Source: Bacteroidales bacterium (GTDB lineage Bacteria > Bacteroidota > Bacteroidia > Bacteroidales > F082). Taken from it: 64,000 bases of DNA. The position numbers and the translations under genes were made by a program. The notes below the pieces were generated by a model that did no database searches, had not been told where the DNA came from, and was given only the letters and a program-made list of their open reading frames with translations. This document shows positions 1 to 64,000 of this stretch, piece after piece (within the stretch, counting starts at the first letter, position 1; each line of letters begins with the position of its first letter). Location of the stretch: positions 12,397-76,396 of the forward strand of contig JAILBC010000132.1 of NCBI GenBank assembly GCA_024681295.1, in the 5' to 3' direction.

Positions 1-449
1 ATTTCTTTTTCGATTTCACAGAGCCGTAAAGCGTGCTGGAGTTGGTGGACGTAGTGGCACATAAATGACACATGGGTGTTTTCTGCTCCATGATGAATTT
101 CAAGTTGGTTCTTTGGGTGGCCAAGAATGGGATCGTCCACCAAATTCCATAGTATTATCGGAGGATTGTCAAAGTTCCACAATTGCAAAAAGCGTCCCTT
201 TTTCGACACAAAGCCATTTTTTTCTAATATCTCAGCAGTCAACGGCACGGGGCTTATATCGAACCTTCTGGCTCCGATATACAACACCCTGCCGTTCTCG
301 TTCTCAAATTCCACATTGAACGATTTCGGCTCCATGGAGCCTTCCAATGGGTTGATTGAGGCAATTCTGACTACGGTGTCTATCAGTTGGCCGCAATTGT
401 ACTTTTTAAGATGTACGTAATCCCCGAGCATAAGTGATTTTGCTTCCAT
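1..449 (-). CDS. Hypothetical phage protein, C-terminus cut by window edge
   Basis: Hand-read minus-strand ORF with ATG at 449, open to position 1 (MEAKSLMLGDYVHLKKYN...HALRLCEIEKEI). It is absent from the ORF track because it runs off the window. Confidence 0.5.
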   Translation of the reverse strand, partial: MEAKSLMLGDYVHLKKYNCGQLIDTVVRIASINPLEGSMEPKSFNVEFENENGRVLYIGARRFDISPVPLTAEILEKNGFVSKKGRFLQLWNFDNPPIILWNLVDDPILGHPKNQLEIHHGAENTHVSFMCHYVHQLQHALRLCEIEKE

Positions 450-452
450 TTT

Positions 453-1067
453 TCACTTCACCTTGACGATTATGATTTTTGCATTCTTCTTTCCTCTGTA
501 ATTCGCTGGTGGCTCGTCGATAACAAATTCCGCATAATAACGACCATCAGGGCTTTCATAGGTTTTTACCCAGGCATCCTTAGCATCCTCTGTCATCTGT
601 TGTTCTTGCCAAAGCGCACCTAACTTCATATACTTCAGAACATCTTCTTTTGACACGCCTTTTGTGTCATAGTAGCCGTAACTGCATATCCTAGCAGCTG
701 CTTCTTCCAGTGAAGCGCTTTCTTTGACGATTTTTTCATCGTAATTCATTTCCCGTTTCTCTTTTCTTTTGAGTTTGTCAATAAGAAGGTCCGCAATGTA
801 AATACAAGTATCTACAACTTCATCAATACTTTTTAATTCAGTTCCGTGCGTAATGCTTGCCGCGATAAAAGCCTTCACCGCTTCTGCTCGGAAGGATTGC
901 CAGTCGAAGTCTTGTATTTCAATTAAACACTCAGCAGGGATTACTTCCTCTATTTCCATTTCACTATTGATATCGCGGCACTTAAAGCCTTTTATGTTCC
1001 CCGCTGGAGATACTACTATTTCTTCGCAATCAACAATCCTATCTGTACCTTTGATTCTTGCTTTCAT
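453..1067 (-). CDS. Hypothetical phage early-region protein
   Basis: 204-aa ORF, tightly packed and co-oriented with its neighbours (4-nt overlap with the upstream ORF). No motif recognised. Confidence 0.55.
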   Translation of the reverse strand: MKARIKGTDRIVDCEEIVVSPAGNIKGFKCRDINSEMEIEEVIPAECLIEIQDFDWQSFRAEAVKAFIAASITHGTELKSIDEVVDTCIYIADLLIDKLKRKEKREMNYDEKIVKESASLEEAAARICSYGYYDTKGVSKEDVLKYMKLGALWQEQQMTEDAKDAWVKTYESPDGRYYAEFVIDEPPANYRGKKNAKIIIVKVK

Positions 1068-1396
1068 TTTGTACTCCTTTCTATTATGGTAGAAGTGTCA
1101 TTTTCTTTTGGCGGGAAATACTTATTCTCCATGTATTGCTTGAATAGTTCGAACTTGACTTTTGGTATGTATAATTCATCGAAGACTTTTTCAGCCTTCT
1201 TCATGAATTCTTCAGTGGCTTGGTCGTAACCTTTGATGTATGCTGATTGCTCAAGTTGCGCTTTCGTTATAAGTTGGCCGCACACTTCTTCGTCTGTTAC
1301 CAAATCCATTACAGTAGGATAAGGATATGCTTCCTTTGCTTTTCGTTCTGCTATCTTGCTCATGTCAGTTCTCCTCCATGTTGTCATAGTTTTCAA
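1064..1396 (-). CDS. Hypothetical phage protein
   Basis: 110-aa ORF in the co-oriented operon. The start is uncertain (internal Met at MSKIAERK). Confidence 0.5.
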   Translation of the reverse strand: MKTMTTWRRTDMSKIAERKAKEAYPYPTVMDLVTDEEVCGQLITKAQLEQSAYIKGYDQATEEFMKKAEKVFDELYIPKVKFELFKQYMENKYFPPKENDTSTIIERSTK

Positions 1397-1449
1397 TCTC
1401 TTCCTGAAGAAGTTTTACAAATTTCTCAAATTGTTCATCCGACATTCAT

Positions 1450-1788
1450 CTACTTTTTGATTCGTTTCTTGACAGCCAATTGCGGGTTGCTCAACGCTAT
1501 ATCTTTTGCAAGGTTATCCCACGTATGAAAAGGCTCACTGTCGTAGTCACACGCAACGCCAGGACCTCTCATAAAACAACATCCATCCCATTTGTCATAG
1601 CCGAGAATCATTGCATCATGGTCGTATTTGTCGCCAAGCGACACTCTTTCGTGGTTGATAAAAGCGTGCAAAACATACCCATCTTTGCTTTTCGGTTTCA
1701 GTATGCGATACACGCTCGATGGGAGCGGAACATGTGTATATCGTTCCTTGCCATCAAATAACTCTTTGAAAATATCCTCGTTTTTCAT
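1450..1788 (-). CDS. Hypothetical phage protein
   Basis: 112-aa ORF, co-oriented, with a plausible globular composition. Confidence 0.5.
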   Translation of the reverse strand: MKNEDIFKELFDGKERYTHVPLPSSVYRILKPKSKDGYVLHAFINHERVSLGDKYDHDAMILGYDKWDGCCFMRGPGVACDYDSEPFHTWDNLAKDIALSNPQLAVKKRIKK

Positions 1789-1790
1789 TG

Positions 1791-2198
1791 TTATTCTGCT
1801 TTAATGTCATCCAATTCATTCATAAGAGTTGTAAGATGGTCTATTTCTTCTTTGATAGTATCAGTCTCTTTGCTCAATCTCAATTGCATCTTTTTACATA
1901 CAGCATTCAAAATCTCGTCTTGATGCTCGTTCAGGTATTCATCAAAACATTTCCAAAATATTTCATGAGTAGAAGACGGCAATTCTATTTGAGAATACGA
2001 ACTGCTATTGCCATAATATCCGTAATGAGTGTCGTAATAAATCGTGTGGCTACCGGACATTTTTCTTCTGCCATCAACATTGAAGCCAGTACCATACTTG
2101 TCAATGTCACCTTTCCTTTCGCGAATTGCCCCACCATTGCAGAATTTGTGAAGATCAACAATCGCTCTTTTCAATTCTTTAATTTCACCGATTTTCAT
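1791..2198 (-). CDS. Hypothetical phage protein
   Basis: 135-aa ORF, 2 nt from the downstream gene. The C-terminal part looks helical. Confidence 0.5.
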   Translation of the reverse strand: MKIGEIKELKRAIVDLHKFCNGGAIRERKGDIDKYGTGFNVDGRRKMSGSHTIYYDTHYGYYGNSSSYSQIELPSSTHEIFWKCFDEYLNEHQDEILNAVCKKMQLRLSKETDTIKEEIDHLTTLMNELDDIKAE

Positions 2199-2211
2199 GT
2201 TTCAATTCTCC

Positions 2212-2628
2212 TTATTTATCGAACCGTTCAACCCAATCGTTCCCCTTTAAGTCATAGGTGCCAATCCAATGGCAAACGATGGCGCAAGGCAGTTCGAAAT
2301 ACTTGTTGATAAAAGCCTTGTATTCTTCTTTGGCTTTCTCTCTGTCATGTACGCGCACAATTTCATCATCATCAATGTTGCATTCGCCATAGAATGAATC
2401 GTCCATGCTATCTGCAATTTCGTCCAATGATGGAGCGAAATCAAACGGTTCATAATACCTCGCTACTCCGATGTAGATAATGTTTTGGCTGTCTTCCTGG
2501 AAGTATTCGTTATCCAAGTTGTCCCATTGGCGTTTTGCGAAATAAAGCAAATCGTCGATGGAGTCGAACGTGTCGGCAAAACAACGCTCCTTGCAGAGTC
2601 CAAAGCCGTACTTGATTTCTTCTTTCAT
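2212..2628 (-). CDS. Hypothetical acidic phage protein
   Basis: 138-aa ORF rich in Asp/Glu. No recognised motif. Confidence 0.5.
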   Translation of the reverse strand: MKEEIKYGFGLCKERCFADTFDSIDDLLYFAKRQWDNLDNEYFQEDSQNIIYIGVARYYEPFDFAPSLDEIADSMDDSFYGECNIDDDEIVRVHDREKAKEEYKAFINKYFELPCAIVCHWIGTYDLKGNDWVERFDK

Positions 2629-2640
2629 GGTTATCTTTCT

Positions 2641-2889
2641 TTACTTGATGGTATCTCCAAGATGATACATCATATAATCAAACTCAGTAACATAAATCCA
2701 AATATAGTTTTGACCATATTTATTCTGTTGCTTTTGACTTTCCGTTAACTGCAATTGAAGTTGATAAACTCCAAGAAATTTGCTATTTCCAGTAACAACA
2801 GCTCCTCGATAATCTATGGGATTCTTTTCATTTTTAACGCATCCAGCCATCAAAATGACCATAAGCGCCAATAGAATTAGTTTTTTCAT
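2641..2889 (-). CDS. Small lipoprotein (signal peptide plus lipobox Cys)
   Basis: From the internal Met the sequence reads MKKLILLALMVILMAGC, a signal peptide ending in a lipobox-like MAGC. Starting at 2889 removes the overlap with the upstream gene, whose stop is at 2892. Confidence 0.55.
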   Translation of the reverse strand: MKKLILLALMVILMAGCVKNEKNPIDYRGAVVTGNSKFLGVYQLQLQLTESQKQQNKYGQNYIWIYVTEFDYMMYHLGDTIK

Positions 2890-2891
2890 AG

Positions 2892-3296
2892 TTATTTCTT
2901 TTTCCAATTACGTTTCATCCATTTTTCATTGTCTTTCTTCTTTCGTCTAATATCTGAAAGCCTGGCCTCTTCCTTGTCGGTAAAACTGTCAAGTTGGATC
3001 TTGGCGCGAAGCAATTCATTCATCTTTTCAAGATCATCCGATGTTGGCGTTTGCCCATAGTCGGAAATCAATTCAGCCAGCGTTTTCGCTGCAGATGTCA
3101 CATCTTTGAGTTTCTCGAGGTCAACAACCGCGATGCCCTCTTTGATGGACCCAATAATACTACTAACCTTTTCAACCGCTCCGGCAGGACATACAACTAC
3201 CAACACTTTACCTTTTCCGAATGTTTCTTCCAGATTGCATTTTTCAAAGGCTTCTTCCAGAAGGCTGAGTCCGATCGTGTTTATATTGGCCGTCAT
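2892..3296 (-). CDS. Hypothetical phage protein with basic C-terminal tail
   Basis: 134-aa ORF whose C-terminus reads RRKKKDNEKWMKRNWKKK. Confidence 0.5.
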   Translation of the reverse strand: MTANINTIGLSLLEEAFEKCNLEETFGKGKVLVVVCPAGAVEKVSSIIGSIKEGIAVVDLEKLKDVTSAAKTLAELISDYGQTPTSDDLEKMNELLRAKIQLDSFTDKEEARLSDIRRKKKDNEKWMKRNWKKK

Positions 3297-3311
3297 TTTA
3301 TCCGTCTCTTT

Positions 3312-4499
3312 TTACTCTGTTACTAATTCTTTTGCCTTGAAGTTGTAAATCGGTCTAATCACATTCTCTATGACAACCGTATCTTTGATACATTCCATGA
3401 TTTCCGATGCCTGTTTGTACACCATTGGAGCCTCGTCAATGGTTTCTTTGCATATAGATGTTGAATAGATGCCGTTCATCGACTCCTGGAAATCTGCCAT
3501 TGAGAGCGTTTCGATTGCTTTTTTGCGGGACATCAGACGACCGGCGCCATGGGGAGCGGAATACAACCAGTCAATATTCCCCTTTCCTCTACAAATCAGC
3601 GATCCATCGCGCATGTTCATGGGAATGATCAGCCTCTCGTTGTTCAAAGCGCTCACAGCTCCCTTTCGCAGGATGTTGTGTTGGATGTCGATGTAGTTGT
3701 GGATTGTTGACCATTGGAAGTGTACATCGAGATTGAGCGCCGTGCAGATGGAGTATGACATCTGGACTCTGTTCAAGTCGGCATATCGCTGGCATACACC
3801 CATGTCAAACAAATAGTTCTTCAAACCATCGCCTTCCAAATAAGCAAGATCGTTATCAACCTTGCCTCGTCTGCGTTTTTCCTCTTGAAGAACAGTCTGG
3901 ATTTCTCGCTGCCTACCCTCGGACTTCAACTGCTCGATCAACTGCTTTTCATTCAAAGTGTTTCCCTTGCAGTAGTTTATAGCAATGTTCTGATAGTATT
4001 TGCATACGCGGACGCCAAGATTACGGCTTCCGGAATGAATGACAAGGTATTTGTTCGACTCGTCATCAACAGCAACTTCGATAAAGTGGTTCCCGCCGCC
4101 AAGGGTTCCGATGGATCGTTCTGCAATGTCAACATCAACCACTTCTCTGCAGTGCATTTGCATCAGTGAATCACGCAAATTCACATGCTTTTCGTCGTGA
4201 ATATTGAATCCGGACGGGACTTTCTCATGTATCACATCGTCAAGTTTTTGCAGGTCTATGTCGGCCTTGCCAAGTTCAGTCACGAGCATTCCGCACCCGA
4301 TATCCACTCCAACCGTGTTCGGTACGATGCGGTCGCGTATTGCTATCACGGTTCCTATGGTGCATCCGGCGCCAGCGTGTACATCGGGCATGATGCGTAT
4401 TTCGCAATCTTTGTAGGCGTCGCTCTCAGATAGTTTGACAATCTGCTGCTTTGCGGTTTCCTCCACTGTTTTTGCGTAGATTTTTACATTGTCTTTCAT
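3312..4499 (-). CDS. rtcB: RtcB-family RNA 3'-phosphate/2',3'-cyclic phosphate to 5'-OH ligase
   Basis: Motifs IRIMPDVHAGAGCTIG, GGGNHFIE, HSGSRNLG, PMNMRDG and SAPHGAGR (His nucleophile). The start is set at Met36 (MKDNVKIYA, ATG at 4499), which removes a 100-nt overlap with the upstream ORF. Confidence 0.9.
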   Translation of the reverse strand: MKDNVKIYAKTVEETAKQQIVKLSESDAYKDCEIRIMPDVHAGAGCTIGTVIAIRDRIVPNTVGVDIGCGMLVTELGKADIDLQKLDDVIHEKVPSGFNIHDEKHVNLRDSLMQMHCREVVDVDIAERSIGTLGGGNHFIEVAVDDESNKYLVIHSGSRNLGVRVCKYYQNIAINYCKGNTLNEKQLIEQLKSEGRQREIQTVLQEEKRRRGKVDNDLAYLEGDGLKNYLFDMGVCQRYADLNRVQMSYSICTALNLDVHFQWSTIHNYIDIQHNILRKGAVSALNNERLIIPMNMRDGSLICRGKGNIDWLYSAPHGAGRLMSRKKAIETLSMADFQESMNGIYSTSICKETIDEAPMVYKQASEIMECIKDTVVIENVIRPIYNFKAKELVTE

Positions 4500-4504
4500 G
4501 GCTG

Positions 4505-4840
4505 CTATTTTGTTCCAGTAAATTCCTTGTTTTTCATGTTGCACTTGTTCCAGATATCGTCTGGGACAACAATCGAGTTTCCGCTGAGCAGAATTCTTCG
4601 ACAAGCCTCACGTTCGCAATAGTATTCCACTGCTTTCTTGTTGGTTGAGTTGCTTTTTAGGTTGTAGATGAACAACGCGGAATCAACAATGGATTTGATA
4701 GATACCTTCTTGTTGATCTCGTTTCCTTTGCCATCCCATGTCCCCTTGCAAAGAAGGTATTCCGTCAAGACATCATCGAGCGATATTTCCCGATAGTCTT
4801 TAATCTTCGGATCGGCGAAGAACATGCTTTCCTTGATCAT
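4505..4840 (-). CDS. Hypothetical protein upstream of rtcB
   Basis: The ORF is trimmed to the internal Met (MIKESMFFADPK). Its stop at 4505 lies 5 nt before the rtcB ATG. No motif recognised. Confidence 0.45.
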   Translation of the reverse strand: MIKESMFFADPKIKDYREISLDDVLTEYLLCKGTWDGKGNEINKKVSIKSIVDSALFIYNLKSNSTNKKAVEYYCEREACRRILLSGNSIVVPDDIWNKCNMKNKEFTGTK

Positions 4841-4860
4841 GATTATATCTATTTTGTGAT

Positions 4861-5157
4861 TTAGTCGATGTATTCGTAATGCACGATGTAATCGAATGTG
4901 CCATCGTGATTGTCTCGAAGTTGAAACCATCCTCCACAAACAATATCCATCATTTCATCGAAGCTGATTCCTTTCCTGCGGTATTTCTCGAAGTAAACGT
5001 CATGCTCATTTCTTGCATGTTTCAGATTTGTCAAACAATACGTGAGCAGTTGTTGTTCGTCAGGTTCATCTACCACAAAATGCCAATGATAGATGTGGTC
5101 GGCGTAGGGCTTTTTCTGGACCCCGTTGTCAAGCATTTTGATGTCTAAGATTTTCAT
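4861..5157 (-). CDS. Hypothetical phage protein
   Basis: 98-aa ORF, co-oriented. Confidence 0.5.
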   Translation of the reverse strand: MKILDIKMLDNGVQKKPYADHIYHWHFVVDEPDEQQLLTYCLTNLKHARNEHDVYFEKYRRKGISFDEMMDIVCGGWFQLRDNHDGTFDYIVHYEYID

Positions 5158-5168
5158 ATCTTAAAGTT

Positions 5169-5924
5169 TTACTTCTCTTGCGATTTATTGAATAGTGATT
5201 TGTTTTCTGGCAACTGGCCCCAATAGTGCTTATTGATGATCGGCTGGCATATTTCGAGCACCTTAATCACTTTGTCGAGGTCAAACCAATCGTCTGTCCT
5301 AACTCCGGATTCCATGTCAATCCAGAAGTCGCCAGGAATATTTTCAAACAGGTATTCGAGTTTGTCGGCTACGTTATCTGGATTGATCCCTCCCGCATAG
5401 CCAACCTTTACATTCGTTTTCAGTATCTCAATAGGCGTATCTATTCCACGGCCACCGCTGGCATCAAGAAGCATCGAATACCCATACCGATCAAGGAATC
5501 CATATCTTTTGAGCGTATTGATAAATACATCTATTTCTTTCGAATTACGCTGTTGTATGATAAGTTCCTGCTTTGGGAACATTTTATGTGCTACTCTTTC
5601 GGGATTATCTTTTCTGCTGGATATATTCAACTGGACTCTATTGAACATACCAAGGGATCCATGAACGAGTTTGTTAATTTCATACCATCTTCCAATTGCT
5701 GCGTCATGAGCAGCTTTACCGCATAGATGTAATGAAAGATGCAAATTGTTGTCTTTTAATTTGTCTTTTATCCACATCGAGGGGTATCTATTCCCGTTTT
5801 CAAACCACTTATAACTCGTTAGCACGCCAAATTCGGCGATTGGGTAGGCTTGCTGGATTTCACGCAGACGGTCAATATCAGTCCTTTCGTCAATTCCGGT
5901 GAATGTAATGTGTTTAAGTCTCAT
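5169..5924 (-). CDS. TIM-barrel protein resembling phosphoribosylanthranilate isomerase (TrpF-like)
   Basis: LLDASGGRG, GYAGGINPDNV and IDMESGVRT parallel the TrpF C-terminal phosphate-binding motifs (LLDS..GGTG, LAGGL.PENV, VDVSSGVE). This similarity is recalled, not searched. Confidence 0.55.
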   Translation of the reverse strand: MRLKHITFTGIDERTDIDRLREIQQAYPIAEFGVLTSYKWFENGNRYPSMWIKDKLKDNNLHLSLHLCGKAAHDAAIGRWYEINKLVHGSLGMFNRVQLNISSRKDNPERVAHKMFPKQELIIQQRNSKEIDVFINTLKRYGFLDRYGYSMLLDASGGRGIDTPIEILKTNVKVGYAGGINPDNVADKLEYLFENIPGDFWIDMESGVRTDDWFDLDKVIKVLEICQPIINKHYWGQLPENKSLFNKSQEK

Positions 5925-5932
5925 GGTTTAAT

Positions 5933-6145
5933 TTAATTGAAATTCAGTTTGAGTTGAATAGATGGCTTGAACACCAGTTTTGGTTGGTTGTTCTCGCGTT
6001 GCTGCCATGTACCGCATGTTTCTCCTGGTCTGACCGTTATGTCAACTTTCCCAAATTGCGCTAGAAATTCTTTGTTCCAGCAAAGCACGTCGGCACAGTA
6101 TGGGCTGTTGTATGCGTTCAGGCAGTTTTCGCAAAATTGGTCCAT
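5933..6145 (-). CDS. Small Cys-rich protein
   Basis: From the internal Met the sequence reads MDQFCENCLNAYNSPYCADVLCWNKE...ETCGTW, a possible Zn-binding pattern. This start abuts the upstream stop at 6147. Confidence 0.4.
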   Translation of the reverse strand: MDQFCENCLNAYNSPYCADVLCWNKEFLAQFGKVDITVRPGETCGTWQQRENNQPKLVFKPSIQLKLNFN

Positions 6146-6146
6146 G

Positions 6147-6353
6147 TCACTGCTTTTTATGGATGCTCTTTTTGATTTCTCTTGCAATGGCGCAGGCGAA
6201 TACAAACGGCATTACGACGGGCCAGAATAACAAGACCAGTCCGAGGCCCATTATTTCACCTTTCGTAGCATCTTCGTCCATGACATATACCAAGAGCGAA
6301 ATCCAAATGAAGATATACGCTATCGCGATTGCCACAATCAACTTCCAGTTCAT
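6147..6353 (-). CDS. Small integral membrane protein
   Basis: MNWKLIVAIAIAYIFIWISLLVYV...LGLVLLFWPVVMPFVFACAIA contains two hydrophobic helices. Its ATG overlaps the upstream TGA (ATGA). Confidence 0.45.
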   Translation of the reverse strand: MNWKLIVAIAIAYIFIWISLLVYVMDEDATKGEIMGLGLVLLFWPVVMPFVFACAIAREIKKSIHKKQ

Positions 6354-6493
6354 TTCAACACCTCCCATAGCAACAGTGATACAACTCCAATCAATAGAAT
6401 GATACCAGCCAGGCAACCGCCGTGGCGGGGATCGAATTCTGGGTAGTCGTGTTGGTACATTTCATCGTACCAGTTTTCATCAAAGTTTTCCAT
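6350..6493 (-). CDS. Possible 47-aa tail-anchored membrane peptide
   Basis: Hand-read ORF MENFDENWYDEMYQHDYPEFDPRHGGCLAGIILLIGVVSLLLWEVLK, below the ORF-track size cutoff. It is translationally coupled to the next gene by an ATGA overlap. Confidence 0.3.
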   Translation of the reverse strand: MENFDENWYDEMYQHDYPEFDPRHGGCLAGIILLIGVVSLLLWEVLK

Positions 6494-6497
6494 TTAG

Positions 6498-7373
6498 TTA
6501 ATTTTTAAAGATTTCATCTTCGAATTTGATATAGTCGAAATCCGGGTCGTATTTCTTGATTTCACTGGCCAAGGCACGGCGAATGCGGCTATGCTCGTTC
6601 AGTTCGCGGTATCTTCTTCCTTCAAGCTCACTAAGGTTATGCTGTGACTCGTGGTAGAGTTCGCTCATGGCCTTATATTGTTTTTGGAGGTCGAAGTATG
6701 CGCCTTCCTGTCCCTTTGCCTTGATCTCCATTTCGAGTTTCAACTCCAGTTGGCGCTCGCGCTCAAAGGCGTTGTTGGCGCGTTGGCGCCAGCCGCACAT
6801 GTTGTAGTAGAATTTCTCACCAAGGCCGAGGCGGTCATCGGAGTATTTCTCCTTGTGCAGCAACGGCGCTTTCTTGACGGTTTCAAGGCCGCTGTCGCTG
6901 ACATAGACCAGGCCGGCGTACCGAGGAATGTCATCGACGGAAACCAAGCCCTCTGGAACGGCGTAATAGAAATAGTTCGGCATCTTGTGGTTGGCGACGA
7001 AATACCTCTTGTTGTACGTCTCGCAGTATTTCTCCCATGCCTCAAGGGTGGCAAACCGTTTCTTGTTGCACTCGTAGTACTCCCAGAACTCGGGCATGTG
7101 CTTCTCTCCGGTGAACGGCGAATCCAGGAGGAAGTGTTTCTTAGGCTTGTGCTTGAAGTCGTTCTTGAAGTCCTGGCGGCTGATCTTGATCTCGAACTCG
7201 TAGATGTAGCCGGACCGGGTTTCAAGCAGCTTGTCGCTTTCCCACCCGAACACATACAGGCCGTCAATGTCGTACTTGATGGTGCAGTATGCGAGGAAGC
7301 CGGACAGCCTCTTCTGCATGTAAGCCTCGTCGTATTTCTTGATGTCTGCTATCATTTTCTTTCTAAATCCCAT
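6498..7373 (-). CDS. PD-(D/E)xK-type nuclease-like protein (MmcB-like) with coiled-coil C-terminus
   Basis: YIYEFEIKISRQDFKNDFKHK resembles the E-x-K core of MmcB-family proteins. The last ~100 aa are rich in charged heptads. Confidence 0.5.
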   Translation of the reverse strand: MGFRKKMIADIKKYDEAYMQKRLSGFLAYCTIKYDIDGLYVFGWESDKLLETRSGYIYEFEIKISRQDFKNDFKHKPKKHFLLDSPFTGEKHMPEFWEYYECNKKRFATLEAWEKYCETYNKRYFVANHKMPNYFYYAVPEGLVSVDDIPRYAGLVYVSDSGLETVKKAPLLHKEKYSDDRLGLGEKFYYNMCGWRQRANNAFERERQLELKLEMEIKAKGQEGAYFDLQKQYKAMSELYHESQHNLSELEGRRYRELNEHSRIRRALASEIKKYDPDFDYIKFEDEIFKN

Positions 7374-7620
7374 GTTTCTGTTTGTGTGCGGCTATCATCC
7401 GCTCCCATTTCTCTTCGTACATCTTGGTTATCCATCCGAGGTATGGGTCGAGTTTGAACTCCAGTATGACCTTTCCGTTCTGTTTCCCCACCGTTCCCGT
7501 CTGCCTGGCACGTGACTCGATGTACCTGTCAATTACGCCGTTGAGATAGTACTCCTCGCACCTGATTTCGTCAAGCAGCTTCTTTCTGTCGATTTCCTCT
7601 GCGGTTGGCTTGCGGCTCAT
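7363..7620 (-). CDS. Hypothetical phage protein
   Basis: 85-aa ORF overlapping the downstream gene by 11 nt. Confidence 0.45.
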   Translation of the reverse strand: MSRKPTAEEIDRKKLLDEIRCEEYYLNGVIDRYIESRARQTGTVGKQNGKVILEFKLDPYLGWITKMYEEKWERMIAAHKQKHGI

Positions 7621-7623
7621 GGA

Positions 7624-7875
7624 TTACATCTTCAGTCCTTGTGCCGTGGGGTCGATGACATCGCCGGTTCCGGGGTCTTTGCTATGCGGGTATGGATCCT
7701 CTTCATTGAGGCGTTTCAGGTCCATGCCGAGCCACATAACGGCCTCTTGGAGCCTTGTGACGGCTAAGCTCGTTTCCCTGCATGATGGCAGTTGCTTGAC
7801 TTCTTGGATTTTACCGTCAAGGTCTTTTCTGAGTTGCTTGATGGCAACGATTTCTTCTGTTCTATTCATAATCAA
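7624..7875 (-). CDS. Small helical phage protein (possible nucleotide-sponge-like hairpin fold)
   Basis: 83 aa. The motif SLAVTRLQEAVMWLGMDLKRL is followed by PYPHSKDP. See findings; the assignment is tentative. Confidence 0.5.
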   Translation of the reverse strand: MIMNRTEEIVAIKQLRKDLDGKIQEVKQLPSCRETSLAVTRLQEAVMWLGMDLKRLNEEDPYPHSKDPGTGDVIDPTAQGLKM

Positions 7876-8099
7876 TTATCTCCAAATCTATATGAAACAA
7901 ATGCAAAGTCTTTATATGGGACAAAGCCCAATCTTTCAAGATTCGCCAAATCCTCAGGCGTAACATCTTCCGGTTTTACACAATTTACATAAAGCTCGTC
8001 GTGCTCACATTTAGTAGGGTATTTTGAGTCGGAGTATTTTGAAAAAATCCGTAATGCTTCAATTAAGTCTTCCATGCCTATTTTTTTGTTTGATATCAA
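7872..8099 (-). CDS. Hypothetical phage protein
   Basis: 75-aa ORF with 4-nt overlaps on both sides. Confidence 0.45.
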   Translation of the reverse strand: MISNKKIGMEDLIEALRIFSKYSDSKYPTKCEHDELYVNCVKPEDVTPEDLANLERLGFVPYKDFAFVSYRFGDN

Positions 8100-8617
8100 A
8101 GATTTTTCCGACGCGCATACTCACAGATTAAAAGCGAGTCGCACTTGTTATTATCCCAGTTCCTGCATCTTTCGTTTTTTCTTAGGTCAATATCCGGGAA
8201 GAGGCGCTTTGCCGTGTTGAACGATGTCTGCTTGGTGTTGACCTCCTTTCTCGTCTGCTCAACGTCTTTAACTTTGACTTTTTTGTAGTCAAAAACCTTG
8301 TCTTGGTTGATCCAAACTTCATTCTGCCATGTCTTTGGCTGAACGAGTTGGTATGGTATTCCCATGGCTATGAGCAAGCCTTTCAAGATTCCGTTGATTT
8401 CACCAAAAGAGAATGTTGCCTTTGCGGAAGATCCGAATATGCTGTGAACTTCCTCCATTACAGCGAACAGGTCTCTGGTCTCGTGAAGCGTGTGCAGTTT
8501 CAGTGCAAGGGCACGAAAGTCGCATCCGTCAAGCGGGATGAACTCAAAGCGACCGTCATCGTGACGGATGGTGATGAATCCTTCTTTGCCGGGATCAATT
8601 GCGAGGTATGTTCTCAT
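8096..8617 (-). CDS. RuvC-fold Holliday junction resolvase
   Basis: N-terminal YLAIDPGKEG (catalytic Asp), MEEVHS acidic motif, and a size typical of phage RuvC-like resolvases. Confidence 0.65.
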   Translation of the reverse strand: MRTYLAIDPGKEGFITIRHDDGRFEFIPLDGCDFRALALKLHTLHETRDLFAVMEEVHSIFGSSAKATFSFGEINGILKGLLIAMGIPYQLVQPKTWQNEVWINQDKVFDYKKVKVKDVEQTRKEVNTKQTSFNTAKRLFPDIDLRKNERCRNWDNNKCDSLLICEYARRKNL

Positions 8618-8937
8618 TATACTGTCTGTTTAGTTGGTTTACTGCGTTTCTTTCTTATTGTTCCGTTGGTATAGACAAGCCTTTCCACTCCGTTGAGTTT
8701 GTCGAACTTCTCGATGGTCAGCCTGCCGAAATCGTCTGGGTTGATGTCAACGTTGTCGAGCGTGCGGAGATACCAGCCGTTGCAGGCCACGGTAGCGCCG
8801 GAACATGCGTAGTGTACAGCTGAGGTCTTTACGTTCAGCATTTTAGCCGCGTAGGTCTGGCTGGAGAAAACGCTGCGCAGGCGCCGCTTCTCGATGTCGA
8901 ACGCTGCAACCTTACTTGGCGTCCTGCTGACCGTCAT
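8617..8937 (-). CDS. Small DNA-binding protein with homing-endonuclease-type HTH module
   Basis: FSSQTYAAKMLNVKTSAVHYACSGATVACNGWYLR resembles NUMOD1/IENR-type HTH modules. No nuclease domain is present. Confidence 0.4.
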   Translation of the reverse strand: MTVSRTPSKVAAFDIEKRRLRSVFSSQTYAAKMLNVKTSAVHYACSGATVACNGWYLRTLDNVDINPDDFGRLTIEKFDKLNGVERLVYTNGTIRKKRSKPTKQTV

Positions 8938-9376
8938 CTTCCATCATCTGTTTTATCACATCGGCGGGGAAGCGATCCTTGGCTAACCTGAACAGCGCCG
9001 TGTCTGACATGGCGAAGCCGTTCGAGAACAGGTCGTTAAGCCTCTCGTTGATGTGACCCAAAAACTGGTGGTCCGCAAAACAGATGAACATGTAGATGAA
9101 CTCTACTTCAATTAGGAGGTTTCCATCCCTGTCGAGAATGCACACTTCGTCATCCTTGATGGAATAGACTTGCTGCATCGCTTGGATTGGCGGGTCGTAC
9201 TGCGACAGGAAGTCGGCTGGTTTTAGGTCGCTGCCGATGGACCGAAGATACGACGATGCGTTGAAATACATCAAGCCGTTGTCATTTAAAACCCCGAAGA
9301 GCATTCCGGGGAACTCAGGGAAGCTCTGCTCTTTGCACACGATGTCGAAAGGCTTCCCCGGGACGGTGATTCGCAT
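8912..9376 (-). CDS. First gene of leftward operon, hypothetical (possible Bro-N/KilA-N-like)
   Basis: 154-aa ORF. GVLNDNGLMYFNASSYLRSIG is weakly Bro-N-like. Confidence 0.4.
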   Translation of the reverse strand: MRITVPGKPFDIVCKEQSFPEFPGMLFGVLNDNGLMYFNASSYLRSIGSDLKPADFLSQYDPPIQAMQQVYSIKDDEVCILDRDGNLLIEVEFIYMFICFADHQFLGHINERLNDLFSNGFAMSDTALFRLAKDRFPADVIKQMMEDDGQQDAK

Positions 9377-9408
9377 TATGTCACATACGTTTTGTTTTGA
9401 TGACTGTG

Positions 9409-9416
9409 CAAAGATA
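9409..9416 (-). promoter_or_regulatory. Candidate Bacteroidetes -7 promoter box (TAnnTTTG) for leftward operon
   Basis: The minus strand reads TATCTTTG, 33 nt upstream of the ATG at 9376. Confidence 0.35.
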
Positions 9417-9600
9417 CGCCAAACATTCCCATGTTAAGATAAAAACACGAAGTTGTTTGCTGCTATTTTCATAAGTCATTGAATGTCATTAAGATAAAAG
9501 TATATACACTCAATATGTAAACGTAAACCGATATTCCAAAAACGACACGGCAACAAACATTTGAAGCCCTCCGAAGCTATTACCGAAAAAAGGCTGTTAT

Positions 9601-10929
9601 ATGACAAGCAACGGAGTAGAGACATCGGACGAAAAATTCAACATAGAGCTTCTTGAGGCCATCTTCAAGACCTCGAAGAAAACCATACAGGAATATGTCA
9701 GGGAACTTGACCGCTACAACCGGTTCAAGTCCATCCAGCACGTGGCGGGGACGTCGGGCACGGTCATGGACGATCGTGGCAGGCTGATGGACCTGTACGA
9801 CGCCTGCGTCCAGCAGGACGCGCATCTGGCGAGTGTCATCGAGACGCTGGAGTCCCAGATCATCGGCGAACGCTACATGCTTTGCAGGATCAACGAGAAA
9901 GGCAAGTTCATCAAGGACGTGAAAGCGACGGAGAAAGTCCAGGGCTCCCAGTTCGACAAGCTTATCCGTGGCATCATGGAGGCCAAGCTGTACGGCTACA
10001 CCGCCTTCGAGATCCTTCCCGAAATCGACAAGAGGACCGGCAAACTCAAGGCCATCAACACCATCGAGCGCCGCAACGTCCTCGCCGACCAGCGCCGCAT
10101 CGTGCAAAGGCAGGGCATCTGGCTCCCCGGATGGAACTTCGACGATCCACAGTACGAGGACAACTACGTGCTGGTCAACAGCGGCTCGCTCGGCCTGTTC
10201 TCCGCTACAACGCCTTTGATTCTCGCAAAGAAGTTCACGCTGGCCAACTACGTGAACTTCTCGCACACATACGGCCAGCCCATCATCCACGGCAAAACCG
10301 TATCGGAGGAAACCGCCGACCGCAAGAGGCTGGCCAACGACATCGCATCGGCGGCGCAGAACAAGGTCATCGTCACTGGATTGCAGGACGAGGTTGACAT
10401 CAAGACATTCACCATGTCGAACTCCGAGCGGATTTTCACCGGACTGATGGAGATTGTTGACAAGGACGTTTCCAACCTCATTGTCGGATCGGAGTCGATG
10501 GCCGGCGCCACCATGTCATACGTCGGGGCGACCAAGGCCCACCAGGACGTGTTCCGCGACAGGGTTGAGGCATACCGCCGCTATATCGAGAACGTGATGA
10601 ACGAGGAGATAGTTCCCCGTCTTGTCGGCATGGGCTACATCGAGGACGGCCTGGTGTTCAAGTACGCCAAGCGCCTTGAAATGAACGACCAGGACCAGAT
10701 CAACCTCTATAACTTCCTCACCGACAAATACGAGATCAGTGCCGACGAGATTGAAAAGACGTTCGGCGTCGTGGTCGGCAAGCAGATCAATCTGCAATCC
10801 GGAAACAACGGAGGTGGCGGCGGCGCAGCAGGCACCGACGACCGCCTGGTGATGTCCGACGAGGAATATTATAAGAGGTATGGCCACCGCAGAGGGGAAC
10901 CTTCAAATTTTTACCAGGGGAGGCGGTAA
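9601..10929 (+). CDS. Portal protein (Mu gp29/DUF935-like)
   Basis: 442 aa, first gene of the rightward late block, directly upstream of a Mu-F/SPP1 gp7-type head morphogenesis gene. It has a Gly-rich C-terminal tail. Confidence 0.7.
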   Translation: MTSNGVETSDEKFNIELLEAIFKTSKKTIQEYVRELDRYNRFKSIQHVAGTSGTVMDDRGRLMDLYDACVQQDAHLASVIETLESQIIGERYMLCRINEKGKFIKDVKATEKVQGSQFDKLIRGIMEAKLYGYTAFEILPEIDKRTGKLKAINTIERRNVLADQRRIVQRQGIWLPGWNFDDPQYEDNYVLVNSGSLGLFSATTPLILAKKFTLANYVNFSHTYGQPIIHGKTVSEETADRKRLANDIASAAQNKVIVTGLQDEVDIKTFTMSNSERIFTGLMEIVDKDVSNLIVGSESMAGATMSYVGATKAHQDVFRDRVEAYRRYIENVMNEEIVPRLVGMGYIEDGLVFKYAKRLEMNDQDQINLYNFLTDKYEISADEIEKTFGVVVGKQINLQSGNNGGGGGAAGTDDRLVMSDEEYYKRYGHRRGEPSNFYQGRR

Positions 10930-11015
10930 ACGCGGCGCACCGTGTCCCTGACCTGCAAGGAGCAAAAGACAACGAGCCGACCGACGATGACCTTGACAAG
11001 GAGGCGTATGCCGCT

Positions 11016-11813
11016 TTGCTGGCCATATTCGAGGCTTTCGTGAAGGGATTGGGCGAAGAGATCACCCTCGACGAACTCATTGAGAAGCTTGCGGCCCTGC
11101 GTGCCAAATTCGGCATCGACGCGGCCCTAAGTGGATTTGAGATAGATTGGGAAACAGCAATTGGATTGCTCAATTCCGAAGAGGCGGAACTCACAGACGA
11201 GGAAAAGAAGCGCCGCGACGTGCTGATGGCCGCTTTCGAGAACATCGTGGACTTCGCCGTTGCGGAGGAGTACCAGGTAATGGAAAGCTTGGAGGACGCG
11301 CACGACGGCTTCGGCTGGGGCATGGACTTGGAGGAAGGCGAGCTTAACGGCATGACGGAGGTCTTCGAGAAGTACAACCTCAACTATATGGTGACGGAGA
11401 ATGGCGACATCGCCCACGCCATGCACATCGCCTTGGGCATCTACCTCCTGTCCGGCGAAACCATGCTCACCTACCGCACGCAGATGGACGATCGCGTTCG
11501 CCCGTGGCACATGCAGTACGAGGGATATTCAGTGCCAAAGGCGATATTCCCAGAATGGCTGATACCGCCCATCGAGCACGGCTGCCGCTGCTTCCTTGAG
11601 GAGGAGGCTATCTACGGCAGGATGAACGTCAAGGGCGCGGTGTTCAACATCCCGAAGATGCCGGAATGGTTCAACCCGACATTCAAGGAAAGCGTGGCAT
11701 TCGGCGGCAGGATATTCTCCGACGAACACCCGTATTTCTCTGTTGACGATGCCGACGTGGAGAAACTAAACGCCATGTCGAAAAGGATATTGGAGGGCCT
11801 GCTGAATGCCTAA
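11016..11813 (+). CDS. Head morphogenesis protein (Phage_Mu_F / SPP1 gp7 family)
   Basis: RPWHMQYEG...PPIEHGCRCF signature. The start is uncertain: TTG at 11016, with the frame open from 10875. Confidence 0.7.
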   Translation: MLAIFEAFVKGLGEEITLDELIEKLAALRAKFGIDAALSGFEIDWETAIGLLNSEEAELTDEEKKRRDVLMAAFENIVDFAVAEEYQVMESLEDAHDGFGWGMDLEEGELNGMTEVFEKYNLNYMVTENGDIAHAMHIALGIYLLSGETMLTYRTQMDDRVRPWHMQYEGYSVPKAIFPEWLIPPIEHGCRCFLEEEAIYGRMNVKGAVFNIPKMPEWFNPTFKESVAFGGRIFSDEHPYFSVDDADVEKLNAMSKRILEGLLNA

Positions 11814-12348
11814 GAGGATTACACCGGAAGCGATGTTGGTGCAATGGCAGCTTCTCAGGCACATGTTCGATGTCGGACTGTGGAACTTCGAGGTCAAGGC
11901 CGGACAGATTGCCGAATCCGGTTTCAAGGCGTCGTTCGCGGAAAAGCGGTTCCATGACAGGAACAGTTCGTCGTGGCCACCCCGTAAGAAAACGCCCGTT
12001 CCATTCCATCCGATACTCAACGAGACGGGGACGCTGAAGAACTCCATCACATTCAAGGCCCCTGGGATGTTCCAAGTCGGCGACAGGCACAGGAAGCAGA
12101 CGGTCAAGGTGTTCACCGACCCGAAAAAGTTCAACACCGCAGCCCGTCATCCCGGCTTCTGCTGTGCGGCGGTACACAACTCCCCGTCGAGCAAGGGATT
12201 CCGTTGGGGGCGTGCCGCTGGCATAGCGCAACGGCAGTTCATGGGTAACTCAAGCATCATAGAACAACAGATTCGCGACATGGCGAAGCCGACGATTTTC
12301 AGGGGATTCCCAGGAGTCCACGGTGTACCTAAAATAATATTAAAGTAA
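11806..12348 (+). CDS. Virion morphogenesis protein (Mu gpG-like)
   Basis: WPPRKKT...HPILNETGTLKNSI resembles the gpG motif. The position after the F-like gene matches Mu head-module order. Confidence 0.45.
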   Translation: MPKRITPEAMLVQWQLLRHMFDVGLWNFEVKAGQIAESGFKASFAEKRFHDRNSSSWPPRKKTPVPFHPILNETGTLKNSITFKAPGMFQVGDRHRKQTVKVFTDPKKFNTAARHPGFCCAAVHNSPSSKGFRWGRAAGIAQRQFMGNSSIIEQQIRDMAKPTIFRGFPGVHGVPKIILK

Positions 12349-13043
12349 TGATTGTCGAAAAGAACAAAACCAAGCAGAACACAGGGGAATCTGTGAGCGG
12401 CGCGACGGAAATCACGCAGGTGAACCCCATGACCCAGGCGTACAATGCCGTCAGGGAGATCCTTGAAACCATCAAGGAAGACCCGAACGACCCCGACAGC
12501 CCGCAGTACTTCAAGACCATCAAGATCGACAACGGGCAGCTATCCAGGATAAAGAACAACAAATGGAACAAGGAATACTCCATCGCGTTCCCCGCCATAT
12601 TCATCCACTTCATCGACGTCAACTTCCTTGTCGGCCAGTCGAACATCGCCGAGGGCAAGGGGGTCATGAGGATCCACTACGTGCTTAACAGGCTGAACAA
12701 CAGCGACGATGTTGTCGAGACCGAGATCTTCGAAATGTTCTCCCGCATCAACGCCGCCATCCAGGACCAGAAGATGAAGTACCCGGCACTGAGCAGGCGG
12801 TTCCAACTTGCCTATTGGGACCAGCCCCTTTCGTTCGACGACGGCCTCCAGCAGCTTTGGATAGACTACGACATCTGGTTCACCGACTACACGGCGCAAT
12901 CGGACCGCAACTACGTGGAAACGCACATCGTCATACCGCCGTTCACAGACCACAGCGACCAGGAGGAGGAGAACAGGAACGGCCACGAGGACCACAAGGA
13001 CCCGACTTTCGACGAGCAGTCGGGCTTCGTCATTCCGGAATAA
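12348..13043 (+). CDS. Hypothetical virion-module protein
   Basis: 231-aa ORF, start coupled to the previous stop. Acidic C-terminus. Confidence 0.5.
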   Translation: MIVEKNKTKQNTGESVSGATEITQVNPMTQAYNAVREILETIKEDPNDPDSPQYFKTIKIDNGQLSRIKNNKWNKEYSIAFPAIFIHFIDVNFLVGQSNIAEGKGVMRIHYVLNRLNNSDDVVETEIFEMFSRINAAIQDQKMKYPALSRRFQLAYWDQPLSFDDGLQQLWIDYDIWFTDYTAQSDRNYVETHIVIPPFTDHSDQEEENRNGHEDHKDPTFDEQSGFVIPE

Positions 13044-13125
13044 TCCGAAAAAAAATTCACCGAGAAAAAAACCTTTTCCAACCCAGGAACCTATTGCAGT
13101 AAAAACACAACGGCATAAAACGCCA

Positions 13126-14415
13126 ATGGATACAAAGAATCTGAAACACATCGTCGGGTCTTACGAGCAGGGGAAGCCTGCCGTGATCCGTTTTTTCGGC
13201 CCTGTTGACTACTGGAACTGCGACGAGTTCAACGACGAGTTCCTTTGGCTGCAGGAATACGTCAAACCTTCAAAGATCATCGTCGCCGTCAACTCCGAGG
13301 GCGGTTCCGTCATCTACGGGATGAGCGTCTTTTCAATCATCAACAGCTGTCCGATTGAGACCGAGTGCGTCATCGAGGGCATCGCCGCCTCGATGGGCTC
13401 CATCATCTGGTCCGCAGGGAAGCGGCTCTACATGCACGACTATTCGCTGCTGATGATCCACAACCCGTTCATCGAGGACGCAGACGACGACGAGGACACC
13501 AAGCGCACCATCGAGGTCTTCCGCAAGCAGATCGAGACGGTTTACACCAAGCGCTTCGGACTGAGCGAGGAAAAGGTCCGCGACATAATGGAAGGCAAGG
13601 AGAACCTTGACGGGACCTATTTCACCGCGCAGGAGGCGGTTGACGCCGGAATCATCCCGCAGTCGCATGTCATCGACACCGAGAAAGCCGTGACGGACAA
13701 AATCGCCGACGTGCTGGCCGAGGCCAAGCAGGAAGGCAAGAAGATCCAGGTGAGGGAAATGTTCACCTCAATCGCGGCAGAAATCAGCAACGACAAACTT
13801 ATTGCGAAGCTTGAGACTATTCAAGAAAGCAAACCACAACAAGACAATACCAAACACATCAATCAACAACCTCAAACACAACAAGTAATGAACGAAAAGG
13901 ATTTTCAGAAAATCATGGCCAAGTTGGGTCTGACCATCGAGGCCACGACTGTTGACGTCTCGGCCAAGGTTGATGAGCTTCTGAGCGCGAAGAACGAGCT
14001 GACTGCCCTGCAGTCGAAGTACTCCGATCTCGAAATCAAGTTCACCGGCAAGGAAACCGAAGTCAACAACCTGAAGGGCGAACTCGCAACCGCCAAGGCT
14101 GAATTGAAGAAATACAAGGATGCCGAGGCTGCCGCCCTGAAAGCCGAAATCGAAGCCGTCGTCGATGCCGCCATCGCCGACAAGAAGATCTCAGCCGAGT
14201 CCAAGGAAACCTGGATCAAGATGGCAGAGACCAACTTCGATACGGTCAAGGCCACTCTCAACTCCATCGAGGGCCGCAAGGTCATCAGCGAGGAGATTGC
14301 CAAAGACCCGAAGAACATCGAGCACGCCAACGACGCGATTACCGAGGCCGAAAAAAAGGTTCAGGCCGAAGTGACCAAGGTCGTGGGAGAGAACTTTGAA
14401 CTCAAGAAATTCTAA
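13126..14415 (+). CDS. ClpP-type prohead serine protease fused to coiled-coil scaffold domain
   Basis: VNSEGGSV, GIAASMGS (Ser) and LMIHNP (His) are ClpP/S14-like motifs. The C-terminal ~200 aa are Ala/Lys/Glu-rich coiled coil. Confidence 0.75.
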   Translation: MDTKNLKHIVGSYEQGKPAVIRFFGPVDYWNCDEFNDEFLWLQEYVKPSKIIVAVNSEGGSVIYGMSVFSIINSCPIETECVIEGIAASMGSIIWSAGKRLYMHDYSLLMIHNPFIEDADDDEDTKRTIEVFRKQIETVYTKRFGLSEEKVRDIMEGKENLDGTYFTAQEAVDAGIIPQSHVIDTEKAVTDKIADVLAEAKQEGKKIQVREMFTSIAAEISNDKLIAKLETIQESKPQQDNTKHINQQPQTQQVMNEKDFQKIMAKLGLTIEATTVDVSAKVDELLSAKNELTALQSKYSDLEIKFTGKETEVNNLKGELATAKAELKKYKDAEAAALKAEIEAVVDAAIADKKISAESKETWIKMAETNFDTVKATLNSIEGRKVISEEIAKDPKNIEHANDAITEAEKKVQAEVTKVVGENFELKKF

Positions 14416-14434
14416 CCTAAAAAACATCTGACGA

Positions 14435-15751
14435 ATGCCTACTATCAATTATGCTGGTAACAGCTACGCCGGCGAGGTTCTTGAGGACCTGTTGGTCTAT
14501 ACCGCGCAAGGCAACGACACTTACAAGGAGGGTCTGATCCACGTCGAGCCCGGCATCCAGAAGAAGAAGACTCTTCCGCATGTCACTCTTGGTAAGATCA
14601 TCCAGGACAACCAGCCGACTCCTACTTCCACCCACGGCGGCAATTCGAGCGGCGACATGAACCAGTACAGCTTCTCGGAGCGCTATCTGGAACCGGGAGA
14701 CTTCATGGTCTATCTTGAGTTCAACCCCCGCGACTTCGAGGACTACTGGAAACCCTTCCAACCGAACGGAAAACTGATCTTCCGCGAACTCGATCCCAAG
14801 GTGCAGGCCACCATGCTTCATCTGCTCATCGACCGCAAGGACCAGTACATCGGCGACGCTATCTGGGCTTCCCGCAAGGGCGGCTACAGTTCTTCGTTCA
14901 TCTCCAGCGAGAACGACGACGTTCATCTTGGCGGTGACTCCGACGCAGGCCCGATGAAGTACTTCGACGGCGCCCTGATGCGTGTCATCAACAACCACCT
15001 CGCCTTCCTCGCCGCTTCACCCAGCGACGCGGAGAAGAACGAGAAGGCCACCGGTCGTTTCATCATCGCCGGCAACACCGCCATCGACACCGGTGCGAAG
15101 GTTGAGGCCGCGCTGAACGCCATGCACAAGAAGTGCCCGAAGAACATCCGCAAGAACAAGAACGTGTGCTACGTCATGGGCTACGAAGCCTGGGATCTGT
15201 ACGACACCTACTTGACCTCCAAGGATGTGAAGTACACCGAGAACGCCGACGAGAACAAGGCCCGCTACAAAGGCCACCGCATTGTCGTCATCAACGGCAT
15301 CCCGGAGAACACCATCTTCCTCGGCAAGTTCACCCGTGACATGAACTCGAACCTCTGGATGGGCGTTGACTACGCCACCGACGAGGAATCCATCAAGGTA
15401 GAGCCCCTGCAGGCCAACTCCGAACTGTACTTCTTCCAGATGCGCATGAAGATGGACGTCAACTTCGCCCGTCCTTCGGAGGTCGTGGTTTGGACCACCT
15501 ACCACAAGAACGTCCTCGCCCTGAGCGCCAGCACCGCCAGCGTCGCCCAAGGCGCAAGCACCACCGTCACCGTGTCTGCCGCCAACGGCCAATGCACCGT
15601 GGCTTCTTCCGATGCCAAGCTCACCGCTTCCATCGACGGAACGACCATCACCATTGCCGCCGCTGCCGACTGCACGACCGGTAGCAAGACCGTCACCGTG
15701 ACCGACGTCTATGGCGACACCGCCGAGATCACCGTCACCGTGACCGCCTAA
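14435..15751 (+). CDS. Major capsid protein with C-terminal Ig-like (Big_2-type) domain
   Basis: 438 aa, immediately after the protease/scaffold gene. The C-terminus (TVTVSAANGQCTVASSD...TVTVTDVYGDTAEITVTVTA) is Ig-like. Confidence 0.65.
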   Translation: MPTINYAGNSYAGEVLEDLLVYTAQGNDTYKEGLIHVEPGIQKKKTLPHVTLGKIIQDNQPTPTSTHGGNSSGDMNQYSFSERYLEPGDFMVYLEFNPRDFEDYWKPFQPNGKLIFRELDPKVQATMLHLLIDRKDQYIGDAIWASRKGGYSSSFISSENDDVHLGGDSDAGPMKYFDGALMRVINNHLAFLAASPSDAEKNEKATGRFIIAGNTAIDTGAKVEAALNAMHKKCPKNIRKNKNVCYVMGYEAWDLYDTYLTSKDVKYTENADENKARYKGHRIVVINGIPENTIFLGKFTRDMNSNLWMGVDYATDEESIKVEPLQANSELYFFQMRMKMDVNFARPSEVVVWTTYHKNVLALSASTASVAQGASTTVTVSAANGQCTVASSDAKLTASIDGTTITIAAAADCTTGSKTVTVTDVYGDTAEITVTVTA

Positions 15752-15832
15752 GCGACAAGTTGACACAAACCTGACAACGGGGGCGGGCGCTCAAAAACCG
15801 AACGCCCCCTTGTCTTAAAAAACAAAGCAAGT

Positions 15833-16294
15833 ATGGCCAAGAAAAAAACAGAGACACCAAAGACAAAAAAGGAAAAAACCACCAAGGGGAAGGCTGAGGC
15901 CGAAGAGACCAAGGCCGAGACCATGGTGGAGAATCCCGAAGAAGAACCCAAAGAGGACGAAACTCCCGCCCCTCAAGAGACTCCCGAGGAGAATCCCATG
16001 GACAATCCAGGCGAGGAACAAGAGGAACAGGAAAACGATGAATCCACCAAGGGGAAGGCTGAGGCCGAAGAGACCAAGGCCGAGACCCCCAAGCCGGCCT
16101 CTCCGAAAGTTGAGGCCGTCGAAAAGGACATCCCGAAGGAGATTCTTGGAATCCTCAAGGCGTTCGACGACATGGAGTATCTGTATATCGGAAAAGGCGG
16201 CGGCATCTTCCGCAACGGCACGCCGGAGTGCGTGAGGGGCAAAGCCGTGCTGTACAAGAACCCTTATTTCAAAAACGAAAAAACTGAACAATAA
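15833..16294 (+). CDS. Acidic low-complexity virion-module protein
   Basis: 153 aa with a Glu/Lys/Pro-rich N-terminal two-thirds containing a duplicated TKGKAEAEETKAET unit. The C-terminal ~50 aa look globular. Confidence 0.5.
   Translation: MAKKKTETPKTKKEKTTKGKAEAEETKAETMVENPEEEPKEDETPAPQETPEENPMDNPGEEQEEQENDESTKGKAEAEETKAETPKPASPKVEAVEKDIPKEILGILKAFDDMEYLYIGKGGGIFRNGTPECVRGKAVLYKNPYFKNEKTEQ
15881..16087 (+). repeat. Perfect 42-bp direct repeat (15881-15922 and 16046-16087) inside the coding sequence
   Basis: accaaggggaaggctgaggccgaagagaccaaggccgagacc occurs twice in the same reading frame. Confidence 0.9.
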
Positions 16295-17775
16295 TGTTAG
16301 GTGGAGTATTTATGACCGACACTGACGGTAACATTGGAGCCGAGGTTTCCAACAACACCGAAAAGATCTGCGGTCTGTTATTTGACATTTCCGGCCAGTC
16401 GAACTTCTGGACTACGGGCTATCCGGCAACGGTGGCCAACGTCCTGAAGGACACCGTGGTCGAATTCAACACCATGCAGGACGCCATCGACGCCGGCATC
16501 ATCCCCTACGATGCACTGACCGACTCCACGAGCAATTTCCTGCACGGCATCCCGTACTATCACATCAGACACTTTTTTGAGGCTGCCGGTGGCTCTGGCC
16601 GCTTGTTCGTGATGTTCGCCGACTGTTCGCTGAACTTCAACGCCATCATCGACATGCAGAAGGCCGCCCACGGCGTCATCAACCAAATCGGCGTGTGGAC
16701 CGAAAAGAGCCTTTGGACTCACATCGACCCGTCTGCCGCCAGCTACGCCGTGCAGCTCGTGGGTGATCTGAACACCATCGCCACCACCCTGGCGAACGAC
16801 TACTACGCTCCCGTGAGCATCCTCCTGAACGCCAACAGCGCGAAGGTTCAGGGCGCCACGACCATTACCTACGCCTACGATGCGGTCAGCAATCCTTCGG
16901 GCAGCCCGAAAGAGCAAGGCTGGTACAAATCGGACGGCAACGACGGTTATGTCGAGGCAACCGAGACCACCGTGGACGGCAACACCACCTACTACACCCG
17001 TAGTGTGGCAAGCACCACAACGGCTTACGAGACCACCGTGGACCTCACCAAGATCCCGACCTGCATCATCGACAAGCGCTATGTCTCTGTCCTGCTCGGC
17101 CAGGGCGTTGACAGCGACGTCCAACTCATGCAGGGCGCACTCGCCTCTGTCACACCCGTCGGCAACGTCGGAGCGGCCCTCGGCCTGCTTTCCGTCGCTT
17201 CCGTGGCCGAGTCCATCGGCTGGGTGGAGCAGTTCGACGTGGTGAGCCTGTTCCCGGACATCCAACTCGGTTTCGGCGACGCTGCCATTGTTTCGGGCAA
17301 GATCACTAACGGCACCAGCTTCGACTCGCTGTCGAAGGCCCAGATCGACACGCTCGAAGACAAGGGCTACATCTTCCTCTGCCGCTATCCGGCCTACGAG
17401 GGGCATGTGTTCTTCAGCAGCGACCAGACCTGCTCCAACGGCGACTACCGCCGCATCGCCCTCAACCGCGCCATCAACAAGTCCCGCAGGGGCGTGAGAA
17501 CGGCACTGTTGAAGTACGTCAACTCGCCAATCAAGGTCGATCCGACAACCGGCCAACTCTCGGCACTGCAAATCTCTGTGTTCAGGAACGCCGTCAGCGA
17601 ACCCCTTGAACTCATGGCTAACGCTAACGAGATCAGCGGCATCGGCTCGATCAATATCCCGGCGAACCAGAACATCTTGAAAAACGACAGACTTAACCTT
17701 TCCTACTTCCTTGTTCCAATCGGCCTGGCCAAGGAGATCAAGGTCGAGGAGGGTTTCGTCCTCAAACAACAGTAA
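16294..17775 (+). CDS. Putative tail sheath protein
   Basis: Positional call only: a 493-aa ORF followed by a 160-aa ORF, the chaperone pair and the tape measure. An alternative start is at 16312 (MTDTDGN). Confidence 0.5.
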   Translation: MLGGVFMTDTDGNIGAEVSNNTEKICGLLFDISGQSNFWTTGYPATVANVLKDTVVEFNTMQDAIDAGIIPYDALTDSTSNFLHGIPYYHIRHFFEAAGGSGRLFVMFADCSLNFNAIIDMQKAAHGVINQIGVWTEKSLWTHIDPSAASYAVQLVGDLNTIATTLANDYYAPVSILLNANSAKVQGATTITYAYDAVSNPSGSPKEQGWYKSDGNDGYVEATETTVDGNTTYYTRSVASTTTAYETTVDLTKIPTCIIDKRYVSVLLGQGVDSDVQLMQGALASVTPVGNVGAALGLLSVASVAESIGWVEQFDVVSLFPDIQLGFGDAAIVSGKITNGTSFDSLSKAQIDTLEDKGYIFLCRYPAYEGHVFFSSDQTCSNGDYRRIALNRAINKSRRGVRTALLKYVNSPIKVDPTTGQLSALQISVFRNAVSEPLELMANANEISGIGSINIPANQNILKNDRLNLSYFLVPIGLAKEIKVEEGFVLKQQ

Positions 17776-17790
17776 TAAGGAGGAATTGAA

Positions 17791-18273
17791 ATGACAATCA
17801 ATGGAGTTGCATACAACTGGACGATGCTTCAAATGGTCATCCCCGGCCTTGGTATTAACAACCCGGACGATTCGATCTTGCTTGGCGTTTCTGCGCTGAA
17901 GTACGAAAAAAGCCGCGAGATCAAGAAAAACTACGGAAGCGGAGGCAACCTTTCGAGCCGTGGATTCGGAAACAAGGTCTGCACCGCAAGCATTACCATG
18001 GACCTCAACACGCAGTTGAAGCTGCGTAACGCTGTTGGCTCTTTGCTGGACCTCGGCCAGTTCGACATTCACGTCAGCTTTGCCAACCCGATTGTGGATT
18101 TCGCCGCCAACGCCGGTTCAAACCCGAATGTTGACGGGAGTGACGACTGGGACACAAAGACTGTTGTGATCAAGGGCTGCGTTTTCAACAAGGACGCGAT
18201 GGAGAGCCAAAACGATGATGACAACATCACCACGGAATTTGACCTGAACCCGCTTGATATCGAAATATCATAA
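17791..18273 (+). CDS. Putative tail tube protein
   Basis: 160-aa ORF between the sheath candidate and the chaperone/tape-measure genes. Positional call. Confidence 0.5.
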   Translation: MTINGVAYNWTMLQMVIPGLGINNPDDSILLGVSALKYEKSREIKKNYGSGGNLSSRGFGNKVCTASITMDLNTQLKLRNAVGSLLDLGQFDIHVSFANPIVDFAANAGSNPNVDGSDDWDTKTVVIKGCVFNKDAMESQNDDDNITTEFDLNPLDIEIS

Positions 18274-18315
18274 TAAAGGTTTTCTTTGGATTCGTGTTAT
18301 AATGCGAAGTGGTTG

Positions 18316-18352
18316 GATGGTGTGTCGGAAACGGCACACCATCATTTTTTTT
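18316..18352 (+). terminator. Intrinsic terminator after sheath/tube genes
   Basis: A 12-bp stem (gatggtgtgtcg / cggcacaccatc, one G-T pair) with a GAAA loop, followed by a T8 tract. Confidence 0.6.
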
Positions 18353-18426
18353 CGCTTCGTTGCAAACCTTTTTCAAAACCACCGACTATTTAGAGCGCAC
18401 TTTAACCACTTTAATACAATCAAAAC

Positions 18427-18813
18427 ATGGAAAAAGAAGAAATCATCATCGAAGGTCTGACCCCTGAAATCGAGGAGCAGATCGCCAACAAAGCCAACGA
18501 ACTCAAGGCCGCCAATCCCAAGGACCGCATCTTCCCAATCGCAGTCGAAGGTGATGTGGACTACGGTGAGAAGCCGGTGTATGTCGGCTATTTCAAGCAG
18601 CCGTCGTTCCCAATCTTCAGCAAATACCTCGCCGCGTCTCAGAAAGACCAGGCCATCGCCATGCGCTCGTTGGCCCGAGACTGCTTCCTTGACGGCGACA
18701 AGGAGCTGATCGACAACGACTCGCTGTTCCTGTTCGGTCTGATGGGCCAGCTTAGCGAAATCATCAAGATCCGCCAGGGCAAGCTTGTAAATTTATCAAA
18801 AGCCGGGAAGTAG
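18427..18813 (+). CDS. Tail assembly chaperone (gpG-like)
   Basis: 128-aa acidic ORF directly upstream of the tape measure gene. Confidence 0.55.
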   Translation: MEKEEIIIEGLTPEIEEQIANKANELKAANPKDRIFPIAVEGDVDYGEKPVYVGYFKQPSFPIFSKYLAASQKDQAIAMRSLARDCFLDGDKELIDNDSLFLFGLMGQLSEIIKIRQGKLVNLSKAGK

Positions 18814-19004
18814 GCAAGGGGGATTATTTCAGGCAAAGACTAATCCTGATAAGGCACTATTTTCCGGGTGTTGACATGGGTGCTCTCGATGACGAGAGTT
18901 TCGCCGAACTCAGCAACGATGCTGAGTGGCTGCATTCGCAGCAGCTTGCGCTGACGCAGGCAGGCATCATTAATTCAGCTTTAACCCAGAAGAAATCCCC
19001 TTAG
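18798..19004 (+). CDS. -1 frameshift extension of tail chaperone (gpGT-like product)
   Basis: The -1 frame is open from 18756 to the TAG at 19002. An A-AAA-G slippery run lies at 18798-18802, 10 nt before the 0-frame stop. The extension reads ...GALDDESFAELSNDAEWLHSQQLALTQAG. Confidence 0.4.
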   Translation, partial: KSREVGKGDYFRQRLILIRHYFPGVDMGALDDESFAELSNDAEWLHSQQLALTQAGIINSALTQKKSP

Positions 19005-19028
19005 CCAAGGCCGAGGGGATTCTTTTTT
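18994..19028 (+). terminator. Terminator-like hairpin between chaperone and tape measure genes
   Basis: An 8-bp stem (aatcccct / aggggatt) with a 12-nt loop, then cTTTTTT. Confidence 0.3.
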
Positions 19029-19085
19029 CAAAAACAAACAAAATGCGGCTGCAGAAGCTATTGAAGAATATAAAAAGAGACTGAA

Positions 19086-22000
19086 ATGGCCGAGTTTTTC
19101 GATGTACAATATAACATAAATGTAGTTTCGCAGCCCGCCGTGACTGCTATCAACAGTTTTGTCAGAGCCGCAGAACAACTCACAAAGGCCACGGGGAATC
19201 TTATGAAATTCAAAGAGTCTCTTGCGCAGCTTGAGACTCTTGGAACAACAAAAATTCCGCTTAGGATTGATGCAAGCCAAGCATTGAAAAAGCTCCAGCA
19301 GGTCGAGAATAAGATAAATGAAATCAAGAACAGATCCGCATCGTCAATCAAGATTAACGTCACAGGAGGTGTCACGGGATCAGGTGGAAAAGGGACAGCA
19401 AAGACACGAAACGTAGTTACACCAGCCCCTACGCAATCAAGACAGCGATTGCCAAAACCTCAACCAATACCACAACCAATAAAGACAGCAAAACAACAGC
19501 AGCCAATTCAAGGCGCTGGCGGCAGAATGCGACCTGGGATTATCCCATCCAATCTACGGTATGAGGTTTTGGGTCCAACACGTATAGGAAATGTCGCCAT
19601 GTTGGATATGTTCAAGGGCATGGGGCTTATGTACGGAATCTCCGCTATTGGTTCTGGTGTGAGAGATATTCTATCCACATCTGCAGAATACCAGAATGTC
19701 ATGCAAACCGCAAAGAACATTCTGAAAACGAATTATAAAGGAGGTGGATTTGAGGCAAACTTCGCTGAAATGGAGCGTATCGCAAGACAAGTTGGTGTTG
19801 AAACGAAATTCACCGCCCCGGAGGTTGCCGACGCCGTGAAGTTCCTTGCTATGGCAGGACTTGACATCAACGCCATATCCAAGTCGATCAGGCCAATTGC
19901 TGATATCGCCCTTATCGGTGACACTGACTTGGGCACCACCGCCGACGTGATGACCAACATCATGACCGCATACGGAATCAAGCCGGAGGATATGCGCAAG
20001 ACCGCCGACGTGATGACCAGGACGTTCACCATGTCGAATACAACGCTGATGGAATTGGCAGAATCATTCAAGATGGCTGGCTCCATGCTGCATTTGGCCA
20101 ACGTTCCATTTGAGACAGCTGCGGCGGCATTCGGTGTGCTCGGTGATGCGGGAATCAAAGCGACAATGGCTGGTACGACCATGCGAACGATCATGAACAA
20201 CCTTCGCAACCCAACAAAAGGCCAAAAGTTGTATTGGGAAACGCTCGGGATACGGCGCTTTGATGAATTCGGCAACCTTAGGGAGATCAACGAGATATTT
20301 GCCGACCTAAATAGGTTGAACGGAAGTGATGAACGGTCGAAAGAGGCGAAGAGGAGATATGAAGAACTTCAAAAGAAATACGAGCCAAAGCTGGATGGGT
20401 TGACAGAAGGTAGTGCAGAATACAATAAGGTACTTGCCCAATACGACCAGGAAAGCGAGGCGATCAGAAGGCAGTTCGGAGGTGTTGACGTGTTCCGCTT
20501 GTTCCGTTTAACAGCGGCATCCGGCGCCGGTGTACTCATGAGTCAAGTTGAAAAGTGGAACAAGATAATTGAAGAGAACTTCCTTTCCGATGGCCTTTCC
20601 CAGAAACTTGCCGATGAAAAGAAAAATCAAATTGTCGGATTGTGGGCGCAATTGAAATCCGCATTCCAGGAGCAGGGCCTTCAAATCTTTGAGGAGAATG
20701 AGGGCAAACTGCGCTCTTACCTCGATAGTGCAATCAATTGGGTTAAAAGCGCTGAATTCAAAAACATTTTGAAATCTATCATAGACCTTGTTGAGACACT
20801 TGCGAATCAACTGAAAAAGTTCACAGGATGGGTGATTACATTATATGACAGATTCAAGCCTCTGGTCAAGTTGTTCCTTACTTTCCAGCTTCCTTTGAAG
20901 ATGATGACCACCGTTCTTGGTTCTGCTCTTCAAGTTTTCTATTCGTTCGCCTACTCGCTTTCTCCATTTGCGAGAGCATTGACAAGTGCAACATTCCTCC
21001 AGAGAAGGACTGGTTTGTACGGATATGTTAATGCTTATGGCGCAGCTGGTATGCAAGCCGCCGGCGGCCAGGCGGCACAAACCTATGGATTAGGTCCGAT
21101 GTTGGGTTGGTATGCCAGTCGGAAAAATCCGGAAATGTACACAAGGCTGATGGAAAACGGCGGCAATGCGAAGATGGCTATGAGGATGGATCCGAGATAT
21201 AATATGATGAACACCTCTGCCAACCTCCCGCTTTACAAGCAATACAAAGAACTTGAGAAGCGTAATAATTACGCAAACAGGTTACAGGCAAGAGGAATGG
21301 CTTTCGGGATTGGCGGTTTTCTTGCCGGGTCATATTTTGGTTCTGCCGTAGCTCCCGAATCTGATTGGGCTCCGGTTATAGGAGGAGCCGCTGGATCACT
21401 TGGCGCTGTTGCATTATCCGCATCGTCAATTCCTTACGCTGGATGGATTGCTGCGGCTGTAATTGCCGCAGCCGCTGGAACCGCGTGGATCATTAAATAC
21501 ACAAGGGAGTGTAGAGAGGCGCGGGCTGCTGTTGATGAATGGGCAGACAGCTTAGGGAAATTGGATGTACAGTCGATGCGGATAGATAATGCAACAGACT
21601 ACTTTATCGCATCGGCAAGAATTCGAATGGCCTATATAGATGATGAGACGAGAAAGATCAACGAACAGACGATAGCGTGGAAGAAATGGTACAACGCCAT
21701 GAACGGGGTTCAGGACGAAGAGCCATCATCTAAAGACTATATGCTTAATGTACCAGGATTCAAGGAACTATCAAATAAGTTTAAAGAATCTCCCAAAACC
21801 ACAAGAAATGAAATTCAAGATAAACTCAAAGAAAGTGGCTTATATGAAACACTAAACAACGAAGCGAAATCAATATTTGGAGACACATACCGCGATATTA
21901 CTAAAATGTCATTTGGGGATGTGTATCGTGCTTCGCTTAGAAATCAGTTCTTAGGCGAATCATTAACTGAAGAGTTTGAAGACCCGCTTAGAACTGTCAA

Positions 22001-23054
22001 TGGCGTTTATCTTGCAGCCCAGGCGCAAAACTACTTCGGCAATCTTCCTGACGGTTTTATATATGATTTTCAAAACGCACTCGCCAACATTACGGATGAA
22101 AGCGAGATCGATGCGGCTATCAATGGACTGAGAAACAAATACCTCAAACCTGCTGGTGATTTTTTCAGTTACACAGAAGAGGAAAATGCCGATTATGAAG
22201 CTTTGAGCGGAATTCATGAGCTAAACAAGCTCTTAAGATATCCAACATACTACACTACATTCAAACATTTCTTTGACGAAAAGATAAACGAACTAACAAC
22301 AGATGCACAGAATAAGCTTCAAGACCCGTCAATTGTTTTGAAAAACGCTGTGTCTGAATTATTCCCAGGTATAAGCAATCCCGAGGACTTTTTCGGTTTT
22401 ACTAAAACATCAGTTGACCAATGGATTGCAGGATTGGGTCCAGAATACAAAGAGAAAGCATTACAAACTGCGTTCCAAGGATTGGTTGAGAAGTTTAATA
22501 ACGCTTCGTCTTTCGACAAGTTACAATTGCTCCCGTTACTCAATAGAAAAATTTGGGAGGATTTCGGTGCAGACTTACAAAACATCAGCGGTGGTTTCTA
22601 TCCTTATTTAGAAAACGACCATCCTTACGGAGAAGATGTTGAATGGAATAGCGAGAAAGGCTATTTCTTGAAGAACGGTATTCCTTACGATCCAACAAGC
22701 AACTGGATATATAAACCACATCAATTGCTCAATAACGAGTTAAGGATTCCTTTTATTGATCCGCAGTGGAACAGTAATGAGTTTCAATTCCAAAACAGCC
22801 CACTCTATTATCCATCAGGTCTTTCCTATTACCAGACCGACCAAGATGGTTTCAGACCAAGCGGTAGAACCCAAACGGCACGCGCGGAAAACCATTACCA
22901 CATAAGCCTCCATTTCGACAATGCAGTGAGGATTGAAAACATGAACGGTTCGGACCTTACAAGCGAGGAGGGTGCCACGTTCATCGCTCAGGTCGTCAGG
23001 GACACCATCGGCAATGCAGTCGAGACTTTCAACCCGAATGAATTGACAGTTTAA
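19086..23054 (+). CDS. Tail tape measure protein
   Basis: 1322 aa. Contains TP901-type core repeats (TADVMTNIMTAYG / TADVMTRTFTMSNTT / AGTTMRTIMNNL), hydrophobic segments, and sits after the chaperone genes. Confidence 0.9.
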   Translation: MAEFFDVQYNINVVSQPAVTAINSFVRAAEQLTKATGNLMKFKESLAQLETLGTTKIPLRIDASQALKKLQQVENKINEIKNRSASSIKINVTGGVTGSGGKGTAKTRNVVTPAPTQSRQRLPKPQPIPQPIKTAKQQQPIQGAGGRMRPGIIPSNLRYEVLGPTRIGNVAMLDMFKGMGLMYGISAIGSGVRDILSTSAEYQNVMQTAKNILKTNYKGGGFEANFAEMERIARQVGVETKFTAPEVADAVKFLAMAGLDINAISKSIRPIADIALIGDTDLGTTADVMTNIMTAYGIKPEDMRKTADVMTRTFTMSNTTLMELAESFKMAGSMLHLANVPFETAAAAFGVLGDAGIKATMAGTTMRTIMNNLRNPTKGQKLYWETLGIRRFDEFGNLREINEIFADLNRLNGSDERSKEAKRRYEELQKKYEPKLDGLTEGSAEYNKVLAQYDQESEAIRRQFGGVDVFRLFRLTAASGAGVLMSQVEKWNKIIEENFLSDGLSQKLADEKKNQIVGLWAQLKSAFQEQGLQIFEENEGKLRSYLDSAINWVKSAEFKNILKSIIDLVETLANQLKKFTGWVITLYDRFKPLVKLFLTFQLPLKMMTTVLGSALQVFYSFAYSLSPFARALTSATFLQRRTGLYGYVNAYGAAGMQAAGGQAAQTYGLGPMLGWYASRKNPEMYTRLMENGGNAKMAMRMDPRYNMMNTSANLPLYKQYKELEKRNNYANRLQARGMAFGIGGFLAGSYFGSAVAPESDWAPVIGGAAGSLGAVALSASSIPYAGWIAAAVIAAAAGTAWIIKYTRECREARAAVDEWADSLGKLDVQSMRIDNATDYFIASARIRMAYIDDETRKINEQTIAWKKWYNAMNGVQDEEPSSKDYMLNVPGFKELSNKFKESPKTTRNEIQDKLKESGLYETLNNEAKSIFGDTYRDITKMSFGDVYRASLRNQFLGESLTEEFEDPLRTVNGVYLAAQAQNYFGNLPDGFIYDFQNALANITDESEIDAAINGLRNKYLKPAGDFFSYTEEENADYEALSGIHELNKLLRYPTYYTTFKHFFDEKINELTTDAQNKLQDPSIVLKNAVSELFPGISNPEDFFGFTKTSVDQWIAGLGPEYKEKALQTAFQGLVEKFNNASSFDKLQLLPLLNRKIWEDFGADLQNISGGFYPYLENDHPYGEDVEWNSEKGYFLKNGIPYDPTSNWIYKPHQLLNNELRIPFIDPQWNSNEFQFQNSPLYYPSGLSYYQTDQDGFRPSGRTQTARAENHYHISLHFDNAVRIENMNGSDLTSEEGATFIAQVVRDTIGNAVETFNPNELTV

Positions 23055-23070
23055 ACGAAACAAAAATAAC

Positions 23071-24075
23071 ATGAATATACTTAGCAACATAGCGAACGGT
23101 GCATGGAACAATGTCAAGATGATGGTTGTCAAGGCTGGCACATATCAACTGTCAAGGGCGTTGACCGCAGACACGGAAGAGTTGGTGATGTACGGCAGTA
23201 GCACAGGGCATCATACAGCTCTTGCATTGAAGCGCGTTGGGTACAGCGTTGCAGAATACCTCAGCCTATCTACGGCAAGTAGCCTGTATAAGCACTATAG
23301 AGAGCTTGAGGATTTCAATGCGGCAATGAAAGAGCGGGAAAATATCAAAACACTCATAGAGAACAGAATTAAAAGAAGCGATGATGCCTACGGACATGTA
23401 AATATCGAAGGTCTTGGCGATGTCGTTGCAACGGATATCAATGGAAAGAAAGTTCCAGAGGCATTGATCCTTTACTACAAAGGCGAGCAGGATATTATTG
23501 TCAAGGAAGATACCATAAATGGCGACTCTGTGACAAAAGGAACGACGAAATACGTCTATTTCATCGACACTGCGGCAGAAGTCGTAATGGGCACGGCAAA
23601 GAATATTGTCAAGACGCAGGTGCAAGGCAGGGATTACACAAGAAAGGAACTTGTATCAGGTGGCGACCTTAATTTCAGCATTAATGGCGAGGCTGCAACC
23701 GACATCCCAGACATGTATCCAGAGAACGAGGTACAAAAGCTGATTAGCATAGCGGAATATGGCGGCATCGTCAATGTCAACAACCTTATTTTCGGACAGT
23801 TCAATGTCAACAAAATACTAATCACCGACTTCCACCTTGAAAAACAACAGTGCAAAAACATCCAGCCATACACCATGTCATGTGTTGCCATTGAGCCAGA
23901 TACAGATGTAGTGGTGGCGTCTGACACCATCGACCTTATCAACTATAACATACAGAAGCAGAACCGCAACACATTTGATGACATTGCTCTTGTGCTGAAA
24001 GAAACGGGGCGTCTAACAGGGCTTGACTATAGCCTTGCAGATTTGATTAGATCAATAGGAGGAGGTGCGATATGA
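23071..24075 (+). CDS. Baseplate/distal-tail protein, hypothetical
   Basis: 334-aa ORF directly after the tape measure gene. Positional call. Confidence 0.45.
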   Translation: MNILSNIANGAWNNVKMMVVKAGTYQLSRALTADTEELVMYGSSTGHHTALALKRVGYSVAEYLSLSTASSLYKHYRELEDFNAAMKERENIKTLIENRIKRSDDAYGHVNIEGLGDVVATDINGKKVPEALILYYKGEQDIIVKEDTINGDSVTKGTTKYVYFIDTAAEVVMGTAKNIVKTQVQGRDYTRKELVSGGDLNFSINGEAATDIPDMYPENEVQKLISIAEYGGIVNVNNLIFGQFNVNKILITDFHLEKQQCKNIQPYTMSCVAIEPDTDVVVASDTIDLINYNIQKQNRNTFDDIALVLKETGRLTGLDYSLADLIRSIGGGAI

Positions 24076-25523
24076 TGACATCCAATCCAGACCAGCCGAG
24101 CTTCAAGATCCTGATATGCCTTATCAGGATTTGGGATGCCGATGTCAACGATTTGATGACTATTCCGAATGAAGTTGACACCATCACCGAGGTCAAGTCC
24201 ATTGAAATCTCTGAGTCGTTCGAAAACATTGTTGACACGGCAAAAGTCAAGTTCCCAAAAGGAACGGTGCTGAGAAAGACACTTGACGAAATCAATGCCA
24301 AAGAAGATGTCAAGAAGGTAGATGTTTCGATGTCTGACACTGGTGTCGTGCATGTAATCAAGTCGCAAGCAAAGATTGCTGAGGTGGCCGATTTCTCCGT
24401 TGGCCGTCGCATACAAATCAGACTCGGTTATACGGAGGATCCAGCCATTGCTTCACTTGCCAAGTCAAGGGATGGGCGTAAGACCATCTACAACAGTACC
24501 GAGGCGAGGAATAAGTACGAAGAAGCCATGAATTACGTTTTTGAAGGCTACATCACACAATGCGGCCTCGAAGAACCAATAGAGATAAAATGCGAGGACC
24601 TGGGTCACATGACCAAGAAAGTCATGTGTCCGTACATCGGGAGTGTCAGCAAAAGCACTGTAAACGATTTCCTGTCTTCTGATGGCCGATACAAGCTGTT
24701 GGAGGACACAGGGCTTGCTTTGTACAGCAAAACAAAGAACGCAAACGTCAATATCGGGAAGTTCAGCAGCGACAAGAATATGACCGTCTATGAACTGCTT
24801 TCGGCATGGGCAAAGAACAAACTGTACTCATTCGTTGTCTTCGAAGACAACAAGCCATGTGTGGCCTGTGCCAAATCATACCTGACCAATGCAGGCGAGG
24901 ATTCGGTCATCAACGTAATGAATAAAGATGGTGACATTCCGGAGATTGACTTCGGCTACCATGTGGCCAACAATGGACTGGCGTTATCGAGGATTGATCC
25001 TTTGTTCCTTGCTGTAAGAGCGACCGGCACTGATTCCAACGGGAAACAACTTCACATGGTTGTCATGCTCAACCCGGAGAATACCAACGAATACCGTGTC
25101 ATCAATGAGAGCGGTCTTAGCAAAAAGGAAAAGAAAGCATGGAAAATCAACACCAAGGTTGATCTCAAACAGTACACCGTGGTCCAATTCCATTCAGACA
25201 CGGACAAAGTGACAAGAGAACAGCTGAAGAAGGAAGCCATTGAGTATTTCGAGAGTTACAACAAAAACGGCTTAGAGGGGTCGCTGACTTTATTCGGTGA
25301 TTTCGGGAATATTTCAGCAAAAATCGACAATCCACAAACGCACCCATACAGCAATGGATTTCTATACACCGGCGGCAAGGTACGTCTTAACGACCAAAGG
25401 CAACCGGCAAAGAACGGCGTCTATCTCGTAGGCGAGGTTATTACTCGATTCGGCACTGAAGGATATCGCAAAATCATCAAACTTCCATACTGCTTATCAC
25501 TCGATTCAGAGAACAACGGATGA
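24072..25523 (+). CDS. Baseplate hub-like protein (gpD / Mu gp44-like)
   Basis: RIQIRLGYTED...YVFEGYITQCGLEEPIEIKCEDLG resembles the late-control-D/hub family. Gene order supports the call. Confidence 0.45.
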   Translation: MMTSNPDQPSFKILICLIRIWDADVNDLMTIPNEVDTITEVKSIEISESFENIVDTAKVKFPKGTVLRKTLDEINAKEDVKKVDVSMSDTGVVHVIKSQAKIAEVADFSVGRRIQIRLGYTEDPAIASLAKSRDGRKTIYNSTEARNKYEEAMNYVFEGYITQCGLEEPIEIKCEDLGHMTKKVMCPYIGSVSKSTVNDFLSSDGRYKLLEDTGLALYSKTKNANVNIGKFSSDKNMTVYELLSAWAKNKLYSFVVFEDNKPCVACAKSYLTNAGEDSVINVMNKDGDIPEIDFGYHVANNGLALSRIDPLFLAVRATGTDSNGKQLHMVVMLNPENTNEYRVINESGLSKKEKKAWKINTKVDLKQYTVVQFHSDTDKVTREQLKKEAIEYFESYNKNGLEGSLTLFGDFGNISAKIDNPQTHPYSNGFLYTGGKVRLNDQRQPAKNGVYLVGEVITRFGTEGYRKIIKLPYCLSLDSENNG

Positions 25524-26479
25524 AGGAACAAGGCACAAATAGAAAACACGAATCAGGCGTAGGCGGAGAGAATGCGCTGAGGGAGGCAATACGCAAGATC
25601 GCATTGCAGAATATTGCCGATCCTAATAGCGGAGCTGTTTACGGTGCCCGTAGGATATCCGGCTACGTCGCAAAGGTGAACGACGACTTCACCGTTGACG
25701 TGCAGGAATACCTCAACGAAGCCGACTTCAAAGGAGAGAAGATTGGCTATCACGAGGGCGTGTACCTTAGCGCAATCCAGTCCAATCCGAACGGCTATGT
25801 CATCGTTCCGAAACTCTATTCAGAAGTGGTGATAGTCAAGGACCCGGTGACAAAGACCGAATATGTGTCGATGTACTCCCATGTCGATGTCATCCAACTT
25901 GAATCGAGCGACACCGTGACCATCGGCGTTGTCGAGCGCGAAGACCTGGATTTGGATAGCGACGATTCACCGGATGTTGACGAACTCGAAACCACCGGCC
26001 TTTCTGGAAAAACGACATACTCCAAGGACAGCGTGAAAACCGAGGTCATCGACGAAGATAACGAGAAGGATTCCTTTGTCGAAGTCAAGTCCGATTCGGT
26101 GGATATTTCTATCGCTGATGGTGATGAAAGCACTGTTCATATCGACAAGGACAAGATAGAGCTTGAACGAGGCGGCTCCAAGACCACCATGGAAGATGAT
26201 GCCAACACCATGGAGAATGGCAACGAGAAGGTAAAAGTCACCAACAGTGTTGTCTATCTCGGTAGCGACTCGGGGACCAGCCATGCGGTGCTCGGCGAGG
26301 AACTGGCAGACATACTTATGGATTTCCTTGGTTATTGTTCCGGCATAAAGACATTGACGAAACTTGGACCGCAACCGCCGTTGAACATGGCGCAGTTCAT
26401 AGCATTAAAGACAAAAATCACAGTATGGAAGTCTGCGGTGAGCGGATTCCTAACTAGAAAAGTGGAGGTACAGAAATAA
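25520..26479 (+). CDS. Baseplate spike-like protein (gpV-like), acidic central region
   Basis: 319 aa, coupled start, with an OB-like N-terminal segment. Mostly a positional call. Confidence 0.4.
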   Translation: MKEQGTNRKHESGVGGENALREAIRKIALQNIADPNSGAVYGARRISGYVAKVNDDFTVDVQEYLNEADFKGEKIGYHEGVYLSAIQSNPNGYVIVPKLYSEVVIVKDPVTKTEYVSMYSHVDVIQLESSDTVTIGVVEREDLDLDSDDSPDVDELETTGLSGKTTYSKDSVKTEVIDEDNEKDSFVEVKSDSVDISIADGDESTVHIDKDKIELERGGSKTTMEDDANTMENGNEKVKVTNSVVYLGSDSGTSHAVLGEELADILMDFLGYCSGIKTLTKLGPQPPLNMAQFIALKTKITVWKSAVSGFLTRKVEVQK

Positions 26480-28314
26480 TGGCACTACCAGTAATCAATC
26501 CAGGCATAGCGCAGATGGACCCTGATTCATCGCTGTACGCTCTATACACACGTTTCTACGAAAACATGGTATCTGCTGCAGGCGTAGATACACCGGATAT
26601 CACGCCAACAAGCGCAGAAATCCAGGAGGACGGAACGCTGACAGACGCCTACTATGCAAGAGTCGATGCGGCGATGGCTTCCTATAAGGAAATCACGATG
26701 AAGAACACCGCCTATGGCGATGCTCTTTCAATCATGCTATCCATCGGTGGTGGCGGCGGTGGTGGCAGTCCTGTTGCAGATGGATATGTCGCACGTATCG
26801 GAGATAGTATGCTTGGCCTGCTGCAAGCAAAATACGGATTCGAGGCCGGTTATGCTGACACCAAGATATTCGACACCACTATCATCACCGAAAACGAGGG
26901 TACGGACAATGAAGCCGATGTCAACGTGGCGCATGTCTATGGAAGGCTGCTGGTTGACGAAAACCTTGATGTCACAGGTAAAATTATAGTCGGCAACGAT
27001 GGGTTGTTTTTTGGTGCGAACCAGACACTCTACAAAGACAACTCAGGCAACGTAGTCCTCAAAGGCACAAACATCAAACTCGACGGTGCCATTGCCGCAA
27101 CAGGAAACATCACACGTGGCGACATTGTGATTTCCAGTAACTCCATCCACAACGGCAACAACGTCTATTACCATGCCGGAAACTCGAACATTGCCACCGT
27201 TGACTGGACTGCAAAAGACTTGACTGTCGCTGGCGATGCCGTTATCACTGGAGATTCGCTCTTTGGCGGCTTTCTGAGTGCCTTGAACGGCTTTTCCATT
27301 GGTGCTGACAATACAGCGCTGCTGCAATCCGTCGTGGTCACGGAGAGCGACGTGGTGGTTGACAAATACATCAACCTGAAATCATTCGTCAGCCTTGACA
27401 ACGGCACCGGACTGAAATACAACAGCCATCCCATACTCAAAGCCTACGTCGGTTCGGACAGCAACCCACGTGTTGACTTCGGTGCGCCAGGCATGAAGCT
27501 TTATCTCGGATCACCCGATGGCGCCACCGCAACAAGCCGCATCATCCTTCAGGCTCCGATATACAACTACGACAATACCTATCGCATCATATCGCAGTAT
27601 GGCGACGGCAACTTCCCGAATTCATTCTCCGCAGGATGCGCCAACGGCGGCCCGACGGTCATGCAGACCTACTACACCAGCTCAAGCGACTGCGGCGTAG
27701 TATTCTTGAAGAACATAAGACTTGGAAGCTCTAGCGGGCCAATCCTATCCACCGACTCTTACGAGAAGCAAGCCGTCGTGACATTGCCTCATGTGCATGT
27801 GGTAAGCAGCACAAACACCACGGAGCACATTCCGGTGAAGATGTATTTCGACGATACGGATTCCGTCTTTGCCGACCAGTCGCTATCGTGGTCCGCAAGT
27901 CTCAATATCGACCTCGACAATGCAAATGCAGAGTTCTTCTCGTTCAAGAAACCCGTGGAAGCTCCATTCTTCTCCATCGAAGGAAGCACCTACAAAACCA
28001 AACTCGGTGAGAATGTCCTATTCTTTGCCGACGGTGTGTTTCTTGAAGGTGTGAACGGCGGCATCTACCATTCCGGTAATGCCACTTTCTCGGCAAGCAT
28101 CGGTTCGACGGCGTTCGCCAGCGGCTTCGCTGGTTACGGATGGGCCGTGATGTCGAACCTGCTCTACGGGGGTTATGAGGCGACGTTCGACACGTTGACG
28201 GTGCGTAAGAAAATGAGAGTCTATGAGCTTGAGGTGCAGAAAATTACAGCCACCAACGGCTCGCTATGGGTAAGCGATGCCTGTTCAGGCGATTCAGTAA
28301 CGGAATTAGTGTAA
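26479..28314 (+). CDS. Large baseplate/tail fibre-module structural protein
   Basis: 611 aa, Gly/Asn/Ser/Thr-rich and beta-like, with an ATG overlapping the previous stop. Confidence 0.5.
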   Translation: MALPVINPGIAQMDPDSSLYALYTRFYENMVSAAGVDTPDITPTSAEIQEDGTLTDAYYARVDAAMASYKEITMKNTAYGDALSIMLSIGGGGGGGSPVADGYVARIGDSMLGLLQAKYGFEAGYADTKIFDTTIITENEGTDNEADVNVAHVYGRLLVDENLDVTGKIIVGNDGLFFGANQTLYKDNSGNVVLKGTNIKLDGAIAATGNITRGDIVISSNSIHNGNNVYYHAGNSNIATVDWTAKDLTVAGDAVITGDSLFGGFLSALNGFSIGADNTALLQSVVVTESDVVVDKYINLKSFVSLDNGTGLKYNSHPILKAYVGSDSNPRVDFGAPGMKLYLGSPDGATATSRIILQAPIYNYDNTYRIISQYGDGNFPNSFSAGCANGGPTVMQTYYTSSSDCGVVFLKNIRLGSSSGPILSTDSYEKQAVVTLPHVHVVSSTNTTEHIPVKMYFDDTDSVFADQSLSWSASLNIDLDNANAEFFSFKKPVEAPFFSIEGSTYKTKLGENVLFFADGVFLEGVNGGIYHSGNATFSASIGSTAFASGFAGYGWAVMSNLLYGGYEATFDTLTVRKKMRVYELEVQKITATNGSLWVSDACSGDSVTELV

Positions 28315-28315
28315 T

Positions 28316-30733
28316 ATGAGTGTATTCAGCTATAAACGGTTCAAGGTACTGCTCAATGCAGACTCGAAGAAAGTCCAGGGATTGAGAACCGGCGACATTG
28401 TGCGCCGCCAATACTTCGACGGCACCAACGTCATTTACTCCCTTATGGCCGTCCTCGACTATGGCAAGGATGAGACTACCCAGCAGCCGTATTTCATCGG
28501 CGCGTTGTTGGAAGGTGACGAGCCAGAGACGGGGCAGATCCTCGACTTCGTGAGGATAACGAGTTTGATGGATACCGACCGGAGCGGTGCGCTTTACCTC
28601 ACGGCATCGGATTCCATGTCGCCATACATGGATGTCATCGACGGCATTGGACGCAACTTCTCGTTCTGTTGGCCAGTCAACATAGGCAACACTGCCTCCG
28701 TTGACCCGACTAAGCAATATGTCGTAAAAGGGAGCACCCTGGTAACAGCAGAGTACATAGATTCCATGGATGATTGCAGGAGAATCCTGCATCTGACCAG
28801 AAACAGCACGTCATCAACCGACCCAATCGGCATCGAGCAGCAGTTTTACAAGTTTGTGTCGAACCCTCAGCGCATCCTTGTCTCGTACCGAATCAAAGGA
28901 AGCAGCAGCTTCACGGCCCATGCTTCACTCATGTATATCAACGGGACCAATACGGACGGCACCGTCGATGTGGATGTCACTACAGACTGGCAATATAAGT
29001 TCCATGCCATCACCGTGGATTACAGCGGAAGGCACTTGCGTAAGTTTTTGCTTACCATTGATTCGCTTGCAGAAGATGACGAGGTTTGGATTTCCGACCT
29101 GAACATCATCCTGCAATCCAGTCTGACTTCATTCAACGAAGCCAGCAAGGTACGTGTAGGCCGTCTCGACGGCGTGAGCGACGAGGTGTTTGGCCGTCTT
29201 GACGGCTATGGTTCTTACTTGCAGAAACTTTACGCATCGGGATCGGCTCATATCAGCGGCACATTGACCGCCGGTGACGAGAACGGCTTCGGAGCCACGT
29301 TCTACGCCGGCAAGATACACCGCAACGTCCTGATCAACTCCCTTGACTGCAACTGGACCAACGCCATCACCATCAACACCACCACGGCAAACCCGACAGG
29401 TGTAGGCAAGGTCTATGACCTCAATATGTCAAAGACGCTCATCATGCAGTCGAGGGAATGGCTGAACACCAAGATTGGAAAGAAATACACCTTCTCTTTT
29501 TGGGGGTTCCCGAAGAAAGCGGTGCAGATTGCGGTGCAGCAGAATGGATTTGCAGTCGGGGTAATCAACATCCCTTATGCCGACGTGCATGGCTGGCATA
29601 GATACCACCTCACATTCGACTTGCTGGAACCATCCGGTGCAAGTGAGACATTGCAGTTGACCTTCATCCCGACATTCTCAACGCAATCTGTTGACACCAT
29701 CACCGGTGAATCGAGTTCCGTGGTTGACATAGACAGCATTCTGTTCTCTGCTCCACAACTCGAATCTGGGAAAGAGGTTACGCAATACCAGCCCACCGAC
29801 GCAACGCTGAACTACACCGAGGACTATGGTGCTTGGTTCTCAAGAGGTGGCATTGGCGGCACCATCCAAAACCCGCTGCTGAAACTCAATTACGACGGCA
29901 ACGGCGGCATCAAAGCCCGCAACAACGCCTTTGTACTGAACAACGACGGCAGCGGCCATTTGGCAAAGGCCCAAATCTCATGGGACGAAGAAGGCAATGT
30001 CACCTTCGGCGGCAAAGTAACCCTTACATGGGATAACCTCGATGACGATGTGCAGGACAACCTCTACAACAAGTCCATCCGCATCCTTGGAGGCGACACT
30101 TTTACGTTGGTTGGCGACCTGTCGGGAGGTACGGTGTTCTCACCTGAAAGCATTGAGTTGACCATCAGTGAGACAAACATGCAGTCAACATCGAGCCAGC
30201 GGGCCTGGTATTATCTGTCCGGCAATACCTGGGTACAAATCCAGGGAGAAAATGGCTTGACGCTGGAAGTGGAGCCCGATGATGACATTTGGATGAACAA
30301 AAACATCGTAACTGTCAAAGCTCAGGTCACTATCGACGATCATGTGTATGCGGACACGATCACGTTGCGAAAGGAGTTTCTTGTTGGCTATTCGGTGGAG
30401 ATTGTCTCTTCGATGGGCGACACGTTCATGAATGGCGAGTGCAGCACCGTATTGACCGCCAATGTCTATTACCAAGGCTTGCTTGTTGACCCCGAATATG
30501 TCGCCGAGAACTTCACCTTCTTCTGGCGCAAGTACAAAATCACCGACGAACTGGTGGAAGAGGATGACTGGTGGCAGACCATCTACGACGAGGAAAACAA
30601 CGTCGTGCAGGAGTTTATCGACCGCACCCAGCAGGCCATCACCCTGAACTGCCCGATAGACGGCAGCGACATGTACACCTGTGAATTGCAAATCGGCTCG
30701 GGATTCGCCTTCAGCTTCCCGGCTGTGCTATAA
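28316..30733 (+). CDS. Large tail fibre/baseplate structural protein
   Basis: 805-aa ORF, 1 nt after the preceding gene, with a beta-rich composition. Confidence 0.5.
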   Translation: MSVFSYKRFKVLLNADSKKVQGLRTGDIVRRQYFDGTNVIYSLMAVLDYGKDETTQQPYFIGALLEGDEPETGQILDFVRITSLMDTDRSGALYLTASDSMSPYMDVIDGIGRNFSFCWPVNIGNTASVDPTKQYVVKGSTLVTAEYIDSMDDCRRILHLTRNSTSSTDPIGIEQQFYKFVSNPQRILVSYRIKGSSSFTAHASLMYINGTNTDGTVDVDVTTDWQYKFHAITVDYSGRHLRKFLLTIDSLAEDDEVWISDLNIILQSSLTSFNEASKVRVGRLDGVSDEVFGRLDGYGSYLQKLYASGSAHISGTLTAGDENGFGATFYAGKIHRNVLINSLDCNWTNAITINTTTANPTGVGKVYDLNMSKTLIMQSREWLNTKIGKKYTFSFWGFPKKAVQIAVQQNGFAVGVINIPYADVHGWHRYHLTFDLLEPSGASETLQLTFIPTFSTQSVDTITGESSSVVDIDSILFSAPQLESGKEVTQYQPTDATLNYTEDYGAWFSRGGIGGTIQNPLLKLNYDGNGGIKARNNAFVLNNDGSGHLAKAQISWDEEGNVTFGGKVTLTWDNLDDDVQDNLYNKSIRILGGDTFTLVGDLSGGTVFSPESIELTISETNMQSTSSQRAWYYLSGNTWVQIQGENGLTLEVEPDDDIWMNKNIVTVKAQVTIDDHVYADTITLRKEFLVGYSVEIVSSMGDTFMNGECSTVLTANVYYQGLLVDPEYVAENFTFFWRKYKITDELVEEDDWWQTIYDEENNVVQEFIDRTQQAITLNCPIDGSDMYTCELQIGSGFAFSFPAVL

Positions 30734-30753
30734 CAACCCTAAAACTAAACATT

Positions 30754-31269
30754 ATGCTGGATTTTGGAAACAAGATAGAAAACGAAGGCGCAACCCCGCA
30801 GGGAAGGCTGTCGGCTGGCGAGTTCAACACCCTTGTCAGCGCTGTCAACCAGAATGAAAGCGACATCGCGCATCTTCATTCAACCACGGCTGTCCCTGGC
30901 TGTTTCTCTCTTGATTACGACAACGTAAACAGAAAACTGAAACTGAATTACACCCGCTCTGGAACAACAACGACCCTAGCGACAATAGACACCGACGATT
31001 TCGTCATCGGAGGTTCGTTGACACAGGCGGCGTATTCCGATACCGACGGGCAAGGCACGTCAGGCGACTACCTCATGCTTGAGTTCTCTACGGGTGATTT
31101 AATCTACATCAACCTTACCCCAATAGTCGGAGCCGCTTTGACAGCCATCCAAGCTAGGCTTACGGCACTTGAAGGGAAGTTCGAGGAATCCACCGAGGAG
31201 GATATCGAATTGATGATTGAGAACGAGACCTGGACCCCAGGTGTCATTTACTACACGGTGGAGGACTAA
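30754..31269 (+). CDS. Hypothetical tail-module protein
   Basis: 171-aa ORF with a short coiled-coil segment (LTAIQARLTALEGKFEE). Confidence 0.5.
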   Translation: MLDFGNKIENEGATPQGRLSAGEFNTLVSAVNQNESDIAHLHSTTAVPGCFSLDYDNVNRKLKLNYTRSGTTTTLATIDTDDFVIGGSLTQAAYSDTDGQGTSGDYLMLEFSTGDLIYINLTPIVGAALTAIQARLTALEGKFEESTEEDIELMIENETWTPGVIYYTVED

Positions 31270-31271
31270 CG

Positions 31272-31427
31272 ATGCTTGTAATCAACGGGAAACGCATATC
31301 GTCAATGATGATAAACGGAAAGATGATTTCCACCAAGTATCTTGACGGCGATCTTATTTGGCAACTCAACAACGCCTTGTCAGCGTGGTTCCGTTCAGAC
31401 GGATACTTCCGCAGTGAGGCGTGGTAA
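31272..31427 (+). CDS. Possible 51-aa ORF
   Basis: Hand-read MLVINGKRISSMMINGKMISTKYLDGDLIWQLNN...SEAW. It fills the gap before the giant gene and is below the ORF-track cutoff. Confidence 0.3.
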   Translation: MLVINGKRISSMMINGKMISTKYLDGDLIWQLNNALSAWFRSDGYFRSEAW

Positions 31428-31454
31428 CATATTATTCACAAACAAAATCAACCT

Positions 31455-34400
31455 ATGGCAAAGAAAATAACTATCGAAGGAAGCGATATCCTTAGCGCAC
31501 TAACCGAAGCATGGGGTGGTGTAAACAACACCGGAGCAACCGTTACCGTACACGGGACCGAAGTGCCTGCTGGTGCCGAATGGGGCATAAACCGAGGTGA
31601 AATCGAGAGATTCATCAAGGAGCAGTTTTGTCTCAAAGCCGGTGTGTTCAGGTGGTATAAGCCAAACGATGTTAACTACTACAGCCTTGTAGTGTTCGCA
31701 AAGGCGTCAGACGCTACAGCATGGGACGCAGACCACAGCTTGACAAACTACCTTCAAATCATCCAACTTCCAATCAGTACTGTAGCCACCGACTCCTACA
31801 TCTGCCGTCTCGCAGCCAACAAGAGCACGAGCAACGCCTATGTGGTGAAGAACGGCGACAGCTTTGGTGTCAATCTGCGTTACCAGTCGGTGTTTGTTGA
31901 AGGTGCGACAAGTACCTCCAGCAACTACTCGGCTGATGGTGTTATCACCATCGAGCGCAGCGTCAACGCGGGTTCGTCTTGGGTGCAGGTGGCACGATTG
32001 GGAGGGCAGACCTCACTTGATCCATCAGCAGAGACATTCCCTATCGAAATTGACCTTGGAGAATATCTTGTCGCAAGTATGAACAACCGTTTCCGCATCC
32101 GTGCTTCATTCCAGTACACTGCAGATGGTGTGACAAAGACAAGCTATTCTTCGTACATCACATTCAATGTTTCATCGGTAAACCTCGCCATGTCGATGGC
32201 GACCGATTGGGCGGTGCCGATTACCGCAAATTCATCGACATCACAGATGGCTTTGAACTTCACCCTTTACGGAGCAGTCCAGAAGTATCTGACCATCAAG
32301 GTTGACGGAACGACATTCATCGACGCAAGCCCTTACGATGCAAGTGTCAACAGCGAGCAAACTGGCAATATCGCAATCACCGACTCCACTAAGGCCATCT
32401 TCACTCACGGCGTTCACGAAGTCCAAGCCTTCCTTACCTGCTCCAACGGTTGCGGTGGTACGTTGACTTCCGACGTCATGGTCTATCACTTGATGGTGGT
32501 CAACAGCTCCACCACCGGCGCAGACCTGACACAGCCGCATCTGCTTCTTCAGGAGATTGCAACATTGGTTGACAACTTCGTCCAGTCAAGGATTTGCAAG
32601 TATGCCGTATATCACCCGGACGGCGACGATATCGACCTGTCGCTTATCATCTGCTCTTCGGCCCAAAACTACATCACGAACCCATCAACGGAGTATTTCC
32701 GTGCAGAGAAAACGGCTGAGAGCGGAGAACAGTACGACCTCAACGCCACGTTGGAAATCGAGGACCAGGCCGGCAACACTCTCAACTCGTACTTGCAGGT
32801 ATTGAGGCACGACGGCGGCACTACGACCAACTTCCTGTATGAGACAACAGGCGTCGCCTATCAGTCCATACCCGTTGACAACACCGCTGGCTATGCCCCG
32901 ACTGCTGGAACGACTTTCTACCTCAACCCGAAGCTTCGCAACAACAGCGAGGCAAACCCGGAGCGCATCCTGAACGCCGCCAATGCCAATGCCGAAGTTA
33001 CCTCCACGTGGGAACACTTCAAGCTTGGTCAGCAAGACGGATGGCTGTTGGACTCTGAGGGTAACAAGATGTTGCGTGTACCGGCTGGCTGCAACCTCGG
33101 TATCAGCCTGAATCCTTTCTCCCAATTCCTGTCAACGCCAAACAGCGGCATGACAATGGACTTCGACATCAAGGTCAGCAACGTGACCAATGAGGACGAT
33201 CCCATCCTGAGAATCTGCGAGGCCAGCGGACAGAACTTCATCGGGCTTCGCCTGAAACCAATGAGAGGAACGATGACCACGGCCTCACACACGACGGAAA
33301 GCACCAGCGACTTCTCGTGGCAAGAGGATGAACGCACCCATATCTCAATCAACATCCACAATGCGGTCGCCCCCAACAGTGCCAACGATGGCTTGACCTC
33401 GGACGGCACCACACCGACTGGAACGCTTGCCCTTGTGAGGGTGCTGATTAACGGCGTCATCAACCGCGAATTCGTGTTCTCCACCACAAGCGCCACGGAG
33501 TTCTGCACAGCAGCGCTTTCCAACGGCGGCATCATCATCGGCCAGGAGGGTGCCGACATCGACATTTACGGCATTCGTATCTGGGCGTCGCAGCAGCTAT
33601 CCGCAAGAAACGTCGTACAGAACTATATCGCCACCATCCCGTCTGCAGCAGAAAAGGAAAGAGTGAAGAAAGAAAACGACATCATCGAAAGCGGCGTTGT
33701 CAACGCAGAGAAGGTGAAGGCCCTCGGTAAGAACGTGCTTATCTGGCACGGAGCCGAGATATGGCATGGCGCATCATCCACCCAAAACGGTTGGTGGGAG
33801 TTCTACCAATATGATGCAGACGGCCAGCTTATTCCGGAACTGAGCGGCACCATAGGAAAGGCCACTGCAAGCCTGCCGTCTAAAGGCCAGGGTACGACGG
33901 CCAAGACATACTACTACTGGAACATCCAGACGAAGATCAGCGACCTCACGACGCTTATCAACGTGCCGATTGCCGACCTGCATAGCAGCATCAGCGTAAC
34001 AATGCTCACCGACGAGCAGCTCGCCGCCTACAAGGAGGACAACGAGAGCGCCTCTAAGTGGTCGAGGGCCGCATACATCAAGGGCGGCAACCTTGGGAAG
34101 AACTTCCCGCTCGCAACGGAGAGCGCACAGGTGTACGAGGTTATAGACATCGACGGAGTGGACGGCGTGAGGGTCCCCGACGGATGGATCGACGGAAACG
34201 GAAAATACAGGGGCGTCGGCTACACGATCATCAACGGCGCACCGCTGGCGCAGAAGTTCGTCCTGAAAATCAACTATGCGTCCTCGATGCAGTCGCACAT
34301 CATCGGTGTCAACAAGCTCTACAACGACCTCCACAAGATCTATTGCGGCTCGAACGCCCTGCAGGCGACAACGCCCGGAGCGGTCGTGGCCAAGCACCTC

Positions 34401-37400
34401 GAGCCGTTCCTGTTCTTCACGCAGGCCAGTGACAACGCGGCTCCCGTGTATCGGGGACCCGGCGCCTGGGGCCCCGGAAAGATGGACAAGCCGACGTGGG
34501 GTTACGTGAAGTCTGCGTTCCCAAACTTCGCCATGTTCGAGGGTGCAGACAACAACAAGGAGCTCACCGACATGCGCGTCCCGTTCGACGACGCCGTTCA
34601 TGCCGGAGACACCTATCCGAAGGTGTATTACCACCCCGAGAACGAATGCTTCATGTACCGCGTCGACTCCGGGCTCCAGCACTCGCAGAAATGCATCGAC
34701 TTCGACGGAGGAAAGACCGTTGATGTCGAAACCACGGACGGCACGCACCTCTATCCTGGCGAATACCCGCACCCGAACCTCGTGTCGTTCCTGAAGAACG
34801 CGTGGAACTTCCTGTTCCTGCACAACCCGCGCGTCAAGCCGTTCATCACCAGCGGCGGAACGCTCGGTTCGTTCAGCGACTTCGCTTCCAGCGATGCGGC
34901 ACAGGACACCGGCAACAAGTACTGGTGTTCCGACTATAAGCTGTACCGCTATGACTTCGCAGACGGCGCCTGGGTCAATGCCGGCCTGTGGAATGGCACT
35001 TCCTATGATGAGGTTAATCTCCTCGACTCTTCGGCTGAGAGCGGGACGCTGGCATACGCCACGTACACCGCATGGAACGCCCTTACGAGCAACCAGAAGG
35101 CCGACTACGAGGGTTATGTGAACAAGGCGTTTATTTCCGGTATTGTCTCTCATGCGAAAGCCAACATCGGCAACTACTTCGTGGTGAATTCATTGAAGTT
35201 CCACTATGCTTTCGAGAACCATTTCATCGCCGGAACCGACAACTGTAGTAAAAACACTTACTACGTGCTTGTCCCGACCGGCGGCAGCATGGGGGCATGG
35301 ACCGACTGGAAGTTTGAGCTTCACCAAGACGACGTAGATACCGTTCTCGCCACCGACAACAGCGGATTGCAGACCAAGCCGTACTACATCGACCGTATGC
35401 ACCCCTATGCAGAGGATGACGTGAACGAGACGGATTCGCTCTACGAAGGGACTAACAACGTCCTGTTCAACCTATGTGAGGAAATGTGGGAGGATTCGCT
35501 GGAAATCAGCGACACCCTGAGAAGCATCCTTAGTTCGATGTCTGGTCTGACAGGTGGAACTGGCAGTGCGGTAAGCGACGGCATGAACGGCATATGGAAG
35601 GCCCTCAACCGCTATATCTTCGACGTTCAGCGTTACATCCCAGCCATGGCCTTCAATGAGGCTGCTAGGATCCGTTACGAGTTCCCGAAGCTTATGAACT
35701 ACACCAGCGACCAGAGACAGGTTGACCCGATCGAGCAGTCCATGGGCGACCAACTCCAGGCAGAACTTCAATGGATGAAGCGCCGTCTGGTTTACATGGC
35801 CTCTTATGCAGCATTCGGTGAGTTCGCCCCTGCAACGACGGTGAACACCGGTATCAGCGACCTTTCTCAGTCGTTCGCCATGGTTATGGCTGCGCTGCCA
35901 AACAGCACTACTCAGACGTCGCAATACACATTCCGGCTGGTCCCTCACCAGTGGATCTATCCTACTGCGGCCATGGCCCAAAGTAGCATCAACCCGCACG
36001 TCAGGGTGGCGCCAGGTGCCGCCAACATGCCAAACGGCTACTTCGAGATTGTCTTGAGTCCTACGGCACGAAGCGATGACGGTATCACCATCTACGGCAT
36101 CAACTACTACCGAAGCATCGGCAACATCGGCAACAACTGTTTCAACCCGGCTGGCACGCTGACCCTCAACGGCAAGCGCCTGACGGAATTCAAGGCCGAG
36201 CCATCGACGTACTATTCCACCACTGTTGGCGGCAACAGTATCACCGCCGAGGCATGGCGGCAACTTTCCGACACGGAGAAAGCCAACTACCTACCTGCGT
36301 TCCGTTGCTCAGGTGTCAATGTCGGTTCCGCTACGAGAATCGCAGACCTGTCGTTCAACGGCTGCTCTTCGGTGGGTGGCAACACCATCGACATCGGAGG
36401 CTTGTCAAGGGCTGCATCCATCGACTTGCGCTATACCGACATCCTTTCCGTCGCACTGCCTCAGACACCGACGCTGACCACGCTGAAACTTCCGGCAAAG
36501 CTTACGACGCTATCCATCATGAACTGCGGCTCGTTGGAAACCGTCTCAGTGCAAGGTTTCACTTCGATGACCAGTATGACGGTCAAGGGCTGCCCCCTGC
36601 TTTCAACGGCTACCCGTGCCTTGGTGCTGAGTCTGCACGATGGAGGGGCGGCTGTCACCAACATCGAGATAGACAACATCAACTGGCAGGCGCAGACCAT
36701 CGACGGAGAAACAATGCGCTGGCTGCTTGACGTTGGCGACGCTGGATCGTGCAAGCTTTCTGGTCGAATAGAAATGGCTTCGACTTCAGCAACGCCGTCG
36801 GGCCGTCTCTACTACGATGATGTGGCGCGTCTTATCAGGCGTTACGGCAACATCTATGACTCCACTATAGCCGTCACCGACAATGCGCTGTATGTGAACT
36901 TCGCCACCACCGCCGTCACAGCGGCTATGTTGGCTATCGAAGGACGAAAGTACATCAATCCTTCGGAGTTGACCGACAAAACCATCGTAAACGGCAATAT
37001 CACCGGCGGTTACTACAACGACCTGCAGCTTTTGGTCAACGGCACCGGCAACAATGTCGCTGCTGCGCAGAAGTCCGATGGAACGTGGACCCCGAATGTC
37101 AAGTGGACCATCGAGACTACCGGCATGTCATCGTATGCCGCCATCGAGGACATCTATTCTCCTGTCATCCATGTCATCTTGGTAAGCCAGGTGACGATGG
37201 TGGTTCGTGCGACACTTACCGACATTAATGGCAATGAGCGTTACGTCGAAAAGACCATCGGTCTATGGCGCCGTGTCCCTCAGGTCGGCGACTTTGCCTG
37301 GACTGACGGTGAATTCGATAACGAGGATGATACCTCGAAAGCACTCGCAGGCTTGGTTGTCATGCGTCAGATGTACACCTCAGACAACCAACTGACAACG

Positions 37401-38474
37401 GATCCCGCTCAGGCTGCTTGGTATAAGATATGGGTGAATTCGTTCTGCGGCGGCACAAACGCCAACGCGAACAACGTCACGATGCTTTCGTCATCCGACG
37501 GACAAAGCTCTCAATACGGCGACGTATCGACGCAGTGCTGGGGAATGTATCCCGTGACAGGCGGCAGTTCCGTAGGTCTCGACGATACGAAGTCCAACAG
37601 TGTCTATGTTGACGGCTTGCTTGCTGCCATTGCCACCGCAACCGGCAGAAGCGACGTCTTTGATACTCCGTTGAGCAACCTTACTGGTGACGTATACCTG
37701 AGAAAGGATGCGGCTGCAGTGGCTGCGGCTGGCGGCGGTATCGCCATGCAGGATGACACCCAACCCGACGGGTGGGCCGTGCAGACAGCAAGTTACATGA
37801 CCAACTTCGACAGCGAAGGCGAGCGCGACAAATTGATGGCCTATGCCGATACGGTGTTGCAAGCCGTGTTGGATTACATGAATATCAGCGACGATGACCT
37901 GCCGGATGACTGTAAGGACTCTCTTGGCAACACCCATCCGCAGACTCCACAGGCCCTTGCCGACCTCACTCAGATGTTGGTCCAGTATGCTGCGGACAAT
38001 GGCGTTTCCAACCCTGCTCGTTATCGCGAGTTTATGTTCTGCGCCGCGCGTCTGTGTGATGTATGGTGCCCCGCGGACGTAAGTGCCAACATCATCAACG
38101 GCACACGCATCACGGAAGCCCAGCTTGACGACCAGTACAAACGCGGCAAGTGGATGCTCCCGTCGTCGGCGTTGCTGGCGAGGATATTCAATTTCCTCGG
38201 CAACAGTCGTTCCGGTTACAACACTTCTGCGGCACCAAGTGCGGACTACGCCAATAATAATGTGGTGGAGGCCAAACTTGCACTGTTCTCTAATGCTATT
38301 GCAAAGGGTAGGACCGTACCTGTGAGTTACAGTAGTGGCCAGTGGAGCGGTACTGAGACCAGTCGCACCTACGCCAGGCTCGTGGGCTTCACCGATGGTC
38401 TCGCCATCGCCTACTACAACAAGTACTACGGGTACGTTGTTCGGCCTGTCGCAGCATTCAAATTTGTTCCATAA
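31455..38474 (+). CDS. Giant (2339 aa) multidomain DGR target protein, putative receptor-binding tail protein with C-terminal DUF1566/C-type-lectin-fold variable domain
   Basis: The VR occupies the last ~48 codons. The C-terminus GKWMLPSSALLARIF...YGYVVRPVAAF resembles DUF1566/CLec DGR targets. Internal LamG-like, CotH-like and LRR-like segments are described in the findings. Confidence 0.9.
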   Translation: MAKKITIEGSDILSALTEAWGGVNNTGATVTVHGTEVPAGAEWGINRGEIERFIKEQFCLKAGVFRWYKPNDVNYYSLVVFAKASDATAWDADHSLTNYLQIIQLPISTVATDSYICRLAANKSTSNAYVVKNGDSFGVNLRYQSVFVEGATSTSSNYSADGVITIERSVNAGSSWVQVARLGGQTSLDPSAETFPIEIDLGEYLVASMNNRFRIRASFQYTADGVTKTSYSSYITFNVSSVNLAMSMATDWAVPITANSSTSQMALNFTLYGAVQKYLTIKVDGTTFIDASPYDASVNSEQTGNIAITDSTKAIFTHGVHEVQAFLTCSNGCGGTLTSDVMVYHLMVVNSSTTGADLTQPHLLLQEIATLVDNFVQSRICKYAVYHPDGDDIDLSLIICSSAQNYITNPSTEYFRAEKTAESGEQYDLNATLEIEDQAGNTLNSYLQVLRHDGGTTTNFLYETTGVAYQSIPVDNTAGYAPTAGTTFYLNPKLRNNSEANPERILNAANANAEVTSTWEHFKLGQQDGWLLDSEGNKMLRVPAGCNLGISLNPFSQFLSTPNSGMTMDFDIKVSNVTNEDDPILRICEASGQNFIGLRLKPMRGTMTTASHTTESTSDFSWQEDERTHISINIHNAVAPNSANDGLTSDGTTPTGTLALVRVLINGVINREFVFSTTSATEFCTAALSNGGIIIGQEGADIDIYGIRIWASQQLSARNVVQNYIATIPSAAEKERVKKENDIIESGVVNAEKVKALGKNVLIWHGAEIWHGASSTQNGWWEFYQYDADGQLIPELSGTIGKATASLPSKGQGTTAKTYYYWNIQTKISDLTTLINVPIADLHSSISVTMLTDEQLAAYKEDNESASKWSRAAYIKGGNLGKNFPLATESAQVYEVIDIDGVDGVRVPDGWIDGNGKYRGVGYTIINGAPLAQKFVLKINYASSMQSHIIGVNKLYNDLHKIYCGSNALQATTPGAVVAKHLEPFLFFTQASDNAAPVYRGPGAWGPGKMDKPTWGYVKSAFPNFAMFEGADNNKELTDMRVPFDDAVHAGDTYPKVYYHPENECFMYRVDSGLQHSQKCIDFDGGKTVDVETTDGTHLYPGEYPHPNLVSFLKNAWNFLFLHNPRVKPFITSGGTLGSFSDFASSDAAQDTGNKYWCSDYKLYRYDFADGAWVNAGLWNGTSYDEVNLLDSSAESGTLAYATYTAWNALTSNQKADYEGYVNKAFISGIVSHAKANIGNYFVVNSLKFHYAFENHFIAGTDNCSKNTYYVLVPTGGSMGAWTDWKFELHQDDVDTVLATDNSGLQTKPYYIDRMHPYAEDDVNETDSLYEGTNNVLFNLCEEMWEDSLEISDTLRSILSSMSGLTGGTGSAVSDGMNGIWKALNRYIFDVQRYIPAMAFNEAARIRYEFPKLMNYTSDQRQVDPIEQSMGDQLQAELQWMKRRLVYMASYAAFGEFAPATTVNTGISDLSQSFAMVMAALPNSTTQTSQYTFRLVPHQWIYPTAAMAQSSINPHVRVAPGAANMPNGYFEIVLSPTARSDDGITIYGINYYRSIGNIGNNCFNPAGTLTLNGKRLTEFKAEPSTYYSTTVGGNSITAEAWRQLSDTEKANYLPAFRCSGVNVGSATRIADLSFNGCSSVGGNTIDIGGLSRAASIDLRYTDILSVALPQTPTLTTLKLPAKLTTLSIMNCGSLETVSVQGFTSMTSMTVKGCPLLSTATRALVLSLHDGGAAVTNIEIDNINWQAQTIDGETMRWLLDVGDAGSCKLSGRIEMASTSATPSGRLYYDDVARLIRRYGNIYDSTIAVTDNALYVNFATTAVTAAMLAIEGRKYINPSELTDKTIVNGNITGGYYNDLQLLVNGTGNNVAAAQKSDGTWTPNVKWTIETTGMSSYAAIEDIYSPVIHVILVSQVTMVVRATLTDINGNERYVEKTIGLWRRVPQVGDFAWTDGEFDNEDDTSKALAGLVVMRQMYTSDNQLTTDPAQAAWYKIWVNSFCGGTNANANNVTMLSSSDGQSSQYGDVSTQCWGMYPVTGGSSVGLDDTKSNSVYVDGLLAAIATATGRSDVFDTPLSNLTGDVYLRKDAAAVAAAGGGIAMQDDTQPDGWAVQTASYMTNFDSEGERDKLMAYADTVLQAVLDYMNISDDDLPDDCKDSLGNTHPQTPQALADLTQMLVQYAADNGVSNPARYREFMFCAARLCDVWCPADVSANIINGTRITEAQLDDQYKRGKWMLPSSALLARIFNFLGNSRSGYNTSAAPSADYANNNVVEAKLALFSNAIAKGRTVPVSYSSGQWSGTETSRTYARLVGFTDGLAIAYYNKYYGYVVRPVAAFKFVP
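38329..38457 (+). repeat. DGR variable repeat (VR)
   Basis: 129 bp aligned to 39109-39237 at a fixed offset of 780. The 21 mismatches all fall at positions that are A in the TR. The last 26 bp are identical. Confidence 0.95.
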
Positions 38475-38481
38475 GGAACAA
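38464..38481 (+). promoter_or_regulatory. Hairpin immediately 3' of VR (candidate DGR target-recognition cruciform)
   Basis: ttgttcc-ATAA-ggaacaa: a 7-bp stem with a 4-nt loop that contains the target gene's TAA stop, 6 nt after the VR end. Confidence 0.45.
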
Positions 38482-38496
38482 GCATTTTACCTTGAC

Positions 38497-38522
38497 GGGT
38501 CGCGTCCTTAAAGACGCGGCCC
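38497..38522 (+). promoter_or_regulatory. GC-rich hairpin between target gene and avd
   Basis: gggtcgcgtc-cttaaa-gacgcggccc: a 10-bp stem (one G-T pair) with no downstream T tract. Confidence 0.4.
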
Positions 38523-38528
38523 TCTTGG

Positions 38529-39002
38529 GTGGAGAAAAAACAGAAAGTAAACAAGAAACAATTGGATATGGAAGAAGAGTTCGACGGTGTGTTCATCCCT
38601 CAGGAAGCAATAGAAGACAGCAACGCCAAGAAAAAGGTGCATCGCACGTTGCGTCAGCTTCCCATATATCGTGACATGTCGAACTTGAAAAGCATGATCG
38701 TTGACCTCTACGACATCTTGCCGAGAAAGATGACGAAGTACGCCGATACAACTTTGGGTACGGCATGTGAGGCGAAGAAATGTATCGGACTCGCTGAAGC
38801 GAGCCGGGACAGTGAGGAACGTTCCGACTACCTCAAAACTGCAAGAGTGTTTGTGGAGGATATCATCGACGATGCAACTATCCTGTTCCACAAGAAACGA
38901 ATCGACAAGAAAAAGGAAAAACAGATAAAGGATCAGGCGCGTAAGGTCGTGGCCCAATGCGTAGCATGGCGCGATTATACCAATGACCAGGGCGCGGAGT
39001 AA
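38529..39002 (+). CDS. avd: Accessory variability determinant (Avd)-like four-helix-bundle protein
   Basis: Located between target/VR and TR/RT as in canonical DGRs. Small and basic, with a helical pattern (LPIYRDMSNLKSMIVDLYDILPRKMTKY...). It uses a GTG start; an alternative ATG is at 38568. Confidence 0.6.
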   Translation: MEKKQKVNKKQLDMEEEFDGVFIPQEAIEDSNAKKKVHRTLRQLPIYRDMSNLKSMIVDLYDILPRKMTKYADTTLGTACEAKKCIGLAEASRDSEERSDYLKTARVFVEDIIDDATILFHKKRIDKKKEKQIKDQARKVVAQCVAWRDYTNDQGAE

Positions 39003-39108
39003 TTAAATATTTTTGTTATGAGCGGAGTGTCATATAATCCGATGAATGGGCGGCTTACTGCGGGACGTAAAAAGTCCTTCAGTTACGAAGGTGCAAAGCC
39101 GCAAAAAG

Positions 39109-39237
39109 ACAGTAGTAACCAGTGGAGCGGTACTGAGAACAATCGCAACAACGCCAGGAACGTGAACTTCAACAATGGTAACGCCAACAACAACAACAAC
39201 AAGTACAACGGGAACGTTGTTCGGCCTGTCGCAGCAT
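39109..39237 (+). repeat. DGR template repeat (TR)
   Basis: Adenine-rich copy of the VR containing 17 AAY (Asn) codons in the VR reading frame. It lies directly upstream of the RT domain. Confidence 0.95.
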
Positions 39238-39251
39238 CCCAAGATTATGAC

Positions 39252-40560
39252 GTGCCTGAGTCCTTTGTCAATTCCGTATGGGAAGCCTATTACGATTGTC
39301 TTAGAGGCAAGATGCGCTCGAAGCAAGCCGTGGAATACATGGAAATAGCCAACGAGGACATCCCCGTGTTGGCACAAGAATTATGGAGCGGGACTTACCA
39401 TCCTGGTACATCGACCTGCTTTCTTAGTCCACTATCCGAAACTAAGAGAGGTATTCGCGGCGAACTTTCGGGACCGCATCGTGCATCACTGGATATGCCT
39501 GCGCTTGAATCCGTTGTTCGAGGAACGCTTCGAGAAGCAAGGGAATGTGTCGTTCAACTGCCGCAAGGAGTTTGGGACGGAGAAAGCCGTGCTTCATGTA
39601 GCGGAAGGAATGAAGAGGGTGAGCGACTGCTACCACACCCCGGCATGGGTGTTCAAAGGAGATCTCGTTGGATTCTTCATGTCAATCGACAAGGATTTGC
39701 TTTGGTATCTCTTGGAACGCTTCATCCGTCGCCAGCGCAAGCGCTTCGAGCGGGAAGGATGGAAAACGCTCGACTTCTCAATTCTTGCACGCCTGAGGAT
39801 GACACAGATGCCCGAAATGTATTGGGACATCCTTATGAGAACGACAATGGTGGTTGTCATGCACCATCCGGAACTGGATTGCATACTCAACACAGACCCG
39901 AGCGAATGGCACAACCTGGCGAAAAACAAGAGCCTGTTCACATCGCCCACCGGAGAACCCATCGGAAACCTTACGACGCAGTTGTTCGCCAACTTCCTGA
40001 TGTCGTTCTTCATCAACTTTGTTCAATGGCTGTTCAGAGGAAAGAATTACTGCATGGCGCAGTTTGTGGACGATTTCGTCATTGTGTGCGACAACCTCCG
40101 CTTCCTCGTGGAAAGCATACCGAAGATAGAGGAATTCCTGCATTCCAAACTTCGCCTGACGCTCCACAAGCACAAGAGATACCTGCAACCCGTCTCTCAC
40201 GGTGTGAAGTTCGTCGGCACCTACATCAAGCCTGGCAGACTTTATCTTTCCAACCAAACGCTTTCGAGGTTGAAGGAACGTTGCCACGGGTTTGCGATCA
40301 CCATGGCAGAGAGCGAATTGGAGGATTGGGACAGGGAACGCATGGAACAGACATTCAACTCGTACCTTGGATTCACAAGGAAGAGAATGACGTACAATTA
40401 CAGGAAGGAAAACATAGAAGGAATGGGACACGACTTCTGGCGTAACTTTTACGTCCGAGGCAGCTATGAAGTAATCAGAAGAAGAAAAAACATAAAACCG
40501 AGAGACAATGAATATCTACGAACAACAGCCGCCGGTGGTGGCGACAAACAAATTGCTTGA
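39252..40560 (+). CDS. DGR reverse transcriptase, reading frame interrupted by a +1 shift at 39423-39427
   Basis: The 39018 frame gives SFVNSVWEAYYDCLRGK...YHPGTSTCFL. The +1 frame continues VHYPKLREVFAANFRDRIVHH, NCRKEFGTEKA, FKGDLVGFFMSID, PIGNLTTQLFANF and QFVDDFVIV (YxDD-type). A GTG at 39252 is a possible start. Confidence 0.85.
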
Positions 40561-40903
40561 AGGCTATGTCACGTACATCAACCTTGGAGCGAGAAAACTG
40601 ACCAAAGCCGAACGCAGGGAAAACGAAATCCCTGACAAGGTGATGGATGAAGAAGGTAACGAGGTGGCGAAACAGGCGTGGACGGCACACACCATCGTTT
40701 ACAAACACAAGGATCCTTTAACCGAAGCCGACTACGGACCTCTTGTCGCAGCAATAGTCAGAAGCCGATATTCCGCTGATGACGTTGAAGCAATCATGCT
40801 CAACTACTCAGCCGACCAGACCGAAGAGCATCGGTTGGAGTTCAACCAACTCCAGACATGGAGGCAGGTCGCGAAGGAAGCCGCGAGGGAAGCCATCGGA
40901 TAA
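40508..40903 (+). CDS. Hypothetical protein downstream of DGR RT
   Basis: 131-aa ORF overlapping the RT 3' end by 53 nt. Confidence 0.45.
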   Translation: MNIYEQQPPVVATNKLLEGYVTYINLGARKLTKAERRENEIPDKVMDEEGNEVAKQAWTAHTIVYKHKDPLTEADYGPLVAAIVRSRYSADDVEAIMLNYSADQTEEHRLEFNQLQTWRQVAKEAAREAIG

Positions 40904-40969
40904 TAACTTCATCACAGCAAACATTCGCCGCCTTACTTGACTATATAAGAACAGAAAACACTCGCAACC

Positions 40970-43441
40970 ATGACGTCGATAGCCAAAGGAACCATCATAC
41001 TCAGCAACATCAACGACTCGCTGACGGTGATTATGTCGCCGAACAGTTGTGTCATACCTGCAGATTACGATGGCAGCAATGTCGATTTGACCAACGCCTA
41101 CACCGTGGTAGAGGCCAAACGCGGCAGCACTCCGATGGCATTCACCCTTACCCAGGTGTCTATCACCAACAACTCGATACAGTATTCCGTCACGAGCATC
41201 GACACCTACCACAAGAAAATTGCCATCACAACCCTTCCGACGGGCGTGGTTTCCGGGGCCATCGTTTTCACGCTGACAACCAGCGACGGCGGCACGACGC
41301 AGATCAACTTCCAGTTTGCCGTTGTCAGGCAGGCCACGATGTTCGATTGGGTGCTCGATTGGGAAAACAACAAGACCACCATCGGCAACACCTACATCAT
41401 CACCCCGAAGCTGTTTGTCGGGCATCGCACACCTGGTACTGGATTAGGCACCCTTAGCGGCGTCTATATTGGTCCCGACGATCAGAACATAGGGACGGCT
41501 GGTATCTACGGCCTGCATGAAGGGGATGAAATATTCAGGCTCAACAAGGACGGCGGTGTCATAGGTGGATGGAATATCGGGACGGCCTACCTGTTCGGTG
41601 GTCACGTCTTTATCGGCTCCACTGCATCGTATATTGGTGTTTCTCCGACGGCACTGACTGAGGCGATAGTTACTGCAAGTGGATTCTCACACAGGAATAC
41701 TGTTCATGACGATGGAGGCGTGGCTATGTTCTACAATAGTGCCAGCGATTATGGCTTGGAAGGATATCTGCCAAAGACCGTCAACAACGGTACAACGACC
41801 TACAACAAGACTTTCAGCCTTGGCCATGTCAATCTCATAGCCGGATGGAATTTCGACACCGAAGCCATTTGGATCGGGACAAAAGCCAATACCGCAGGCG
41901 CCGGCACCGCAAACAACAGCAGTATCACCATTGGCACAAACGGCTTGCGTGGTTACGGTTGGTATATCGACACCGGTGGGAATGTCAGCTTCGCTGGAGG
42001 TAACGTCGCATTCAGTTCATCGGCAAACACCATAGCGGGATGGAACATCGGGACCGGGAGGCTTTCGACGGCCCATGCCGCCTTGGTGTCGGTGACTAAT
42101 CAAGGCTCTTTGTATCTTTCCGCAGCCGATATCAGCAACGTCACTGATGGGAACCTTGACTCAACTATTGCTTCGAGCGGCGGCATCATCATCAAGGCAT
42201 TGTCAAGCGGTGCCGAGTTGCTGGGTTACAACACATCCGGCAATATGCTGTTCAAGTTGTCCGCTGCCGCCACATCGCAGATTGGAGCGTGGAAATTCGA
42301 CAACAGCGACTTGTTCACTGGCACAAAGGCAACGACTGGCTTCACCGGCGCTTCTGGAAGCATGACCATCGGGTCAACTGGTATTCGTGGTTATAAGTGG
42401 AGATTGGAGAGCGACGGCAGCGGCGCCTTGGCCAACGGCGATATCAGTTGGGACACTAACGGAATACTCCTCGCAGGAACCATTAACGTCAAGGATGGCA
42501 ACGGCGTCGTAAAGGCTGGAATGTCAGCAGCAGGTACAGGTGCTTCTGGTATCAGATTCTTTGCAGGAGGCGCAACTCCAGCATCAGCGCCTTTCCGTGT
42601 TGACGAAACAGGTAAGGTGGTTGCTACACTTGGCACTATTGGTAGTTGGATTATTAGCGACGGATCTTTGGTATCGAGCACCGAGACCGGCAACCGAATC
42701 ACCCTTGGACCAACGCTTATCCAGTTGAGAAAAGACGAGATCAACGTTTGTTCCGTTGCCGAATATATCTGTGGTGAATTCCAAAACGAGAGGACTTCGA
42801 GCTCGACAAGCGTAGGAGCATCCATCAGTTTATCCCAGGAAACAGGAGTGATTCAGACGCAAGGTGTTGGCTTCGGCAACTCGACACCCAAGGCGATGAT
42901 GAGTTATAACGGTTTTTATGCGAATAGGTCCGGTGTGATCGCTTATACAGACAGCAACGACAACCAACGCCACTTTGCGGCCATATTTGCCTCAGGCAAG
43001 GCAAATGTTACCGAAAGTTGGGCGTTGAACGGCGACGAGACATGCGTGGTCGGTGTTTACGGGAAAGCGTCAAATACCGGTTCGGCACCTGCATACGGCG
43101 GCTACTTCGAGAACCTGAAAGCCTGTGGTTTGGTACTGAAGATGGTTTTAATTACCGATTCCTCATCTTCATCGACAACGCTTTCGTCAAAGGTGTCTGC
43201 TGTTGTCGGAACCGTCAGCGAGAACCAGACAAAGACAGTTGTCCTTCCAAGCGAGAATATAGAGGGGAAAACCATTGTCATCCGCAATAACGACCGTGGA
43301 ACAATCAGTGTTTCTCCGGCAAGCGGACAATACATGAATTCATGGGGAAGCACAAATTCTTATTCAATAACTGGAAACAAGACGGTTATATTCATCCTGA
43401 TAAAACTTGATTCATCAACCTACATCTGGACGGCAAACTAA
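40970..43441 (+). CDS. Tail fibre-like protein with reiterated G-x-W-x-[IF] motifs
   Basis: 823 aa. Recurrent IGGWNIGTAYLFGG, IAGWNFDTEAIWIG, IAGWNIGTGRLS, IGAWKFDNSDLFTG and IGSWIISDGSLVS units. Gly/Ser/Thr/Asn-rich. Confidence 0.65.
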   Translation: MTSIAKGTIILSNINDSLTVIMSPNSCVIPADYDGSNVDLTNAYTVVEAKRGSTPMAFTLTQVSITNNSIQYSVTSIDTYHKKIAITTLPTGVVSGAIVFTLTTSDGGTTQINFQFAVVRQATMFDWVLDWENNKTTIGNTYIITPKLFVGHRTPGTGLGTLSGVYIGPDDQNIGTAGIYGLHEGDEIFRLNKDGGVIGGWNIGTAYLFGGHVFIGSTASYIGVSPTALTEAIVTASGFSHRNTVHDDGGVAMFYNSASDYGLEGYLPKTVNNGTTTYNKTFSLGHVNLIAGWNFDTEAIWIGTKANTAGAGTANNSSITIGTNGLRGYGWYIDTGGNVSFAGGNVAFSSSANTIAGWNIGTGRLSTAHAALVSVTNQGSLYLSAADISNVTDGNLDSTIASSGGIIIKALSSGAELLGYNTSGNMLFKLSAAATSQIGAWKFDNSDLFTGTKATTGFTGASGSMTIGSTGIRGYKWRLESDGSGALANGDISWDTNGILLAGTINVKDGNGVVKAGMSAAGTGASGIRFFAGGATPASAPFRVDETGKVVATLGTIGSWIISDGSLVSSTETGNRITLGPTLIQLRKDEINVCSVAEYICGEFQNERTSSSTSVGASISLSQETGVIQTQGVGFGNSTPKAMMSYNGFYANRSGVIAYTDSNDNQRHFAAIFASGKANVTESWALNGDETCVVGVYGKASNTGSAPAYGGYFENLKACGLVLKMVLITDSSSSSTTLSSKVSAVVGTVSENQTKTVVLPSENIEGKTIVIRNNDRGTISVSPASGQYMNSWGSTNSYSITGNKTVIFILIKLDSSTYIWTAN

Positions 43442-44115
43442 TGAGACAAGACATAAAAGTAAGCAGCGAAACCAAGGATGTCGTTCTTTCCGAGAAAGGA
43501 CGGCACACGATTTACCCGTTCGATTGGGTAGCAAACCCAGGAGGACTGGTGAGATACGTCTATGGTGAAGTGACCATCACGGATTCCACCGTCGGAACCG
43601 ACAGCATCAATACACTTGGTGTCTATACAAGAATACCATATACTCCGGTTTGCAAGGAATTCATGGTGAGGTTCAAGACAGCGAACGGCTACATCGTCAA
43701 CCCCGTTGACGGAAGCGTGTGGTTTGTAGTCAAGGTCGGCATGTACGGAGGCGAGAAGGAAAACGCCTGGGTATCGAAGCTGATCACCATATCAGAGGAC
43801 AAGTTTTACTTCCGCATCAATTCCGGAACAGCGGAGATATACAACGGCGCCGAAACGGACTTCACCATTGGCAAGGCAAACAAGCAAAATGGCAACATGC
43901 TTCTGGAGTGCGTGCCGACAAACAATTACAGATATCCTGTTACTGGTGTCGGATTGGTCAGGTGGACCAACTCCAACATCGAATATACCAGGCTTTCTGA
44001 AATCCTGCAAAGGGAGTTTCAGGATGACGGGGTTACGGTGCTTGACGCATCCTATGACTTCGACACCAAGGACCTCTATCTGAATCTTGACACATCTTTC
44101 GTTGACAGGGAGTAA
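43441..44115 (+). CDS. Hypothetical tail-module protein
   Basis: 224-aa ORF whose ATG overlaps the previous stop. Confidence 0.5.
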   Translation: MRQDIKVSSETKDVVLSEKGRHTIYPFDWVANPGGLVRYVYGEVTITDSTVGTDSINTLGVYTRIPYTPVCKEFMVRFKTANGYIVNPVDGSVWFVVKVGMYGGEKENAWVSKLITISEDKFYFRINSGTAEIYNGAETDFTIGKANKQNGNMLLECVPTNNYRYPVTGVGLVRWTNSNIEYTRLSEILQREFQDDGVTVLDASYDFDTKDLYLNLDTSFVDRE

Positions 44116-44119
44116 TAAA

Positions 44120-45025
44120 ATGGCTACTTACAAGGTAAAACCGGGACAGAATCTATTCGACATCGCAATACTGCTGTATGGCAATATCGAAGGTATATTC
44201 GACCTTTTAATCAGCAACAGGACATTCACCCGTGCCAATGGAGCGATAGAGACGCTTGGAATGGCCACGAAACTCGCCACTGGCGACATCCTCGAATACC
44301 ACGACTATTACATCGTCAATTCAGGAATTGTTCGTGAGATCAAGGAAAACGGCTATCTGCCGGCCAATGCCGAAAGGCATGTATATCACAAGTCAACAAG
44401 CGAAGAACTGGTCATGGTTATCGCCATTGACGATGAAGCCACTTCAATGGGGTTCAAGGCCGCAGGCGACGGTCAGATGGTTGTCGATTGGGGTGACAAC
44501 AGCGACCTCGAAACCATCACTCTCTCCACCGCGCTCACTGAACATAGCCATTATTTCAATTCAGTGGTGAAAGGCAGGAGAGTGAAGGTTTACGGAACGT
44601 TCACCATGACAATGTTTGACGCCAGCGGAATACCCGGTATGCTGCTTCCGGTGAAGGGTATTACGGTCGATGAATTTACGTCGGTAAAAAACAAATATCC
44701 GCTCACTGGACTATTGCTTTTTGAAGGCACTTATGCGGTTGACCTGACAGGCGCAACCATCACAGACCTTACGCCGATAGGCAATATGGACTTGCAGACG
44801 CTTGACTTCAGGGACGCATTGATAGGAAGCGAAGTGATAGACGCCTACCTGGTGTACGTTGTCGCCAACTACGGAACGAGAAGGCCGTGCAAGGTGTGGA
44901 TGACTACACCTCCGACGGAGATAGGTATGGCGGCGATAGAGACGATCATCGGAGAGGATGACTGGAACCAAAGCGGCGATTGGGAATTTGACATCAACGG
45001 AACAATCTATAAACACGAGTCATAA
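44120..45025 (+). CDS. Tail/baseplate protein with LysM-like N-terminus
   Basis: From the internal Met: MATYKVKPGQNLFDIAILLYGNIEG (LysM/gpX-like). The start at 44120 follows the previous stop at 44115. Confidence 0.5.
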   Translation: MATYKVKPGQNLFDIAILLYGNIEGIFDLLISNRTFTRANGAIETLGMATKLATGDILEYHDYYIVNSGIVREIKENGYLPANAERHVYHKSTSEELVMVIAIDDEATSMGFKAAGDGQMVVDWGDNSDLETITLSTALTEHSHYFNSVVKGRRVKVYGTFTMTMFDASGIPGMLLPVKGITVDEFTSVKNKYPLTGLLLFEGTYAVDLTGATITDLTPIGNMDLQTLDFRDALIGSEVIDAYLVYVVANYGTRRPCKVWMTTPPTEIGMAAIETIIGEDDWNQSGDWEFDINGTIYKHES

Positions 45026-45026
45026 T

Positions 45027-45953
45027 ATGTCGAGAACACTAACGGAAATATACAGCCAGGCCAAGGAGAAACGCGACGAATACCTTGAGCTAACCGAGTT
45101 TCACAACAGCTCCAAGATGTCTGTCTTGGATGCTTTCACATGGGTTTCGTCGGCCTGCATCTGGGTATTTGAGAACATCCTTGATGTTTTCAAGATAGAC
45201 CTTGCAAAGGACCTGCAGTACCGCATCAACGGCACTGCATCCTATTACGCCAACGCCCTGTTGAAATACCAAAGCGGCGATTCACTGATCATGAACGAAG
45301 ATGGTACGCAGTTCTCGTACCCATCAGAGGACCAGTCGAAACGCATCGTCACGAAAGTCAGTTGCTCAGAAGAACAAGAAGATGGTTTCTATGACAAGAA
45401 ACTCATCCTGAAAATCGCCACGGGACAGCCCGGGGCCTACGAGAGGATTGACGATGCAGAGTTGCTTTCCATTCAGGCGTATCTGAACCAGATTTCTTTC
45501 GCCGGCACCCATGCCGAGGTGGTCAGCCGCAATGGTGACATCCTCATTCCGAGGCTGACGGTCTATTACGACGGTGCTGTGGCCCCAGAGGAAGTCTATT
45601 CGAACATTGAGAATTCCTTGAACGAGTTCGTTCAGAACATCCCGTTCGACGGCGTGGTTTACGTTCAGAAAATCATTGACGCCATCCAAAAAGCCGAGCA
45701 TGTGGTGGATGTGTATATCGACCAGGAAAACAGCCAAGGCATCTTCGTGGTCCAATATGACAGCGACAACAACCTGATCAACCAAAACCCCGACACATCC
45801 GGCGACCCATACTACGAAATGCCAGTCACAAGGTCGTTCGTCCCCAATGCCGGATTCGTGAAACAAAGCTCAGGTAGCGGTGTCGAAGCCGACTTCCAGA
45901 AATGGAGCGAGTCCATTACCCTGCAGATTGAAGGACAGGAGGAAAGTGAGTAA
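45027..45953 (+). CDS. Hypothetical baseplate-module protein
   Basis: The ORF is trimmed to MSRTLTEIYSQAKE (ATG 45027), 1 nt after the previous stop. Confidence 0.5.
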   Translation: MSRTLTEIYSQAKEKRDEYLELTEFHNSSKMSVLDAFTWVSSACIWVFENILDVFKIDLAKDLQYRINGTASYYANALLKYQSGDSLIMNEDGTQFSYPSEDQSKRIVTKVSCSEEQEDGFYDKKLILKIATGQPGAYERIDDAELLSIQAYLNQISFAGTHAEVVSRNGDILIPRLTVYYDGAVAPEEVYSNIENSLNEFVQNIPFDGVVYVQKIIDAIQKAEHVVDVYIDQENSQGIFVVQYDSDNNLINQNPDTSGDPYYEMPVTRSFVPNAGFVKQSSGSGVEADFQKWSESITLQIEGQEESE

Positions 45954-46471
45954 TGAGGTACAAAATCAACTTCGATAAAACCATCAATCAGTTCGTGCCA
46001 CACTACATGGGCGGCAGGAAGCTGATTCTGTATTTGCAAGCCTTGATGTACCCATTGCAGCAGCTTAACGACGCATTTGTCGATTGGGCGAAGGAAACAC
46101 GCATCGAAGCCTGCATGACATCGCAGATATTCAAGCTGGAGTGGTTCCTCAATAGAAAGTTCGGCAAGTACTTTTCCGACCAGCAGTCGAGAATCAGCAT
46201 TCAGAACGGCGGCAGCACTGGTGTTCCAATCTACTACGAATCGGAAGATCCGGAAACCGCTGTGTTGTACAACGAAGATGAGAATGAGGACGTTCCTGCG
46301 TTCTACTTCGAGAACGAGACTCCGACCAACCTCACTTACAGTTTCGTTGTCAACGTCCCGTCGCCGGACACGAGCAAGATTACCCAGGCCACATACGACA
46401 GCCAACTGCGTTACTGGATTGACAGATACAAACTCGCAAGCAAAACATATTTGATCAAATACACAAGCTAA
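45953..46471 (+). CDS. Hypothetical baseplate-module protein
   Basis: 172-aa ORF with coupled start and stop. Confidence 0.5.
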   Translation: MRYKINFDKTINQFVPHYMGGRKLILYLQALMYPLQQLNDAFVDWAKETRIEACMTSQIFKLEWFLNRKFGKYFSDQQSRISIQNGGSTGVPIYYESEDPETAVLYNEDENEDVPAFYFENETPTNLTYSFVVNVPSPDTSKITQATYDSQLRYWIDRYKLASKTYLIKYTS

Positions 46472-47766
46472 TGAAAGAATATAAAGCACAGACCGGCGGT
46501 CGTTACACCTATGCCGACGATCTTCTGAACCTTCAAAACCTTGCGCTGTCATTTGGCAGCCTTTTCGGTGACTGCCTTAACTTCATCATCAGCGGATGCG
46601 AAGTGTCGGGCAATAACATTTCCGAAGGTTATGTCTATATCAACGGCAAGATCAGGAAATTCGAGGGCCACACCGGTAACAGCACATGGCCGAAGTATAT
46701 CTACGAGAACAACTCGAACGAGAACATCGGCTATGCCAACAACCAGACCAAGGTCGGGCGAACCAACTACGGATGCGCCTGCGGTCCTACCGTTCCTTCC
46801 GGTAACGATCCCGTTACTGGTGCAGCAAGGCAGTCAATCCAGATTGCATCGACTGGAGCCGCCCTGAGGAAGAAAAACGAATTCTTCGGAAAGAATTGCC
46901 TGCTTCTCAATCCAGGTGCCGCACAGACAGTTGCCAATGCGGTGACTTTCAGCGGCAATGTGTCAATCGGTGGCACTTTGAACGTCACGGGGCAAACCAC
47001 CGTTGGAAGCATCAAGGTCAACGCCATCACAAGCACACAGGGAACGTTCTCCATCACTGACACCAACGGCAACATCAACATCGCCGCCGGCACCGGCAAG
47101 GCCGTCAATATCGGTCCAGCCATCAAGGAAGGTGGAACTTTGCTTTCTTCAAAGTACGTTCAGCGCAGCGAACTGCAGCAATGGGTATTCGGTAATGCAC
47201 CTTCGACGGGCATGACACAAGGGCAGTGTGACGCCCGCTATGCCAGGCTCTCAAACGGCCTGTCGCAGTTCATCACTGGTTCGAACACTGCAGCCGTCCT
47301 CTTGGGACAAATAGGCGGCATTAGCCAAAACACCGCAGACAGCAGGTACGCCAAACTCAGCAACTATCTCGCTGACATGGCAACATCAGAGAATGCAAAA
47401 TCCATGATCAGGCGCAATATCGGAGCAGCCAAGGCTGGATCATTCCAAGCCTTATTGAACGACACTGGATGGATCAAGGTCAAAGACCCAGGTCTTTATG
47501 TGCGTCAATGGGGCAATATTGTGACCATCGAGGGAGCCGTGTATGCCAAGAGCAACAACGAAACCGTCGTTACCATGCCATCCAACATTTCGGCACCTGG
47601 CAAGGATATCGAATTAGTCATATCCGGCGACGGCGCATCCGACACGCCTGCGAACTATCAGACGAGACTGAAGATGCAAGGTGGGTCCAAGGACCTCAAA
47701 GTGGCTTACTGCCATCCAAGCCTCGTAGGAAGCGTAATCAAAGTATTAATCACCTATATGAACTAA
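46471..47766 (+). CDS. Tail fibre-like protein
   Basis: 431 aa, Gly/Asn/Thr-rich and beta-like, in the fibre module. Confidence 0.55.
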   Translation: MKEYKAQTGGRYTYADDLLNLQNLALSFGSLFGDCLNFIISGCEVSGNNISEGYVYINGKIRKFEGHTGNSTWPKYIYENNSNENIGYANNQTKVGRTNYGCACGPTVPSGNDPVTGAARQSIQIASTGAALRKKNEFFGKNCLLLNPGAAQTVANAVTFSGNVSIGGTLNVTGQTTVGSIKVNAITSTQGTFSITDTNGNINIAAGTGKAVNIGPAIKEGGTLLSSKYVQRSELQQWVFGNAPSTGMTQGQCDARYARLSNGLSQFITGSNTAAVLLGQIGGISQNTADSRYAKLSNYLADMATSENAKSMIRRNIGAAKAGSFQALLNDTGWIKVKDPGLYVRQWGNIVTIEGAVYAKSNNETVVTMPSNISAPGKDIELVISGDGASDTPANYQTRLKMQGGSKDLKVAYCHPSLVGSVIKVLITYMN

Positions 47767-47771
47767 CACTA

Positions 47772-47944
47772 TGTACAGAGTAATCAGAAACATCCACGAT
47801 GCCGAGAACCTTCAGAAAAGCATCGAAGAAAGCAAGAAGCATGAAATCGAAGACGCAAAAGCCGAAGAAGCCCAGGAAGTTGCCGAGCAACCGGCCAAAG
47901 CCGAAGGCAAAGGCAAAAAGCAAAGGAAGGGCCCCAAGGCGTAA
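47772..47944 (+). CDS. Possible 57-aa charged helical peptide
   Basis: Hand-read MYRVIRNIHDAENLQKSIEESKKHEIEDAKAEEAQ... with natural-looking codon use. It competes with the overlapping 47799 ORF. Confidence 0.3.
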
Positions 47945-47975
47945 GGCTTTCGAGGAAGTGCGCCTGGGCCATCTG

Positions 47976-48233
47976 ATGAAGTACCGCGCTCCACTCGAGT
48001 ACGCCCTTGTGATGGAGTCGTGTACCAAATGGAAAGGCCCGGACGCCGACTTGATAGAAAGCATAAGCTACGCATCGACCAATCCCTTTTTCAGGTCCGT
48101 TCTGTTCCGGAGAGCCTTGATAGACTACAGGATCCACGGCCTGCACGGAGCCGTCGGGAAGCATAGAAGCGAGGCTTCCAATATACGAACAGAACAACTT
48201 ACATACAAGCGAATGTTGAAAGCAAATGTCTGA
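47976..48233 (+). CDS. Possible 85-aa protein (3' part of ORF 47799..48233)
   Basis: MKYRAPLEYALVMESCTKWKGPDADLIESISY... looks globular. The upstream Lys/Pro-rich part of the ORF overlaps the alternative 57-aa frame. Confidence 0.3.
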   Translation: MKYRAPLEYALVMESCTKWKGPDADLIESISYASTNPFFRSVLFRRALIDYRIHGLHGAVGKHRSEASNIRTEQLTYKRMLKANV

Positions 48234-48291
48234 TATTTTCGTATTCGCTTGATTTTAAAAATTTTATTCCCACTTTTCTCCGGATTGATTG

Positions 48292-48299
48292 TATATTTG
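48292..48299 (+). promoter_or_regulatory. Candidate -7 promoter box (TATATTTG) upstream of sigma factor gene
   Basis: Matches the Bacteroidetes TAnnTTTG consensus, 47 nt upstream of the ATG at 48347, in an AT-rich 113-bp gap. Confidence 0.35.
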
Positions 48300-48346
48300 C
48301 ACACAATTGATTCGTGCAGTTTATTTTCTGATTTCAATAATCGTTA

Positions 48347-48943
48347 ATGAACAAAGCGGACGGGCTGGGAAACAGCAGTTCGGACGTCAGGAGAAAAGGC
48401 GAATTATTCAACAAGTACATCAAGCCATACTACGACTTCATCAGGCGGCTGTGCGAACGCTACACGGCGTCGAAGCATGATGTTGACGAGAATTTCAACG
48501 ACGTCCTTTTAAACCTTTACATCTACATCGAGACATACGACGAGAGCCGCGACCTCAGGACATGGATCCACATCGTCACAAAACGGCATGTTTTCGCCCT
48601 TGACGAAAAGCGAAGAAGGCACGACAACTCAATCCAGGGAACCGAATGCGACATAGACAGGGTGCCGTCGTGCGAAATCGACAACTACGACGAATCTGAG
48701 GATTACGAGAAGATCTATGGCGACGGCATTGTTAGGACACTGCGCTCAATGCCGCAGATATACCGGCAGGCTTTCATGATGCAGCACCACGGGATGTCGC
48801 TCAAGGAAATAGCCAAGGCGCTGAAAGAGAGCGGCGACCTCAAATCCGGGAACATCAATACGGTTAAAACGAGAATCCACGTCGCAAGGAAGATTTTCAA
48901 GGAAAGCATAGACACGGAGGGAAACCTCCTCCCAAAACAATAA
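48347..48943 (+). CDS. Phage-encoded sigma-70 family (ECF-like) RNA polymerase sigma factor
   Basis: Region-2-like DLRTWIHIVTKRHVFALDEKRRR. Region-4 HTH: YRQAFMMQHHGMSLKEIAKAL...NINTVKTRIHVARKIFKE. Confidence 0.7.
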   Translation: MNKADGLGNSSSDVRRKGELFNKYIKPYYDFIRRLCERYTASKHDVDENFNDVLLNLYIYIETYDESRDLRTWIHIVTKRHVFALDEKRRRHDNSIQGTECDIDRVPSCEIDNYDESEDYEKIYGDGIVRTLRSMPQIYRQAFMMQHHGMSLKEIAKALKESGDLKSGNINTVKTRIHVARKIFKESIDTEGNLLPKQ

Positions 48944-48947
48944 CACG

Positions 48948-49211
48948 ATGGAAAACAACAACGAAAACACAGTAAATGAACCTGAGTTGACATTCAAGAT
49001 GATCACCGACAGGGTGTCGCTCAGAATCAGCAACCCGGACATCGAGGAGCCGCTTTGCGAGCTGTCCGGCTACGACCTGAGAGTGCGTTTCAACTTCGCC
49101 TATATCAAGTCGTTGGAGGACGTGGAGATTGCTTCGGCGGCGATCGGCAACTTGTTCAAAAACATGATTCTCGAAGAATTATTGGGCAAAAACAAAACCG
49201 AAAACGCCTGA
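48948..49211 (+). CDS. Hypothetical protein
   Basis: 87-aa ORF directly after the sigma factor gene. Confidence 0.45.
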   Translation: MENNNENTVNEPELTFKMITDRVSLRISNPDIEEPLCELSGYDLRVRFNFAYIKSLEDVEIASAAIGNLFKNMILEELLGKNKTENA

Positions 49212-49243
49212 CGACACTATTCAGAGCAAAAGACGCACTGAAT

Positions 49244-49771
49244 ATGGGAGATACGACAAGCATCGTCAAGAAGGAAAATCCTGGGGTTCCAAGCGTATCG
49301 TTGCTGAACGATTGCGAAATCAGGTTTTGCGAATTGTACGCAAGGGGTGAGGCGCCATACGCCGGCAACCCGACAAAATGCTACAAAGCGGCTTTCAATA
49401 CCAATGATCCGACATGCGGCATGAAAGCCTATATGCTGCTTGCAAGGTCGGACGTGCAGAAACACCTTACCGATATCATGTCGGTCGAGTTTGACGAAAC
49501 GGCATACATCAAGGAGTTTGTCAAGACAAACATGATGAGCATTATCGAGGAGATGGCGCACAACAGCTTTACCGACAGGAACGGGAAGGCGATTTCACCC
49601 GCCCCGTCGAGAAGCGTAGCCGTATCTGCCGCAAAGGTTCTCATGGACCTCTACAAGATCCGCGAGCCCAACGCAAACGAACTCAACATCAGCAACAAGG
49701 ACGGCGGCAACATCACCTTCAACGTGATTGTTCCGGAAAGCAAGAAGAAGGAGTTGGCGAATGAAGAATAA
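49244..49771 (+). CDS. Terminase small subunit
   Basis: From Met at 49244: CEIRFCELYARGEAPYAGNPTKCYKAAF...KAYMLLARSDVQKHL is typical of the Terminase_2/P27-type small subunit N-terminal HTH. Confidence 0.65.
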   Translation: MGDTTSIVKKENPGVPSVSLLNDCEIRFCELYARGEAPYAGNPTKCYKAAFNTNDPTCGMKAYMLLARSDVQKHLTDIMSVEFDETAYIKEFVKTNMMSIIEEMAHNSFTDRNGKAISPAPSRSVAVSAAKVLMDLYKIREPNANELNISNKDGGNITFNVIVPESKKKELANEE

Positions 49772-50009
49772 GGTCATAGCGGTCATTCCTTCAAAGGAGC
49801 TCTCAAGCATTCGCCTCGACCACCTTGTGAACGAGAAGCTTGTGGTTGAGGATGTAATCCACGACAAGAGCGGCAAGCTGATCGGCTGTTTCTGCAAATC
49901 ACCAAATGGCGACATCAAAGGTGAGAATGGATGGTTCATTCCCATTGATTCAGTGTTTGAAGTGACTTTAATCAACAATTCAAAACATAGTTTTAATGAA
50001 CTGGACTGA
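49761..50009 (+). CDS. Hypothetical protein
   Basis: The ORF is trimmed to MKNKVIAVIPSKE and overlaps the TerS stop by 11 nt. Confidence 0.4.
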   Translation: MKNKVIAVIPSKELSSIRLDHLVNEKLVVEDVIHDKSGKLIGCFCKSPNGDIKGENGWFIPIDSVFEVTLINNSKHSFNELD

Positions 50010-50358
50010 AATCATCACACAACTAATTGAGACAGGAGGCATCGTCGGAATCCTCGGATTCTTCCTCACGTCCACCGAGAAGAAGGCTAACGCCCAACTC
50101 GTAAACATGCAGAAGATGTATGACAACCTACAGAACCTCTACGACAAGTTGCAAGCGCGATTTGACACTGAGACCGACAAGGTTGGCAAACTCTATCAGG
50201 AAATCGACGACCTGCACAACAAACTCGATGCCGCAAACACGAAAGCCGCCACCAGTGCGCTCAAACGCTGTGACTGCCTCACTTGCACAAAGAGGCAGCC
50301 GCCGATGGGCGACGAATGGCGAATGGACCTGGTAGGCGAAGGAAAGGAGGGCGCATGA
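49996..50358 (+). CDS. Membrane-anchored coiled-coil protein (holin or spanin-like candidate)
   Basis: N-terminal TM helix (IETGGIVGILGFFLTS) followed by a coiled coil. It lies in the lysis cassette. Confidence 0.45.
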   Translation: MNWTEIITQLIETGGIVGILGFFLTSTEKKANAQLVNMQKMYDNLQNLYDKLQARFDTETDKVGKLYQEIDDLHNKLDAANTKAATSALKRCDCLTCTKRQPPMGDEWRMDLVGEGKEGA

Positions 50359-50585
50359 GTTGGATTACTGAATCAAACCGCATGAAGCATTTCGTTTGTG
50401 CCGTACCGATCGGGTTCTTTCTCACCATCCTTGCCGTGCTCGGATGCGCTTTCGGGATGGAATTCAAGGACAAGCAGTGGGGCGGCAAGTTCGACTGGCT
50501 TGATATCGCCGCCACCATGCTTGGAGGCTTGGTCGGACAGGCTTTGCAAATCAGCGTGTTCTTACTGGTTTATCTCAACATTTAA
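50355..50585 (+). CDS. Two-TM small membrane protein (holin candidate)
   Basis: From Met at 50355 (ATGA overlap): FVCAVPIGFFLTILAVLGCAF and LGGLVGQALQISVFLLVYL helices. 76 aa. Confidence 0.5.
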   Translation: MSWITESNRMKHFVCAVPIGFFLTILAVLGCAFGMEFKDKQWGGKFDWLDIAATMLGGLVGQALQISVFLLVYLNI

Positions 50586-50594
50586 TCCAGCGTC

Positions 50595-50909
50595 ATGAAA
50601 CTCGTAAAAGCACGTCCATTAGATCCTGAGGCTTCGGATATGCTGGTTTTCTTCTGTCCTGGATGCCAAGAAGAGCACTGGGTGAGCGTCGGCCCTAAAA
50701 CCTTGTGGAAAATCATTTGGCAATTCAACGGCGACTATAATAAGCCGACCATCAACCCAAGCATATTGGTAAAACACAATAGCCCCGATGGTGAACATAT
50801 CTGCCATTCATTTATCCGTGACGGAAAGATACAGTTCCTTAGCGACTGCACACACGACATGAGAGGCAAGACAGTGGATTTGCCCGACATTGAAAAAGCA
50901 ACAACCTAA
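50595..50909 (+). CDS. Cys/His-rich small protein (DUF6527-like)
   Basis: Pattern FFCPGCQEEHW...WQFNGDYNKPTINPSI...CHSF...FLSDCTHDMRG, recalled as DUF6527-type. Likely binds Zn. Confidence 0.5.
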   Translation: MKLVKARPLDPEASDMLVFFCPGCQEEHWVSVGPKTLWKIIWQFNGDYNKPTINPSILVKHNSPDGEHICHSFIRDGKIQFLSDCTHDMRGKTVDLPDIEKATT

Positions 50910-50920
50910 CAACAATTATT

Positions 50921-51556
50921 ATGGCCAACTGTGAAAAACTTATCCCGACTATTATCAAGTGGGAGGCCGGAACAACCGGCGAAGGATTAACCAACGAACA
51001 GCTTTTTGAAAAAGCACGTAAAAAAGGCTTTGGGAACGACCCTGTTGATTCAGGTGGCGCCACCATGATTGGAGTTACCCTCAGCACCTACACTTCTTAT
51101 TGCAAGAAAAAGAAGAAACCCGCTCCGACGGTTGATGACTTGAAGGAAATCACCTACAAAGAGTGGTACGAGATCTTCAAGTCGATGTTCTGGGACAAAA
51201 TGCAGGCAGACCGCATCGAGAACCAATCCATCGCCAACCTTTGCGTCAACACCATTTGGGGTAGCGGAGCAGGCTACATCAAAACCATCCAAAGGGTTGT
51301 TGGTGTGAATCCAGACGGTGTGGTTGGGAACATCACCCTCCGAGCCATCAATGAGAATCCGCACCCGGACTATCTGTTCCAGCGTCTCTGGGACAGGAGA
51401 AAACAATTCTTTGAGGATATTGTCGAAAAGAACGTTGCGGCCTACGAAAAGAAGATAGGTCGGAAGGCTACGGAAGCGGAAAAACTCAAGTACACAAAGA
51501 AGAAATTCATCAATGGTTGGATGAATAGACTGAACGACTTTAAGTACGAGCCATGA
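50921..51556 (+). CDS. Endolysin, GH108-type N-acetylmuramidase with PG_binding_3-like C-terminal domain
   Basis: IKWEAG...DPVDSGGATMIGVTLSTY is the GH108 signature. The C-terminal DGVVGNITLRAIN is a peptidoglycan-binding motif. Confidence 0.8.
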   Translation: MANCEKLIPTIIKWEAGTTGEGLTNEQLFEKARKKGFGNDPVDSGGATMIGVTLSTYTSYCKKKKKPAPTVDDLKEITYKEWYEIFKSMFWDKMQADRIENQSIANLCVNTIWGSGAGYIKTIQRVVGVNPDGVVGNITLRAINENPHPDYLFQRLWDRRKQFFEDIVEKNVAAYEKKIGRKATEAEKLKYTKKKFINGWMNRLNDFKYEP

Positions 51557-52170
51557 AGAACGTCAATCTTTCAATAGTGGCCATTGTATTCGTTGTGGTA
51601 GCCGCACTTGCTTTCGTAGCACTCGGAGGCTTCGTCGGCTATCACATAGGGATAAAATCGTGCCCGGAGTGCCCTCAGGTTGCTTCGGACACGGTTTATC
51701 TGCCCGACACTTCGTCTTATGGCACACATGGCGACTCAATACCAGAGGAGGTCACAAAGGACAGTCTCGTACCGTTTCCGGTCCCGGTGCCTTATCCCGT
51801 AACAAAGGATTCAATCGTACACGACACCACCTATGTCTTTTTGCCTATGGAATGGAAACGTGCCTTCATCAAGGACACATGCGACATCTATTACCATGGG
51901 ATAATGGCTGATATTGATTCGATGAAGTTCTATTTCAACAATATGGTTGTAACCAACAACATCCTTCAAACCGAATACAAACAGCCGAGGTTGACGCTTG
52001 ACGCTGGCGTAGGCGCACTTTATCACCAAGAGAAGATAAATCCTTACCTGGTCGGCGTTCTGCGCTACAACAGGCCGAAAACGAAGTTTGGCGTGTTCGG
52101 CGCGATCAACCACGAGGGAGATTGGTGCGCCGGGGTCAACGTAACCTACAGAATGACAATTTTCAAGTAA
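51553..52170 (+). CDS. N-terminally anchored membrane protein (spanin-like candidate)
   Basis: TM helix LSIVAIVFVVVAALAFVALGGFVGY. The gene follows the endolysin with a 4-nt overlap. Confidence 0.45.
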   Translation: MKNVNLSIVAIVFVVVAALAFVALGGFVGYHIGIKSCPECPQVASDTVYLPDTSSYGTHGDSIPEEVTKDSLVPFPVPVPYPVTKDSIVHDTTYVFLPMEWKRAFIKDTCDIYYHGIMADIDSMKFYFNNMVVTNNILQTEYKQPRLTLDAGVGALYHQEKINPYLVGVLRYNRPKTKFGVFGAINHEGDWCAGVNVTYRMTIFK

Positions 52171-52228
52171 AAACAAACCAAAACGCCCCACGGGGACTAT
52201 TATAGACACCACTTTAACAAATAACACC

Positions 52229-52552
52229 ATGGAACTTAACATCAAAGACAGAATCTACATTCCGCAAATCCTGCCTGTCAAGGGCAGCTTCATGGAATTC
52301 AACCTGAAAAAGTCCATTTCCAAGAAAATCGGCATCACCGAGAAGGACAAGGAATTCTACGAGATTGTCACCAACCAGGAACTCGGCTCAGTCACATGGA
52401 ATCCAGAAAAGGACATGAACAACCCTATCAAGGTGGAGTTCACCGATGACGAGCTTGCGTTCCTGAAGAAATCCTGTGAGAACATTTCGGAACAGGAAAT
52501 GCCCGACGACTTCTGGGTGACGGTCGAGAAGATCTACAACTCGATTCCGTAA
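52229..52552 (+). CDS. Hypothetical protein
   Basis: 107-aa ORF between the lysis cassette and a terminator. Confidence 0.45.
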   Translation: MELNIKDRIYIPQILPVKGSFMEFNLKKSISKKIGITEKDKEFYEIVTNQELGSVTWNPEKDMNNPIKVEFTDDELAFLKKSCENISEQEMPDDFWVTVEKIYNSIP

Positions 52553-52587
52553 CAAAACGAGCATCTTTTCTCATAAATCTGTTTCGA

Positions 52588-52617
52588 TAAAGCGTGCCGA
52601 TGACACGCTTTATTTTT
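52588..52617 (+). terminator. Intrinsic terminator upstream of terminase large subunit gene
   Basis: A 9-bp stem (taaagcgtg / cacgcttta) with a 7-nt loop and a T5 tract. Confidence 0.55.
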
Positions 52618-52628
52618 AAAAGCAAGAC

Positions 52629-54215
52629 ATGGCCGCTAAACTCAGGGCACCGGAAAATTTGGTAATCGACTTCGAGCCGTCGGAGCGACAGTACGAATTG
52701 TGGAAGTACCTGCAGCCGAACGCATGTCCGCATTGCGGAGGGACGATCGAGAACGTTTTTGTCGGTTACGACCGGGAAGGGCATCCGCAATACAAGCCGC
52801 AATGCTCAAAATGCGGCAGTCAGAACCTTCCGCAGATAATTTTGGGGGGTGGAGCTGCCGGCGGCGGGAAGTCGTTTGTCGGCAGCGTTTGGATCATAAG
52901 CTCGTGCATGAGATTCAGCAACATACGGGCTGTTGTCGCGCGTAAGACCATCAAGTCGCTGAAGGAGTCCACCTTCAACACCATGAAAACGGTCATGAGG
53001 AAATGGGGGCTGAAAGAGGGGGAGAATTACAAGATAAACAACCTCGAGGGGACGGTCACGTTTTGGAACGATTCTGTGATTATCCTGAAGGAGTTGGAGG
53101 ACCTGCCATCGGACCCGAACTTCGAGCGCCTTGGATCTTCGGAATACACCATCGCTTTCATCGACGAGGTTTCCGAAATCAGCGAAAGGGCTGTCGAGGT
53201 GCTGTTCTCCCGTCTTCGTTGGCGCACCGCCGAGACGTTCAAGACCCCAAGGCTGCTGATGACCACCAACCCATGTATGACATGGGTGCGGTCGCGTTTC
53301 GTCCAGGATGATGACGGCAATCCGGTGGAGTGCAACGAATCAGAGGTGTTTGTCAGGTTTACGCTGTACGACAACCCCGACGAGGGATTCCGTCAGATAT
53401 ACGAGGCAGCACTTAACAAAATCACCGACAAGGCGACCAAGGAAAGGCTTAAATACGGCAATTGGGACTTCACCGATACGAATGTGGCCGCGGCCTACTG
53501 GAACTTCGACGGCGACAAGCACCTGTTCATGAACCTGAGGGAAAGGGTGTACAATTCGCTGAAACCGCTTATCGTCTGCTTCGACTTCAACGTCATCCCG
53601 TACATGGGTTCCCTTGTCGTGCAGGTTGACTACGACAAGAAGAAAATCTACTTCCTGGAGGAGATACTCGGCAAACAGGAGGAAAAGGAGAACAACACGC
53701 CGCGACTGTCGAGAAAGATACGCGACAAGTACATCGGAGAAAAGCACCTTGGAGGGCTTATCATCACCGGCGACCCCGCCGGCCTCGCAAGATCGACGCA
53801 AACGGAGGATGGCACGAACAACTTCACGATCATCATGAACAACATGCGCAACACCACGCTCAGGCCCGAAATCAAGGTACTGCCGAAACAGCCTCCGCAA
53901 CTGACAAGGCTTGAGTTCGGAAATGCACTTTTGGACGGTTACGACGGATGGCAGGTGATGATCGACCTCCGGTGCAGGAAGTTGACGGAGGACCTGATCA
54001 ACCAGAAGAAAAACCCGGACGGGACAAAGAACAAGACCAAGGTGACTGACCCGAAGACAAGGGTGAAATACGAGAAGTACGGCCACTTGTCGGATTGCTA
54101 CGACTATATCGTCTGCCTGTTCGCCTCGGAGAGTTGGAGAAGGTTCCAGACAAAGCAGACCACGGTGGTGACAGTTGACTCCACAATCGAAGTATATGAC
54201 GGATTCTCATTCTAA
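52629..54215 (+). CDS. Terminase large subunit with N-terminal Zn-ribbon
   Basis: Walker A GGGAAGGGKS, Walker B IAFIDEVSE, a C-terminal nuclease-sized domain, and CPHCGG...CSKCGS near the N-terminus. Confidence 0.85.
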   Translation: MAAKLRAPENLVIDFEPSERQYELWKYLQPNACPHCGGTIENVFVGYDREGHPQYKPQCSKCGSQNLPQIILGGGAAGGGKSFVGSVWIISSCMRFSNIRAVVARKTIKSLKESTFNTMKTVMRKWGLKEGENYKINNLEGTVTFWNDSVIILKELEDLPSDPNFERLGSSEYTIAFIDEVSEISERAVEVLFSRLRWRTAETFKTPRLLMTTNPCMTWVRSRFVQDDDGNPVECNESEVFVRFTLYDNPDEGFRQIYEAALNKITDKATKERLKYGNWDFTDTNVAAAYWNFDGDKHLFMNLRERVYNSLKPLIVCFDFNVIPYMGSLVVQVDYDKKKIYFLEEILGKQEEKENNTPRLSRKIRDKYIGEKHLGGLIITGDPAGLARSTQTEDGTNNFTIIMNNMRNTTLRPEIKVLPKQPPQLTRLEFGNALLDGYDGWQVMIDLRCRKLTEDLINQKKNPDGTKNKTKVTDPKTRVKYEKYGHLSDCYDYIVCLFASESWRRFQTKQTTVVTVDSTIEVYDGFSF

Positions 54216-54227
54216 AAACAATATACA

Positions 54228-55256
54228 ATGTACGAAAGATTCCTAAACAACAACGACTACACGGGGCTGATAACCAAGGAGGCCCTTTCGCAGATCACGA
54301 GGGATAACGCCGAATGCTTCCTCAACGCGGAGGAAGCCGCTGAAATCTCACTCGTCGAATATCTGTCGAACAACTACGAGATAGAGAAAGAGCTTGAAAT
54401 CGGCAAGAGGATCAAGCCATACAACAGAAGGATCACCTATCCCGTCGGGAGCCATTTCCTGTACACCATCAACGATGAATTGGTTGTATGTGAGGCCCTG
54501 AGGACCATCAACGGGAGCAAGGCGCCCATTGCTTCGCCCTACTGGATGGAGTACACCGGCGAAGACACCGAGGAAATCGAGCCTTATTCGCAGATAAAGA
54601 CGTATTTCGCCGGCGACAAGGTGAAGTTTGCCAACACCTATTATATATGTGTCAGACCGAACGGTTTCGGGTTCAACGACATCCGTGTGCCTGGCGCAGA
54701 GGGGTGGATTGAGGTCGAGTGCTATGAGTGGCTGGCCAACGTCAACTATTCGCTGTGGCATCCTGTCAAATGGGAAGGCAAATACTACGCCTTGATCAAT
54801 CTCGAGAACATCGACACGACGGTCAACCCGCACGAATCGGACAATTGGGGACTTGTCGGTGAGTACGACCCGGACTACAATGGGTACGAGTTCTCAGAGA
54901 CCGAGTATGTGGAGTTCGAGGGCAGGCTGTTTGTCCCGGCCATGGACGTCAATTCAGACGAGCTGAAAGTAGGCTACAACCTGCGGCGCCACGATCCCCG
55001 CAACGCCAATGTGAAGAAACACATGCTTCGCCTGGCCGTGTACGAACTGACGAAGATGATCTCGCCGAACAACGTCAGTTCTGCACGTATCGCAGACTAT
55101 GAGGCTTCGATAGAGTGGCTGCGTGACGCTTCAAAGCTTCGCATCAACCCTCAGATACCCCGCAAAATCGACGAGGACAAGAAGCCGGTCACTGATTATG
55201 CGATTGCGACATTCATGCGTGATTACGATCCCAACGACAACGCATGGCAGATTTAG
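54228..55256 (+). CDS. Virion protein, possible Mu gp36/DUF1320-like connector carrying CBM5/12-like inserts
   Basis: The ends (ITKEALSQITRDN...AEEAAEISLVEYL; MLRLAVYELTKMISPNN) are recalled as DUF1320-like. The middle has YFAGDKVKFANTYYICV and WHPVKWEGKYYALIN motifs. Confidence 0.4.
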   Translation: MYERFLNNNDYTGLITKEALSQITRDNAECFLNAEEAAEISLVEYLSNNYEIEKELEIGKRIKPYNRRITYPVGSHFLYTINDELVVCEALRTINGSKAPIASPYWMEYTGEDTEEIEPYSQIKTYFAGDKVKFANTYYICVRPNGFGFNDIRVPGAEGWIEVECYEWLANVNYSLWHPVKWEGKYYALINLENIDTTVNPHESDNWGLVGEYDPDYNGYEFSETEYVEFEGRLFVPAMDVNSDELKVGYNLRRHDPRNANVKKHMLRLAVYELTKMISPNNVSSARIADYEASIEWLRDASKLRINPQIPRKIDEDKKPVTDYAIATFMRDYDPNDNAWQI

Positions 55257-55279
55257 TACGTTGTGCAAGTGTCGTGCAT

Positions 55280-55319
55280 GAAAAAAGCCACTAACTTGAT
55301 TTTCAGTAAGTTAGTGGCT
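55280..55319 (-). terminator. Intrinsic terminator 7 nt downstream of tRNA-Lys
   Basis: A 12-bp perfect stem (agccactaactt / aagttagtggct) with a 10-nt loop, followed on the minus strand by T6. Confidence 0.6.
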
Positions 55320-55326
55320 GTGGTTG

Positions 55327-55399
55327 TGACCCGGCTGGGGCTCGAACCCAGGACCCCAACATTAAAAGTGTTGTGCTCTACCTGCTGAGCTACCGAGTC
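55327..55399 (-). tRNA. tRNA-Lys (anticodon UUU)
   Basis: Hand-folded 73-nt cloverleaf. Acceptor GACTCGG/CCGGGTC (one G-U pair); D arm GCTC-AGCAGGTA-GAGC; anticodon arm CAACA-CTTTTAA-TGTTG; T arm CTGGG-TTCGAGC-CCCAG. CCA is not encoded. Confidence 0.93.
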
Positions 55400-55419
55400 A
55401 TCCTCGCTTTTTGCGGCTG

Positions 55420-55427
55420 CAAAAGTA
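55420..55427 (-). promoter_or_regulatory. Candidate -7 promoter box (TACTTTTG) for tRNA-Lys
   Basis: The minus strand reads TACTTTTG, about 21 nt upstream of the tRNA 5' end. Confidence 0.4.
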
Positions 55428-55473
55428 CAAAACTTTTTTCATTCCGCAAGAAAATTTTTCAAAAACTTTTTCC

Positions 55474-56088
55474 TTACTCCAAAATACCCTTGCCCTGACG
55501 GACAATATAAACCTCATCCTCAGTGCAATCAACCACCGTACTTGCTACATGCTCACCGGCGCCCCCGTCGATGATGATGTCCACCAAATCCTTGTATTTC
55601 TCGTTGATCTCCTCAGGATCGGTGAAATAACGCCCCATCTCGTCGTCCTCGTCGACCAACGAAGTGGTCATGATGGGATTGCCCAGCTCTTGAACCAAGT
55701 TGGTGATGATGGGCTGGTCGGGGATACGAATGCCCACGGTCTTCTTCTTGCTCTGGAAGATGCGCGGGATGTTGTTGTTGGCGTTCAAGATGAAGGTGAA
55801 AGGCCCGGGAAGGTTGCGCTTCATCATCTTGTAGACCTCGTTGTTGATGGGACGGGTGAACTCGCTCAACATGCTGAGGTCATGGAAAATGAACGAGAAA
55901 TTGGCCTTCTCCTTCTTGATGCCCTTGATCTGGCAAATGCGCTCAAACGCCTTCTGGCTGTGGATGTTGCAGCCCATACCGTAGATGGTGTCGGTGGGGA
56001 AGATGATGGTCCCGCCATCTTGAAGACACTCCAAAATCATCTTCACGTAGCGGGGATTGGGATTGGTCGGATAAAGTTTTAAAAACAT
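55474..56088 (-). CDS. YrdC/Sua5/YciO-family L-threonylcarbamoyladenylate synthase-like protein
   Basis: 204 aa. GGTIIFPTDTIYGMGC and PGPFTFIL motifs of the YrdC domain. Confidence 0.85.
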   Translation of the reverse strand: MFLKLYPTNPNPRYVKMILECLQDGGTIIFPTDTIYGMGCNIHSQKAFERICQIKGIKKEKANFSFIFHDLSMLSEFTRPINNEVYKMMKRNLPGPFTFILNANNNIPRIFQSKKKTVGIRIPDQPIITNLVQELGNPIMTTSLVDEDDEMGRYFTDPEEINEKYKDLVDIIIDGGAGEHVASTVVDCTEDEVYIVRQGKGILE

Positions 56089-56105
56089 GTCAAAAAATTT
56101 GGCTG

Positions 56106-56131
56106 CAAAAATACAAATTTTATTAGTTTTG
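56106..56131. promoter_or_regulatory. Divergent promoter boxes (TAnnTTTG on both strands)
   Basis: Minus strand: TATTTTTG at 56106-56113, upstream of the ATG at 56088. Plus strand: TAGTTTTG at 56124-56131, upstream of the ATG at 56155. Confidence 0.4.
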
Positions 56132-56154
56132 CGCTTTCAAAATTCACTATAAAT

Positions 56155-57564
56155 ATGGGCGGCTTCTTTGGCACAATCTCAAAGCATCCTTGCATCAAGG
56201 ATCTTTTCTACGGTATTGACTATCACTCACATCTCGGCACCAAACGCGCAGGCATCGTGACACACGACGGCGAGCTCTTCCACCGTTCGATCCACGACAT
56301 CGAGAACACTTACTTTCGTACGAAATTCTGTGATGAACTCGACAAGTTCGAGGGCAATCTGGGTATCGGTGTCATCAGCGATACCGACGCACAGCCCATC
56401 ATCGTCAACTCGCACCTCGGCCAGTTTGCCATCAGCACGGTGGCCAAGATCAACAACCTCGACGAGCTAGTGCAGCATTGCCTCGACAACAAGCAGCACT
56501 TCGCCGAGTTGAGCATGGGCTTCACCAACCCCACGGAACTCGTGGCACTGCTCATCACCCAAGGCGAGGATTTCGTCGATGGCATCAAGAACGTATACAA
56601 TAAGGTGAAAGGCTCCTGCTCGATGCTGATCCTTACCAAGGATGGCATCATTGCCGCACGCGACTACTACGGTCGTACACCTATCGTGGTCGGAAAAGGG
56701 GAGGAGGGATACGTACTCGCCTCGGAGAGCCATAGCTTCATCAACCTCGACTACACCACTTGTTACAACGTGGCCCCCGGCGAGATTGTCAAGGTCACCC
56801 ACGACGGCGTCCAGCAACTGCTGGCACCCAACCCCAAGAAACAGGTGTGCTCCTTCCTCTGGATTTACTATGGTTTCCCCGCCTCCGACTATGAGGGCGT
56901 GAACGTAGAGGAGGCTCGTTACAACGAAGGCCGTGAGATGGGTAAACAGGACTATGTCGACATCGACTATGTGTCGGCTATCCCCGACTCGGGCATCGGC
57001 ATGGCACTGGGGTATTCAAATGTTCGTAAGATTCCATATTTGCGTGGCGTAGTGAAATACACTCCAACTTGGTCGAGAAGTTTCATGCCGGTCAACCAGA
57101 GCCAACGTGAGCATGTGGCCAAGATGAAACTCATCCCAAACCGTGCCTTGCTCGAAGGCAAGAAGGTGGCTTTCTGCGACGACAGCATCGTGCGTGGCAC
57201 CCAACTGCGTGACAACGTGAAGATGCTTTATGACTACGGCGCCAAGGAGGTGCACGTCCGCATCAGCTGTCCTCCGCTGCTCTTCGGATGCCCCTTCCTC
57301 AACTTCTCCGCCTCGAAGAACGTGATGGAACTCATCACCCGTCGCTGCATCGAGGAGCTGGAAGGCGACGATAACCGCAACATCGAGAAATACATCGACC
57401 AAAGCAGTCCGGAATACGCTCGTTTACTGGAGATGCTGCGCCAACACGTCGGGGTGGACTCGCTGAAGTTCAACACTTTGGACAGCGTGGTGAACGCCAT
57501 CGGGCTCCCCAAATGCGACCTCTGCACGCACTGCTTCGACGGGTCGAGCTACGGTCACGAATAA
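56155..57564 (+). CDS. purF: Amidophosphoribosyltransferase-like protein (PurF family, N-terminal Cys nucleophile absent)
   Basis: 469 aa with a class-II amidotransferase-like N-domain and the PRTase motif KKVAFCDDSIVRGTQL. The N-terminus is MGGFFG rather than MCG. Confidence 0.8.
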   Translation: MGGFFGTISKHPCIKDLFYGIDYHSHLGTKRAGIVTHDGELFHRSIHDIENTYFRTKFCDELDKFEGNLGIGVISDTDAQPIIVNSHLGQFAISTVAKINNLDELVQHCLDNKQHFAELSMGFTNPTELVALLITQGEDFVDGIKNVYNKVKGSCSMLILTKDGIIAARDYYGRTPIVVGKGEEGYVLASESHSFINLDYTTCYNVAPGEIVKVTHDGVQQLLAPNPKKQVCSFLWIYYGFPASDYEGVNVEEARYNEGREMGKQDYVDIDYVSAIPDSGIGMALGYSNVRKIPYLRGVVKYTPTWSRSFMPVNQSQREHVAKMKLIPNRALLEGKKVAFCDDSIVRGTQLRDNVKMLYDYGAKEVHVRISCPPLLFGCPFLNFSASKNVMELITRRCIEELEGDDNRNIEKYIDQSSPEYARLLEMLRQHVGVDSLKFNTLDSVVNAIGLPKCDLCTHCFDGSSYGHE

Positions 57565-57722
57565 ACTTTTTTCGGTTTTTTCTTGCCAATCCAAGAAAAG
57601 ATTGTACTTTTGCATCGGGTAAGTCTTACACGACCAGCTCCCTCTGAATTCCCCCAGGACCGGAAGGTAGCAAGGGTAGGAGGTCGTAGCGGTGCGATGT
57701 AAGTAGCTTACCCTTTTTTGTG

Positions 57723-57730
57723 TATCTTTG
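57723..57730 (+). promoter_or_regulatory. Candidate -7 promoter box (TATCTTTG)
   Basis: 18 nt upstream of the ATG at 57748. Confidence 0.4.
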
Positions 57731-57747
57731 CAAAAAATTACCGACGC

Positions 57748-58686
57748 ATGGACCTTTCGATCGTGATACCGCTGCTCAACGAGGCTGAGTCGCTTCCCGA
57801 ACTGGAAGCCTGGATTCGCCGTGTCGTGGAAAAAGAAAACTACAGCTACGAGATCGTCTTCGTTGATGACGGCTCCACCGACAACTCTTGGAAGGTGATC
57901 CAGGACCTGGCCAAGAACAATCCTAACATCCACGCGCTGCGTTTCCGCAAGAACTACGGTAAGTCGCCGGCCTTGAACGAAGGCTTCAAGATTGTGCAAG
58001 GCGACGTGGTCATCACCATGGACGCCGACCTGCAGGACAGTCCCGACGAGATTCCTGAACTTTACCGCATGATCAAGGAAGACGGCTATGACCTGGTCTC
58101 GGGCTGGAAGAAAAAACGTTACGACTCGAAGGTGATGAAGAACATTCCTTCGAAGTTCTTCAACTGGACCACCCGTTGCATGTCGGGCATCAAGCTCCAC
58201 GACTTTAACTGCGGCCTGAAGGCCTACCGTAATGAGCTGGTGAAGAGCATCCAAGTGTACGGCGAGATGCACCGTTACATCCCTGTCATCGCCAAGATGA
58301 ACGGCTTCTCCAACATCGGGGAGAAGGTGGTGCATCATCAGAAACGCCAGTACGGGAAGAGCAAGTTCGGCATGAGCCGTTTCGTTCGCGGATACCTCGA
58401 CCTGATCACCATCAACTTTATCTCGAAATTCAGCAACCGTCCCATGCATTTCTTTGGAGTGCTGGGTTCCCTGTCGTTCCTAGCTGGTTTCATCATCACC
58501 ATCTACCTGATTTGCACGAAGTATTTCGGCCACGTCTACATCTCGATGACGCGCCGTCCCTTGTTCTACTTGGGTATCCTCGCCATGATCGTGGGTGTGC
58601 AACTCTTCAGCACAGGCTTCCTCGCCGAGATGATCACCTCGACGCAGAGAGAAAAGAGGGTTTACTCCATTTCGGAAAGAATTTAG
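57748..58686 (+). CDS. Family 2 glycosyltransferase (polyprenyl-phosphate sugar transferase type) with two C-terminal TM helices
   Basis: SIVIPLLNE, VDDGSTD and DADLQD motifs. The C-terminal helices are FGVLGSLSFLAGFIITIYLI and LGILAMIVGVQLF. The start is taken at the internal ATG, 57748. Confidence 0.85.
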   Translation: MDLSIVIPLLNEAESLPELEAWIRRVVEKENYSYEIVFVDDGSTDNSWKVIQDLAKNNPNIHALRFRKNYGKSPALNEGFKIVQGDVVITMDADLQDSPDEIPELYRMIKEDGYDLVSGWKKKRYDSKVMKNIPSKFFNWTTRCMSGIKLHDFNCGLKAYRNELVKSIQVYGEMHRYIPVIAKMNGFSNIGEKVVHHQKRQYGKSKFGMSRFVRGYLDLITINFISKFSNRPMHFFGVLGSLSFLAGFIITIYLICTKYFGHVYISMTRRPLFYLGILAMIVGVQLFSTGFLAEMITSTQREKRVYSISERI

Positions 58687-58744
58687 TGGAAAGATGAAAG
58701 TGGAAAGTGGAAAACTTTCAACTCTCCACTTTCCACTTTCCACT
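58686..58744. terminator. Bidirectional hairpin built from GTGGAAA heptamer repeats between convergent genes
   Basis: Four tandem G(T/A)TGAAA/GTGGAAA units (58686-58713) face three TTTCCAC-type units (58723-58743). The arms 58700-58713 and 58730-58743 are perfectly complementary. Confidence 0.5.
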
Positions 58745-59187
58745 TAATAAAGGTCATCAATATTCCCGTCGTAGCTGTCGCCGCCGAAGGAGTCACCGAA
58801 TTCGTCTCCGAACTCGTCGAATTCGTTTTCATCAAATTCATCCTCAAACTCGTCAAAGGGGCTGTCGTCAGGGATGTCGGCATTGTCCCAGTCGAAGTCA
58901 TCGTCCAGCTTGTTCTCGTCGAAGTCATCGCCTTGGTCCATCTGGTGCATGAACTCCGCTATTTCGTCATCGCTCATCTTGTCGAAGTCGCGGTCGAGTA
59001 GGGCGGAGTCGCTAATGGCACGACCCAGCGATTTCAGATCACGTTTCAACGAAGGAGAGACGTAAAACTCATCGATATTCTCCTCACAATATTTTATGTA
59101 TTTGGGGTCTTTCTCGTAGACTTCAGCGATCGTCTGTCCTTCGTACTTACCGAACGTGAAGACGTCATCAAGATCATAGAATTTCAT
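58744..59187 (-). CDS. Hypothetical protein with extremely acidic C-terminal tail
   Basis: From the internal Met at 59187: MKFYDLDDVFTFGKYEGQTIAEVYEKDPKYIKYC..., then a DDFDWDNADIPDDSPFDEFEDEFDENEFDEFGDEF tail. Confidence 0.55.
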   Translation of the reverse strand: MKFYDLDDVFTFGKYEGQTIAEVYEKDPKYIKYCEENIDEFYVSPSLKRDLKSLGRAISDSALLDRDFDKMSDDEIAEFMHQMDQGDDFDENKLDDDFDWDNADIPDDSPFDEFEDEFDENEFDEFGDEFGDSFGGDSYDGNIDDLY

Positions 59188-59207
59188 AATGCCTGATAAA
59201 TTTGGCG

Positions 59208-59235
59208 CAAAGATAGTTGTTTTTTTATATTTTTG
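59208..59235. promoter_or_regulatory. Divergent promoter boxes (TAnnTTTG on both strands)
   Basis: Minus strand: TATCTTTG at 59208-59215. Plus strand: TATTTTTG at 59228-59235. Each lies ~17-21 nt from its ATG. Confidence 0.4.
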
Positions 59236-59251
59236 CTTAAAAATTTGAAAA

Positions 59252-59845
59252 ATGAAAATAGACTTTGAAGAAATTGAGGATGGCATGAGAGACGTCATCA
59301 AAGAATCGATCGCAATCAAGCAAAACCTTTTATCAGACGAGGATCTTCTAGACAGGCTTCATAGGGCCATCGTAGTGTGTGCTGATTCGTTGGAAAAAGG
59401 TGGTAAAATCTGGTTTGCCGGCAATGGCGGAAGCGCTGCCGATGCACAGCACTTGGCCGCCGAACTCAGTGGTCGCTTCTACCTTGATCGTAAATCCATA
59501 CCCGCCGAGGCACTCCATACCAATACCAGTTTCCTTACCGCTGTGGCTAATGACTATGGTTACAATATGGTCTATTCACGATTGCTCGAAGGTTGCGGTC
59601 GCACTGGCGACGTGCTAGTGGCTATCAGCACCTCGGGCAACTCGCGTAACGTGGTGGAGGCAGCCAAACTTGCTCAAGCCATGGGAATATACGTCATCGC
59701 CTTCACCGGTGCAACGGGAGGAGCACTCGGTAGATGTTGCAATGTGCTGCTCAATGTGCCGAGCAACGACACACCTCGCATTCAGGAATGCCATATTATG
59801 TTGGGTCACATTCTTTGTGAAAACATCGAAAAGATACTTTTTTAA
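59252..59845 (+). CDS. gmhA: D-sedoheptulose-7-phosphate isomerase (SIS domain)
   Basis: GNGGSAADAQHLAAEL and ISTSGNSRNV motifs. 197 aa. Confidence 0.85.
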   Translation: MKIDFEEIEDGMRDVIKESIAIKQNLLSDEDLLDRLHRAIVVCADSLEKGGKIWFAGNGGSAADAQHLAAELSGRFYLDRKSIPAEALHTNTSFLTAVANDYGYNMVYSRLLEGCGRTGDVLVAISTSGNSRNVVEAAKLAQAMGIYVIAFTGATGGALGRCCNVLLNVPSNDTPRIQECHIMLGHILCENIEKILF

Positions 59846-60387
59846 TGAAGCCCGACTGGAGACAATACATCAGCGATGACTGGACGCTGTTCCTCGACCG
59901 CGACGGCGTCATCAACCGCCGTATCATCGACGGCTATGTCACCTCATGGGATGAATTCGAGTTTCTTCCTGGCGTGTTGGAGGCCCTTGAGATACTGGCA
60001 CAGCGCTTCAGATACATCATCGTTGTCACCAACCAACAAGGCGTAGGGAAGGGGCTGATGACCATGGAGCAGGTCGATGACATCCACGACCGAATGTGCA
60101 CCGAGATCGAAGCCCATGGCGGTCGCATCGACGGCATCCTGGTCTGTCCCCAGTTGGCCTCCGAGCCTGACAACTACCGAAAACCCGACCCATCCATGGC
60201 TTATACCGCCCAAGAGATTTATCCCGAAATCGACATGGAGAAATGTGTCATGGTCGGCGACGGTGCCACGGACATTGAATTTGGCCGCAATGCTGGCACC
60301 AGAACCATTTTCATCGGCGATGAGAATCCCGATGCCGATGACTGTTTCTCCTCTTTAATTGAATTTGCCAATTGTTTGAAACTATGA
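59845..60387 (+). CDS. gmhB: D-glycero-D-manno-heptose 1,7-bisphosphate phosphatase (HAD-IIIA)
   Basis: FLDRDGVIN (DxD), VVTNQQGVGKG, YRKPDPSM and MVGDGATD motifs. Translationally coupled to gmhA. Confidence 0.8.
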   Translation: MKPDWRQYISDDWTLFLDRDGVINRRIIDGYVTSWDEFEFLPGVLEALEILAQRFRYIIVVTNQQGVGKGLMTMEQVDDIHDRMCTEIEAHGGRIDGILVCPQLASEPDNYRKPDPSMAYTAQEIYPEIDMEKCVMVGDGATDIEFGRNAGTRTIFIGDENPDADDCFSSLIEFANCLKL

Positions 60388-61853
60388 CCCCTGCCATTAT
60401 ATTCACCGTTTTTGTCATCTACACGGCACTGCTTTTCGTCATTGCCCACTTCACCTCGCGCAAGTCGAACAACGACGCCTTCTTCAAAGGTAATCGCAAA
60501 TCTCCTTGGTTTGTGGTGGCCTACGGCATGATAGGCGCCTCTTTGTCGGGCGTGACCTTCATGTCGGTGCCTGGCGGAGTCTATTCAGGTCAATTCACTT
60601 ACATGGGCATCGTGCTGGGCTATGTCATTGGCTATGCCGTAATTGCCTTGGTATTGCTGCCACTCTATTATAAGCTTAATCTGACCTCGATCTATTCCTA
60701 CCTGGAGATGCGTTTCGGCGTGCATTCCGAGCGGACGGGAGCGGCCTTTTTCTTGCTCTCTAGGCTGCTAGGCTCGGCTTTGAGGATGTATCTGGTGGTG
60801 TTCGTCCTCTATGAATATGTGTTCAAAGCTTGGAACGTGCCGTTCTGGATTCCTGCCGTGGTTTTTATTATCATTATTTTACTTTACACTTTTAAAGGTG
60901 GTATTAAGACAGTAGTATGGACTGATACGTTACAGACTACTTTTTTGATTCTAGCTGCTGTGTTGACGGTAGTGTACATCACCAAGAACCTCGGTATGGG
61001 TATAGGCGACATCCTGAAGGCATCTGCGGATGATGGCTATACCAAGATGTTTGAGACCGACTGGACCCATAATAAATTCTGGCTAAAGCAGATTTTAAGT
61101 GGAGCCTTCATCACCATCACGATGACGGGTCTGGATCAGGACATGATGCAGAAGAACCTCACCTGCAAGAACCTCCGTGATGCCCAGAAAAATGTGATGA
61201 CTTCGAGTGGACTGTTCATCCTGGTGAACATCGTGTTTCTGAGTCTCGGTGCAGCCTTGATTTACTATGCCCAGCAGACTGGCTTCACCTTACCTGTCAA
61301 TGCCAATGGGGTGGTGGTCAACGATAAGATCTTCCCCTCGGTGGCCTTCTCTTTGAGCACATTCACCGCCGTGGTCTTTGTGCTGGGTCTGGTCGCCGCT
61401 GGCTATTCCAGTGCCGATGGCACGCTAACCGCCCTCACTACTACCTTCTGTTACGATTTCTTGCATTTTGAGAAAAAAGGCTACAGCGAGCAGCAGGTCA
61501 CCAAGTACCGCAAGCTCATCCATGTGGCTTTTGCTTTGCTATTTCTCATGGTGATCATCCTTTTCAGACCTTTCCACAACGAATCCCTGATTGATAAGGT
61601 GTTCGACATCGCCGGCTTGACCTACGGTCCTTTGCTGGGCCTTTACACCTTCGGTCTTTTCGTCAAAAACCGCAAAGTCAACGACAAGGCAGTGCCTTTC
61701 ATCGCCGTCGCTTCACCCATTATCAGCTATCTACTAAAAACCTACTCCGCAGAACTCCTCTGGGGGTATCATTTTGGGTTTGAGATCTTGATTGTTAACG
61801 GGTTGTTAACGTTTATAGGATTGTTAATCGCTTCGAAAAGACGTGTGATGTAG
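60384..61853 (+). CDS. Sodium:solute symporter family transporter
   Basis: About 13 hydrophobic helices and SSF-like motifs (GGIKTVVWTDTLQ). The ATG at 60384 overlaps the gmhB TGA. Confidence 0.8.
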   Translation: MTPAIIFTVFVIYTALLFVIAHFTSRKSNNDAFFKGNRKSPWFVVAYGMIGASLSGVTFMSVPGGVYSGQFTYMGIVLGYVIGYAVIALVLLPLYYKLNLTSIYSYLEMRFGVHSERTGAAFFLLSRLLGSALRMYLVVFVLYEYVFKAWNVPFWIPAVVFIIIILLYTFKGGIKTVVWTDTLQTTFLILAAVLTVVYITKNLGMGIGDILKASADDGYTKMFETDWTHNKFWLKQILSGAFITITMTGLDQDMMQKNLTCKNLRDAQKNVMTSSGLFILVNIVFLSLGAALIYYAQQTGFTLPVNANGVVVNDKIFPSVAFSLSTFTAVVFVLGLVAAGYSSADGTLTALTTTFCYDFLHFEKKGYSEQQVTKYRKLIHVAFALLFLMVIILFRPFHNESLIDKVFDIAGLTYGPLLGLYTFGLFVKNRKVNDKAVPFIAVASPIISYLLKTYSAELLWGYHFGFEILIVNGLLTFIGLLIASKRRVM

Positions 61854-61946
61854 TGTGTCTTCGACACACAGTTTGCGATTAGTCATCTTCCCCCACACTA
61901 CGCTTCGCTTGTGTGGGGTTATTGAGGTTGCGCCTCTTCGAGGCGC

Positions 61947-63005
61947 TTATTCCATTCCCATGCTGATAATCTGTCCCGTGTTGGGATCCAGCAGCATCTT
62001 GGTGTGGACCAGCGGTGCCAGCATGAAGACGCCGAACTGGGCGAGGGTCTCGCGGCACTCGAGGATGGTGTCATCGCCCAAAGTGACCTTGAGGTAGACC
62101 GTCTCAGGGATGCGGTAGAACAGCTTGTTCTCGTGGCTGATGCTCTCAACTGCCGAGGGGCTCAAGGCGTTGATGTTGCCCGTGGTCTGCAAGGAGATGG
62201 CCTGAACAGTGATGCTTTGGCCGTCGTACACGTTGGTTGAGAAGCCGTAGTCCTTCGAGAAAGAACCCACGGTCTGCAAGGGGACGTCCTTCGAAAGTGT
62301 CACATACACGGTCTGCACCACCGGGGTCACCACGCGCTTGCCGACGAAGAGGCTCAGGTACTCAGCCTCCATGGCGTCGAGGTCGGCGTACATCTGACGG
62401 TAGGTGTCGAGGGTGAAGGCGGTCTCCTGGAAACCGGTGATCAACTTAATCTTCTCTTCGCGGATGCGGCTGATCATCTCGGCGGCGGCACGGGCTTGTT
62501 GGTCCTCGCTACGCATGCTGCTGGAGCTGTATTGGTATTTGAAGGTTTTGTTGTCGGCCGAAACAGGAACCTTAACCGATGGGGTGGCAGGATTGACTGT
62601 CGTCTCGTTGACCATACCCACTCCCTCAAGGATACCTTTTGAGTTCAGGTAGAACGGCTGTGACTCTCCTTTCTTGGTGTTCATGGCGACAAAGAAGGTG
62701 GCGTTGGGGTCGGCCTCAGCGTAGGTGCTCATCACCACGTCGCGAAGGACGTACTCCACATCGTTGTCGAGGATGACGTCACTGGCGCCAATCATGTAGG
62801 CGAAGTCGCTGTACGGGCCTTCCACCAACTCTGTCTTGTCGACCATCAGGTCGAGCTGGATGACCGTGCGCGGCAGGGCATAGTAGATGCCTTTCTGCTG
62901 GCCCGGCATGGCGGTCTTGGCGTGGGTGGTGACATATTGTGCGTTCAGATGGCCACACATAGCGAACAGGGCCACCATAAAGATCATGCTTTTCAATTGT
63001 TTCAT
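61947..63005 (-). CDS. Secreted hypothetical protein (DUF4831-like)
   Basis: From the internal Met at 63005: signal peptide MKQLKSMIFMVALFAMCGHLNAQ. The family name is recalled, not searched. Confidence 0.55.
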   Translation of the reverse strand: MKQLKSMIFMVALFAMCGHLNAQYVTTHAKTAMPGQQKGIYYALPRTVIQLDLMVDKTELVEGPYSDFAYMIGASDVILDNDVEYVLRDVVMSTYAEADPNATFFVAMNTKKGESQPFYLNSKGILEGVGMVNETTVNPATPSVKVPVSADNKTFKYQYSSSSMRSEDQQARAAAEMISRIREEKIKLITGFQETAFTLDTYRQMYADLDAMEAEYLSLFVGKRVVTPVVQTVYVTLSKDVPLQTVGSFSKDYGFSTNVYDGQSITVQAISLQTTGNINALSPSAVESISHENKLFYRIPETVYLKVTLGDDTILECRETLAQFGVFMLAPLVHTKMLLDPNTGQIISMGME

Positions 63006-63038
63006 AAGGTCCTCCTGAGGTTTTTTCAATTTCGGCTT

Positions 63039-63067
63039 CAAAAATAATAAAAAAATTCCTAGTTTTG
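63039..63067. promoter_or_regulatory. Divergent promoter boxes (TAnnTTTG on both strands)
   Basis: Minus strand: TATTTTTG at 63039-63046. Plus strand: TAGTTTTG at 63060-63067, upstream of the kdsA ATG at 63083. Confidence 0.4.
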
Positions 63068-63082
63068 CAAAAAAATATTGGA

Positions 63083-63868
63083 ATGATCACCTATCCCTAT
63101 CATAAAGACGGCCGTTTCTTCCTGATGGCGGGCCCTTGTGTCGTCGAGGACGAGACCTCGCCGCTGCGTATTGCGGAGACCCTCACGGAGATTACCTTGC
63201 GACTCGGGATTCCCTTTATCTTCAAGGCTTCGTACCGCAAGGCCAACCGTTCACGGCTCGATTCTTTTACTGGCATCGGCGATGAGAAAGCGTTGAAAGT
63301 CTTGGGCAAGATCCGTCAGCAGTTTGGTGTTCCCGTGGTCACCGACATCCACGCTGTGGAGGAGGCTGCCATGGCTGCCGAATTTGTCGACATATTACAA
63401 ATTCCGGCTTTTCTTTGCCGTCAGACCGACCTTTTGGTGGCGGCGGCCAAGACGGGGAAGGTGGTCAACATCAAAAAGGGACAGTTCCTCTCGGGCGAGA
63501 GCATGGAGTTTGCCGTCGACAAGGTGAGGCTCTCGGGCAACAATCAGGTCATCCTTACCGAGCGTGGCACCATGTTCGGCTATCAGGATCTGGTGGTCGA
63601 CTTCCGCAACATCCCCATCATGCAGGGCTTTGGATGCCCCGTAGTGCTTGATGTGACGCACTCTTTGCAGCAACCCAACCAGCCTTCCGGTGTTACCGGC
63701 GGAAAACCTGAAATGATTGGCCTGATGGCTCGCGCTGGAGTCGCCGTCGGCGTCGACGGACTCTTTATGGAGACGCATCCCGATCCAGCTCACGCCCTGT
63801 CTGACGGAGCAAACATGCTTCCGTTGGATCAAGTGGAGGAATTGCTGGAAAAGTTATCAACCTCCTGA
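63083..63868 (+). CDS. kdsA: 3-deoxy-8-phosphooctulonate (KDO-8-P) synthase
   Basis: FIFKASYRKANRS, VVTDIH, LQIPAFLCRQTDLL and LDVTHSLQ motifs. Confidence 0.9.
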   Translation: MITYPYHKDGRFFLMAGPCVVEDETSPLRIAETLTEITLRLGIPFIFKASYRKANRSRLDSFTGIGDEKALKVLGKIRQQFGVPVVTDIHAVEEAAMAAEFVDILQIPAFLCRQTDLLVAAAKTGKVVNIKKGQFLSGESMEFAVDKVRLSGNNQVILTERGTMFGYQDLVVDFRNIPIMQGFGCPVVLDVTHSLQQPNQPSGVTGGKPEMIGLMARAGVAVGVDGLFMETHPDPAHALSDGANMLPLDQVEELLEKLSTS

Positions 63869-63902
63869 CTTCTTACTTCTGTCTTCTAACTTCTTTAAAA
63901 AC

Positions 63903-64000
63903 ATGTTTTTAGTCTTCGATACCGAGACCACCGGTCTCCCTAAACAATATAACGCACCGCTCACCGACTTCGACAACTGGCCACGTCTGGTGCAACTGGC
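63903..64000 (+). CDS. DnaQ-like 3'-5' exonuclease, N-terminal fragment (runs off window)
   Basis: MFLVFDTETTGLP is the Exo I (DxE) motif. Confidence 0.6.
   Translation, partial: MFLVFDTETTGLPKQYNAPLTDFDNWPRLVQL

Follow-up and report, generated by a model that had tools for sequence, protein, structure and literature searches.

A Bacteroidales prophage diversity-generating retroelement whose reverse transcriptase appears to depend on +1 frameshifting

The stretch of DNA analysed here (64,000 nt, hereafter the window) carries the parts of a diversity-generating retroelement (DGR) together with a reverse transcriptase (RT) gene that is not a single open reading frame (ORF). The gene contains a +1 frame break at 39420-39424, with frame 0 in use before the break and frame +1 after it. 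An RT split over two reading frames needs recoding, and the favoured reading, held with a probability of about 0.8, is that of an active DGR in a contractile-tailed Bacteroidales prophage, whose RT would be made by +1 slippage while frame 0 is kept open. All features described below lie on the plus strand.

The repeat pair consists of a variable repeat (VR, 38329-38457) and a template repeat (TR, 39109-39237) of 129 nt each, which lie 780 nt apart and give a gapless alignment. All 21 mismatches fall on adenines of the TR, replaced in the VR by T (8), G (7) or C (6), and no substitution was found at a non-adenine TR position; 21 of the 47 TR adenines are changed. The repeats are bounded by T/G at 38328/39108 and by T/C at 38458/39238. 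The translated TR (SSNQWSGTENNRNNARNVNFNNGNANNNNNKYNGN) contains 17 Asn codons, and 16 of these 17 AAY codons are altered in the VR. The original prediction had given the same repeat coordinates, offset, mismatches, boundaries and codon pattern, and on recounting all of these numbers were correct. No further copy of TR or VR was found in the window, where the 82 non-A positions match at these two places only. Over four lineages, with each VR compared to its own TR, 76 of 77 mismatches are at adenines, and the VRs of relatives differ from that of the window.

The VR occupies the extreme C-terminus, within the last 49 codons, of the DGR target gene (31455-38474 in the ORF list), which encodes a giant tail-module protein of 2339 aa belonging to PHROG 24896, of unknown function. 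Target homologs share a conserved C-terminal scaffold, W..TE..R..AR.V.F..G....KY...VVRPVAAF, with hypervariable columns at the Asn-templated positions. The translated TR matches Lcl_C (PF07603) weakly (E 8e-4 for the window and 1e-6 to 2e-5 for homologs, all under the Pfam cut-off), which faintly hints at a C-type lectin fold for the target; AF2 gave no usable model for the last 280 aa (pLDDT 42). Upstream of the cassette are baseplate hub, fibre-like and tape-measure genes, and downstream are Baseplate_J-like genes. The element is located in the tail module of a contractile-tail prophage of a Bacteroidales host, in agreement with the context first proposed, and its position suggests that the function diversified by the DGR may be receptor binding.

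Downstream of 38433 the VR is free of mismatches, and the 24-nt 3′ segment that is identical to the TR (38434-38457, ACGTTGTTCGGCCTGTCGCAGCAT) is a candidate IMH-like homing element. L002 has a T-to-C and L010 a C-to-A change in this segment, and in each lineage TR and VR share the change. Six nucleotides 3′ of the VR, a hairpin predicted by DNA folding (TTTGTTCC-ATAA-GGAACAAG, 38463-38482) spans the target stop codon and is a candidate target-recognition hairpin, its stem being maintained by compensatory changes in L002 (GTTTGTGC/GCACAAGC) and in L010/L011 (TGTGCC/GGCACA). A second, GC-rich hairpin from the DNA fold (GGGTCGCGTC-CTTAAA-GACGCGGCCC, 38497-38522) lies between the target gene and avd, with a compensatory T:A to C:G change in L010; it might be a terminator or an RNA end. 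The z-score of the DNA fold of 38434-38530 is -3.1. The hairpin at 38463-38482 was also scored as terminator-like by a simple scan. Both an IMH-like 3′ segment and a hairpin after the VR are present, and by analogy with the BPP-1 DGR they would act as homing signals.

The accessory gene follows at 38568-39002 (144 aa from ATG 38568, within an ORF open from GTG 38529), and in relatives a 144-aa gene, whose product starts with MEEEF or MDEEF, is called. A single-sequence AF2 model of the protein is a helical bundle of modest confidence (pLDDT 64). Compared with the PDB by Foldseek, this model matches best two structures with a four-helix bundle, 2gsc and 2rld (E 4e-4 to 2e-3), and more weakly Bordetella Avd (4dwl and, in 8ub7, the Avd chains; E 0.06-0.3). 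Sequence-level searches with the protein gave no match. The predicted fold is that of an Avd-type four-helix-bundle accessory protein, encoded beside the TR and the RT.

Among solved structures, the RT is closest to Bordetella bRT (8ub7, E 1.7e-23), its homolog in the BPP-1 DGR, compared with 3e-4 for a group II maturase (6me0). It matches Pfam RVT_1 and PHROG 1423, and scores far under the cut-offs of the NCBIfam models for group II (62 bits against a cut-off of 300), for retrons and for Drt3a. In a tblastn search of deposited phages, the closest matches are RTs of Bacteroides phages, with Bordetella phage records among the matches. The motifs IGNLTTQ and FVDD are present as predicted, the former (motif 4) being an I-G-x-x-x-[ST]-Q variant of the DGR signature. 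These comparisons would assign the RT to the DGR clade and not to group II introns or retrons and, as judged from its sequence, the element is a real DGR.

The order of target gene with VR, small helical Avd-like gene, TR and RT is as described originally, and the same as in BPP-1 (mtd-VR, avd, TR, brt). BPP-1 shares with the window the adenine-only differences between TR and VR, a VR at the C-terminus of a tail protein, and an identical 3′ repeat segment followed by a hairpin, although its Mtd is much smaller than the 2339-aa target. The brt gene of BPP-1 is a single ORF, separated from avd by the TR and a non-coding spacer. In the window, by contrast, the RT ORF encloses the TR in frame, a conserved spacer structure was not detected, and a +1 frameshift is required to read the RT. 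Hence the layout, which had been called canonical, is so in its order and its four parts, but not fully, given that the RT ORF contains the TR. Homologous ORFs of 480-520 aa that encode the RT likewise contain their own TR. The start codon, ATG 39018, is kept just past the avd stop in all lineages, and the leader between this ATG and the TR (39018-39108) is more conserved at the nucleotide level than the coding sequence downstream. It shows no third-position bias (15/10/12 variable columns of 33), yet its indels are all in frame, which suggests an RNA- or DNA-level constraint in addition to a maintained reading frame.

Downstream of the TR, the N-terminal segment of the RT (39238-39422; QDYDVPESF...GTSTCF) is encoded in frame 0 and aligns to bRT residues 18-60, while the RT core (39424-40560; 378 codons plus stop), which contains both motifs, is encoded in frame +1. 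Across both frames the full-length RT would have 513 aa, and its alignment to bRT is contiguous through the junction. The RT had been predicted to span 39252-40560, but these 1309 nt are not a multiple of 3 and cross the break at 39420-39424; the earlier DGR interpretation was incomplete, not wrong, in that the split had been missed. Three overlapping ORFs in three frames are found in this part of the window (39018-40445, 39481-40560 and 40508-40903). The last of these encodes a conserved 131-aa protein of unknown function, and is kept after the RT in all relatives (L002, L005, L007, L008, L010 and L013). Its ATG overlaps the RT stop by 4 nt both in the unshifted lineage L005 and in the shifted L007.

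The frame break is shared by at least five diverged lineages and by more than ten assemblies, with 13-25% nucleotide divergence and RT identity down to 81% among shifted lineages. Across all of them the junction TGC TTT C (39417-39423 in the window) is invariant while the surrounding synonymous sites vary, and the next codon of the RT frame (TTA at 39424-39426 in the window) varies synonymously between TTA, TTG and CTC. The site is identical in the window, L002-4, L007, L008/9, L113, L116 and L121; variant sites are found in L010-12/L104 and in L013/14. L010 and L013 differ in three places at the site, and for all three changes to be synonymous, decoding must resume directly after UUC. At the junction, unshifted relatives have TGY TTC CTN GTC, and some of them TGC TTT CTT GTC, which counts against a model of slippage on UUU_C. 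A set of 80 IMG/VR and 80 genome loci of the RT family contained no RT with a broken frame.

UUU_Ynn sequences are especially prone to +1 frameshifting in bacteria (PMC5009743), and the junction has the features expected of a conserved, shift-prone site of the UUU_Y class. Known examples are Yersinia YopN-TyeA and the influenza A PA-X site UCC_UUU_CGU (PMC5009743), with which the window shares an invariant UUU followed by a pyrimidine, a +1-frame UUC that is a perfect match for tRNA-Phe (GAA), and independence from a downstream stop. Unlike at these sites, neither a rare A-site codon nor another stimulator is evident in the window, and the shift is obligatory for the enzyme core, whereas known UUU_Y shifts give a minor fusion. 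A stimulatory element was sought in the A-site codon, the flanking pattern and RNA structure, and none was found: the codon that follows UUU in frame 0, CUU or CCU, is not among the rare codons of the phage, CUU being the commonest Leu codon; synonymous sites flanking the slip site vary freely, with no conserved nucleotide pattern; and the interval from the TR to the slip site showed no conserved RNA structure. The lack of a stimulator is consistent with a low-efficiency site and not with a highly stimulated one.

Other +1 frameshift sites are CUU_AGG_C of Ty1 and CUU_UGA_C of prfB. In the window, CUU_AGU_C is similar to the Ty1 heptamer, and slippage from CUU to UUA, as in Ty1, is a conceivable alternative for the window lineage alone, where it would yield the same protein. 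Unlike in Ty1, the AGU codon is not rare (7.6 per 1000). The L013 variant (UUU_CCU_CGU) contains no CUU, in contrast to Ty1 and prfB, and only the UUU_C model makes its differences from L010 synonymous.

Selection on the RT was estimated by comparison with L002. For 39238-39422, omega is 0.038 in frame 0 (dS 1.09) and above 1.8 in the other frames; for the core (39424-40560), omega in frame +1 is 0.047 (dS 0.92). In the first 18 codons of the core, from 39424, 8 changes are synonymous and none is nonsynonymous, and frame +1 has no ATG, GTG or TTG between the upstream stop and 39481. The pattern is one of purifying selection on frame 0 upstream and frame +1 downstream, in the apparent lack of an independent start. 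The RT would still be functional, because both halves are under selection and the 18 start-less codons are constrained. Continued exchange between the repeats is indicated as well. Lineage TRs differ at 18 alignment columns, and at all 18 the cognate VR has the state of its own TR; these include a 3-nt AAC indel between the window and L008, whose genomes are 94-96% identical. Because the VR mirrors its own TR in each lineage, even for this indel, the element stayed active, with information transferred from TR to VR within the shifted clade. Selection on both halves and the concerted TR/VR change together argue that the RT is expressed.

These observations bear on three other explanations of the break. 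Single-base indels beside short homopolymers do arise in assemblies, and a sequencing or assembly error in the window is one of them. However, independent short-read assemblies from more than 10 samples share the break across lineages that are 13-25% diverged in nucleotide sequence, and the stop-free frame 0 described below has co-evolved only in shifted lineages, which makes an error exceedingly improbable. The enzyme could instead be assembled from two polypeptides, a frame-0 N-terminal product and an internally initiated +1 C-terminal fragment, with no frameshifting at all. Split enzymes are known and gene callers annotate a 369-aa product from a GTG in L002, but this start is not conserved, the window having GTA and L007 GTC in its place. 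The strict purification of codons lying upstream of any +1 start, and the position of the junction inside a segment that aligns contiguously to bRT, also stand against such an arrangement, and we regard it as improbable. Slightly less probable again is that the RT is a pseudogene, in which case the DGR would be dead or serviced in trans by another RT and the A-only pattern would be a fossil. This would be the normal reading of a frame break known from one genome only, and the VR is often the same in contigs of one lineage from different samples, as would also fit an element that is no longer active. The TR slot of L013/L014 is itself diversified, and this copy may therefore be disabled. An omega of about 0.04 at a dS of about 1 on both RT halves speaks against decay, as do five lineages with no additional indels or stops, and the copying of lineage TR changes, 3-nt indel included, to cognate VRs in the shifted clade. 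Neither a second RT nor a second VR was seen in the window.

A ribosome that did not slip would remain in a frame that is open over a long distance. Frame 0 continues past the slip site as a stop-free overlapping frame of 340 codons (39423-40445), the whole frame-0 ORF (39018-40445) encoding 475 aa. In six shifted lineages it has 0 stops over 311-348 codons, where shuffling predicts 12-23, and none of 3000 synonymous shuffles matched this openness; in four further assemblies it is open for 321-348 codons. Counted over 310 codons, stops number 11-21 in the other alternative frame and 8-14 in the equivalent frame of unshifted relatives. At equal nucleotide divergence, frame-0 protein identity is 44-52% for shifted pairs, compared with 44% for unshifted pairs, in which the frame is untranslated. 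These comparisons point to selection against stops in frame 0, its protein sequence being apparently unconstrained. The gap from the end of the frame-0 ORF to the 131-aa gene varies between 39 and 156 nt across lineages.

The openness of frame 0 could also mean that the 475-aa protein, made up of the TR peptide, the RT N-terminus and a basic tail of 340 aa, is a functional second product, comparable to Gag beside Gag-Pol or OrfA beside OrfAB, which would explain the open frame in place of a retention of ribosomes. The frame is open in every shifted lineage, its product is consistently basic (pI 8.7-9.9), and mobile elements commonly use frameshifting to obtain two products from a single start (PMC5009743). 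Against this, its identity between shifted lineages is close to that of the same untranslated frame in unshifted relatives, the dS of the RT is not notably lowered in the overlap (0.92 vs 1.09), and the protein has no family or phage match. A functional second product is therefore unlikely, although it is the least improbable of the alternatives considered.

Related phages offer partial parallels. BS-TP1 (PQ571274), a cultured temperate phage of Bacteroidaceae whose 2187-aa gp27 was reported as a DGR target (PMC12694917), is the closest deposited phage, with TerL 55% and RT 46% identical to those of the window. Its module is syntenic with that of the window and comprises an unannotated target of about 2000 aa, a four-helix-bundle protein, the RT and baseplate genes; gp26, syntenic with the Avd-like gene, is annotated as a four-helix-bundle protein. 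The RT ORF of BS-TP1 also extends upstream (493 aa) but, unlike that of the window, is a single uninterrupted ORF, and neither a frame break nor an open overlapping frame was reported. In Quimbyvirus (‘Quimbyviridae’), a gut Bacteroides phage with a DGR target in the tail-fibre region, the RT lies in overlapping ORFs and programmed frameshifting was inferred, the adenine-specific variation of the VR arguing that the RT is active (Benler 2021, PMC8008677). Two frameshifts were proposed there, with no slip site, selection analysis or stop-free frame (PMC8008677). By the published description, both phages have overlapping-ORF RTs, three ORFs in three frames in the window; the TerL neighbours of Quimbyvirus are Vequintavirinae/Ounavirinae (PMC8008677), whereas the TerL affinity of the window phage is to BS-TP1. 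A frameshifted DGR RT had already been inferred for Quimbyvirus; the slip site, the evidence of selection and the stop-free zero frame appear to be new.

For the favoured reading, that of an active DGR dependent on slippage, the following sequence of events is proposed. Translation of the RT would begin at ATG 39018, upstream of the TR, and pass through it. One extra base at TGC_TTT_C places the RT core in frame +1, and the full-length RT would therefore be obtained only when the ribosome slips by +1. The slip would most likely consist in re-pairing of peptidyl-tRNA-Phe from UUU (39420-39422) to UUC (39421-39423), decoding resuming at UUA. The RT would then reverse-transcribe the TR-containing RNA with adenine-specific errors, and the cDNA would replace the VR in the tail-module protein, with the identical 3′ segment and the conserved hairpin that follows the VR probably serving as guides. 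Slippage would be inefficient and throttle RT dosage. Ribosomes that fail to slip would stay in frame 0, free of stops until about 60 nt before the next gene, which would avert premature termination in a late structural operon, and with it polarity or a loss of translational coupling to the downstream tail genes. From the sequence comparisons we infer the bypass by the ribosome, the exact slipping codon, the low efficiency and the reason for the open frame.

It is tentatively suggested, as an idea that is rather doubtful in its full form, that this clade of DGR RTs is expressed only through an unstimulated UUU_C slip, and that the 340-codon frame is a compensating conveyor for non-shifting ribosomes, kept stop-free by selection while its amino-acid sequence is neutral, which would preserve transcription of the downstream tail genes and translational coupling to them. 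If true, an overlapping frame would here be under a constraint of a new kind, in which selection acts on openness alone, and the arrangement would provide a built-in dosage throttle on a hypermutation enzyme.

The repeats predicted from the sequence held up on realignment and recounting. The variable repeat (VR, 38329-38457) and the template repeat (TR, 39109-39237) form a gap-free alignment, offset by 780 nt, with borders at T/G (38328/39108) and T/C (38458/39238), and the TR base is an adenine at all 21 mismatches, replaced in the VR by T (8), G (7) or C (6); the TR contains 47 adenines. In the frame of the target, 16 of the 17 Asn (AAY) codons of the TR are altered in the VR, as originally counted. 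There is a single VR, since the 82 non-adenine TR positions match only these two places in the 64-kb window on either strand. The predicted gene order, from the target gene (31455-38474, 2339 aa) through a small helical gene and the TR to the reverse transcriptase (RT), was recovered, together with the IGNLTTQ and FVDD motifs of the RT. The locus is almost certainly a diversity-generating retroelement (DGR), as the original prediction proposed. That interpretation was nevertheless incomplete: it placed the RT in a span of 1309 nt (39252-40560), but the RT is not one ORF and its core lies in another frame.

The ORF that starts at the ATG at 39018 (frame 0, 39018-40445) contains the TR followed by QDYDVPESF...ELWSGTYHPGTSTCF, and the RT core, LVHYPKLREVFAANFRDRIVHHW..., runs in frame +1 from 39424 through FVDD to the stop at 40560. 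The joined 435-aa RT aligns uninterrupted across the junction to Bordetella bRT (8ub7_A, E 1.7e-23); a group II intron maturase matched it at E 3e-4 only, and its scores with the NCBIfam group II, retron and Drt3a models were far under the cut-offs. Among database proteins the closest is P0001 (92% identical), called as a truncated protein of 369 aa; its three contigs, from three samples, have the same site, ACCTGCTTTCTTAGTCCA. Searches with alternative-frame translation and a degenerate slip-site pattern recovered further loci with the break (hereafter shifted), namely L007, L008/L009 (an 87-kb contig, 94-96% identical to the window), L010-L012/L104/L142, L013/L014, L113, L116 and L121. A scan of collections for the slip motif gave 2 IMG/VR and 47 metagenome matches, six of which are true RT loci. 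The frame break is conserved and is not a sequencing or assembly error. RT identity among shifted lineages is at lowest 81%, and the nearest relatives with an uninterrupted RT (unshifted L005, L006 and L016) are 79-81% identical to shifted RTs, about the same depth as within the shifted group. The junction reads TGY TTC CTN GTC CAC in unshifted relatives and TGC TTT C, then TTA/TTG/CTC, then GTY CAC in shifted ones. The shifted clade is narrow, since no frame-broken RT of this family was found among 80 loci from species-representative genomes or 80 IMG/VR loci.

Comparison of the window with the related locus L002 (Nei-Gojobori) gave an omega of 0.038 for the 62 RT codons before the slip site scored in frame 0 (dS 1.09, dN 0.042) and of 0.047 for the 377 codons after it scored in frame +1 (dS 0.92, dN 0.043), while scoring either segment in the wrong frame gave values of 1.8-4.7. 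By these substitution patterns, strong selection acts on the broken RT gene in both of its frames. Such low omega on both halves argues against the RT being a pseudogene. An internal start would agree with the GTG start that gene callers place in L002, but this codon is GTA or GTC in other lineages, and the first 18 codons past the break carry 8 synonymous and no nonsynonymous changes between the window and L002 although frame +1 of the window has no ATG, GTG or TTG before 39481. A pseudogene and an internal start are both very unlikely, because both halves are under selection and no start is conserved. With selection in both frames and no start past the break, translation must cross the junction, and the RT is probably expressed by translational recoding at the break (probability about 0.8). 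The trans-frame RT would contain the junction peptide ...GTYHPGTSTCFLVHYPK.

Among the shifted lineages only TGC_TTT_C is invariant, and synonymous sites on either side vary. L010 (TTT CTT GGT TCA) and L013 (TTT CCT CGT CCA) have three differences, which are all synonymous (Leu, Val) if decoding restarts directly after a re-paired UUC; a slip one codon later would make the difference Leu-to-Pro. Because of this invariance and this synonymous pattern, a slip at UUU_C is favoured, in which the peptidyl-tRNA-Phe would move from UUU (39420-39422) to UUC (39421-39423), and we consider this placement reasonably likely. In bacteria, UUU_Ynn has a particular tendency towards +1 slippage even without a stop codon, and UUU-type examples include YopN-TyeA and the influenza cassette UCC_UUU_CGU (Atkins et al. 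review, PMC5009743). A Ty1-like slip at CUU_AGU_C was also considered. In the window lineage alone, slippage at CUU_A would yield an identical protein and is a possible alternative, as some unshifted relatives have TGC TTT CTT GTC; this reading was downgraded in favour of UUU_C by the L013 site (TTT CCT CGT) and the L010/L013 comparison. The zero-frame codon after the slip, CUU, is the commonest Leu codon of this phage, and RNAalifold applied to the TR 3′ end plus 200 nt in 18 lineages detected no conserved RNA structure, either spacer-like or stimulatory (consensus energy about 0, 4 pairs). As neither the rarity of the next codon nor conserved RNA structure revealed a frameshift stimulator, the efficiency of the UUU_C slip is argued to be low, and at most a few per cent is expected.

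In every shifted lineage, frame 0 remains open for 311-348 codons past the slip site (to 40445 in the window) and closes 39-156 nt short of the following gene's ATG. When the synonymous codons of the RT core were shuffled, 12-23 frame-0 stops were expected and the observed open length was reached in none of 3000 shuffles. The equivalent frame of unshifted L005 and L006 has 13 and 12 stops, the first at codons 32 and 16, respectively. Over 310 codons, shifted lineages have no stops in frame 0 and 11-21 in the other alternative frame, compared with 8-14 and 12-15 in five unshifted relatives. A conserved frame-0 protein was considered and rejected, since its identity between shifted lineages (44-52% at 73-76% nucleotide identity) is no higher than for the equivalent frame of L005 and L006 (44% at 74%); synonymous divergence of the RT is only marginally lower where the frames overlap. 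The absence of stops in an unconserved sequence points to selection on openness and not on the frame-0 product, even if a function of the 475-aa frame-0 protein itself is kept as a rival explanation. Most ribosomes would not slip and would stay in frame 0, where translation of 1.1 kb of the late structural operon would be lost to a premature stop, with a risk of Rho-type polarity and lost translational coupling. Avoidance of such polarity or coupling loss is a tentative explanation for the open frame.

In unshifted L005 and shifted L007, the stop codon of the RT has a 4-nt overlap with the following gene's ATG. The position of this stop varies among shifted lineages (window 40443-40560 and the RT 3′ ends of L008, L010 and L013): relative to L005 and L007 it is displaced downstream by about 50 nt in the window and L002 and by about 140 nt in L008, and in L010 and L013 the RT frame continues for about 150 codons, out of frame, over the entire downstream 132-aa gene. 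This conserved gene (131/132 aa, 40508-40903 in the window) lies 3′ of the RT in every relative examined, had no Pfam or PHROG match, and might encode a further DGR or tail accessory; the Bacteroides salyersiae phage BS-TP1 has a DUF4376 protein in its place.

In four shifted lineages, 76 of 77 TR/VR mismatches fall at TR adenines, the exception being L002:830/1593 (TR G, VR A). The TRs differ between lineages at 18 alignment columns, and the cognate VR has the same state at all 18; among them are, in L002, AG to TC as well as T to C, in L010 ten substitutions, and a 3-nt AAC indel that separates the window from L008 and the others. Hence TR information was copied into VRs after the lineages diverged, and all lineages with this transfer carry the frame break. 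On this comparative evidence, the DGR stayed active within the shifted clade after lineage divergence. Same-lineage contigs from different samples often have one VR in common, so that this evidence bears on past rather than current activity. At L013:509-640 and in L014 (P0125 lineage), from two samples, the TR slot holds a diversified, VR-like sequence, DSSYQWSSTEGYRTYARYVNFTSGTAGSYNKYSGY, and not an Asn-rich template, as though the TR itself had been the homing target of mutagenised cDNA; the VR lies outside these contigs. L010 (2141-9397) and L011 (20-436) share one RT and TR, their alternative-frame protein P0123 being identical, but have different targets: the L010 VR ends a 2418-aa protein, and the differently diversified L011 VR closes a gene of 138 aa whose upstream sequence is another one (GGDELNEDDAYWCSTE...), which suggests target swapping or truncation.

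The TR lies inside the RT ORF, as the ATG of this ORF is conserved in all lineages after the avd stop and about 30 codons 5′ of the TR, the interval from the TR to the N-terminus that is homologous to bRT has no conserved start, and homologous RT ORFs are 480-520 aa long. In nucleotide conservation the leader (39018-39108) exceeds the coding sequence that follows the TR, and its indels are all in frame; its variable columns show no third-position bias (15/10/12 by codon position, versus 24/17/49 in post-TR coding sequence). This is read as a probable RNA- or DNA-level constraint on top of a maintained reading frame, and the leader may belong to the DGR template RNA besides being translated. 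Two hairpins with compensatory changes across lineages lie between the VR and avd, at 38463-38482 (6 nt 3′ of the VR) and at 38497-38522 (GC-rich, between target and avd, with no T-run after it); the latter could be a Bacteroidales-type terminator/attenuator or mark the 5′ limit of the DGR RNA.

The Avd-like gene (38568-39002) is predicted to encode a helical bundle (single-sequence AF2 model, pLDDT 64), whose best PDB matches are the four-helix bundles 2gsc and 2rld (E 4e-4 to 2e-3), and Bordetella Avd itself (4dwl and the Avd chains of 8ub7) comes after them with less significant scores, E 0.06-0.3. At the sequence level, neither this protein nor the target C-terminus had a usable match in Pfam, NCBIfam or PDB sequences. 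For the target, a C-type-lectin fold is suggested by sub-threshold matches of the TR translation to Lcl_C and by the conserved scaffold W..TE..R..AR.V.F..G..KY..VVRPVAAF, around which Asn-templated columns are hypervariable; an AF2 model of its C-terminal 280 aa from a 15-sequence alignment reached a pLDDT of 42 and was left out of the fold search. Several long antisense ORFs inside the target gene (32685-36263, minus strand), of up to 459 aa (33774-35153), are probably compositional artefacts.

Portal, prohead protease, sheath, tape measure, baseplate hub and fibre-like genes precede the DGR cassette, Baseplate_J-like genes, a sigma-70-like gene (regions 2 and 4; 48347-48943, plus strand) and TerL follow it, and the right end of the window is host DNA with housekeeping genes, from which the element is recognised as a contractile-tailed prophage of a Bacteroidales bacterium. 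The prophage-host junction (55326-64000) presents, after TerL, a tRNA-Lys (55326-55399, minus strand), a GATase-like gene, the Bacteroidales small SRP RNA (57610-57717, 110 bits) and genes of the GT2, SIS, HAD, SSF transporter and DAHP_synth_1 (KdsA-like) families, LPS or sugar metabolism among them. These two RNAs were the only families found by the Rfam scan, with none in the DGR region, and no integrase was identified in the window stretches scanned. The phage also encodes an RtcB-type tRNA ligase (3312-4604, minus strand); a tRNA ligase is also mentioned for Quimbyvirus (Benler et al., PMC8008677).

No deposited phage matched the DGR region by megablast, and an IMG/VR scan for close relatives gave one, distant, locus. 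The nearest deposited phage is BS-TP1, with TerL 55% and RT 46% identical to those of the window and the same module of a 2187-aa target, a four-helix-bundle protein, an RT and baseplate genes. DGRs with targets of about 2000 aa have been described in cultured Bacteroidaceae temperate phages (PMC12694917). For the Quimbyvirus RT, encoded by overlapping ORFs, two programmed frameshifts were suggested, and adenine-specific VR variation was taken as a sign that this RT is active (Benler et al., PMC8008677). The window likewise has three overlapping ORFs in three frames, but its third is the separate 131-aa gene. Frameshifted RTs are unmentioned in a large DGR survey (PMC5758913) and in a recent Bacteroides DGR study.

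The DGR itself is ordinary and of a described kind; what appears to be new is the defined slip site, the evidence of selection, the stop-free zero frame and the TR-to-VR transfer among shifted lineages. To our knowledge, DGRs are the only natural system for targeted protein hypermutation, and we know of little that explains how cells or phages control DGR RT dosage. The locus offers a DGR RT whose recoding site is defined and conserved, in an element that by comparative evidence kept working after the break, and it turns the earlier Quimbyvirus inference into a testable mechanism. With RTs of this sort, DGR finders and gene callers will wrongly annotate a truncated protein or two ORFs (the mis-called products here being 369 aa and 466-479 aa), and a broken RT in a DGR should not automatically be scored as inactive. 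The stop-free, sequence-neutral zero frame is unusual and suggests that stop avoidance in a late operon may shape an overlap of 1 kb.

Follow-up and report, generated by a model that had tools for sequence, protein, structure and literature searches.

Gene organization at the locus

The window (the whole 64,000-nucleotide stretch of Bacteroidales DNA that we analysed) contains a 7-kb DGR target gene placed between tail/baseplate genes and a DGR cassette, the latter consisting of an Avd-like gene, a template region (TR) and an RT gene. The genes and repeats are the following:

31455..38474, + strand: DGR target gene (variable protein), 2339 aa; a single ORF in the tail/baseplate module, in synteny with BS-TP1 gp27
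38329..38462, + strand: variable region (VR), delimited by the VR/TR repeat pair
38529..39002, + strand: Avd-like accessory protein (four-helix-bundle type), 157 aa, from BLASTP to BS-TP1 gp26
39018..39425, + strand: portion of the RT gene in the zero frame, made up of a leader running across the TR and then the conserved N-terminus of the RT (...VWEAYYDCLRGK...GTSTCFL)
39109..39242, + strand: TR; it contains 49 adenines, and 46 of these occupy codon position 1 or 2 in the VR frame
39427..40560, + strand: RT body in the +1 frame (VHYPKLREVFAANFRDRIVHHW...; RVT_1), base 39426 being skipped at CTT-A-GTC

The target ORF begins with ATG and runs through 2339 codons without an internal stop. Sixty-seven database proteins of 2050-2800 aa align with its product at 23-96% identity, most of them across 84-100% of its length; the closest, which is 96% identical, is metagenome-derived. 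At E ≤ 1e-3 we found 647 clusters (50% identity); among the 150 listed with the best scores, 137 are 1800-3300 aa in length, with a CotH-like module (see below) that is similarly placed. The preliminary description of this DNA had treated the ORF as one gene, and the full-length relatives that align throughout bear this out: because dozens of these homologues are co-linear, we rejected the reading of the ORF as several genes or an artefact.

Upstream of the target are a tape measure gene (PhageMin_Tail, E 5e-40), a DUF6046 gene and weak tail/tail-fibre PHROG matches. The only cultured-phage homologue that we found, gp27 of the Bacteroides phage BS-TP1 (PQ571274), has the same neighbours, with tail genes upstream and a four-helix-bundle protein and RT downstream; the BS-TP1 order of tape measure, baseplate hubs, tail fibre, gp27, four-helix-bundle protein, RT and Baseplate_J-like is matched in the window. 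The sequence of gp27, in contrast, is very divergent from that of the window protein (24% identity over 87% of the length). It has been described as a ~2000-aa multi-domain DGR target and a 'potential tail-related protein' (Gut Microbes 2025, PMC12694917). For the window's target, the label 'tail protein' rests on gene order. The Avd-like ORF matches BS-TP1 gp26 ('Four helix bundle protein') at E 4e-8 in a pairwise BLASTP, and gave no Pfam Avd match. We located 72 related genome loci, most of them in Prevotella, Bacteroides, Muribaculaceae, Tannerellaceae and other Bacteroidales; a minority lie in MAG bins labelled Flexilinea, Eggerthellaceae, Staphylococcus, Clostridium and others, which are possibly mis-binned.

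Adenine-specific rewriting of the C-terminus

The VR occupies the extreme C-terminus of the target, as had been proposed, and encodes its last ~45 residues; only 12 nt separate its end from the stop codon. The VR/TR pair is 134 nt long and has 23 mismatches, of which 21 are at TR adenines and fall in 16 codons (aa 2295-2327; nt 38337-38435). The remaining two are C/T differences beyond the repeat's 3' boundary. The substituted VR codons are followed by an invariant 3' stretch, GTTGTTCGGCCTGTCGCAGCAT. In all, TR adenines correspond to 28 codons of the target, within aa 2292-2336.

These last ~45 residues have been rewritten by adenine-specific mutagenic retrohoming since the split from the closest sequenced relative. 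The VR of the window and that of a 96%-identical relative (L002) differ only at TR-adenine positions, and VR length tracks a one-codon indel in the TR. Differences from P0001 are enriched ~10-fold in the last 48 residues (15/48, versus 71/2291 in the rest of the protein).

The RT of BS-TP1 is one intact ORF, whereas that of the window is divided over two frames at 39425/39427 and requires a +1 frameshift. If this split meant that the RT frame is broken, the DGR would be dead, the VR would be a relic and the protein would have ceased to be hypervariable. However, 9 independent assemblies share the split, the extra base occurring in two variants, and the RT body is under purifying selection (61, 41 and 169 substitutions at codon positions 1, 2 and 3, respectively). 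Taken with the VRs of near-identical phages, which differ only at TR-adenine sites and follow the TR indel, these observations led us to reject the dead-element reading, which we regard as highly improbable. The sequence suggests instead that the RT is produced by a +1 frameshift, which is conserved; its body carries an RVT_1 match (E 1e-7) and a FRDRIVHH motif. No stimulatory RNA structure was found 3' of the shift site (z = +1.8, that is, less stable than shuffled sequence), and a scan of IMG/VR for the site returned 0 matches. The zero frame is kept free of stops over about 1 kb. In two close relatives of the target (P0006 and P0010) there is no RT within 3 kb downstream, so the protein can occur with no DGR beside it.

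Mtd of Bordetella phage BPP-1 is a receptor-binding protein whose C-type-lectin-fold C-terminus is diversified by adenine-specific mutagenesis from an Avd, TR and RT cassette. The window resembles this system in its C-terminal VR with adenine-specific substitutions and in its Avd-like gene, TR and RT. Unlike the window target, Mtd is only ~380 aa long and has no lectin, CotH-like or LRR modules, and a further difference is that the putative C-type-lectin domain of the window target is of the Lcl_C/DUF1566 sequence type.

Domain map of the target protein

We delimited the following regions within the target:

31455..32915, + strand: N-terminal ~487 aa, presumed attachment region; partly covered by a PHROG 24896 match (aa 110-834), with no Pfam match
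32916..33587, + strand: ConA/LamG-like lectin jelly roll (aa 488-711), predicted in AF2 model m806e2fd238a6 (pLDDT 90.3)
33735..34259, + strand: beta-rich domain (aa ~761-935) with no family assignment, from AF2 model secondary structure
34260..35819, + strand: CotH-like (atypical-kinase-like) module (aa ~936-1455), from conservation, Pfam CotH in relatives and BFVD fold matches
35856..36116, + strand: small beta-sandwich (aa ~1468-1554), faintly CBM35/CBM6-like, in AF2 model mef29318d3d82
36321..36776, + strand: leucine-rich-repeat (LRR) region (aa ~1623-1774), from the family profile against the PDB
36777..38060, + strand: poorly conserved region (aa ~1775-2202), from the conservation profile, with no Pfam match
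38061..38471, + strand: putative Lcl_C/DUF1566-type (C-type-lectin-fold) domain with the VR (aa ~2203-2339), from Pfam in relatives and an 8q4e profile match

The whole protein has no Pfam match at E ≤ 1, none of the four families that had been named for its segments is matched by seven sub-segments at E ≤ 10, and searches of Pfam, NCBIfam and PDB sequences with the protein and its seven segments yielded nothing usable. Recognition of the segments therefore depends on structure, on relatives or on profiles of the family. The earlier proposal of four recognisable segments holds insofar as each lies inside an independently delimited domain, but none is Pfam-visible in the window sequence itself.

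The model that covers aa 488-711 supports a ConA-like jelly-roll beta-sandwich fold. All of its top 50 Foldseek matches in the PDB are clostridial neurotoxin Hc or NTNH entries, the best being a botulinum neurotoxin Hc domain (E 4e-9, probability 1.00; aligned query residues not given). The stretch previously likened to LamG/ConA (aa 562-712) falls within this jelly roll. Pfam Laminin_G_3 (PF13385) is absent from the window protein, whether searched whole or in segments; one relative (P0220) has a weak match to it at the homologous place (E 0.027). The receptor-binding domain of the clostridial neurotoxins, Hc, is a lectin-like jelly roll followed by a beta-trefoil, and its HCN part is the ConA-like lectin jelly roll. 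For aa 470-1560, no PDB fold is matched better than Hc (E 4e-9 to 1e-6), at ~10% identity and with an rmsd of ~19 Å over about 500 aligned columns (TM 0.15/0.36); the likeness concerns the fold of a single domain and is not whole-protein homology.

For the LRR region, the family profile matches the RPP1 LRR (7crb, E 5.5e-6) and DRC6 (8glv, E 6e-4), and a relative (P0062) has an LRR_4 match that corresponds to aa 1627-1668. The window sequence alone gives no Pfam LRR match. The C-terminal domain is similarly read through relatives. Pfam Lcl_C (PF07603), unmatched by the window sequence itself, is found in P0062, where it passes the cut-off (E 9e-10), and in P0038, at positions corresponding to aa 2203-2332; the profile matches 8q4e (HbP1) at E 1e-3, and the motifs W-x-LP and YWSSTE...VRPVAAF are present. 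These matches support a C-type-lectin fold of the Lcl_C/DUF1566 type for the VR-bearing domain. Both the LRR segment (aa 1616-1722) and the DUF1566/C-lectin end (aa 2229-2339) of the preliminary description accord with the regions so delimited.

A conserved CotH-like module

The CotH-like module is the best-conserved part of the protein, with 0.65-0.70 identity in 40-residue blocks around aa 921-1040, 1241-1320 and 1401-1440; identity in the C-terminal third is only 0.2-0.3. Its invariant residues comprise a first block (Lys938, Asn940, Ser943, Gln946 and His948), the pair Lys1009 and Asp1011, the motifs D1262-N-x-x-K-N (Asp1262, Asn1263, Lys1266 and Asn1267) and D1292-D1293-x-D1295, and a further group formed by Glu1402, Arg1405, Tyr1408 and Glu1409. 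The invariant polar residues are kept in the most distant family members.

Pfam CotH (PF08757) is matched by five relatives (P0066, P0223, P0221, P0137 and one member of A7), which are a minority of those scanned. These matches are always co-linear, reach 3e-7 at best and cover profile positions ~90-272 of 322, i.e., the catalytic half of the model of the CotH kinases, the family of B. subtilis and B. cereus CotH. The gathering score of 23.8 bits is exceeded by P0066 (26.6 bits) and P0223 (24.4 bits), and P0221 and P0137 fall below it. The window protein does not reach it, and has no PF08757 match even at E ≤ 10.

We considered whether the module might be no kinase, but an unrelated enzyme (e.g., a tailspike-like glycan-modifying or glycan-degrading one) or a scaffold that shares a short motif with CotH. 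This would fit the marginal and partial Pfam matches, and also the structural searches: the model is confident (pLDDT 86.8), yet Foldseek finds no PDB match at E ≤ 0.001, and CotH itself (5JD9/5JDA) is absent among the 50 PDB matches listed. The best of these are CBM35/CBM6 entries, which are not significant (E 0.1-0.5) and which we would allot to the small beta-sandwich. Nor was CotH in PDB sequences reached by a whole-protein profile, a distant-core profile, or P0066 and P0223 as single queries. A profile word-index search for bona fide CotH proteins brought back nothing but 12 shorter members of the present family; several lie on short contigs and may be fragments.

Set against the non-kinase reading are several positive signals. 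No Pfam family other than CotH recurs in the region, where five relatives match it, always at co-linear positions; the sole other match, Kelch_1, is weak (E 0.046 for a 466-aa core fragment derived from P0137, and E 0.21 for the related P0218). In BFVD, Foldseek matches the model to phage proteins that their depositors named 'Spore coat protein H kinase fold' (E 4e-10 to 4e-7). The module also has a D-x4-N...D-x-D arrangement as in CotH: in distant members 23 residues separate the first Asp from the DDxD Asp (Asp1020 to Asp1043 in P0137), and the catalytic Asp pair of B. subtilis CotH, Asp228 and Asp251, is likewise 23 apart (PMC7821199). Judged by this spacing, the conserved Asp...Asp pair of the phage family may correspond to that of CotH; in the window protein the distance is 31 residues because of an insertion. 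Finally, two independent papers arrived at the CotH assignment with other methods. We consider a non-kinase module unlikely.

A CotH segment had been proposed at aa 932-1319. A conserved module is indeed present there and extends over aa ~936-1455, with invariant motifs, Pfam matches in relatives and fold matches in BFVD, but it has no significant Foldseek or profile match to any PDB entry. At ~520 aa, with insertions, it is far larger than the CotH kinases; the window sequence lies below every CotH threshold and has no significant fold or sequence match to a solved CotH. The relatives' matches weakly support a CotH identity for the module.

Discussion

The preliminary description held that a virion protein in which a CotH-like module is coupled to a hypervariable lectin tip would be an unusual architecture. 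That view does not stand, since giant DGR targets of this make are already published from Bacteroides-type phages: proteins of ~2000 aa with CotH, Laminin_G_3/carbohydrate-binding, LRR and C-lectin parts are reported in PMC4159848, PMC5758913, bioRxiv 10.1101/2020.04.01.020958, PMC8008677, bioRxiv 10.1101/2024.11.15.621889 and PMC12694917. The class has appeared as DGR category f1 (Wu et al. 2017, NAR, PMC5758913), as viral cluster PC_00012 (Roux et al. 2020, bioRxiv 10.1101/2020.04.01.020958) and as the Bacteroides 'domain group 3' variable proteins (Macadangdang et al. 2024, bioRxiv 10.1101/2024.11.15.621889); a 2021 label reads "CotH kinase fused to hypervariable C-lectin". As in the window, its members exceed ~2000 aa, align over their whole length and belong to phages or prophages of gut Bacteroidales. 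They also share LRRs and faint motifs of CotH and Laminin_G_3/carbohydrate-binding type, and their VR lies at the C-terminus in a CLec domain, as is predicted for the window protein. We see no architectural difference from the window protein, which we place in the class by matching descriptions: it has the length, CotH via relatives, a ConA-like domain by fold and LRRs by profile. The architecture has been known in Bacteroidales phages since 2014-2017, so the 2339-aa protein adds one member to a known class.

Our preferred reading, to which we lean without great assurance, is that the target is a giant modular baseplate/tail-associated receptor-binding protein of a Bacteroidales tailed phage or prophage. 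Its hypervariable tip would bind a variable host-surface ligand, be it Bacteroidales capsule, another glycan or a surface protein, and by rewriting this tip the DGR would allow the phage to keep pace with changes in its receptor. The ConA-like lectin, small beta-sandwich and LRR region may provide extra, non-diversified surfaces for binding or assembly.

A different role would follow if the protein were an ejected or intracellular effector, in which a CotH-like Ser/Thr kinase manipulates host signalling and the DGR tip picks the substrate. Ejection into the host is known for some very large phage proteins. The CotH family includes proven protein kinases (PMC7821199), and an effector role was proposed for PC_00012 by Roux et al., who raise the possibility that kinase and VR touch in the folded protein (bioRxiv 10.1101/2020.04.01.020958). 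Yet the gene sits inside a tail-fibre/baseplate block, the lectin-like, LRR and C-lectin modules are typical of extracellular binding, and no signal marks out ejection. To our knowledge, those DGR targets of phages that have been characterised, such as Mtd, serve in receptor binding. We judge the effector role quite improbable.

For a receptor-binding protein on the virion, the strong conservation of the CotH-like module and its full set of invariant Asp/Asn/Lys residues lead us to propose that the module might be active, as an atypical-kinase-type phosphotransferase at or in the host envelope. It counts against such an enzyme that a kinase working outside the cell would have to find its phosphate donor there, and we think it rather unlikely that the virion bears an active CotH-like phosphotransferase that the DGR lectin tip delivers to ever-changing host-surface ligands. 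If this were true, the phage tail would be more than a passive fibre: it would carry an enzyme with programmable targeting, which modifies the envelope or capsule of Bacteroidales as the phage adsorbs.

Among phages of gut and rumen Bacteroidales, few DGR target classes are commoner than the giant CotH-type variable proteins, for which we counted 647 clusters at 50% identity. What is known of the class is unchanged by this window. What the window protein adds is a well-delimited domain map, a model of aa 470-1560 predicted with confidence, a set of invariant residues that are putatively catalytic, and population evidence for an active DGR. The more unexpected item is the +1 frameshift in the RT with its stop-free zero frame: if real, it would be a new layer of DGR regulation.

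A single giant gene with a diversified 3′ end

The DGR target gene (31455-38474, + strand) is one ORF with an ATG start, 2339 codons and zero internal stops. When about 5.8 billion proteins were searched by word index with its product, 73 matches came back, 67 of which are 2050-2800 aa long and align with it at 23-96% identity, most of them over 84-100% of its length. These 67 proteins rule out a fusion artefact as the origin of the ORF and identify it as one conserved gene, the single very large DGR target that the preliminary description had proposed. An exhaustive search with an HMM of its CotH-like module recovered 647 representatives of 50%-identity clusters at E<=1e-3, of which 383 also pass E<=1e-30; among the best 150 of the 647, 137 are 1800-3300 aa long with the module similarly placed, and the remaining 13 are shorter and probably partial. 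At two loci, L003 and L005, with close full-length target homologues (P0006 and P0010; 58-69% identity), Avd and RT are absent within 3 kb downstream of the target, where DUF4376, lysis-type and other genes lie instead; the giant protein thus also occurs without an adjacent DGR cassette.

A 134-nt direct repeat, its copies 780 nt apart, joins the target to the cassette:

38329-38462, variable region (VR), 3′ end of the target gene
39109-39242, template region (TR)

The copies differ by 21 mismatches at TR adenines, spread over 16 codons (aa 2295-2327), and two extra mismatches fall past the homology boundary; 46 of the 49 TR adenines occupy codon positions 1-2. Such a pattern is classic for a DGR VR/TR pair, and the VR occupies the very C-terminal end of a 7-kb gene, as had been claimed. 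The TR itself sits in frame within a long ORF running into the RT N-terminus (39018-39250), so that its in-frame translation gives a weak Lcl_C match; it is likewise in frame within the intact RT ORFs of locus L006 and of BS-TP1, a cultured Bacteroides phage (PQ571274). Candidate RT translation starts lie upstream of the TR or internally, e.g. a GTG at ~39250.

Evidence that the cassette has been active was derived from the closest relative (P0001, 96% identical, from an 85-kb metagenome scaffold), which departs from the window protein at 15 residues among the last 48 and at 71 among the other 2291. At the DNA level the two TRs are identical save one AAC codon; the VRs differ solely at TR-adenine positions, and their length difference mirrors a TR indel. 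Retrohoming has therefore occurred in these lineages since they split.

A candidate +1 frameshift in the RT

The RT is divided between two frames:

39018-40445, frame-0 ORF that also reads through the TR; RT N-terminus (...VWEAYYDCLRGK...GTSTCFL)
39417-39446, candidate frameshift site, TGC TTT CTT A GTC CAC, with one extra base
39427-40560, +1 frame, RT body (VHYPKLREVFAANFRDRIVHHW..., RVT_1)

In BS-TP1 and L006, by contrast, the RT is one intact ORF (...TSTCFLVK[FY]PKLREVFAA...). The split TGC TTT CTT [A or G] GTY CAY TAY CC is common to nine independent assemblies (the window, L002, L004 and L079-L084), and either extra base, A or G, leaves UUA or UUG, both Leu codons, in the +1 register, which recalls the CUU-AGG-C slip of Ty1. 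Between the window and L004, substitutions in the +1-frame RT body number 61/41/169 at codon positions 1/2/3, and the body is under purifying selection in this frame. Past the site, all nine sequences keep the zero frame free of stops for 969-1050 nt, which is unexpected: synonymous-codon shuffles predict 10-13 stops and none of 5000 reaches zero, while the same relative frame of the intact RTs in relatives has 18 and 39 stops, as expected. The zero-frame peptide (39427-40445) shows little conservation and an abundance of Arg, His, Gly and Pro. We found no stable RNA structure downstream of the site and, in a limited literature search, no report of frameshifting in DGR RTs. Judged from the sequences, the split RT is a candidate for programmed +1 ribosomal frameshifting, with selection against zero-frame stops. 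We regard a dead DGR as highly improbable.

Lectin-like, LRR and C-terminal domains

Pfam gave zero matches at E<=1 for the whole window protein, and none of the families that the preliminary description had named at E<=10 for seven sub-segments; NCBIfam and PDB sequences gave no match to the protein itself, whose sole library match is PHROG 24896 (unknown function, aa 110-834). The proposed segments were therefore tested through the family.

An AF2 model of aa 470-1560 was built from 33 sequences (pLDDT 90.3, pTM 0.90), and all of its best 50 PDB fold matches, at E 4e-9 to 1e-6, are NTNH proteins or receptor-binding domains of clostridial neurotoxins. The N-terminal half of the neurotoxin receptor-binding domain is a ConA-like lectin jelly roll, and a beta-rich block of the model, aa 488-711, encloses the segment that had been read as LamG/ConA-like. 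Because the fold search reports no aligned ranges, placement of the jelly roll at aa 488-711 combines match identity with model secondary structure; the predicted fold agrees with the proposed lectin. The LRR segment is upheld by the family profile: an HMM of a 68-sequence alignment matches the LRR domains of RPP1 (PDB 7crb, E 5.5e-6) and DRC6 (E 6e-4), spanning LSFNGCSSVGG...KGCPLLS (aa ~1623-1717). The DUF1566/C-type-lectin-fold end is supported through relatives, since Pfam Lcl_C/DUF1566 is matched in P0062 (E 9e-10, above cut-off) and P0038, mapping to aa 2203-2332, and a profile of the last ~190 residues matches PDB 8q4e (E 1e-3) via W-x-LP and YWSSTE...VRPVAAF motifs.

A divergent CotH-like module

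The CotH-like module is the best conserved part of the window protein, with block identity of 0.65-0.70 around aa 921-1040, 1241-1320 and 1401-1440 vs 0.2-0.3 in the C-terminal third. Invariant polar residues are kept in the most distant members (K938, N940, S943, Q946, H948; K1009, D1011; D1262, N1263, K1266, N1267; D1292, D1293, D1295; E1402, R1405, Y1408, E1409). Pfam CotH (PF08757) is matched in five relatives, in each case co-linearly (profile positions ~90-272 of 322) and within the part that aligns with aa 1151-1375:

P0066, E 5e-6 (3e-7 for the core alone), 26.6 bits against a cut-off of 23.8
P0223, E 2.5e-5, 24.4 bits
one member of alignment A7, E 7e-5
P0221, E 0.015
P0137 core, E 0.04

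Among the relatives scanned, CotH is the sole Pfam family found repeatedly in this region; the one other match is Kelch_1, a weak singleton (E 0.046 and 0.21). In distant members, 23 residues separate the first invariant Asp from the second Asp of DDxD, which is the D228-D251 distance of the catalytic Asp pair in B. subtilis CotH (PMC7821199); in the window protein the spacing is 31, owing to an 8-residue hairpin insertion.

What counts against a CotH assignment is that a second AF2 model, covering aa 905-1560 (pLDDT 86.8), matched nothing among PDB folds at E<=0.001, and that no profile tried reached CotH among PDB sequences. The best fold matches, non-significant ones to CBM35/CBM6, are attributed to the small C-terminal beta-sandwich of the model. 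Among predicted viral structures (BFVD), the same model matched family members (E 6e-18), phage proteins that their depositors had named 'Spore coat protein' (E 4e-10) or 'Spore coat protein H kinase fold' (E 4e-7), gp353 of Bacillus phage G (548 aligned columns, E 2e-9) and the 'internalin-like protein' of crAss-like phage cr52_1 (E 5e-6, 637 columns). The fold relatives in phage G and cr52_1 suggest that the module is spread across phages beyond those of Bacteroidales. We read it as a very divergent, insertion-rich, CotH-like module that probably retains an active site, its CotH membership not being established by these tests; the earlier CotH reading is weakly supported. A non-kinase enzyme or a scaffold instead of 'CotH', a reading that bears on this module alone, is rather doubtful.

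Genomic context and proposed role

The target gene lies among phage tail genes:

19086-23054, tape-measure gene (PhageMin_Tail, E 5e-40), upstream of the target
DUF6046 gene, upstream of the target
ORFs with weak PHROG matches to tail and tail-fibre, upstream of the target
157-aa ORF, downstream of the target, homologue of the BS-TP1 'four helix bundle protein' (Avd-like), E 4e-8
RT, downstream of the target and the 157-aa ORF
40970-43441, 823-aa ORF directly after the DGR cassette, its C-terminal 260 residues matching PHROG 15074 (unknown function), E 4e-34

The 823-aa ORF is probably a further tail or baseplate component; at its counterpart position BS-TP1 has an 863-aa hypothetical protein. 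The sole cultured-phage homologue that we found is BS-TP1 gp27, 24% identical to the window protein over 87% of its length, and the gene order of that phage matches the window: tape measure, baseplate hubs, tail fibre, gp27, four-helix-bundle protein, RT and Baseplate_J-like protein. The majority of 72 related loci in genome assemblies belong to Prevotella, Bacteroides, Muribaculaceae, Tannerellaceae and other Bacteroidales of gut and rumen, a minority to MAG bins labelled as other taxa, e.g. Flexilinea, Eggerthellaceae, Staphylococcus and Clostridium. At its left end (1-9000), the window has a G+C of 0.40-0.48 vs ~0.50-0.57, reversed AT skew and ORFs chiefly on the minus strand; this part represents either flanking DNA or another module of the element.

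We infer, with moderate confidence, that the window protein is a giant receptor-binding protein seated on the baseplate: its DGR-diversified C-lectin tip would keep pace with variable ligands on the Bacteroidales surface, its lectin and LRR modules would serve as auxiliary binding surfaces, and its CotH-like module would be a conserved putative enzyme. Directly observed are the gene, the DGR and its activity, the neighbouring tail genes and the predicted folds; position in the virion, ligand and enzymatic activity are deduced. An ejected kinase effector seems unlikely.

A described class of giant targets

The architecture had been thought unusual, a claim that fails because it was already published between 2014 and 2025, in six publications. 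CotH was listed among Pfam domains in human-microbiome DGR targets (Ye 2014, PMC4159848); 'category f1' of Wu et al. 2017 (PMC5758913) comprises ~2000-aa targets that have phage neighbours, can be aligned along their whole length and contain weak CotH and Laminin_G_3 motifs; and viral cluster PC_00012 of Roux et al. 2020 (bioRxiv 10.1101/2020.04.01.020958) carries a CotH-like kinase and includes a 2284-aa example. Benler et al. 2021 (PMC8008677) noted in phages a fusion of a CotH-family kinase with a hypervariable C-type lectin, calling it 'currently unstudied'. In Bacteroides, 'domain group 3' of Macadangdang et al. 2024 (bioRxiv 10.1101/2024.11.15.621889) exceeds 2000 aa and has carbohydrate-binding motifs, LRRs and motifs homologous to CotH active regions (5JDA), and the BS-TP1 paper (PMC12694917) reports multi-domain DGR targets of ~2000 aa, which it considers potential tail proteins. 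The domain reading of the preliminary description was largely correct and reproduces published knowledge. The window protein adds a member to an already described and abundant class of giant CotH-type DGR targets.

Follow-up and report, generated by a model that had tools for sequence, protein, structure and literature searches.

A phage DGR whose reverse transcriptase is probably made only through a +1 ribosomal frameshift

Introduction

How does a DGR obtain its reverse transcriptase (RT) when the gene for this enzyme is divided between two reading frames? The question is raised by a locus in a 64,000-nucleotide stretch of DNA, the whole of which was analyzed and is referred to as the window. 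A sequence-only reading of the window had offered three explanations for the break: programmed +1 frameshifting, a recent inactivating insertion, or an assembly indel. Comparison with related loci favors the first of these, on the evidence of selection on both frames and of a break that is fixed among relatives. We consider it very probable, judging from the sequences, that the element is an active phage DGR and that its RT can be obtained only via a +1 ribosomal frameshift.

Results

The RT gene of the DGR is divided between two frames

The element is a DGR: it has a TR/VR pair, a DGR-type RT, a VR at the C-terminus of its target (Table 1) and sequence evidence of ongoing homing. The VR ends 12 nt before the stop codon of the 2339-aa ORF, and it is followed by a hairpin of the kind frequently found in DGRs. 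The window and all relatives have an ORF at the Avd position, between VR and TR, which is 144–151 aa long in the relatives; searches of the protein against Pfam, NCBIfam, PHROGs and PDB sequences returned 0 matches. The RT start lies upstream of TR in uninterrupted homologues as well. The 131-aa gene at the 3′ end of the RT gene is conserved as a gene in its own right among relatives, whether in-frame or shifted, and often shares an ATGA overlap with the RT stop; the genes downstream of RT abut one another in the same direction, as in an operon. No second RT was found within the window.

Table 1. Coordinates of the DGR and of the features around the frame break in the window
Feature	Position	Strand	Basis or remark
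DGR target gene, 2339-aa tail-fibre-like protein	31455–38474	+	ORF; VR at its C-terminus
Variable region (VR)	38329–38462	+	134-nt direct repeat of TR
Hairpin directly 3′ of VR, TTTGTTCC ATAA GGAACAAG	38463–38482	+	Hairpin scan
Candidate accessory (Avd-position) gene, 157 aa	38529–39002	+	Position only
RT gene, zero-frame part (ATG, TR-encoded N-terminal extension, RT N-terminus, to Phe TTT)	39018–39422	+	Translation
Template region (TR), within the RT ORF	39109–39242	+	Repeat of VR
Proposed +1 slip site, UGC UUU C	39417–39423	+	Invariant in 7/7 shifted lineages; slip itself inferred
Predicted hairpin, slip site CUUUCUUAGU (39419–39428) paired with ACUAAGAGAG (39441–39450)	39419–39450	+	RNAalifold
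Stop-free zero-frame continuation overlapping the RT frame	39423–40445	+	340 sense codons from CTT 39423; TAA 40443–40445
RT gene, +1-frame part (Leu TTA 39424, FVDD, stop 40558–40560)	39424–40560	+	Translation; Pfam RVT_1
Downstream 131-aa gene, third frame, overlapping the RT 3′ end	40508–40903	+	Conserved in relatives

Re-translation of both frames placed the break where the sequence-only reading had located it. In the frame of ATG 39018, the codons TGC 39417, TTT 39420, CTT 39423 and AGT 39426 give ...YHPGTSTCFLS..., and in the +1 frame GTC 39427 opens VHYPKLREVFAANFRDRIVHHW..., which continues through QFVDDF to the stop at 40558–40560. The two parts had been proposed to form one continuous RT sequence, and this held: joined as ...TSTCFLVHYPK..., they equal the exact consensus of >100 uninterrupted homologues and align without a gap to EFLVYEPK of Bordetella bRT (PDB 8ub7). 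Gene callers report either a truncated RT or the zero-frame ORF, and the GenBank annotation of the window likewise gives a fragment, the 351-aa C-terminal protein MCR4849094.1.

The joined protein matches Pfam RVT_1 and carries, as PIGNLTTQ, the IGxxxSQ-type motif that is diagnostic of DGR RTs. Its predicted structure has a mean pLDDT of 85.5 and places the junction inside strand 58–64 of a beta-hairpin. The DGR RT bRT (8ub7) is both the top structural match, with a target-normalised TM-score of 0.83, and the best sequence match among solved structures.

The break is fixed in seven lineages

The sequence-only reading had called for a comparison with related RT genes, and this comparison showed that the shift is conserved. 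Twenty-five contigs, each from a different sample or assembly, have the same break; they come from different projects and assemblers and represent seven shifted lineages: the window, L001, L007, L131, L133, L134 and L137. No stop codon interrupts either of the frames used in any of them (0/25 contigs). The 90%-identity cluster that contains the window's RT ORF has 21 members, of 241–369 aa, with none of full length among the 15 listed. Because 25 independent contigs carry the break, the earlier suggestion of an assembly indel is excluded. An error of sequencing or assembly would fit the position of the extra base within a short T run, but agreement of the contigs across projects and assemblers, together with an unshifted frame that has been purged of stops in the shifted lineages only, leaves it practically no chance.

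Neither blastn nor megablast found a close relative among GenBank phages, and the 27 RT relatives found there by tblastn are all single-piece. Searches with shift-site patterns gave no RT in IMG/VR (0 matches with the first pattern and 2 chance matches with the second), 2 matches, both by chance, in GTDB genomes, and 30 matches in metagenomes, of which 3 are real (L017, L021 and L025). One further candidate, P0113, which starts exactly at VKYPK, was rejected as a contig-edge truncation of an in-frame gene.

A tree of four shifted sequences from three lineages recovered a single origin in 286 of 300 bootstraps. With seven lineages this support was gone (2/300 bootstraps), and a single origin of the insertion was no longer retained as a claim. 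L137 groups with the in-frame P0003, and the basal branches are very short.

Both parts of the RT are under purifying selection, each in its own frame

We then compared the RT sequences of the shifted lineages, reading each part in its own frame. Between shifted lineages, dN/dS is 0.02–0.12 on either side of the break, at synonymous divergences that range from a dS of ~1 to saturation. For the window and L001 (dS ~1), the values are 0.038 for the N-terminal part in the zero frame and 0.040 for the +1-frame part. Taken by part, values of 0.04–0.12 (zero frame) and 0.04–0.10 (+1 frame) were obtained between shifted lineages. The first 18 codons after the junction specify identical amino acids in the window, L001 and L007, while 12 of the 18 vary synonymously. 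As judged from these substitution patterns, both RT parts are translated, each in its own frame, and the gene has the signature of one protein encoded in two frames that are each under purifying selection.

An alternative is that the RT is split, with an N-terminal piece and an internally initiated C-terminal piece assembling as two polypeptides. The starts chosen by gene callers, at GTG or TTG 1–20 codons past the junction, would be compatible with this arrangement. However, no conserved +1-frame start codon lies at or before the junction; the +1 frame is closed by a stop 24–29 codons upstream of the site, and the interval holds no canonical start in 6/7 lineages. Purifying selection in the +1 frame also acts on the codons that lie after the junction and precede the first possible start, and the junction falls within a beta-strand, where the join restores the consensus with zero residues gained or lost. 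We regard a split enzyme as most improbable.

The DGR is active

The adenine-specific changes left by DGR mutagenesis were examined in TR and VR. All VR/TR mismatches in the window are at TR adenines, and so are 163/163 mismatches over an aligned 122-nt stretch in 11 related contigs. Eleven near-identical shifted contigs share one and the same TR but carry three distinct VRs, with the window's VR as a fourth; 29/29 polymorphic VR positions are at TR adenines. The VR of the window differs from that of L021 at 26 of 134 nt, compared with 1–3 differences per 100 nt in the flanks. Adenine-limited VR diversification has thus taken place among shifted genomes that are 97–99% identical. In addition, the TR and VR of the window are both 3 nt longer than those of its relatives, and the TR expansion is unique to the window. 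Both observations are sequence signatures of a working enzyme: the 3-nt TR expansion was evidently copied into VR, and the RT works, that is, the DGR is active.

The earlier proposal that a recent 1-nt insertion had inactivated the RT, leaving a pseudogene and a VR that is a frozen record of past activity, accords with the mere fragments given by gene callers and GenBank. It is excluded because dN/dS is low on both sides of the break at high dS, VR has diversified at adenines among nearly identical genomes, and a TR indel has been copied into VR; with both used frames free of stops in all 25 contigs, a dead gene has an almost negligible probability. Relaxed selection, further disruptions and a static VR, which mark pseudogenes and decayed DGRs, were all lacking.

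The slip probably occurs on a UUU codon

UGC-UUU-C is the sole junction sequence that is invariant across the seven shifted lineages, while neighbouring synonymous sites vary. The Cys codon (UGC) is conserved in the zero frame only, and the next Leu is conserved in the +1 frame only, where it is encoded by TTA, TTG, CTT or CTC. Because only UGC-UUU-C is invariant and the Leu is synonymous in the +1 frame only, the slip is likely to occur on the Phe codon, with tRNA-Phe moving from UUU to UUC. Such re-pairing in the +1 frame would be perfect, at a site that is conserved throughout the shifted lineages. TTT is the minority Phe codon in the genome (19%).

The sequence-only reading had placed the slip one codon further downstream, in a Ty1-like event: with the infrequent codon AGU in the A site, peptidyl-tRNA-Leu would leave CUU 39423 and re-pair with UUA. 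Three lineages, the window, L001 and L007, have CUU-AGU-C/U, which would indeed yield the same protein by this route, and in the window lineage taken alone such a slip may occur. No Ser codon is used less than AGT, which shares the last place with TCT (9% of Ser; 6.5 per 1000). However, the zero-frame codons that follow UUU vary, and CUU-AGU is confined to these three lineages: the sister shifted lineages have CUU-GGU (L137 and L134), CCU-UGU (L133) or CCU-CGU (L131), and a slip of a Leu-tRNA is impossible in those with CCU. Moreover, changes in the Leu codon are synonymous when it is read in the +1 frame, and in-frame CTT-AGT occurs at the expected frequency in the 2339-aa gene and is therefore not avoided. 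A Ty1-like slip did not hold up across the clade, and we consider it quite unlikely.

Taking the slip to be on UUU, the sequences suggest the following course of events. Ribosomes would start at ATG 39018 and read the zero frame through the N-terminal extension and the RT N-terminus to UGC 39417 and UUU 39420. There, peptidyl-tRNA-Phe would re-pair in the +1 frame, exchanging a G-U wobble on UUU for Watson-Crick pairing on UUC (39421–39423). The ribosome would next decode UUA as Leu and GUC as Val and continue to the stop at 40560, giving a 513-aa RT that contains CFLVHYPK. The skipped base had previously been taken to be A39426; the extra base is better explained as a T gained by an ancestral TGC TTC CTC GTC, an insertion that may have broken the frame and created a slip-prone UUU-C at once.

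No stimulatory element was found at the site. There is no conserved slow codon in the A site, which holds either CUU, a common codon (18.6 per 1000), or CCU, and is not conserved; no upstream Shine-Dalgarno-like element was found; folding of the 94 nt downstream was no stronger than that of shuffled sequences (z = +1.8); and the search for Rfam elements returned 0 matches. RNAalifold, run on 3 and on 7 sequences, predicted a hairpin at the site itself, whose CUUUC/GRGAG core is kept in 7/7 shifted lineages. With an MFE of ~-12 kcal/mol and a z of only -1.4 to -1.8, this is weak evidence for a structure, and no compensatory double changes were seen in it. The hairpin would be melted once UUU is in the P site, and it is therefore not an obvious stimulator. 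Three lineages have the same six codons immediately before the site, the longest such run (p~0.004 for a pre-specified position); an extended upstream signal was nevertheless dropped as a candidate, as L134 has ACG TCC ACA there.

The unshifted frame has been purged of stop codons

Beyond the shift site, the zero frame of the window remains open for 339 codons, to the TAA at 40443–40445, and it is without stops for 312–350 codons in every shifted lineage. The sequence-only reading had mentioned this open frame in passing and dismissed its product as nonsense. The length of about 340 codons and the lack of amino acid conservation were both confirmed, but the openness can no longer be treated as a side issue, since it is strongly selected. 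The window has 0 stops where 10.7 are expected, and zero was reached in 0/20,000 synonymous shuffles; the seven lineages each have 0 stops against about 8.5–15.6 expected (0/10,000–20,000 shuffles reaching zero). Codon usage in the RT frame reflects the purging: T-ending RT codons precede AA/AG/GA codons in 0/94 cases in the window, compared with 17% elsewhere (p=5e-7), the count in the window being one of three that are all zero (0/94, 0/98 and 0/104). Other genes of the window have 2.0–6.7 such stops per 100 codons; among in-frame sisters, L005 has 11 stops and L006 has 10, and 80 IMG/VR relatives have a mean of 21 and a minimum of 1. On these counts, the openness of the zero frame is under strong selection.

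One explanation for the openness is dual coding, in which the 475-aa zero-frame product would itself be a functional protein. The open frame is kept in every shifted lineage, as this explanation predicts. Its sequence, however, is free to change: the zero-frame amino acids are 50–64% identical compared with 82–93% in the RT frame, and RT DNA downstream of the break has a dN/dS >1 when read in the zero frame. The RT-frame dS in the overlap (1.04) is not below that of the non-overlapped N-terminal part (1.09), profile searches found no family match for the zero-frame product, and its length past the site differs between lineages (312–350 codons). A function for this protein is doubtful.

A rival account of the break itself is that the frame is restored before translation in a minority of molecules, through RNA polymerase slippage or a phase-variable T run. 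The in-frame P0002 and P0003 are interleaved with shifted relatives at the base of the group, so that either a T has been gained or lost or the tree is unresolved there, and their -1-frame stops are fewer than shuffles predict (11 vs 19 in P0002 and 10 vs 15 in P0003). Against this, transcriptional slippage sites need about 7 or more identical bases, and the three-T run is far shorter than known sites of this kind. The rate of DNA indels would be far too low to account for the observed purifying selection, and a purged zero frame implies that many ribosomes travel on uncorrected mRNA. Restoration before translation is very unlikely.

With a ribosomal slip on UUU, the selection on the zero frame suggests that non-slipping ribosomes must keep translating. 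They would read the zero frame for ~340 codons to TAA 40443 and release a 475-aa product. Slipping would be inefficient, so that RT would be made at a low dose, and the frame in which the remaining ribosomes read on would keep the RT-coding stretch of a tightly packed tail-gene operon covered by ribosomes. Such cover could protect the mRNA from Rho- or RNase-dependent loss and maintain expression of the downstream genes. The zero frame ends 62 nt before the ATG of the next gene in the window and 38–155 nt before it across lineages, not at the ATG itself; the RT stop overlaps this ATG in several relatives. In L131, L133 and L134, the RT frame has lost its own stop and runs stop-free through the entire next gene. 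In these three lineages the purging extends over one more gene. We tentatively propose that the stop-free zero frame is a 'read-on track', an adaptation to inefficient recoding within a bacterial or phage operon, a reading that the three lineages support; the idea is plausible, if somewhat short of an even chance.

Discussion

Production of the mutagenic RT appears to depend entirely on a ribosomal slip in a whole clade of phage DGRs. Such a slip would act as a throttle on a potentially dangerous enzyme, and its site lies on the same RNA as the template (TR). Because gene callers report a truncated RT or the zero-frame ORF, frameshift-dependent DGRs are likely to be scored as defective in surveys. 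The complete, lineage-specific removal of stops over 312–350 codons is unusual and experimentally tractable, and it suggests that the fate of non-shifting ribosomes can be under strong selection. If the read-on track is real, recoding sites would follow an architectural rule that has not been described before, and a long stop-depleted off-frame could serve as a signature of hidden frameshift-dependent genes.

The sole precedent that we found is a brief remark, one paragraph long, on Quimbyvirus, a gut Bacteroidetes phage, in which a DGR RT lies in overlapping ORFs and programmed frameshifting was inferred (Benler et al., 2021, Microbiome; PMC8008677). Activity of that DGR was supported by adenine-specific VR variation among near-identical genomes (PMC8008677), and the two systems are alike in having a frameshifted RT in overlapping ORFs and in this evidence of activity. 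The Quimbyvirus report describes two frameshifts over three frames and gives no site, direction or mechanism (PMC8008677). This published description, with two frameshifts and three overlapping ORFs, sets Quimbyvirus apart from the window, where a single +1 shift gives the complete RT and the third-frame ORF is an independent conserved gene. The stop-free zero frame is a feature of the window that was not reported for Quimbyvirus (PMC8008677), and the sources also differ, the window being from a 99-kb 'Bacteroidales bacterium' MAG contig.

The proposed slip has parallels elsewhere. Influenza PA-X is made by a +1 shift at UCC_UUU_CGU, where the P-site tRNA-Phe can move from UUU to UUC (PMC3498833), and amalgaviruses shift +1 at UUU_CGN (PMC5052127). 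These sites resemble that of the window in the +1 movement of tRNA-Phe from UUU to UUC. They require, however, that the A site hold a rare CGN codon, whereas the window's clade has an unconserved CUU or CCU; they are also used by eukaryotic ribosomes, and there the zero frame encodes the main product. The shifted ORF of PA-X is short, with 61 or 41 codons. In E. coli, UUU followed by a pyrimidine was reportedly found by Schwartz and Curran in 1997 to be prone to +1 shifts. A bacterial example is YopN-TyeA of Yersinia, with a +1 shift of tRNA-Phe at UUU followed by a pyrimidine (PMC4914553). The shifts in E. coli and in YopN-TyeA are low-level or accessory, whereas in the window the element seems to depend on the shift for its only RT, and the shift is conserved across a clade.

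The yeast elements Ty1 (CUU-AGG-C) and Ty3 are similar to the window in that a retroelement RT is encoded in the +1 frame and made by a fraction of ribosomes. The logic of the Ty1 heptamer, a tRNA-Leu slip at a hungry AGG codon, does not extend to the window's clade. In Ty elements, moreover, the zero frame encodes functional Gag and stops soon after the site, whereas in the window the break is inside the RT domain and is followed by a run-on of ~340 codons. A further parallel is 'corrective' or 'compensatory' frameshifting, in which a fixed indel is compensated at the site it creates and the unshifted product is presumed useless, as outlined in the relevant passages of Atkins et al. (2016; PMC5009743). 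The examples in those passages are mostly mitochondrial, together with the herpesvirus thymidine kinase, and purging of the unshifted frame is not among the features they describe (PMC5009743).

The DGR of BPP-1 (bRT-Avd, 8ub7) shares with the window adenine mutagenesis between TR and VR, a C-terminal VR and the RT fold. The candidate protein at the Avd position in the window showed no detectable sequence similarity. The bRT of BPP-1 is encoded by an uninterrupted 328-aa ORF with TR upstream, whereas in the window's family TR lies inside the RT ORF.

A DGR whose RT is encoded in two frames

The window locus is a textbook diversity-generating retroelement (DGR), with a template region (TR), a variable region (VR) and a reverse transcriptase (RT) gene. 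For the ORF at the position expected for Avd, searches of Pfam, NCBIfam, PHROG and PDB sequences gave no detectable match; its product may be an accessory protein that is divergent or of another kind. In the frame of ATG 39018 (zero frame), the RT reads ...YHPGTSTCFLS... through the codons TGC 39417, TTT 39420, CTT 39423 and AGT 39426. GTC 39427 begins VHYPKLREVFAANFRDRIVHHW... in the +1 frame, which continues past QFVDDF to a stop at 40558-40560. This confirmed the two-frame junction described in an earlier sequence-only reading. The joined RT comprises 513 aa, matches Pfam RVT_1 and aligns with Bordetella bRT (PDB 8ub7) right through the junction (cflv/hypk versus EFLV/YEPK). Its predicted fold has a mean pLDDT of 85.5 with the junction within a beta-strand, and the top fold match is the DGR RT 8ub7 (target-normalised TM-score 0.83). 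By these criteria, the two parts together make a good RT.

Features of the DGR locus in the window
Feature	Position	Strand	Remarks
VR	38329-38462		C-terminus of 2339-aa ORF; differs from TR at TR adenines only
8-bp hairpin	38463-38482		Directly 3' of VR; overlaps stop codon of DGR target gene
Avd-position ORF, 157 aa	38529-39002		Between VR and TR
TR	39109-39242		Differs from VR at TR adenines only
Predicted slip-site hairpin	39419-39450		Pairs slip site CUUUCUUAGU with ACUAAGAGAG, codons Lys-Leu-Arg-Glu
Antisense ORF, 217 aa	39778-40431	minus	Inside RT gene; probably a by-product of skewed codon choice
tRNA-Lys gene, anticodon UUU	55326-55399	minus	Sole tRNA of the window

The ORF of this RT family begins upstream of the TR, at a conserved start (MSGVSYNPMNGRLT), and translation of the TR adds an N-terminal extension to the RT (39018-39242 in the window; also on L005 and L006, the contigs of two in-frame sisters, and in most homologues). 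Therefore, many homologues carry a precomputed Lcl_C (PF07603) match, a single RNA serves as both RT mRNA and template, and the TR must be traversed by ribosomes.

The break is shared by seven lineages

A search with the joined RT protein returned >4000 homologues. The best 120 were nearly all uninterrupted (470-530 aa, 59-80% identity), and those inspected read ...TSTCFLVHYPK.... The closest relatives, P0001 (92% identity) and P0019 (81%), cover just the C-terminal part, and the same break was found on their contigs. Further contigs were added by a metagenome pattern scan and look-ups of cluster members, and the window zero-frame product, used as a query, retrieved nine further clusters matching end to end and uncovered deeper shifted lineages. 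The break is carried by 25 contigs, each from a different sample or assembly, representing seven lineages with RT identity to the window as low as 78%; an assembly indel, which the sequence-only reading had considered, is therefore excluded. Its proposed comparison of orthologues showed the UGC UUU C shift kept in all seven lineages and uninterrupted genes outside this group, in 80/80 IMG/VR relatives and in 27/27 relatives from GenBank phages, all of the latter matching in one piece. Scans of IMG/VR with two shift-site patterns found no RT (0 matches for the first, 2 non-RT matches for the second).

Automatic gene calls differed on the contigs L131-L137 and the window: some report a 436-492-aa zero-frame ORF, described as meaningless, and others, including the GenBank annotation of the window, a 329-369-aa C-terminal RT fragment. 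In the window (locus tags K5920_096xx) this is a 351-aa 'RNA-directed DNA polymerase'. The full RT is reported by none of these calls.

The RT is under selection and the DGR is active

We calculated dN/dS (Nei-Gojobori) separately for each side of the break. Between the window and L001, dN/dS was 0.038 (dS 1.09) over 62 zero-frame codons before the break and 0.040 (dS 1.04) over 359 +1-frame codons after it. Deeper pairs gave 0.02-0.12 for the two segments, with dS saturating, and the zero-frame reading of the same downstream DNA gave dN/dS >1. By this measure, purifying selection is strong on both sides of the break.

Eleven contigs with RTs 97-99% identical to that of the window have the same TR sequence and yet three distinct VRs among them, and the window VR is a fourth. 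All polymorphic VR positions (29/29) and all TR/VR mismatches (163/163) fall at TR adenines. Between the window and L021, 26 of the 134 VR positions differ, whereas the flanks show 1-3 differences per 100 nt. Moreover, a private 3-nt expansion of the window TR, one AAC unit relative to L021, L121, L123, L001 and L017 (97 nt versus 94 nt in these five relatives), is also present in the window VR; TR-to-VR transfer therefore postdates the split from genomes already carrying the break. The 64-kb window contains no other RT. Judged from these sequence patterns, the DGR is demonstrably active within the shifted clade. A recent inactivating insertion with a frozen VR, another explanation in the sequence-only reading, is rejected because both RT segments are under purifying selection and the VRs have diversified.

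A UUU-to-UUC slip would join the two frames

The Cys codon at the junction makes sense in the zero frame only (the +1 frame gives Ala), whereas the following Leu codon, which varies synonymously, makes sense in the +1 frame only; the switch must therefore fall on the Phe codon. UUU in the zero frame and UUC in the +1 frame are both Phe codons, which gives ...CFLV... in all seven lineages. The zero-frame reading after TTT is Leu-Ser, Leu-Gly, Pro-Cys or Pro-Arg, depending on the lineage. Alternative entry into the +1 frame is unlikely: a +1-frame stop lies 24-29 codons upstream of the site, and no ATG, GTG or TTG precedes the junction in that frame in 6/7 lineages. In the 18 codons after the junction, the amino acids are identical among the window, L001 and L007, and 12/18 codons vary synonymously.

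Junctions and zero-frame stops in the seven shifted lineages
Lineage	Junction	Stops expected	Shuffles reaching 0
Window	TGC TTT C TTA GT(C/T)	10.7	0/20,000
L001	TGC TTT C TTA GT(C/T)	9.7	0/20,000
L007	TGC TTT C TTA GT(C/T)	15.6	0/20,000
L137	TGC TTT C TTG GT(C/T)	13.5	0/10,000
L134	TGC TTT C TTG GT(C/T)	9.6	0/10,000
L133	TGC TTT C CTT GTA	8.5	0/10,000
L131	TGC TTT C CTC GTC	10.4	0/10,000

In the simplest mechanism, peptidyl-tRNA-Phe would slip in the P site from UUU to UUC. Comparable behaviour is seen at UUU-pyrimidine sites in E. coli. Of the two Phe codons, TTT is the less used in the window genome (19%). The PA-X site UCC_UUU_CGU is a known analogue of such P-site slippage (PMC3498833). 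Comparative evidence strongly supports programmed (obligatory) +1 frameshifting of the RT, one of the explanations offered in the sequence-only reading; however, its Ty1-like CUU-AGU slip fits the window sublineages only, does not correspond to what is conserved, and is replaced by the UUU-to-UUC slip.

The search for classical stimulators came up empty: conservation across the seven lineages does not extend to the zero-frame A-site codon, and neither a downstream stimulatory structure nor an Rfam element was found. The predicted slip-site hairpin has an unremarkable energy. Its core, CUUUC/GRGAG (partner ~20 nt downstream), is kept in 7/7 shifted lineages via wobble-compatible changes, and hairpin-compatible codons (a purine-ending Arg codon, then GAG) occur in 7/7 shifted lineages versus 11/43 in-frame relatives. 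It would already be unwound once UUU occupies the P site, and is a weak, unexplained feature.

The break likely traces back to one added T

The in-frame sisters P0002 and P0003 read TGC TTC CTT GTC and TGT TTC CTC GTC at the junction. Adding one T to TGC TTC CTC GTC yields the exact L131 sequence; therefore, the founding mutation was probably a T in a short T run, and a single inserted T likely gave rise to the break. Such an insertion would have disrupted the frame and produced the slip-prone site simultaneously, which fits the class of 'corrective/compensatory frameshifting' as outlined in the review by Atkins et al. (PMC5009743).

A tree with four shifted sequences (three lineages) recovered a single shifted clade in 286/300 bootstraps. 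With seven lineages, six grouped together, L137 paired with P0003, which is in frame, the basal branches being very short, and all-shifted monophyly dropped to 2/300; therefore, gain or loss of the T may have occurred repeatedly, or the radiation may simply be unresolved. Stops in the -1 frame of the sisters, which corresponds to the zero frame of the shifted lineages, are below the synonymous-shuffle expectation (11 versus 19.0 for P0002 on L005; 10 versus 15.3 for P0003 on L006). This is no more than a hint of a recent reversion; it may be left over from an earlier shifted state or reflect a general context bias.

The sole precedent in a full-text literature search was the Quimbyvirus DGR RT of Benler et al., for which two frameshifts over three frames are proposed and neither site nor mechanism is given (PMC8008677). 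In the window element, one shift suffices and the third-frame ORF is a separate gene, and the two come from different sets of metagenomes.

The unshifted frame stays open in every shifted lineage

The most unusual feature of the locus is the long open off-frame. As the sequence-only reading had noted (~340 codons), the zero frame stays open past the junction, as far as TAA 40443-40445, giving a 475-aa ORF. It runs for 312-350 codons without a stop in 7/7 lineages and 25/25 contigs, and shuffling synonymous codons within each RT never reproduced this (lineage table). RT codons preceding AA-, AG- or GA-initial codons never end in T (0/94, 0/98 and 0/104), against a T-ending share of 15-26% among other RT codons (Fisher p = 5e-7 to 1e-11). 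The corresponding frame contains 11 and 10 stops in the in-frame sisters and a mean of 21 (minimum 1) in the 80 IMG/VR relatives; other window genes have 2.0-6.7 such stops per 100 codons. On these counts, stop clearance is specific to the shifted lineages.

The zero-frame polypeptide is 50-64% identical among lineages versus 82-93% for the RT frame, it has no family matches, and RT-frame dS in the overlap is not lowered. Selection, as read from these comparisons, is on the openness of the zero frame and not on the polypeptide sequence. We infer that a large share of ribosomes stay unshifted, which would mean inefficient slippage and a low RT dose, and that it is harmful for them to terminate within the RT gene. 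The genes downstream of the RT are co-directional and abutting, and in several relatives the next gene starts at an ATG that overlaps the RT stop; therefore, the most economical hypothesis is that the open zero frame protects the operon mRNA from Rho- or RNase-dependent polarity, or from loss of coupling.

In L131 (716-2319), L133 (3397-5000) and L134 (3373-4967), the RT (+1) frame lacks its normal stop and runs for 531-534 codons, spanning the whole downstream 132-aa gene. The -1 frame of that gene has 0 stops in these lineages versus 5-10 in the window, L001, L007 and L137, a second case of an upstream frame held open across a gene.
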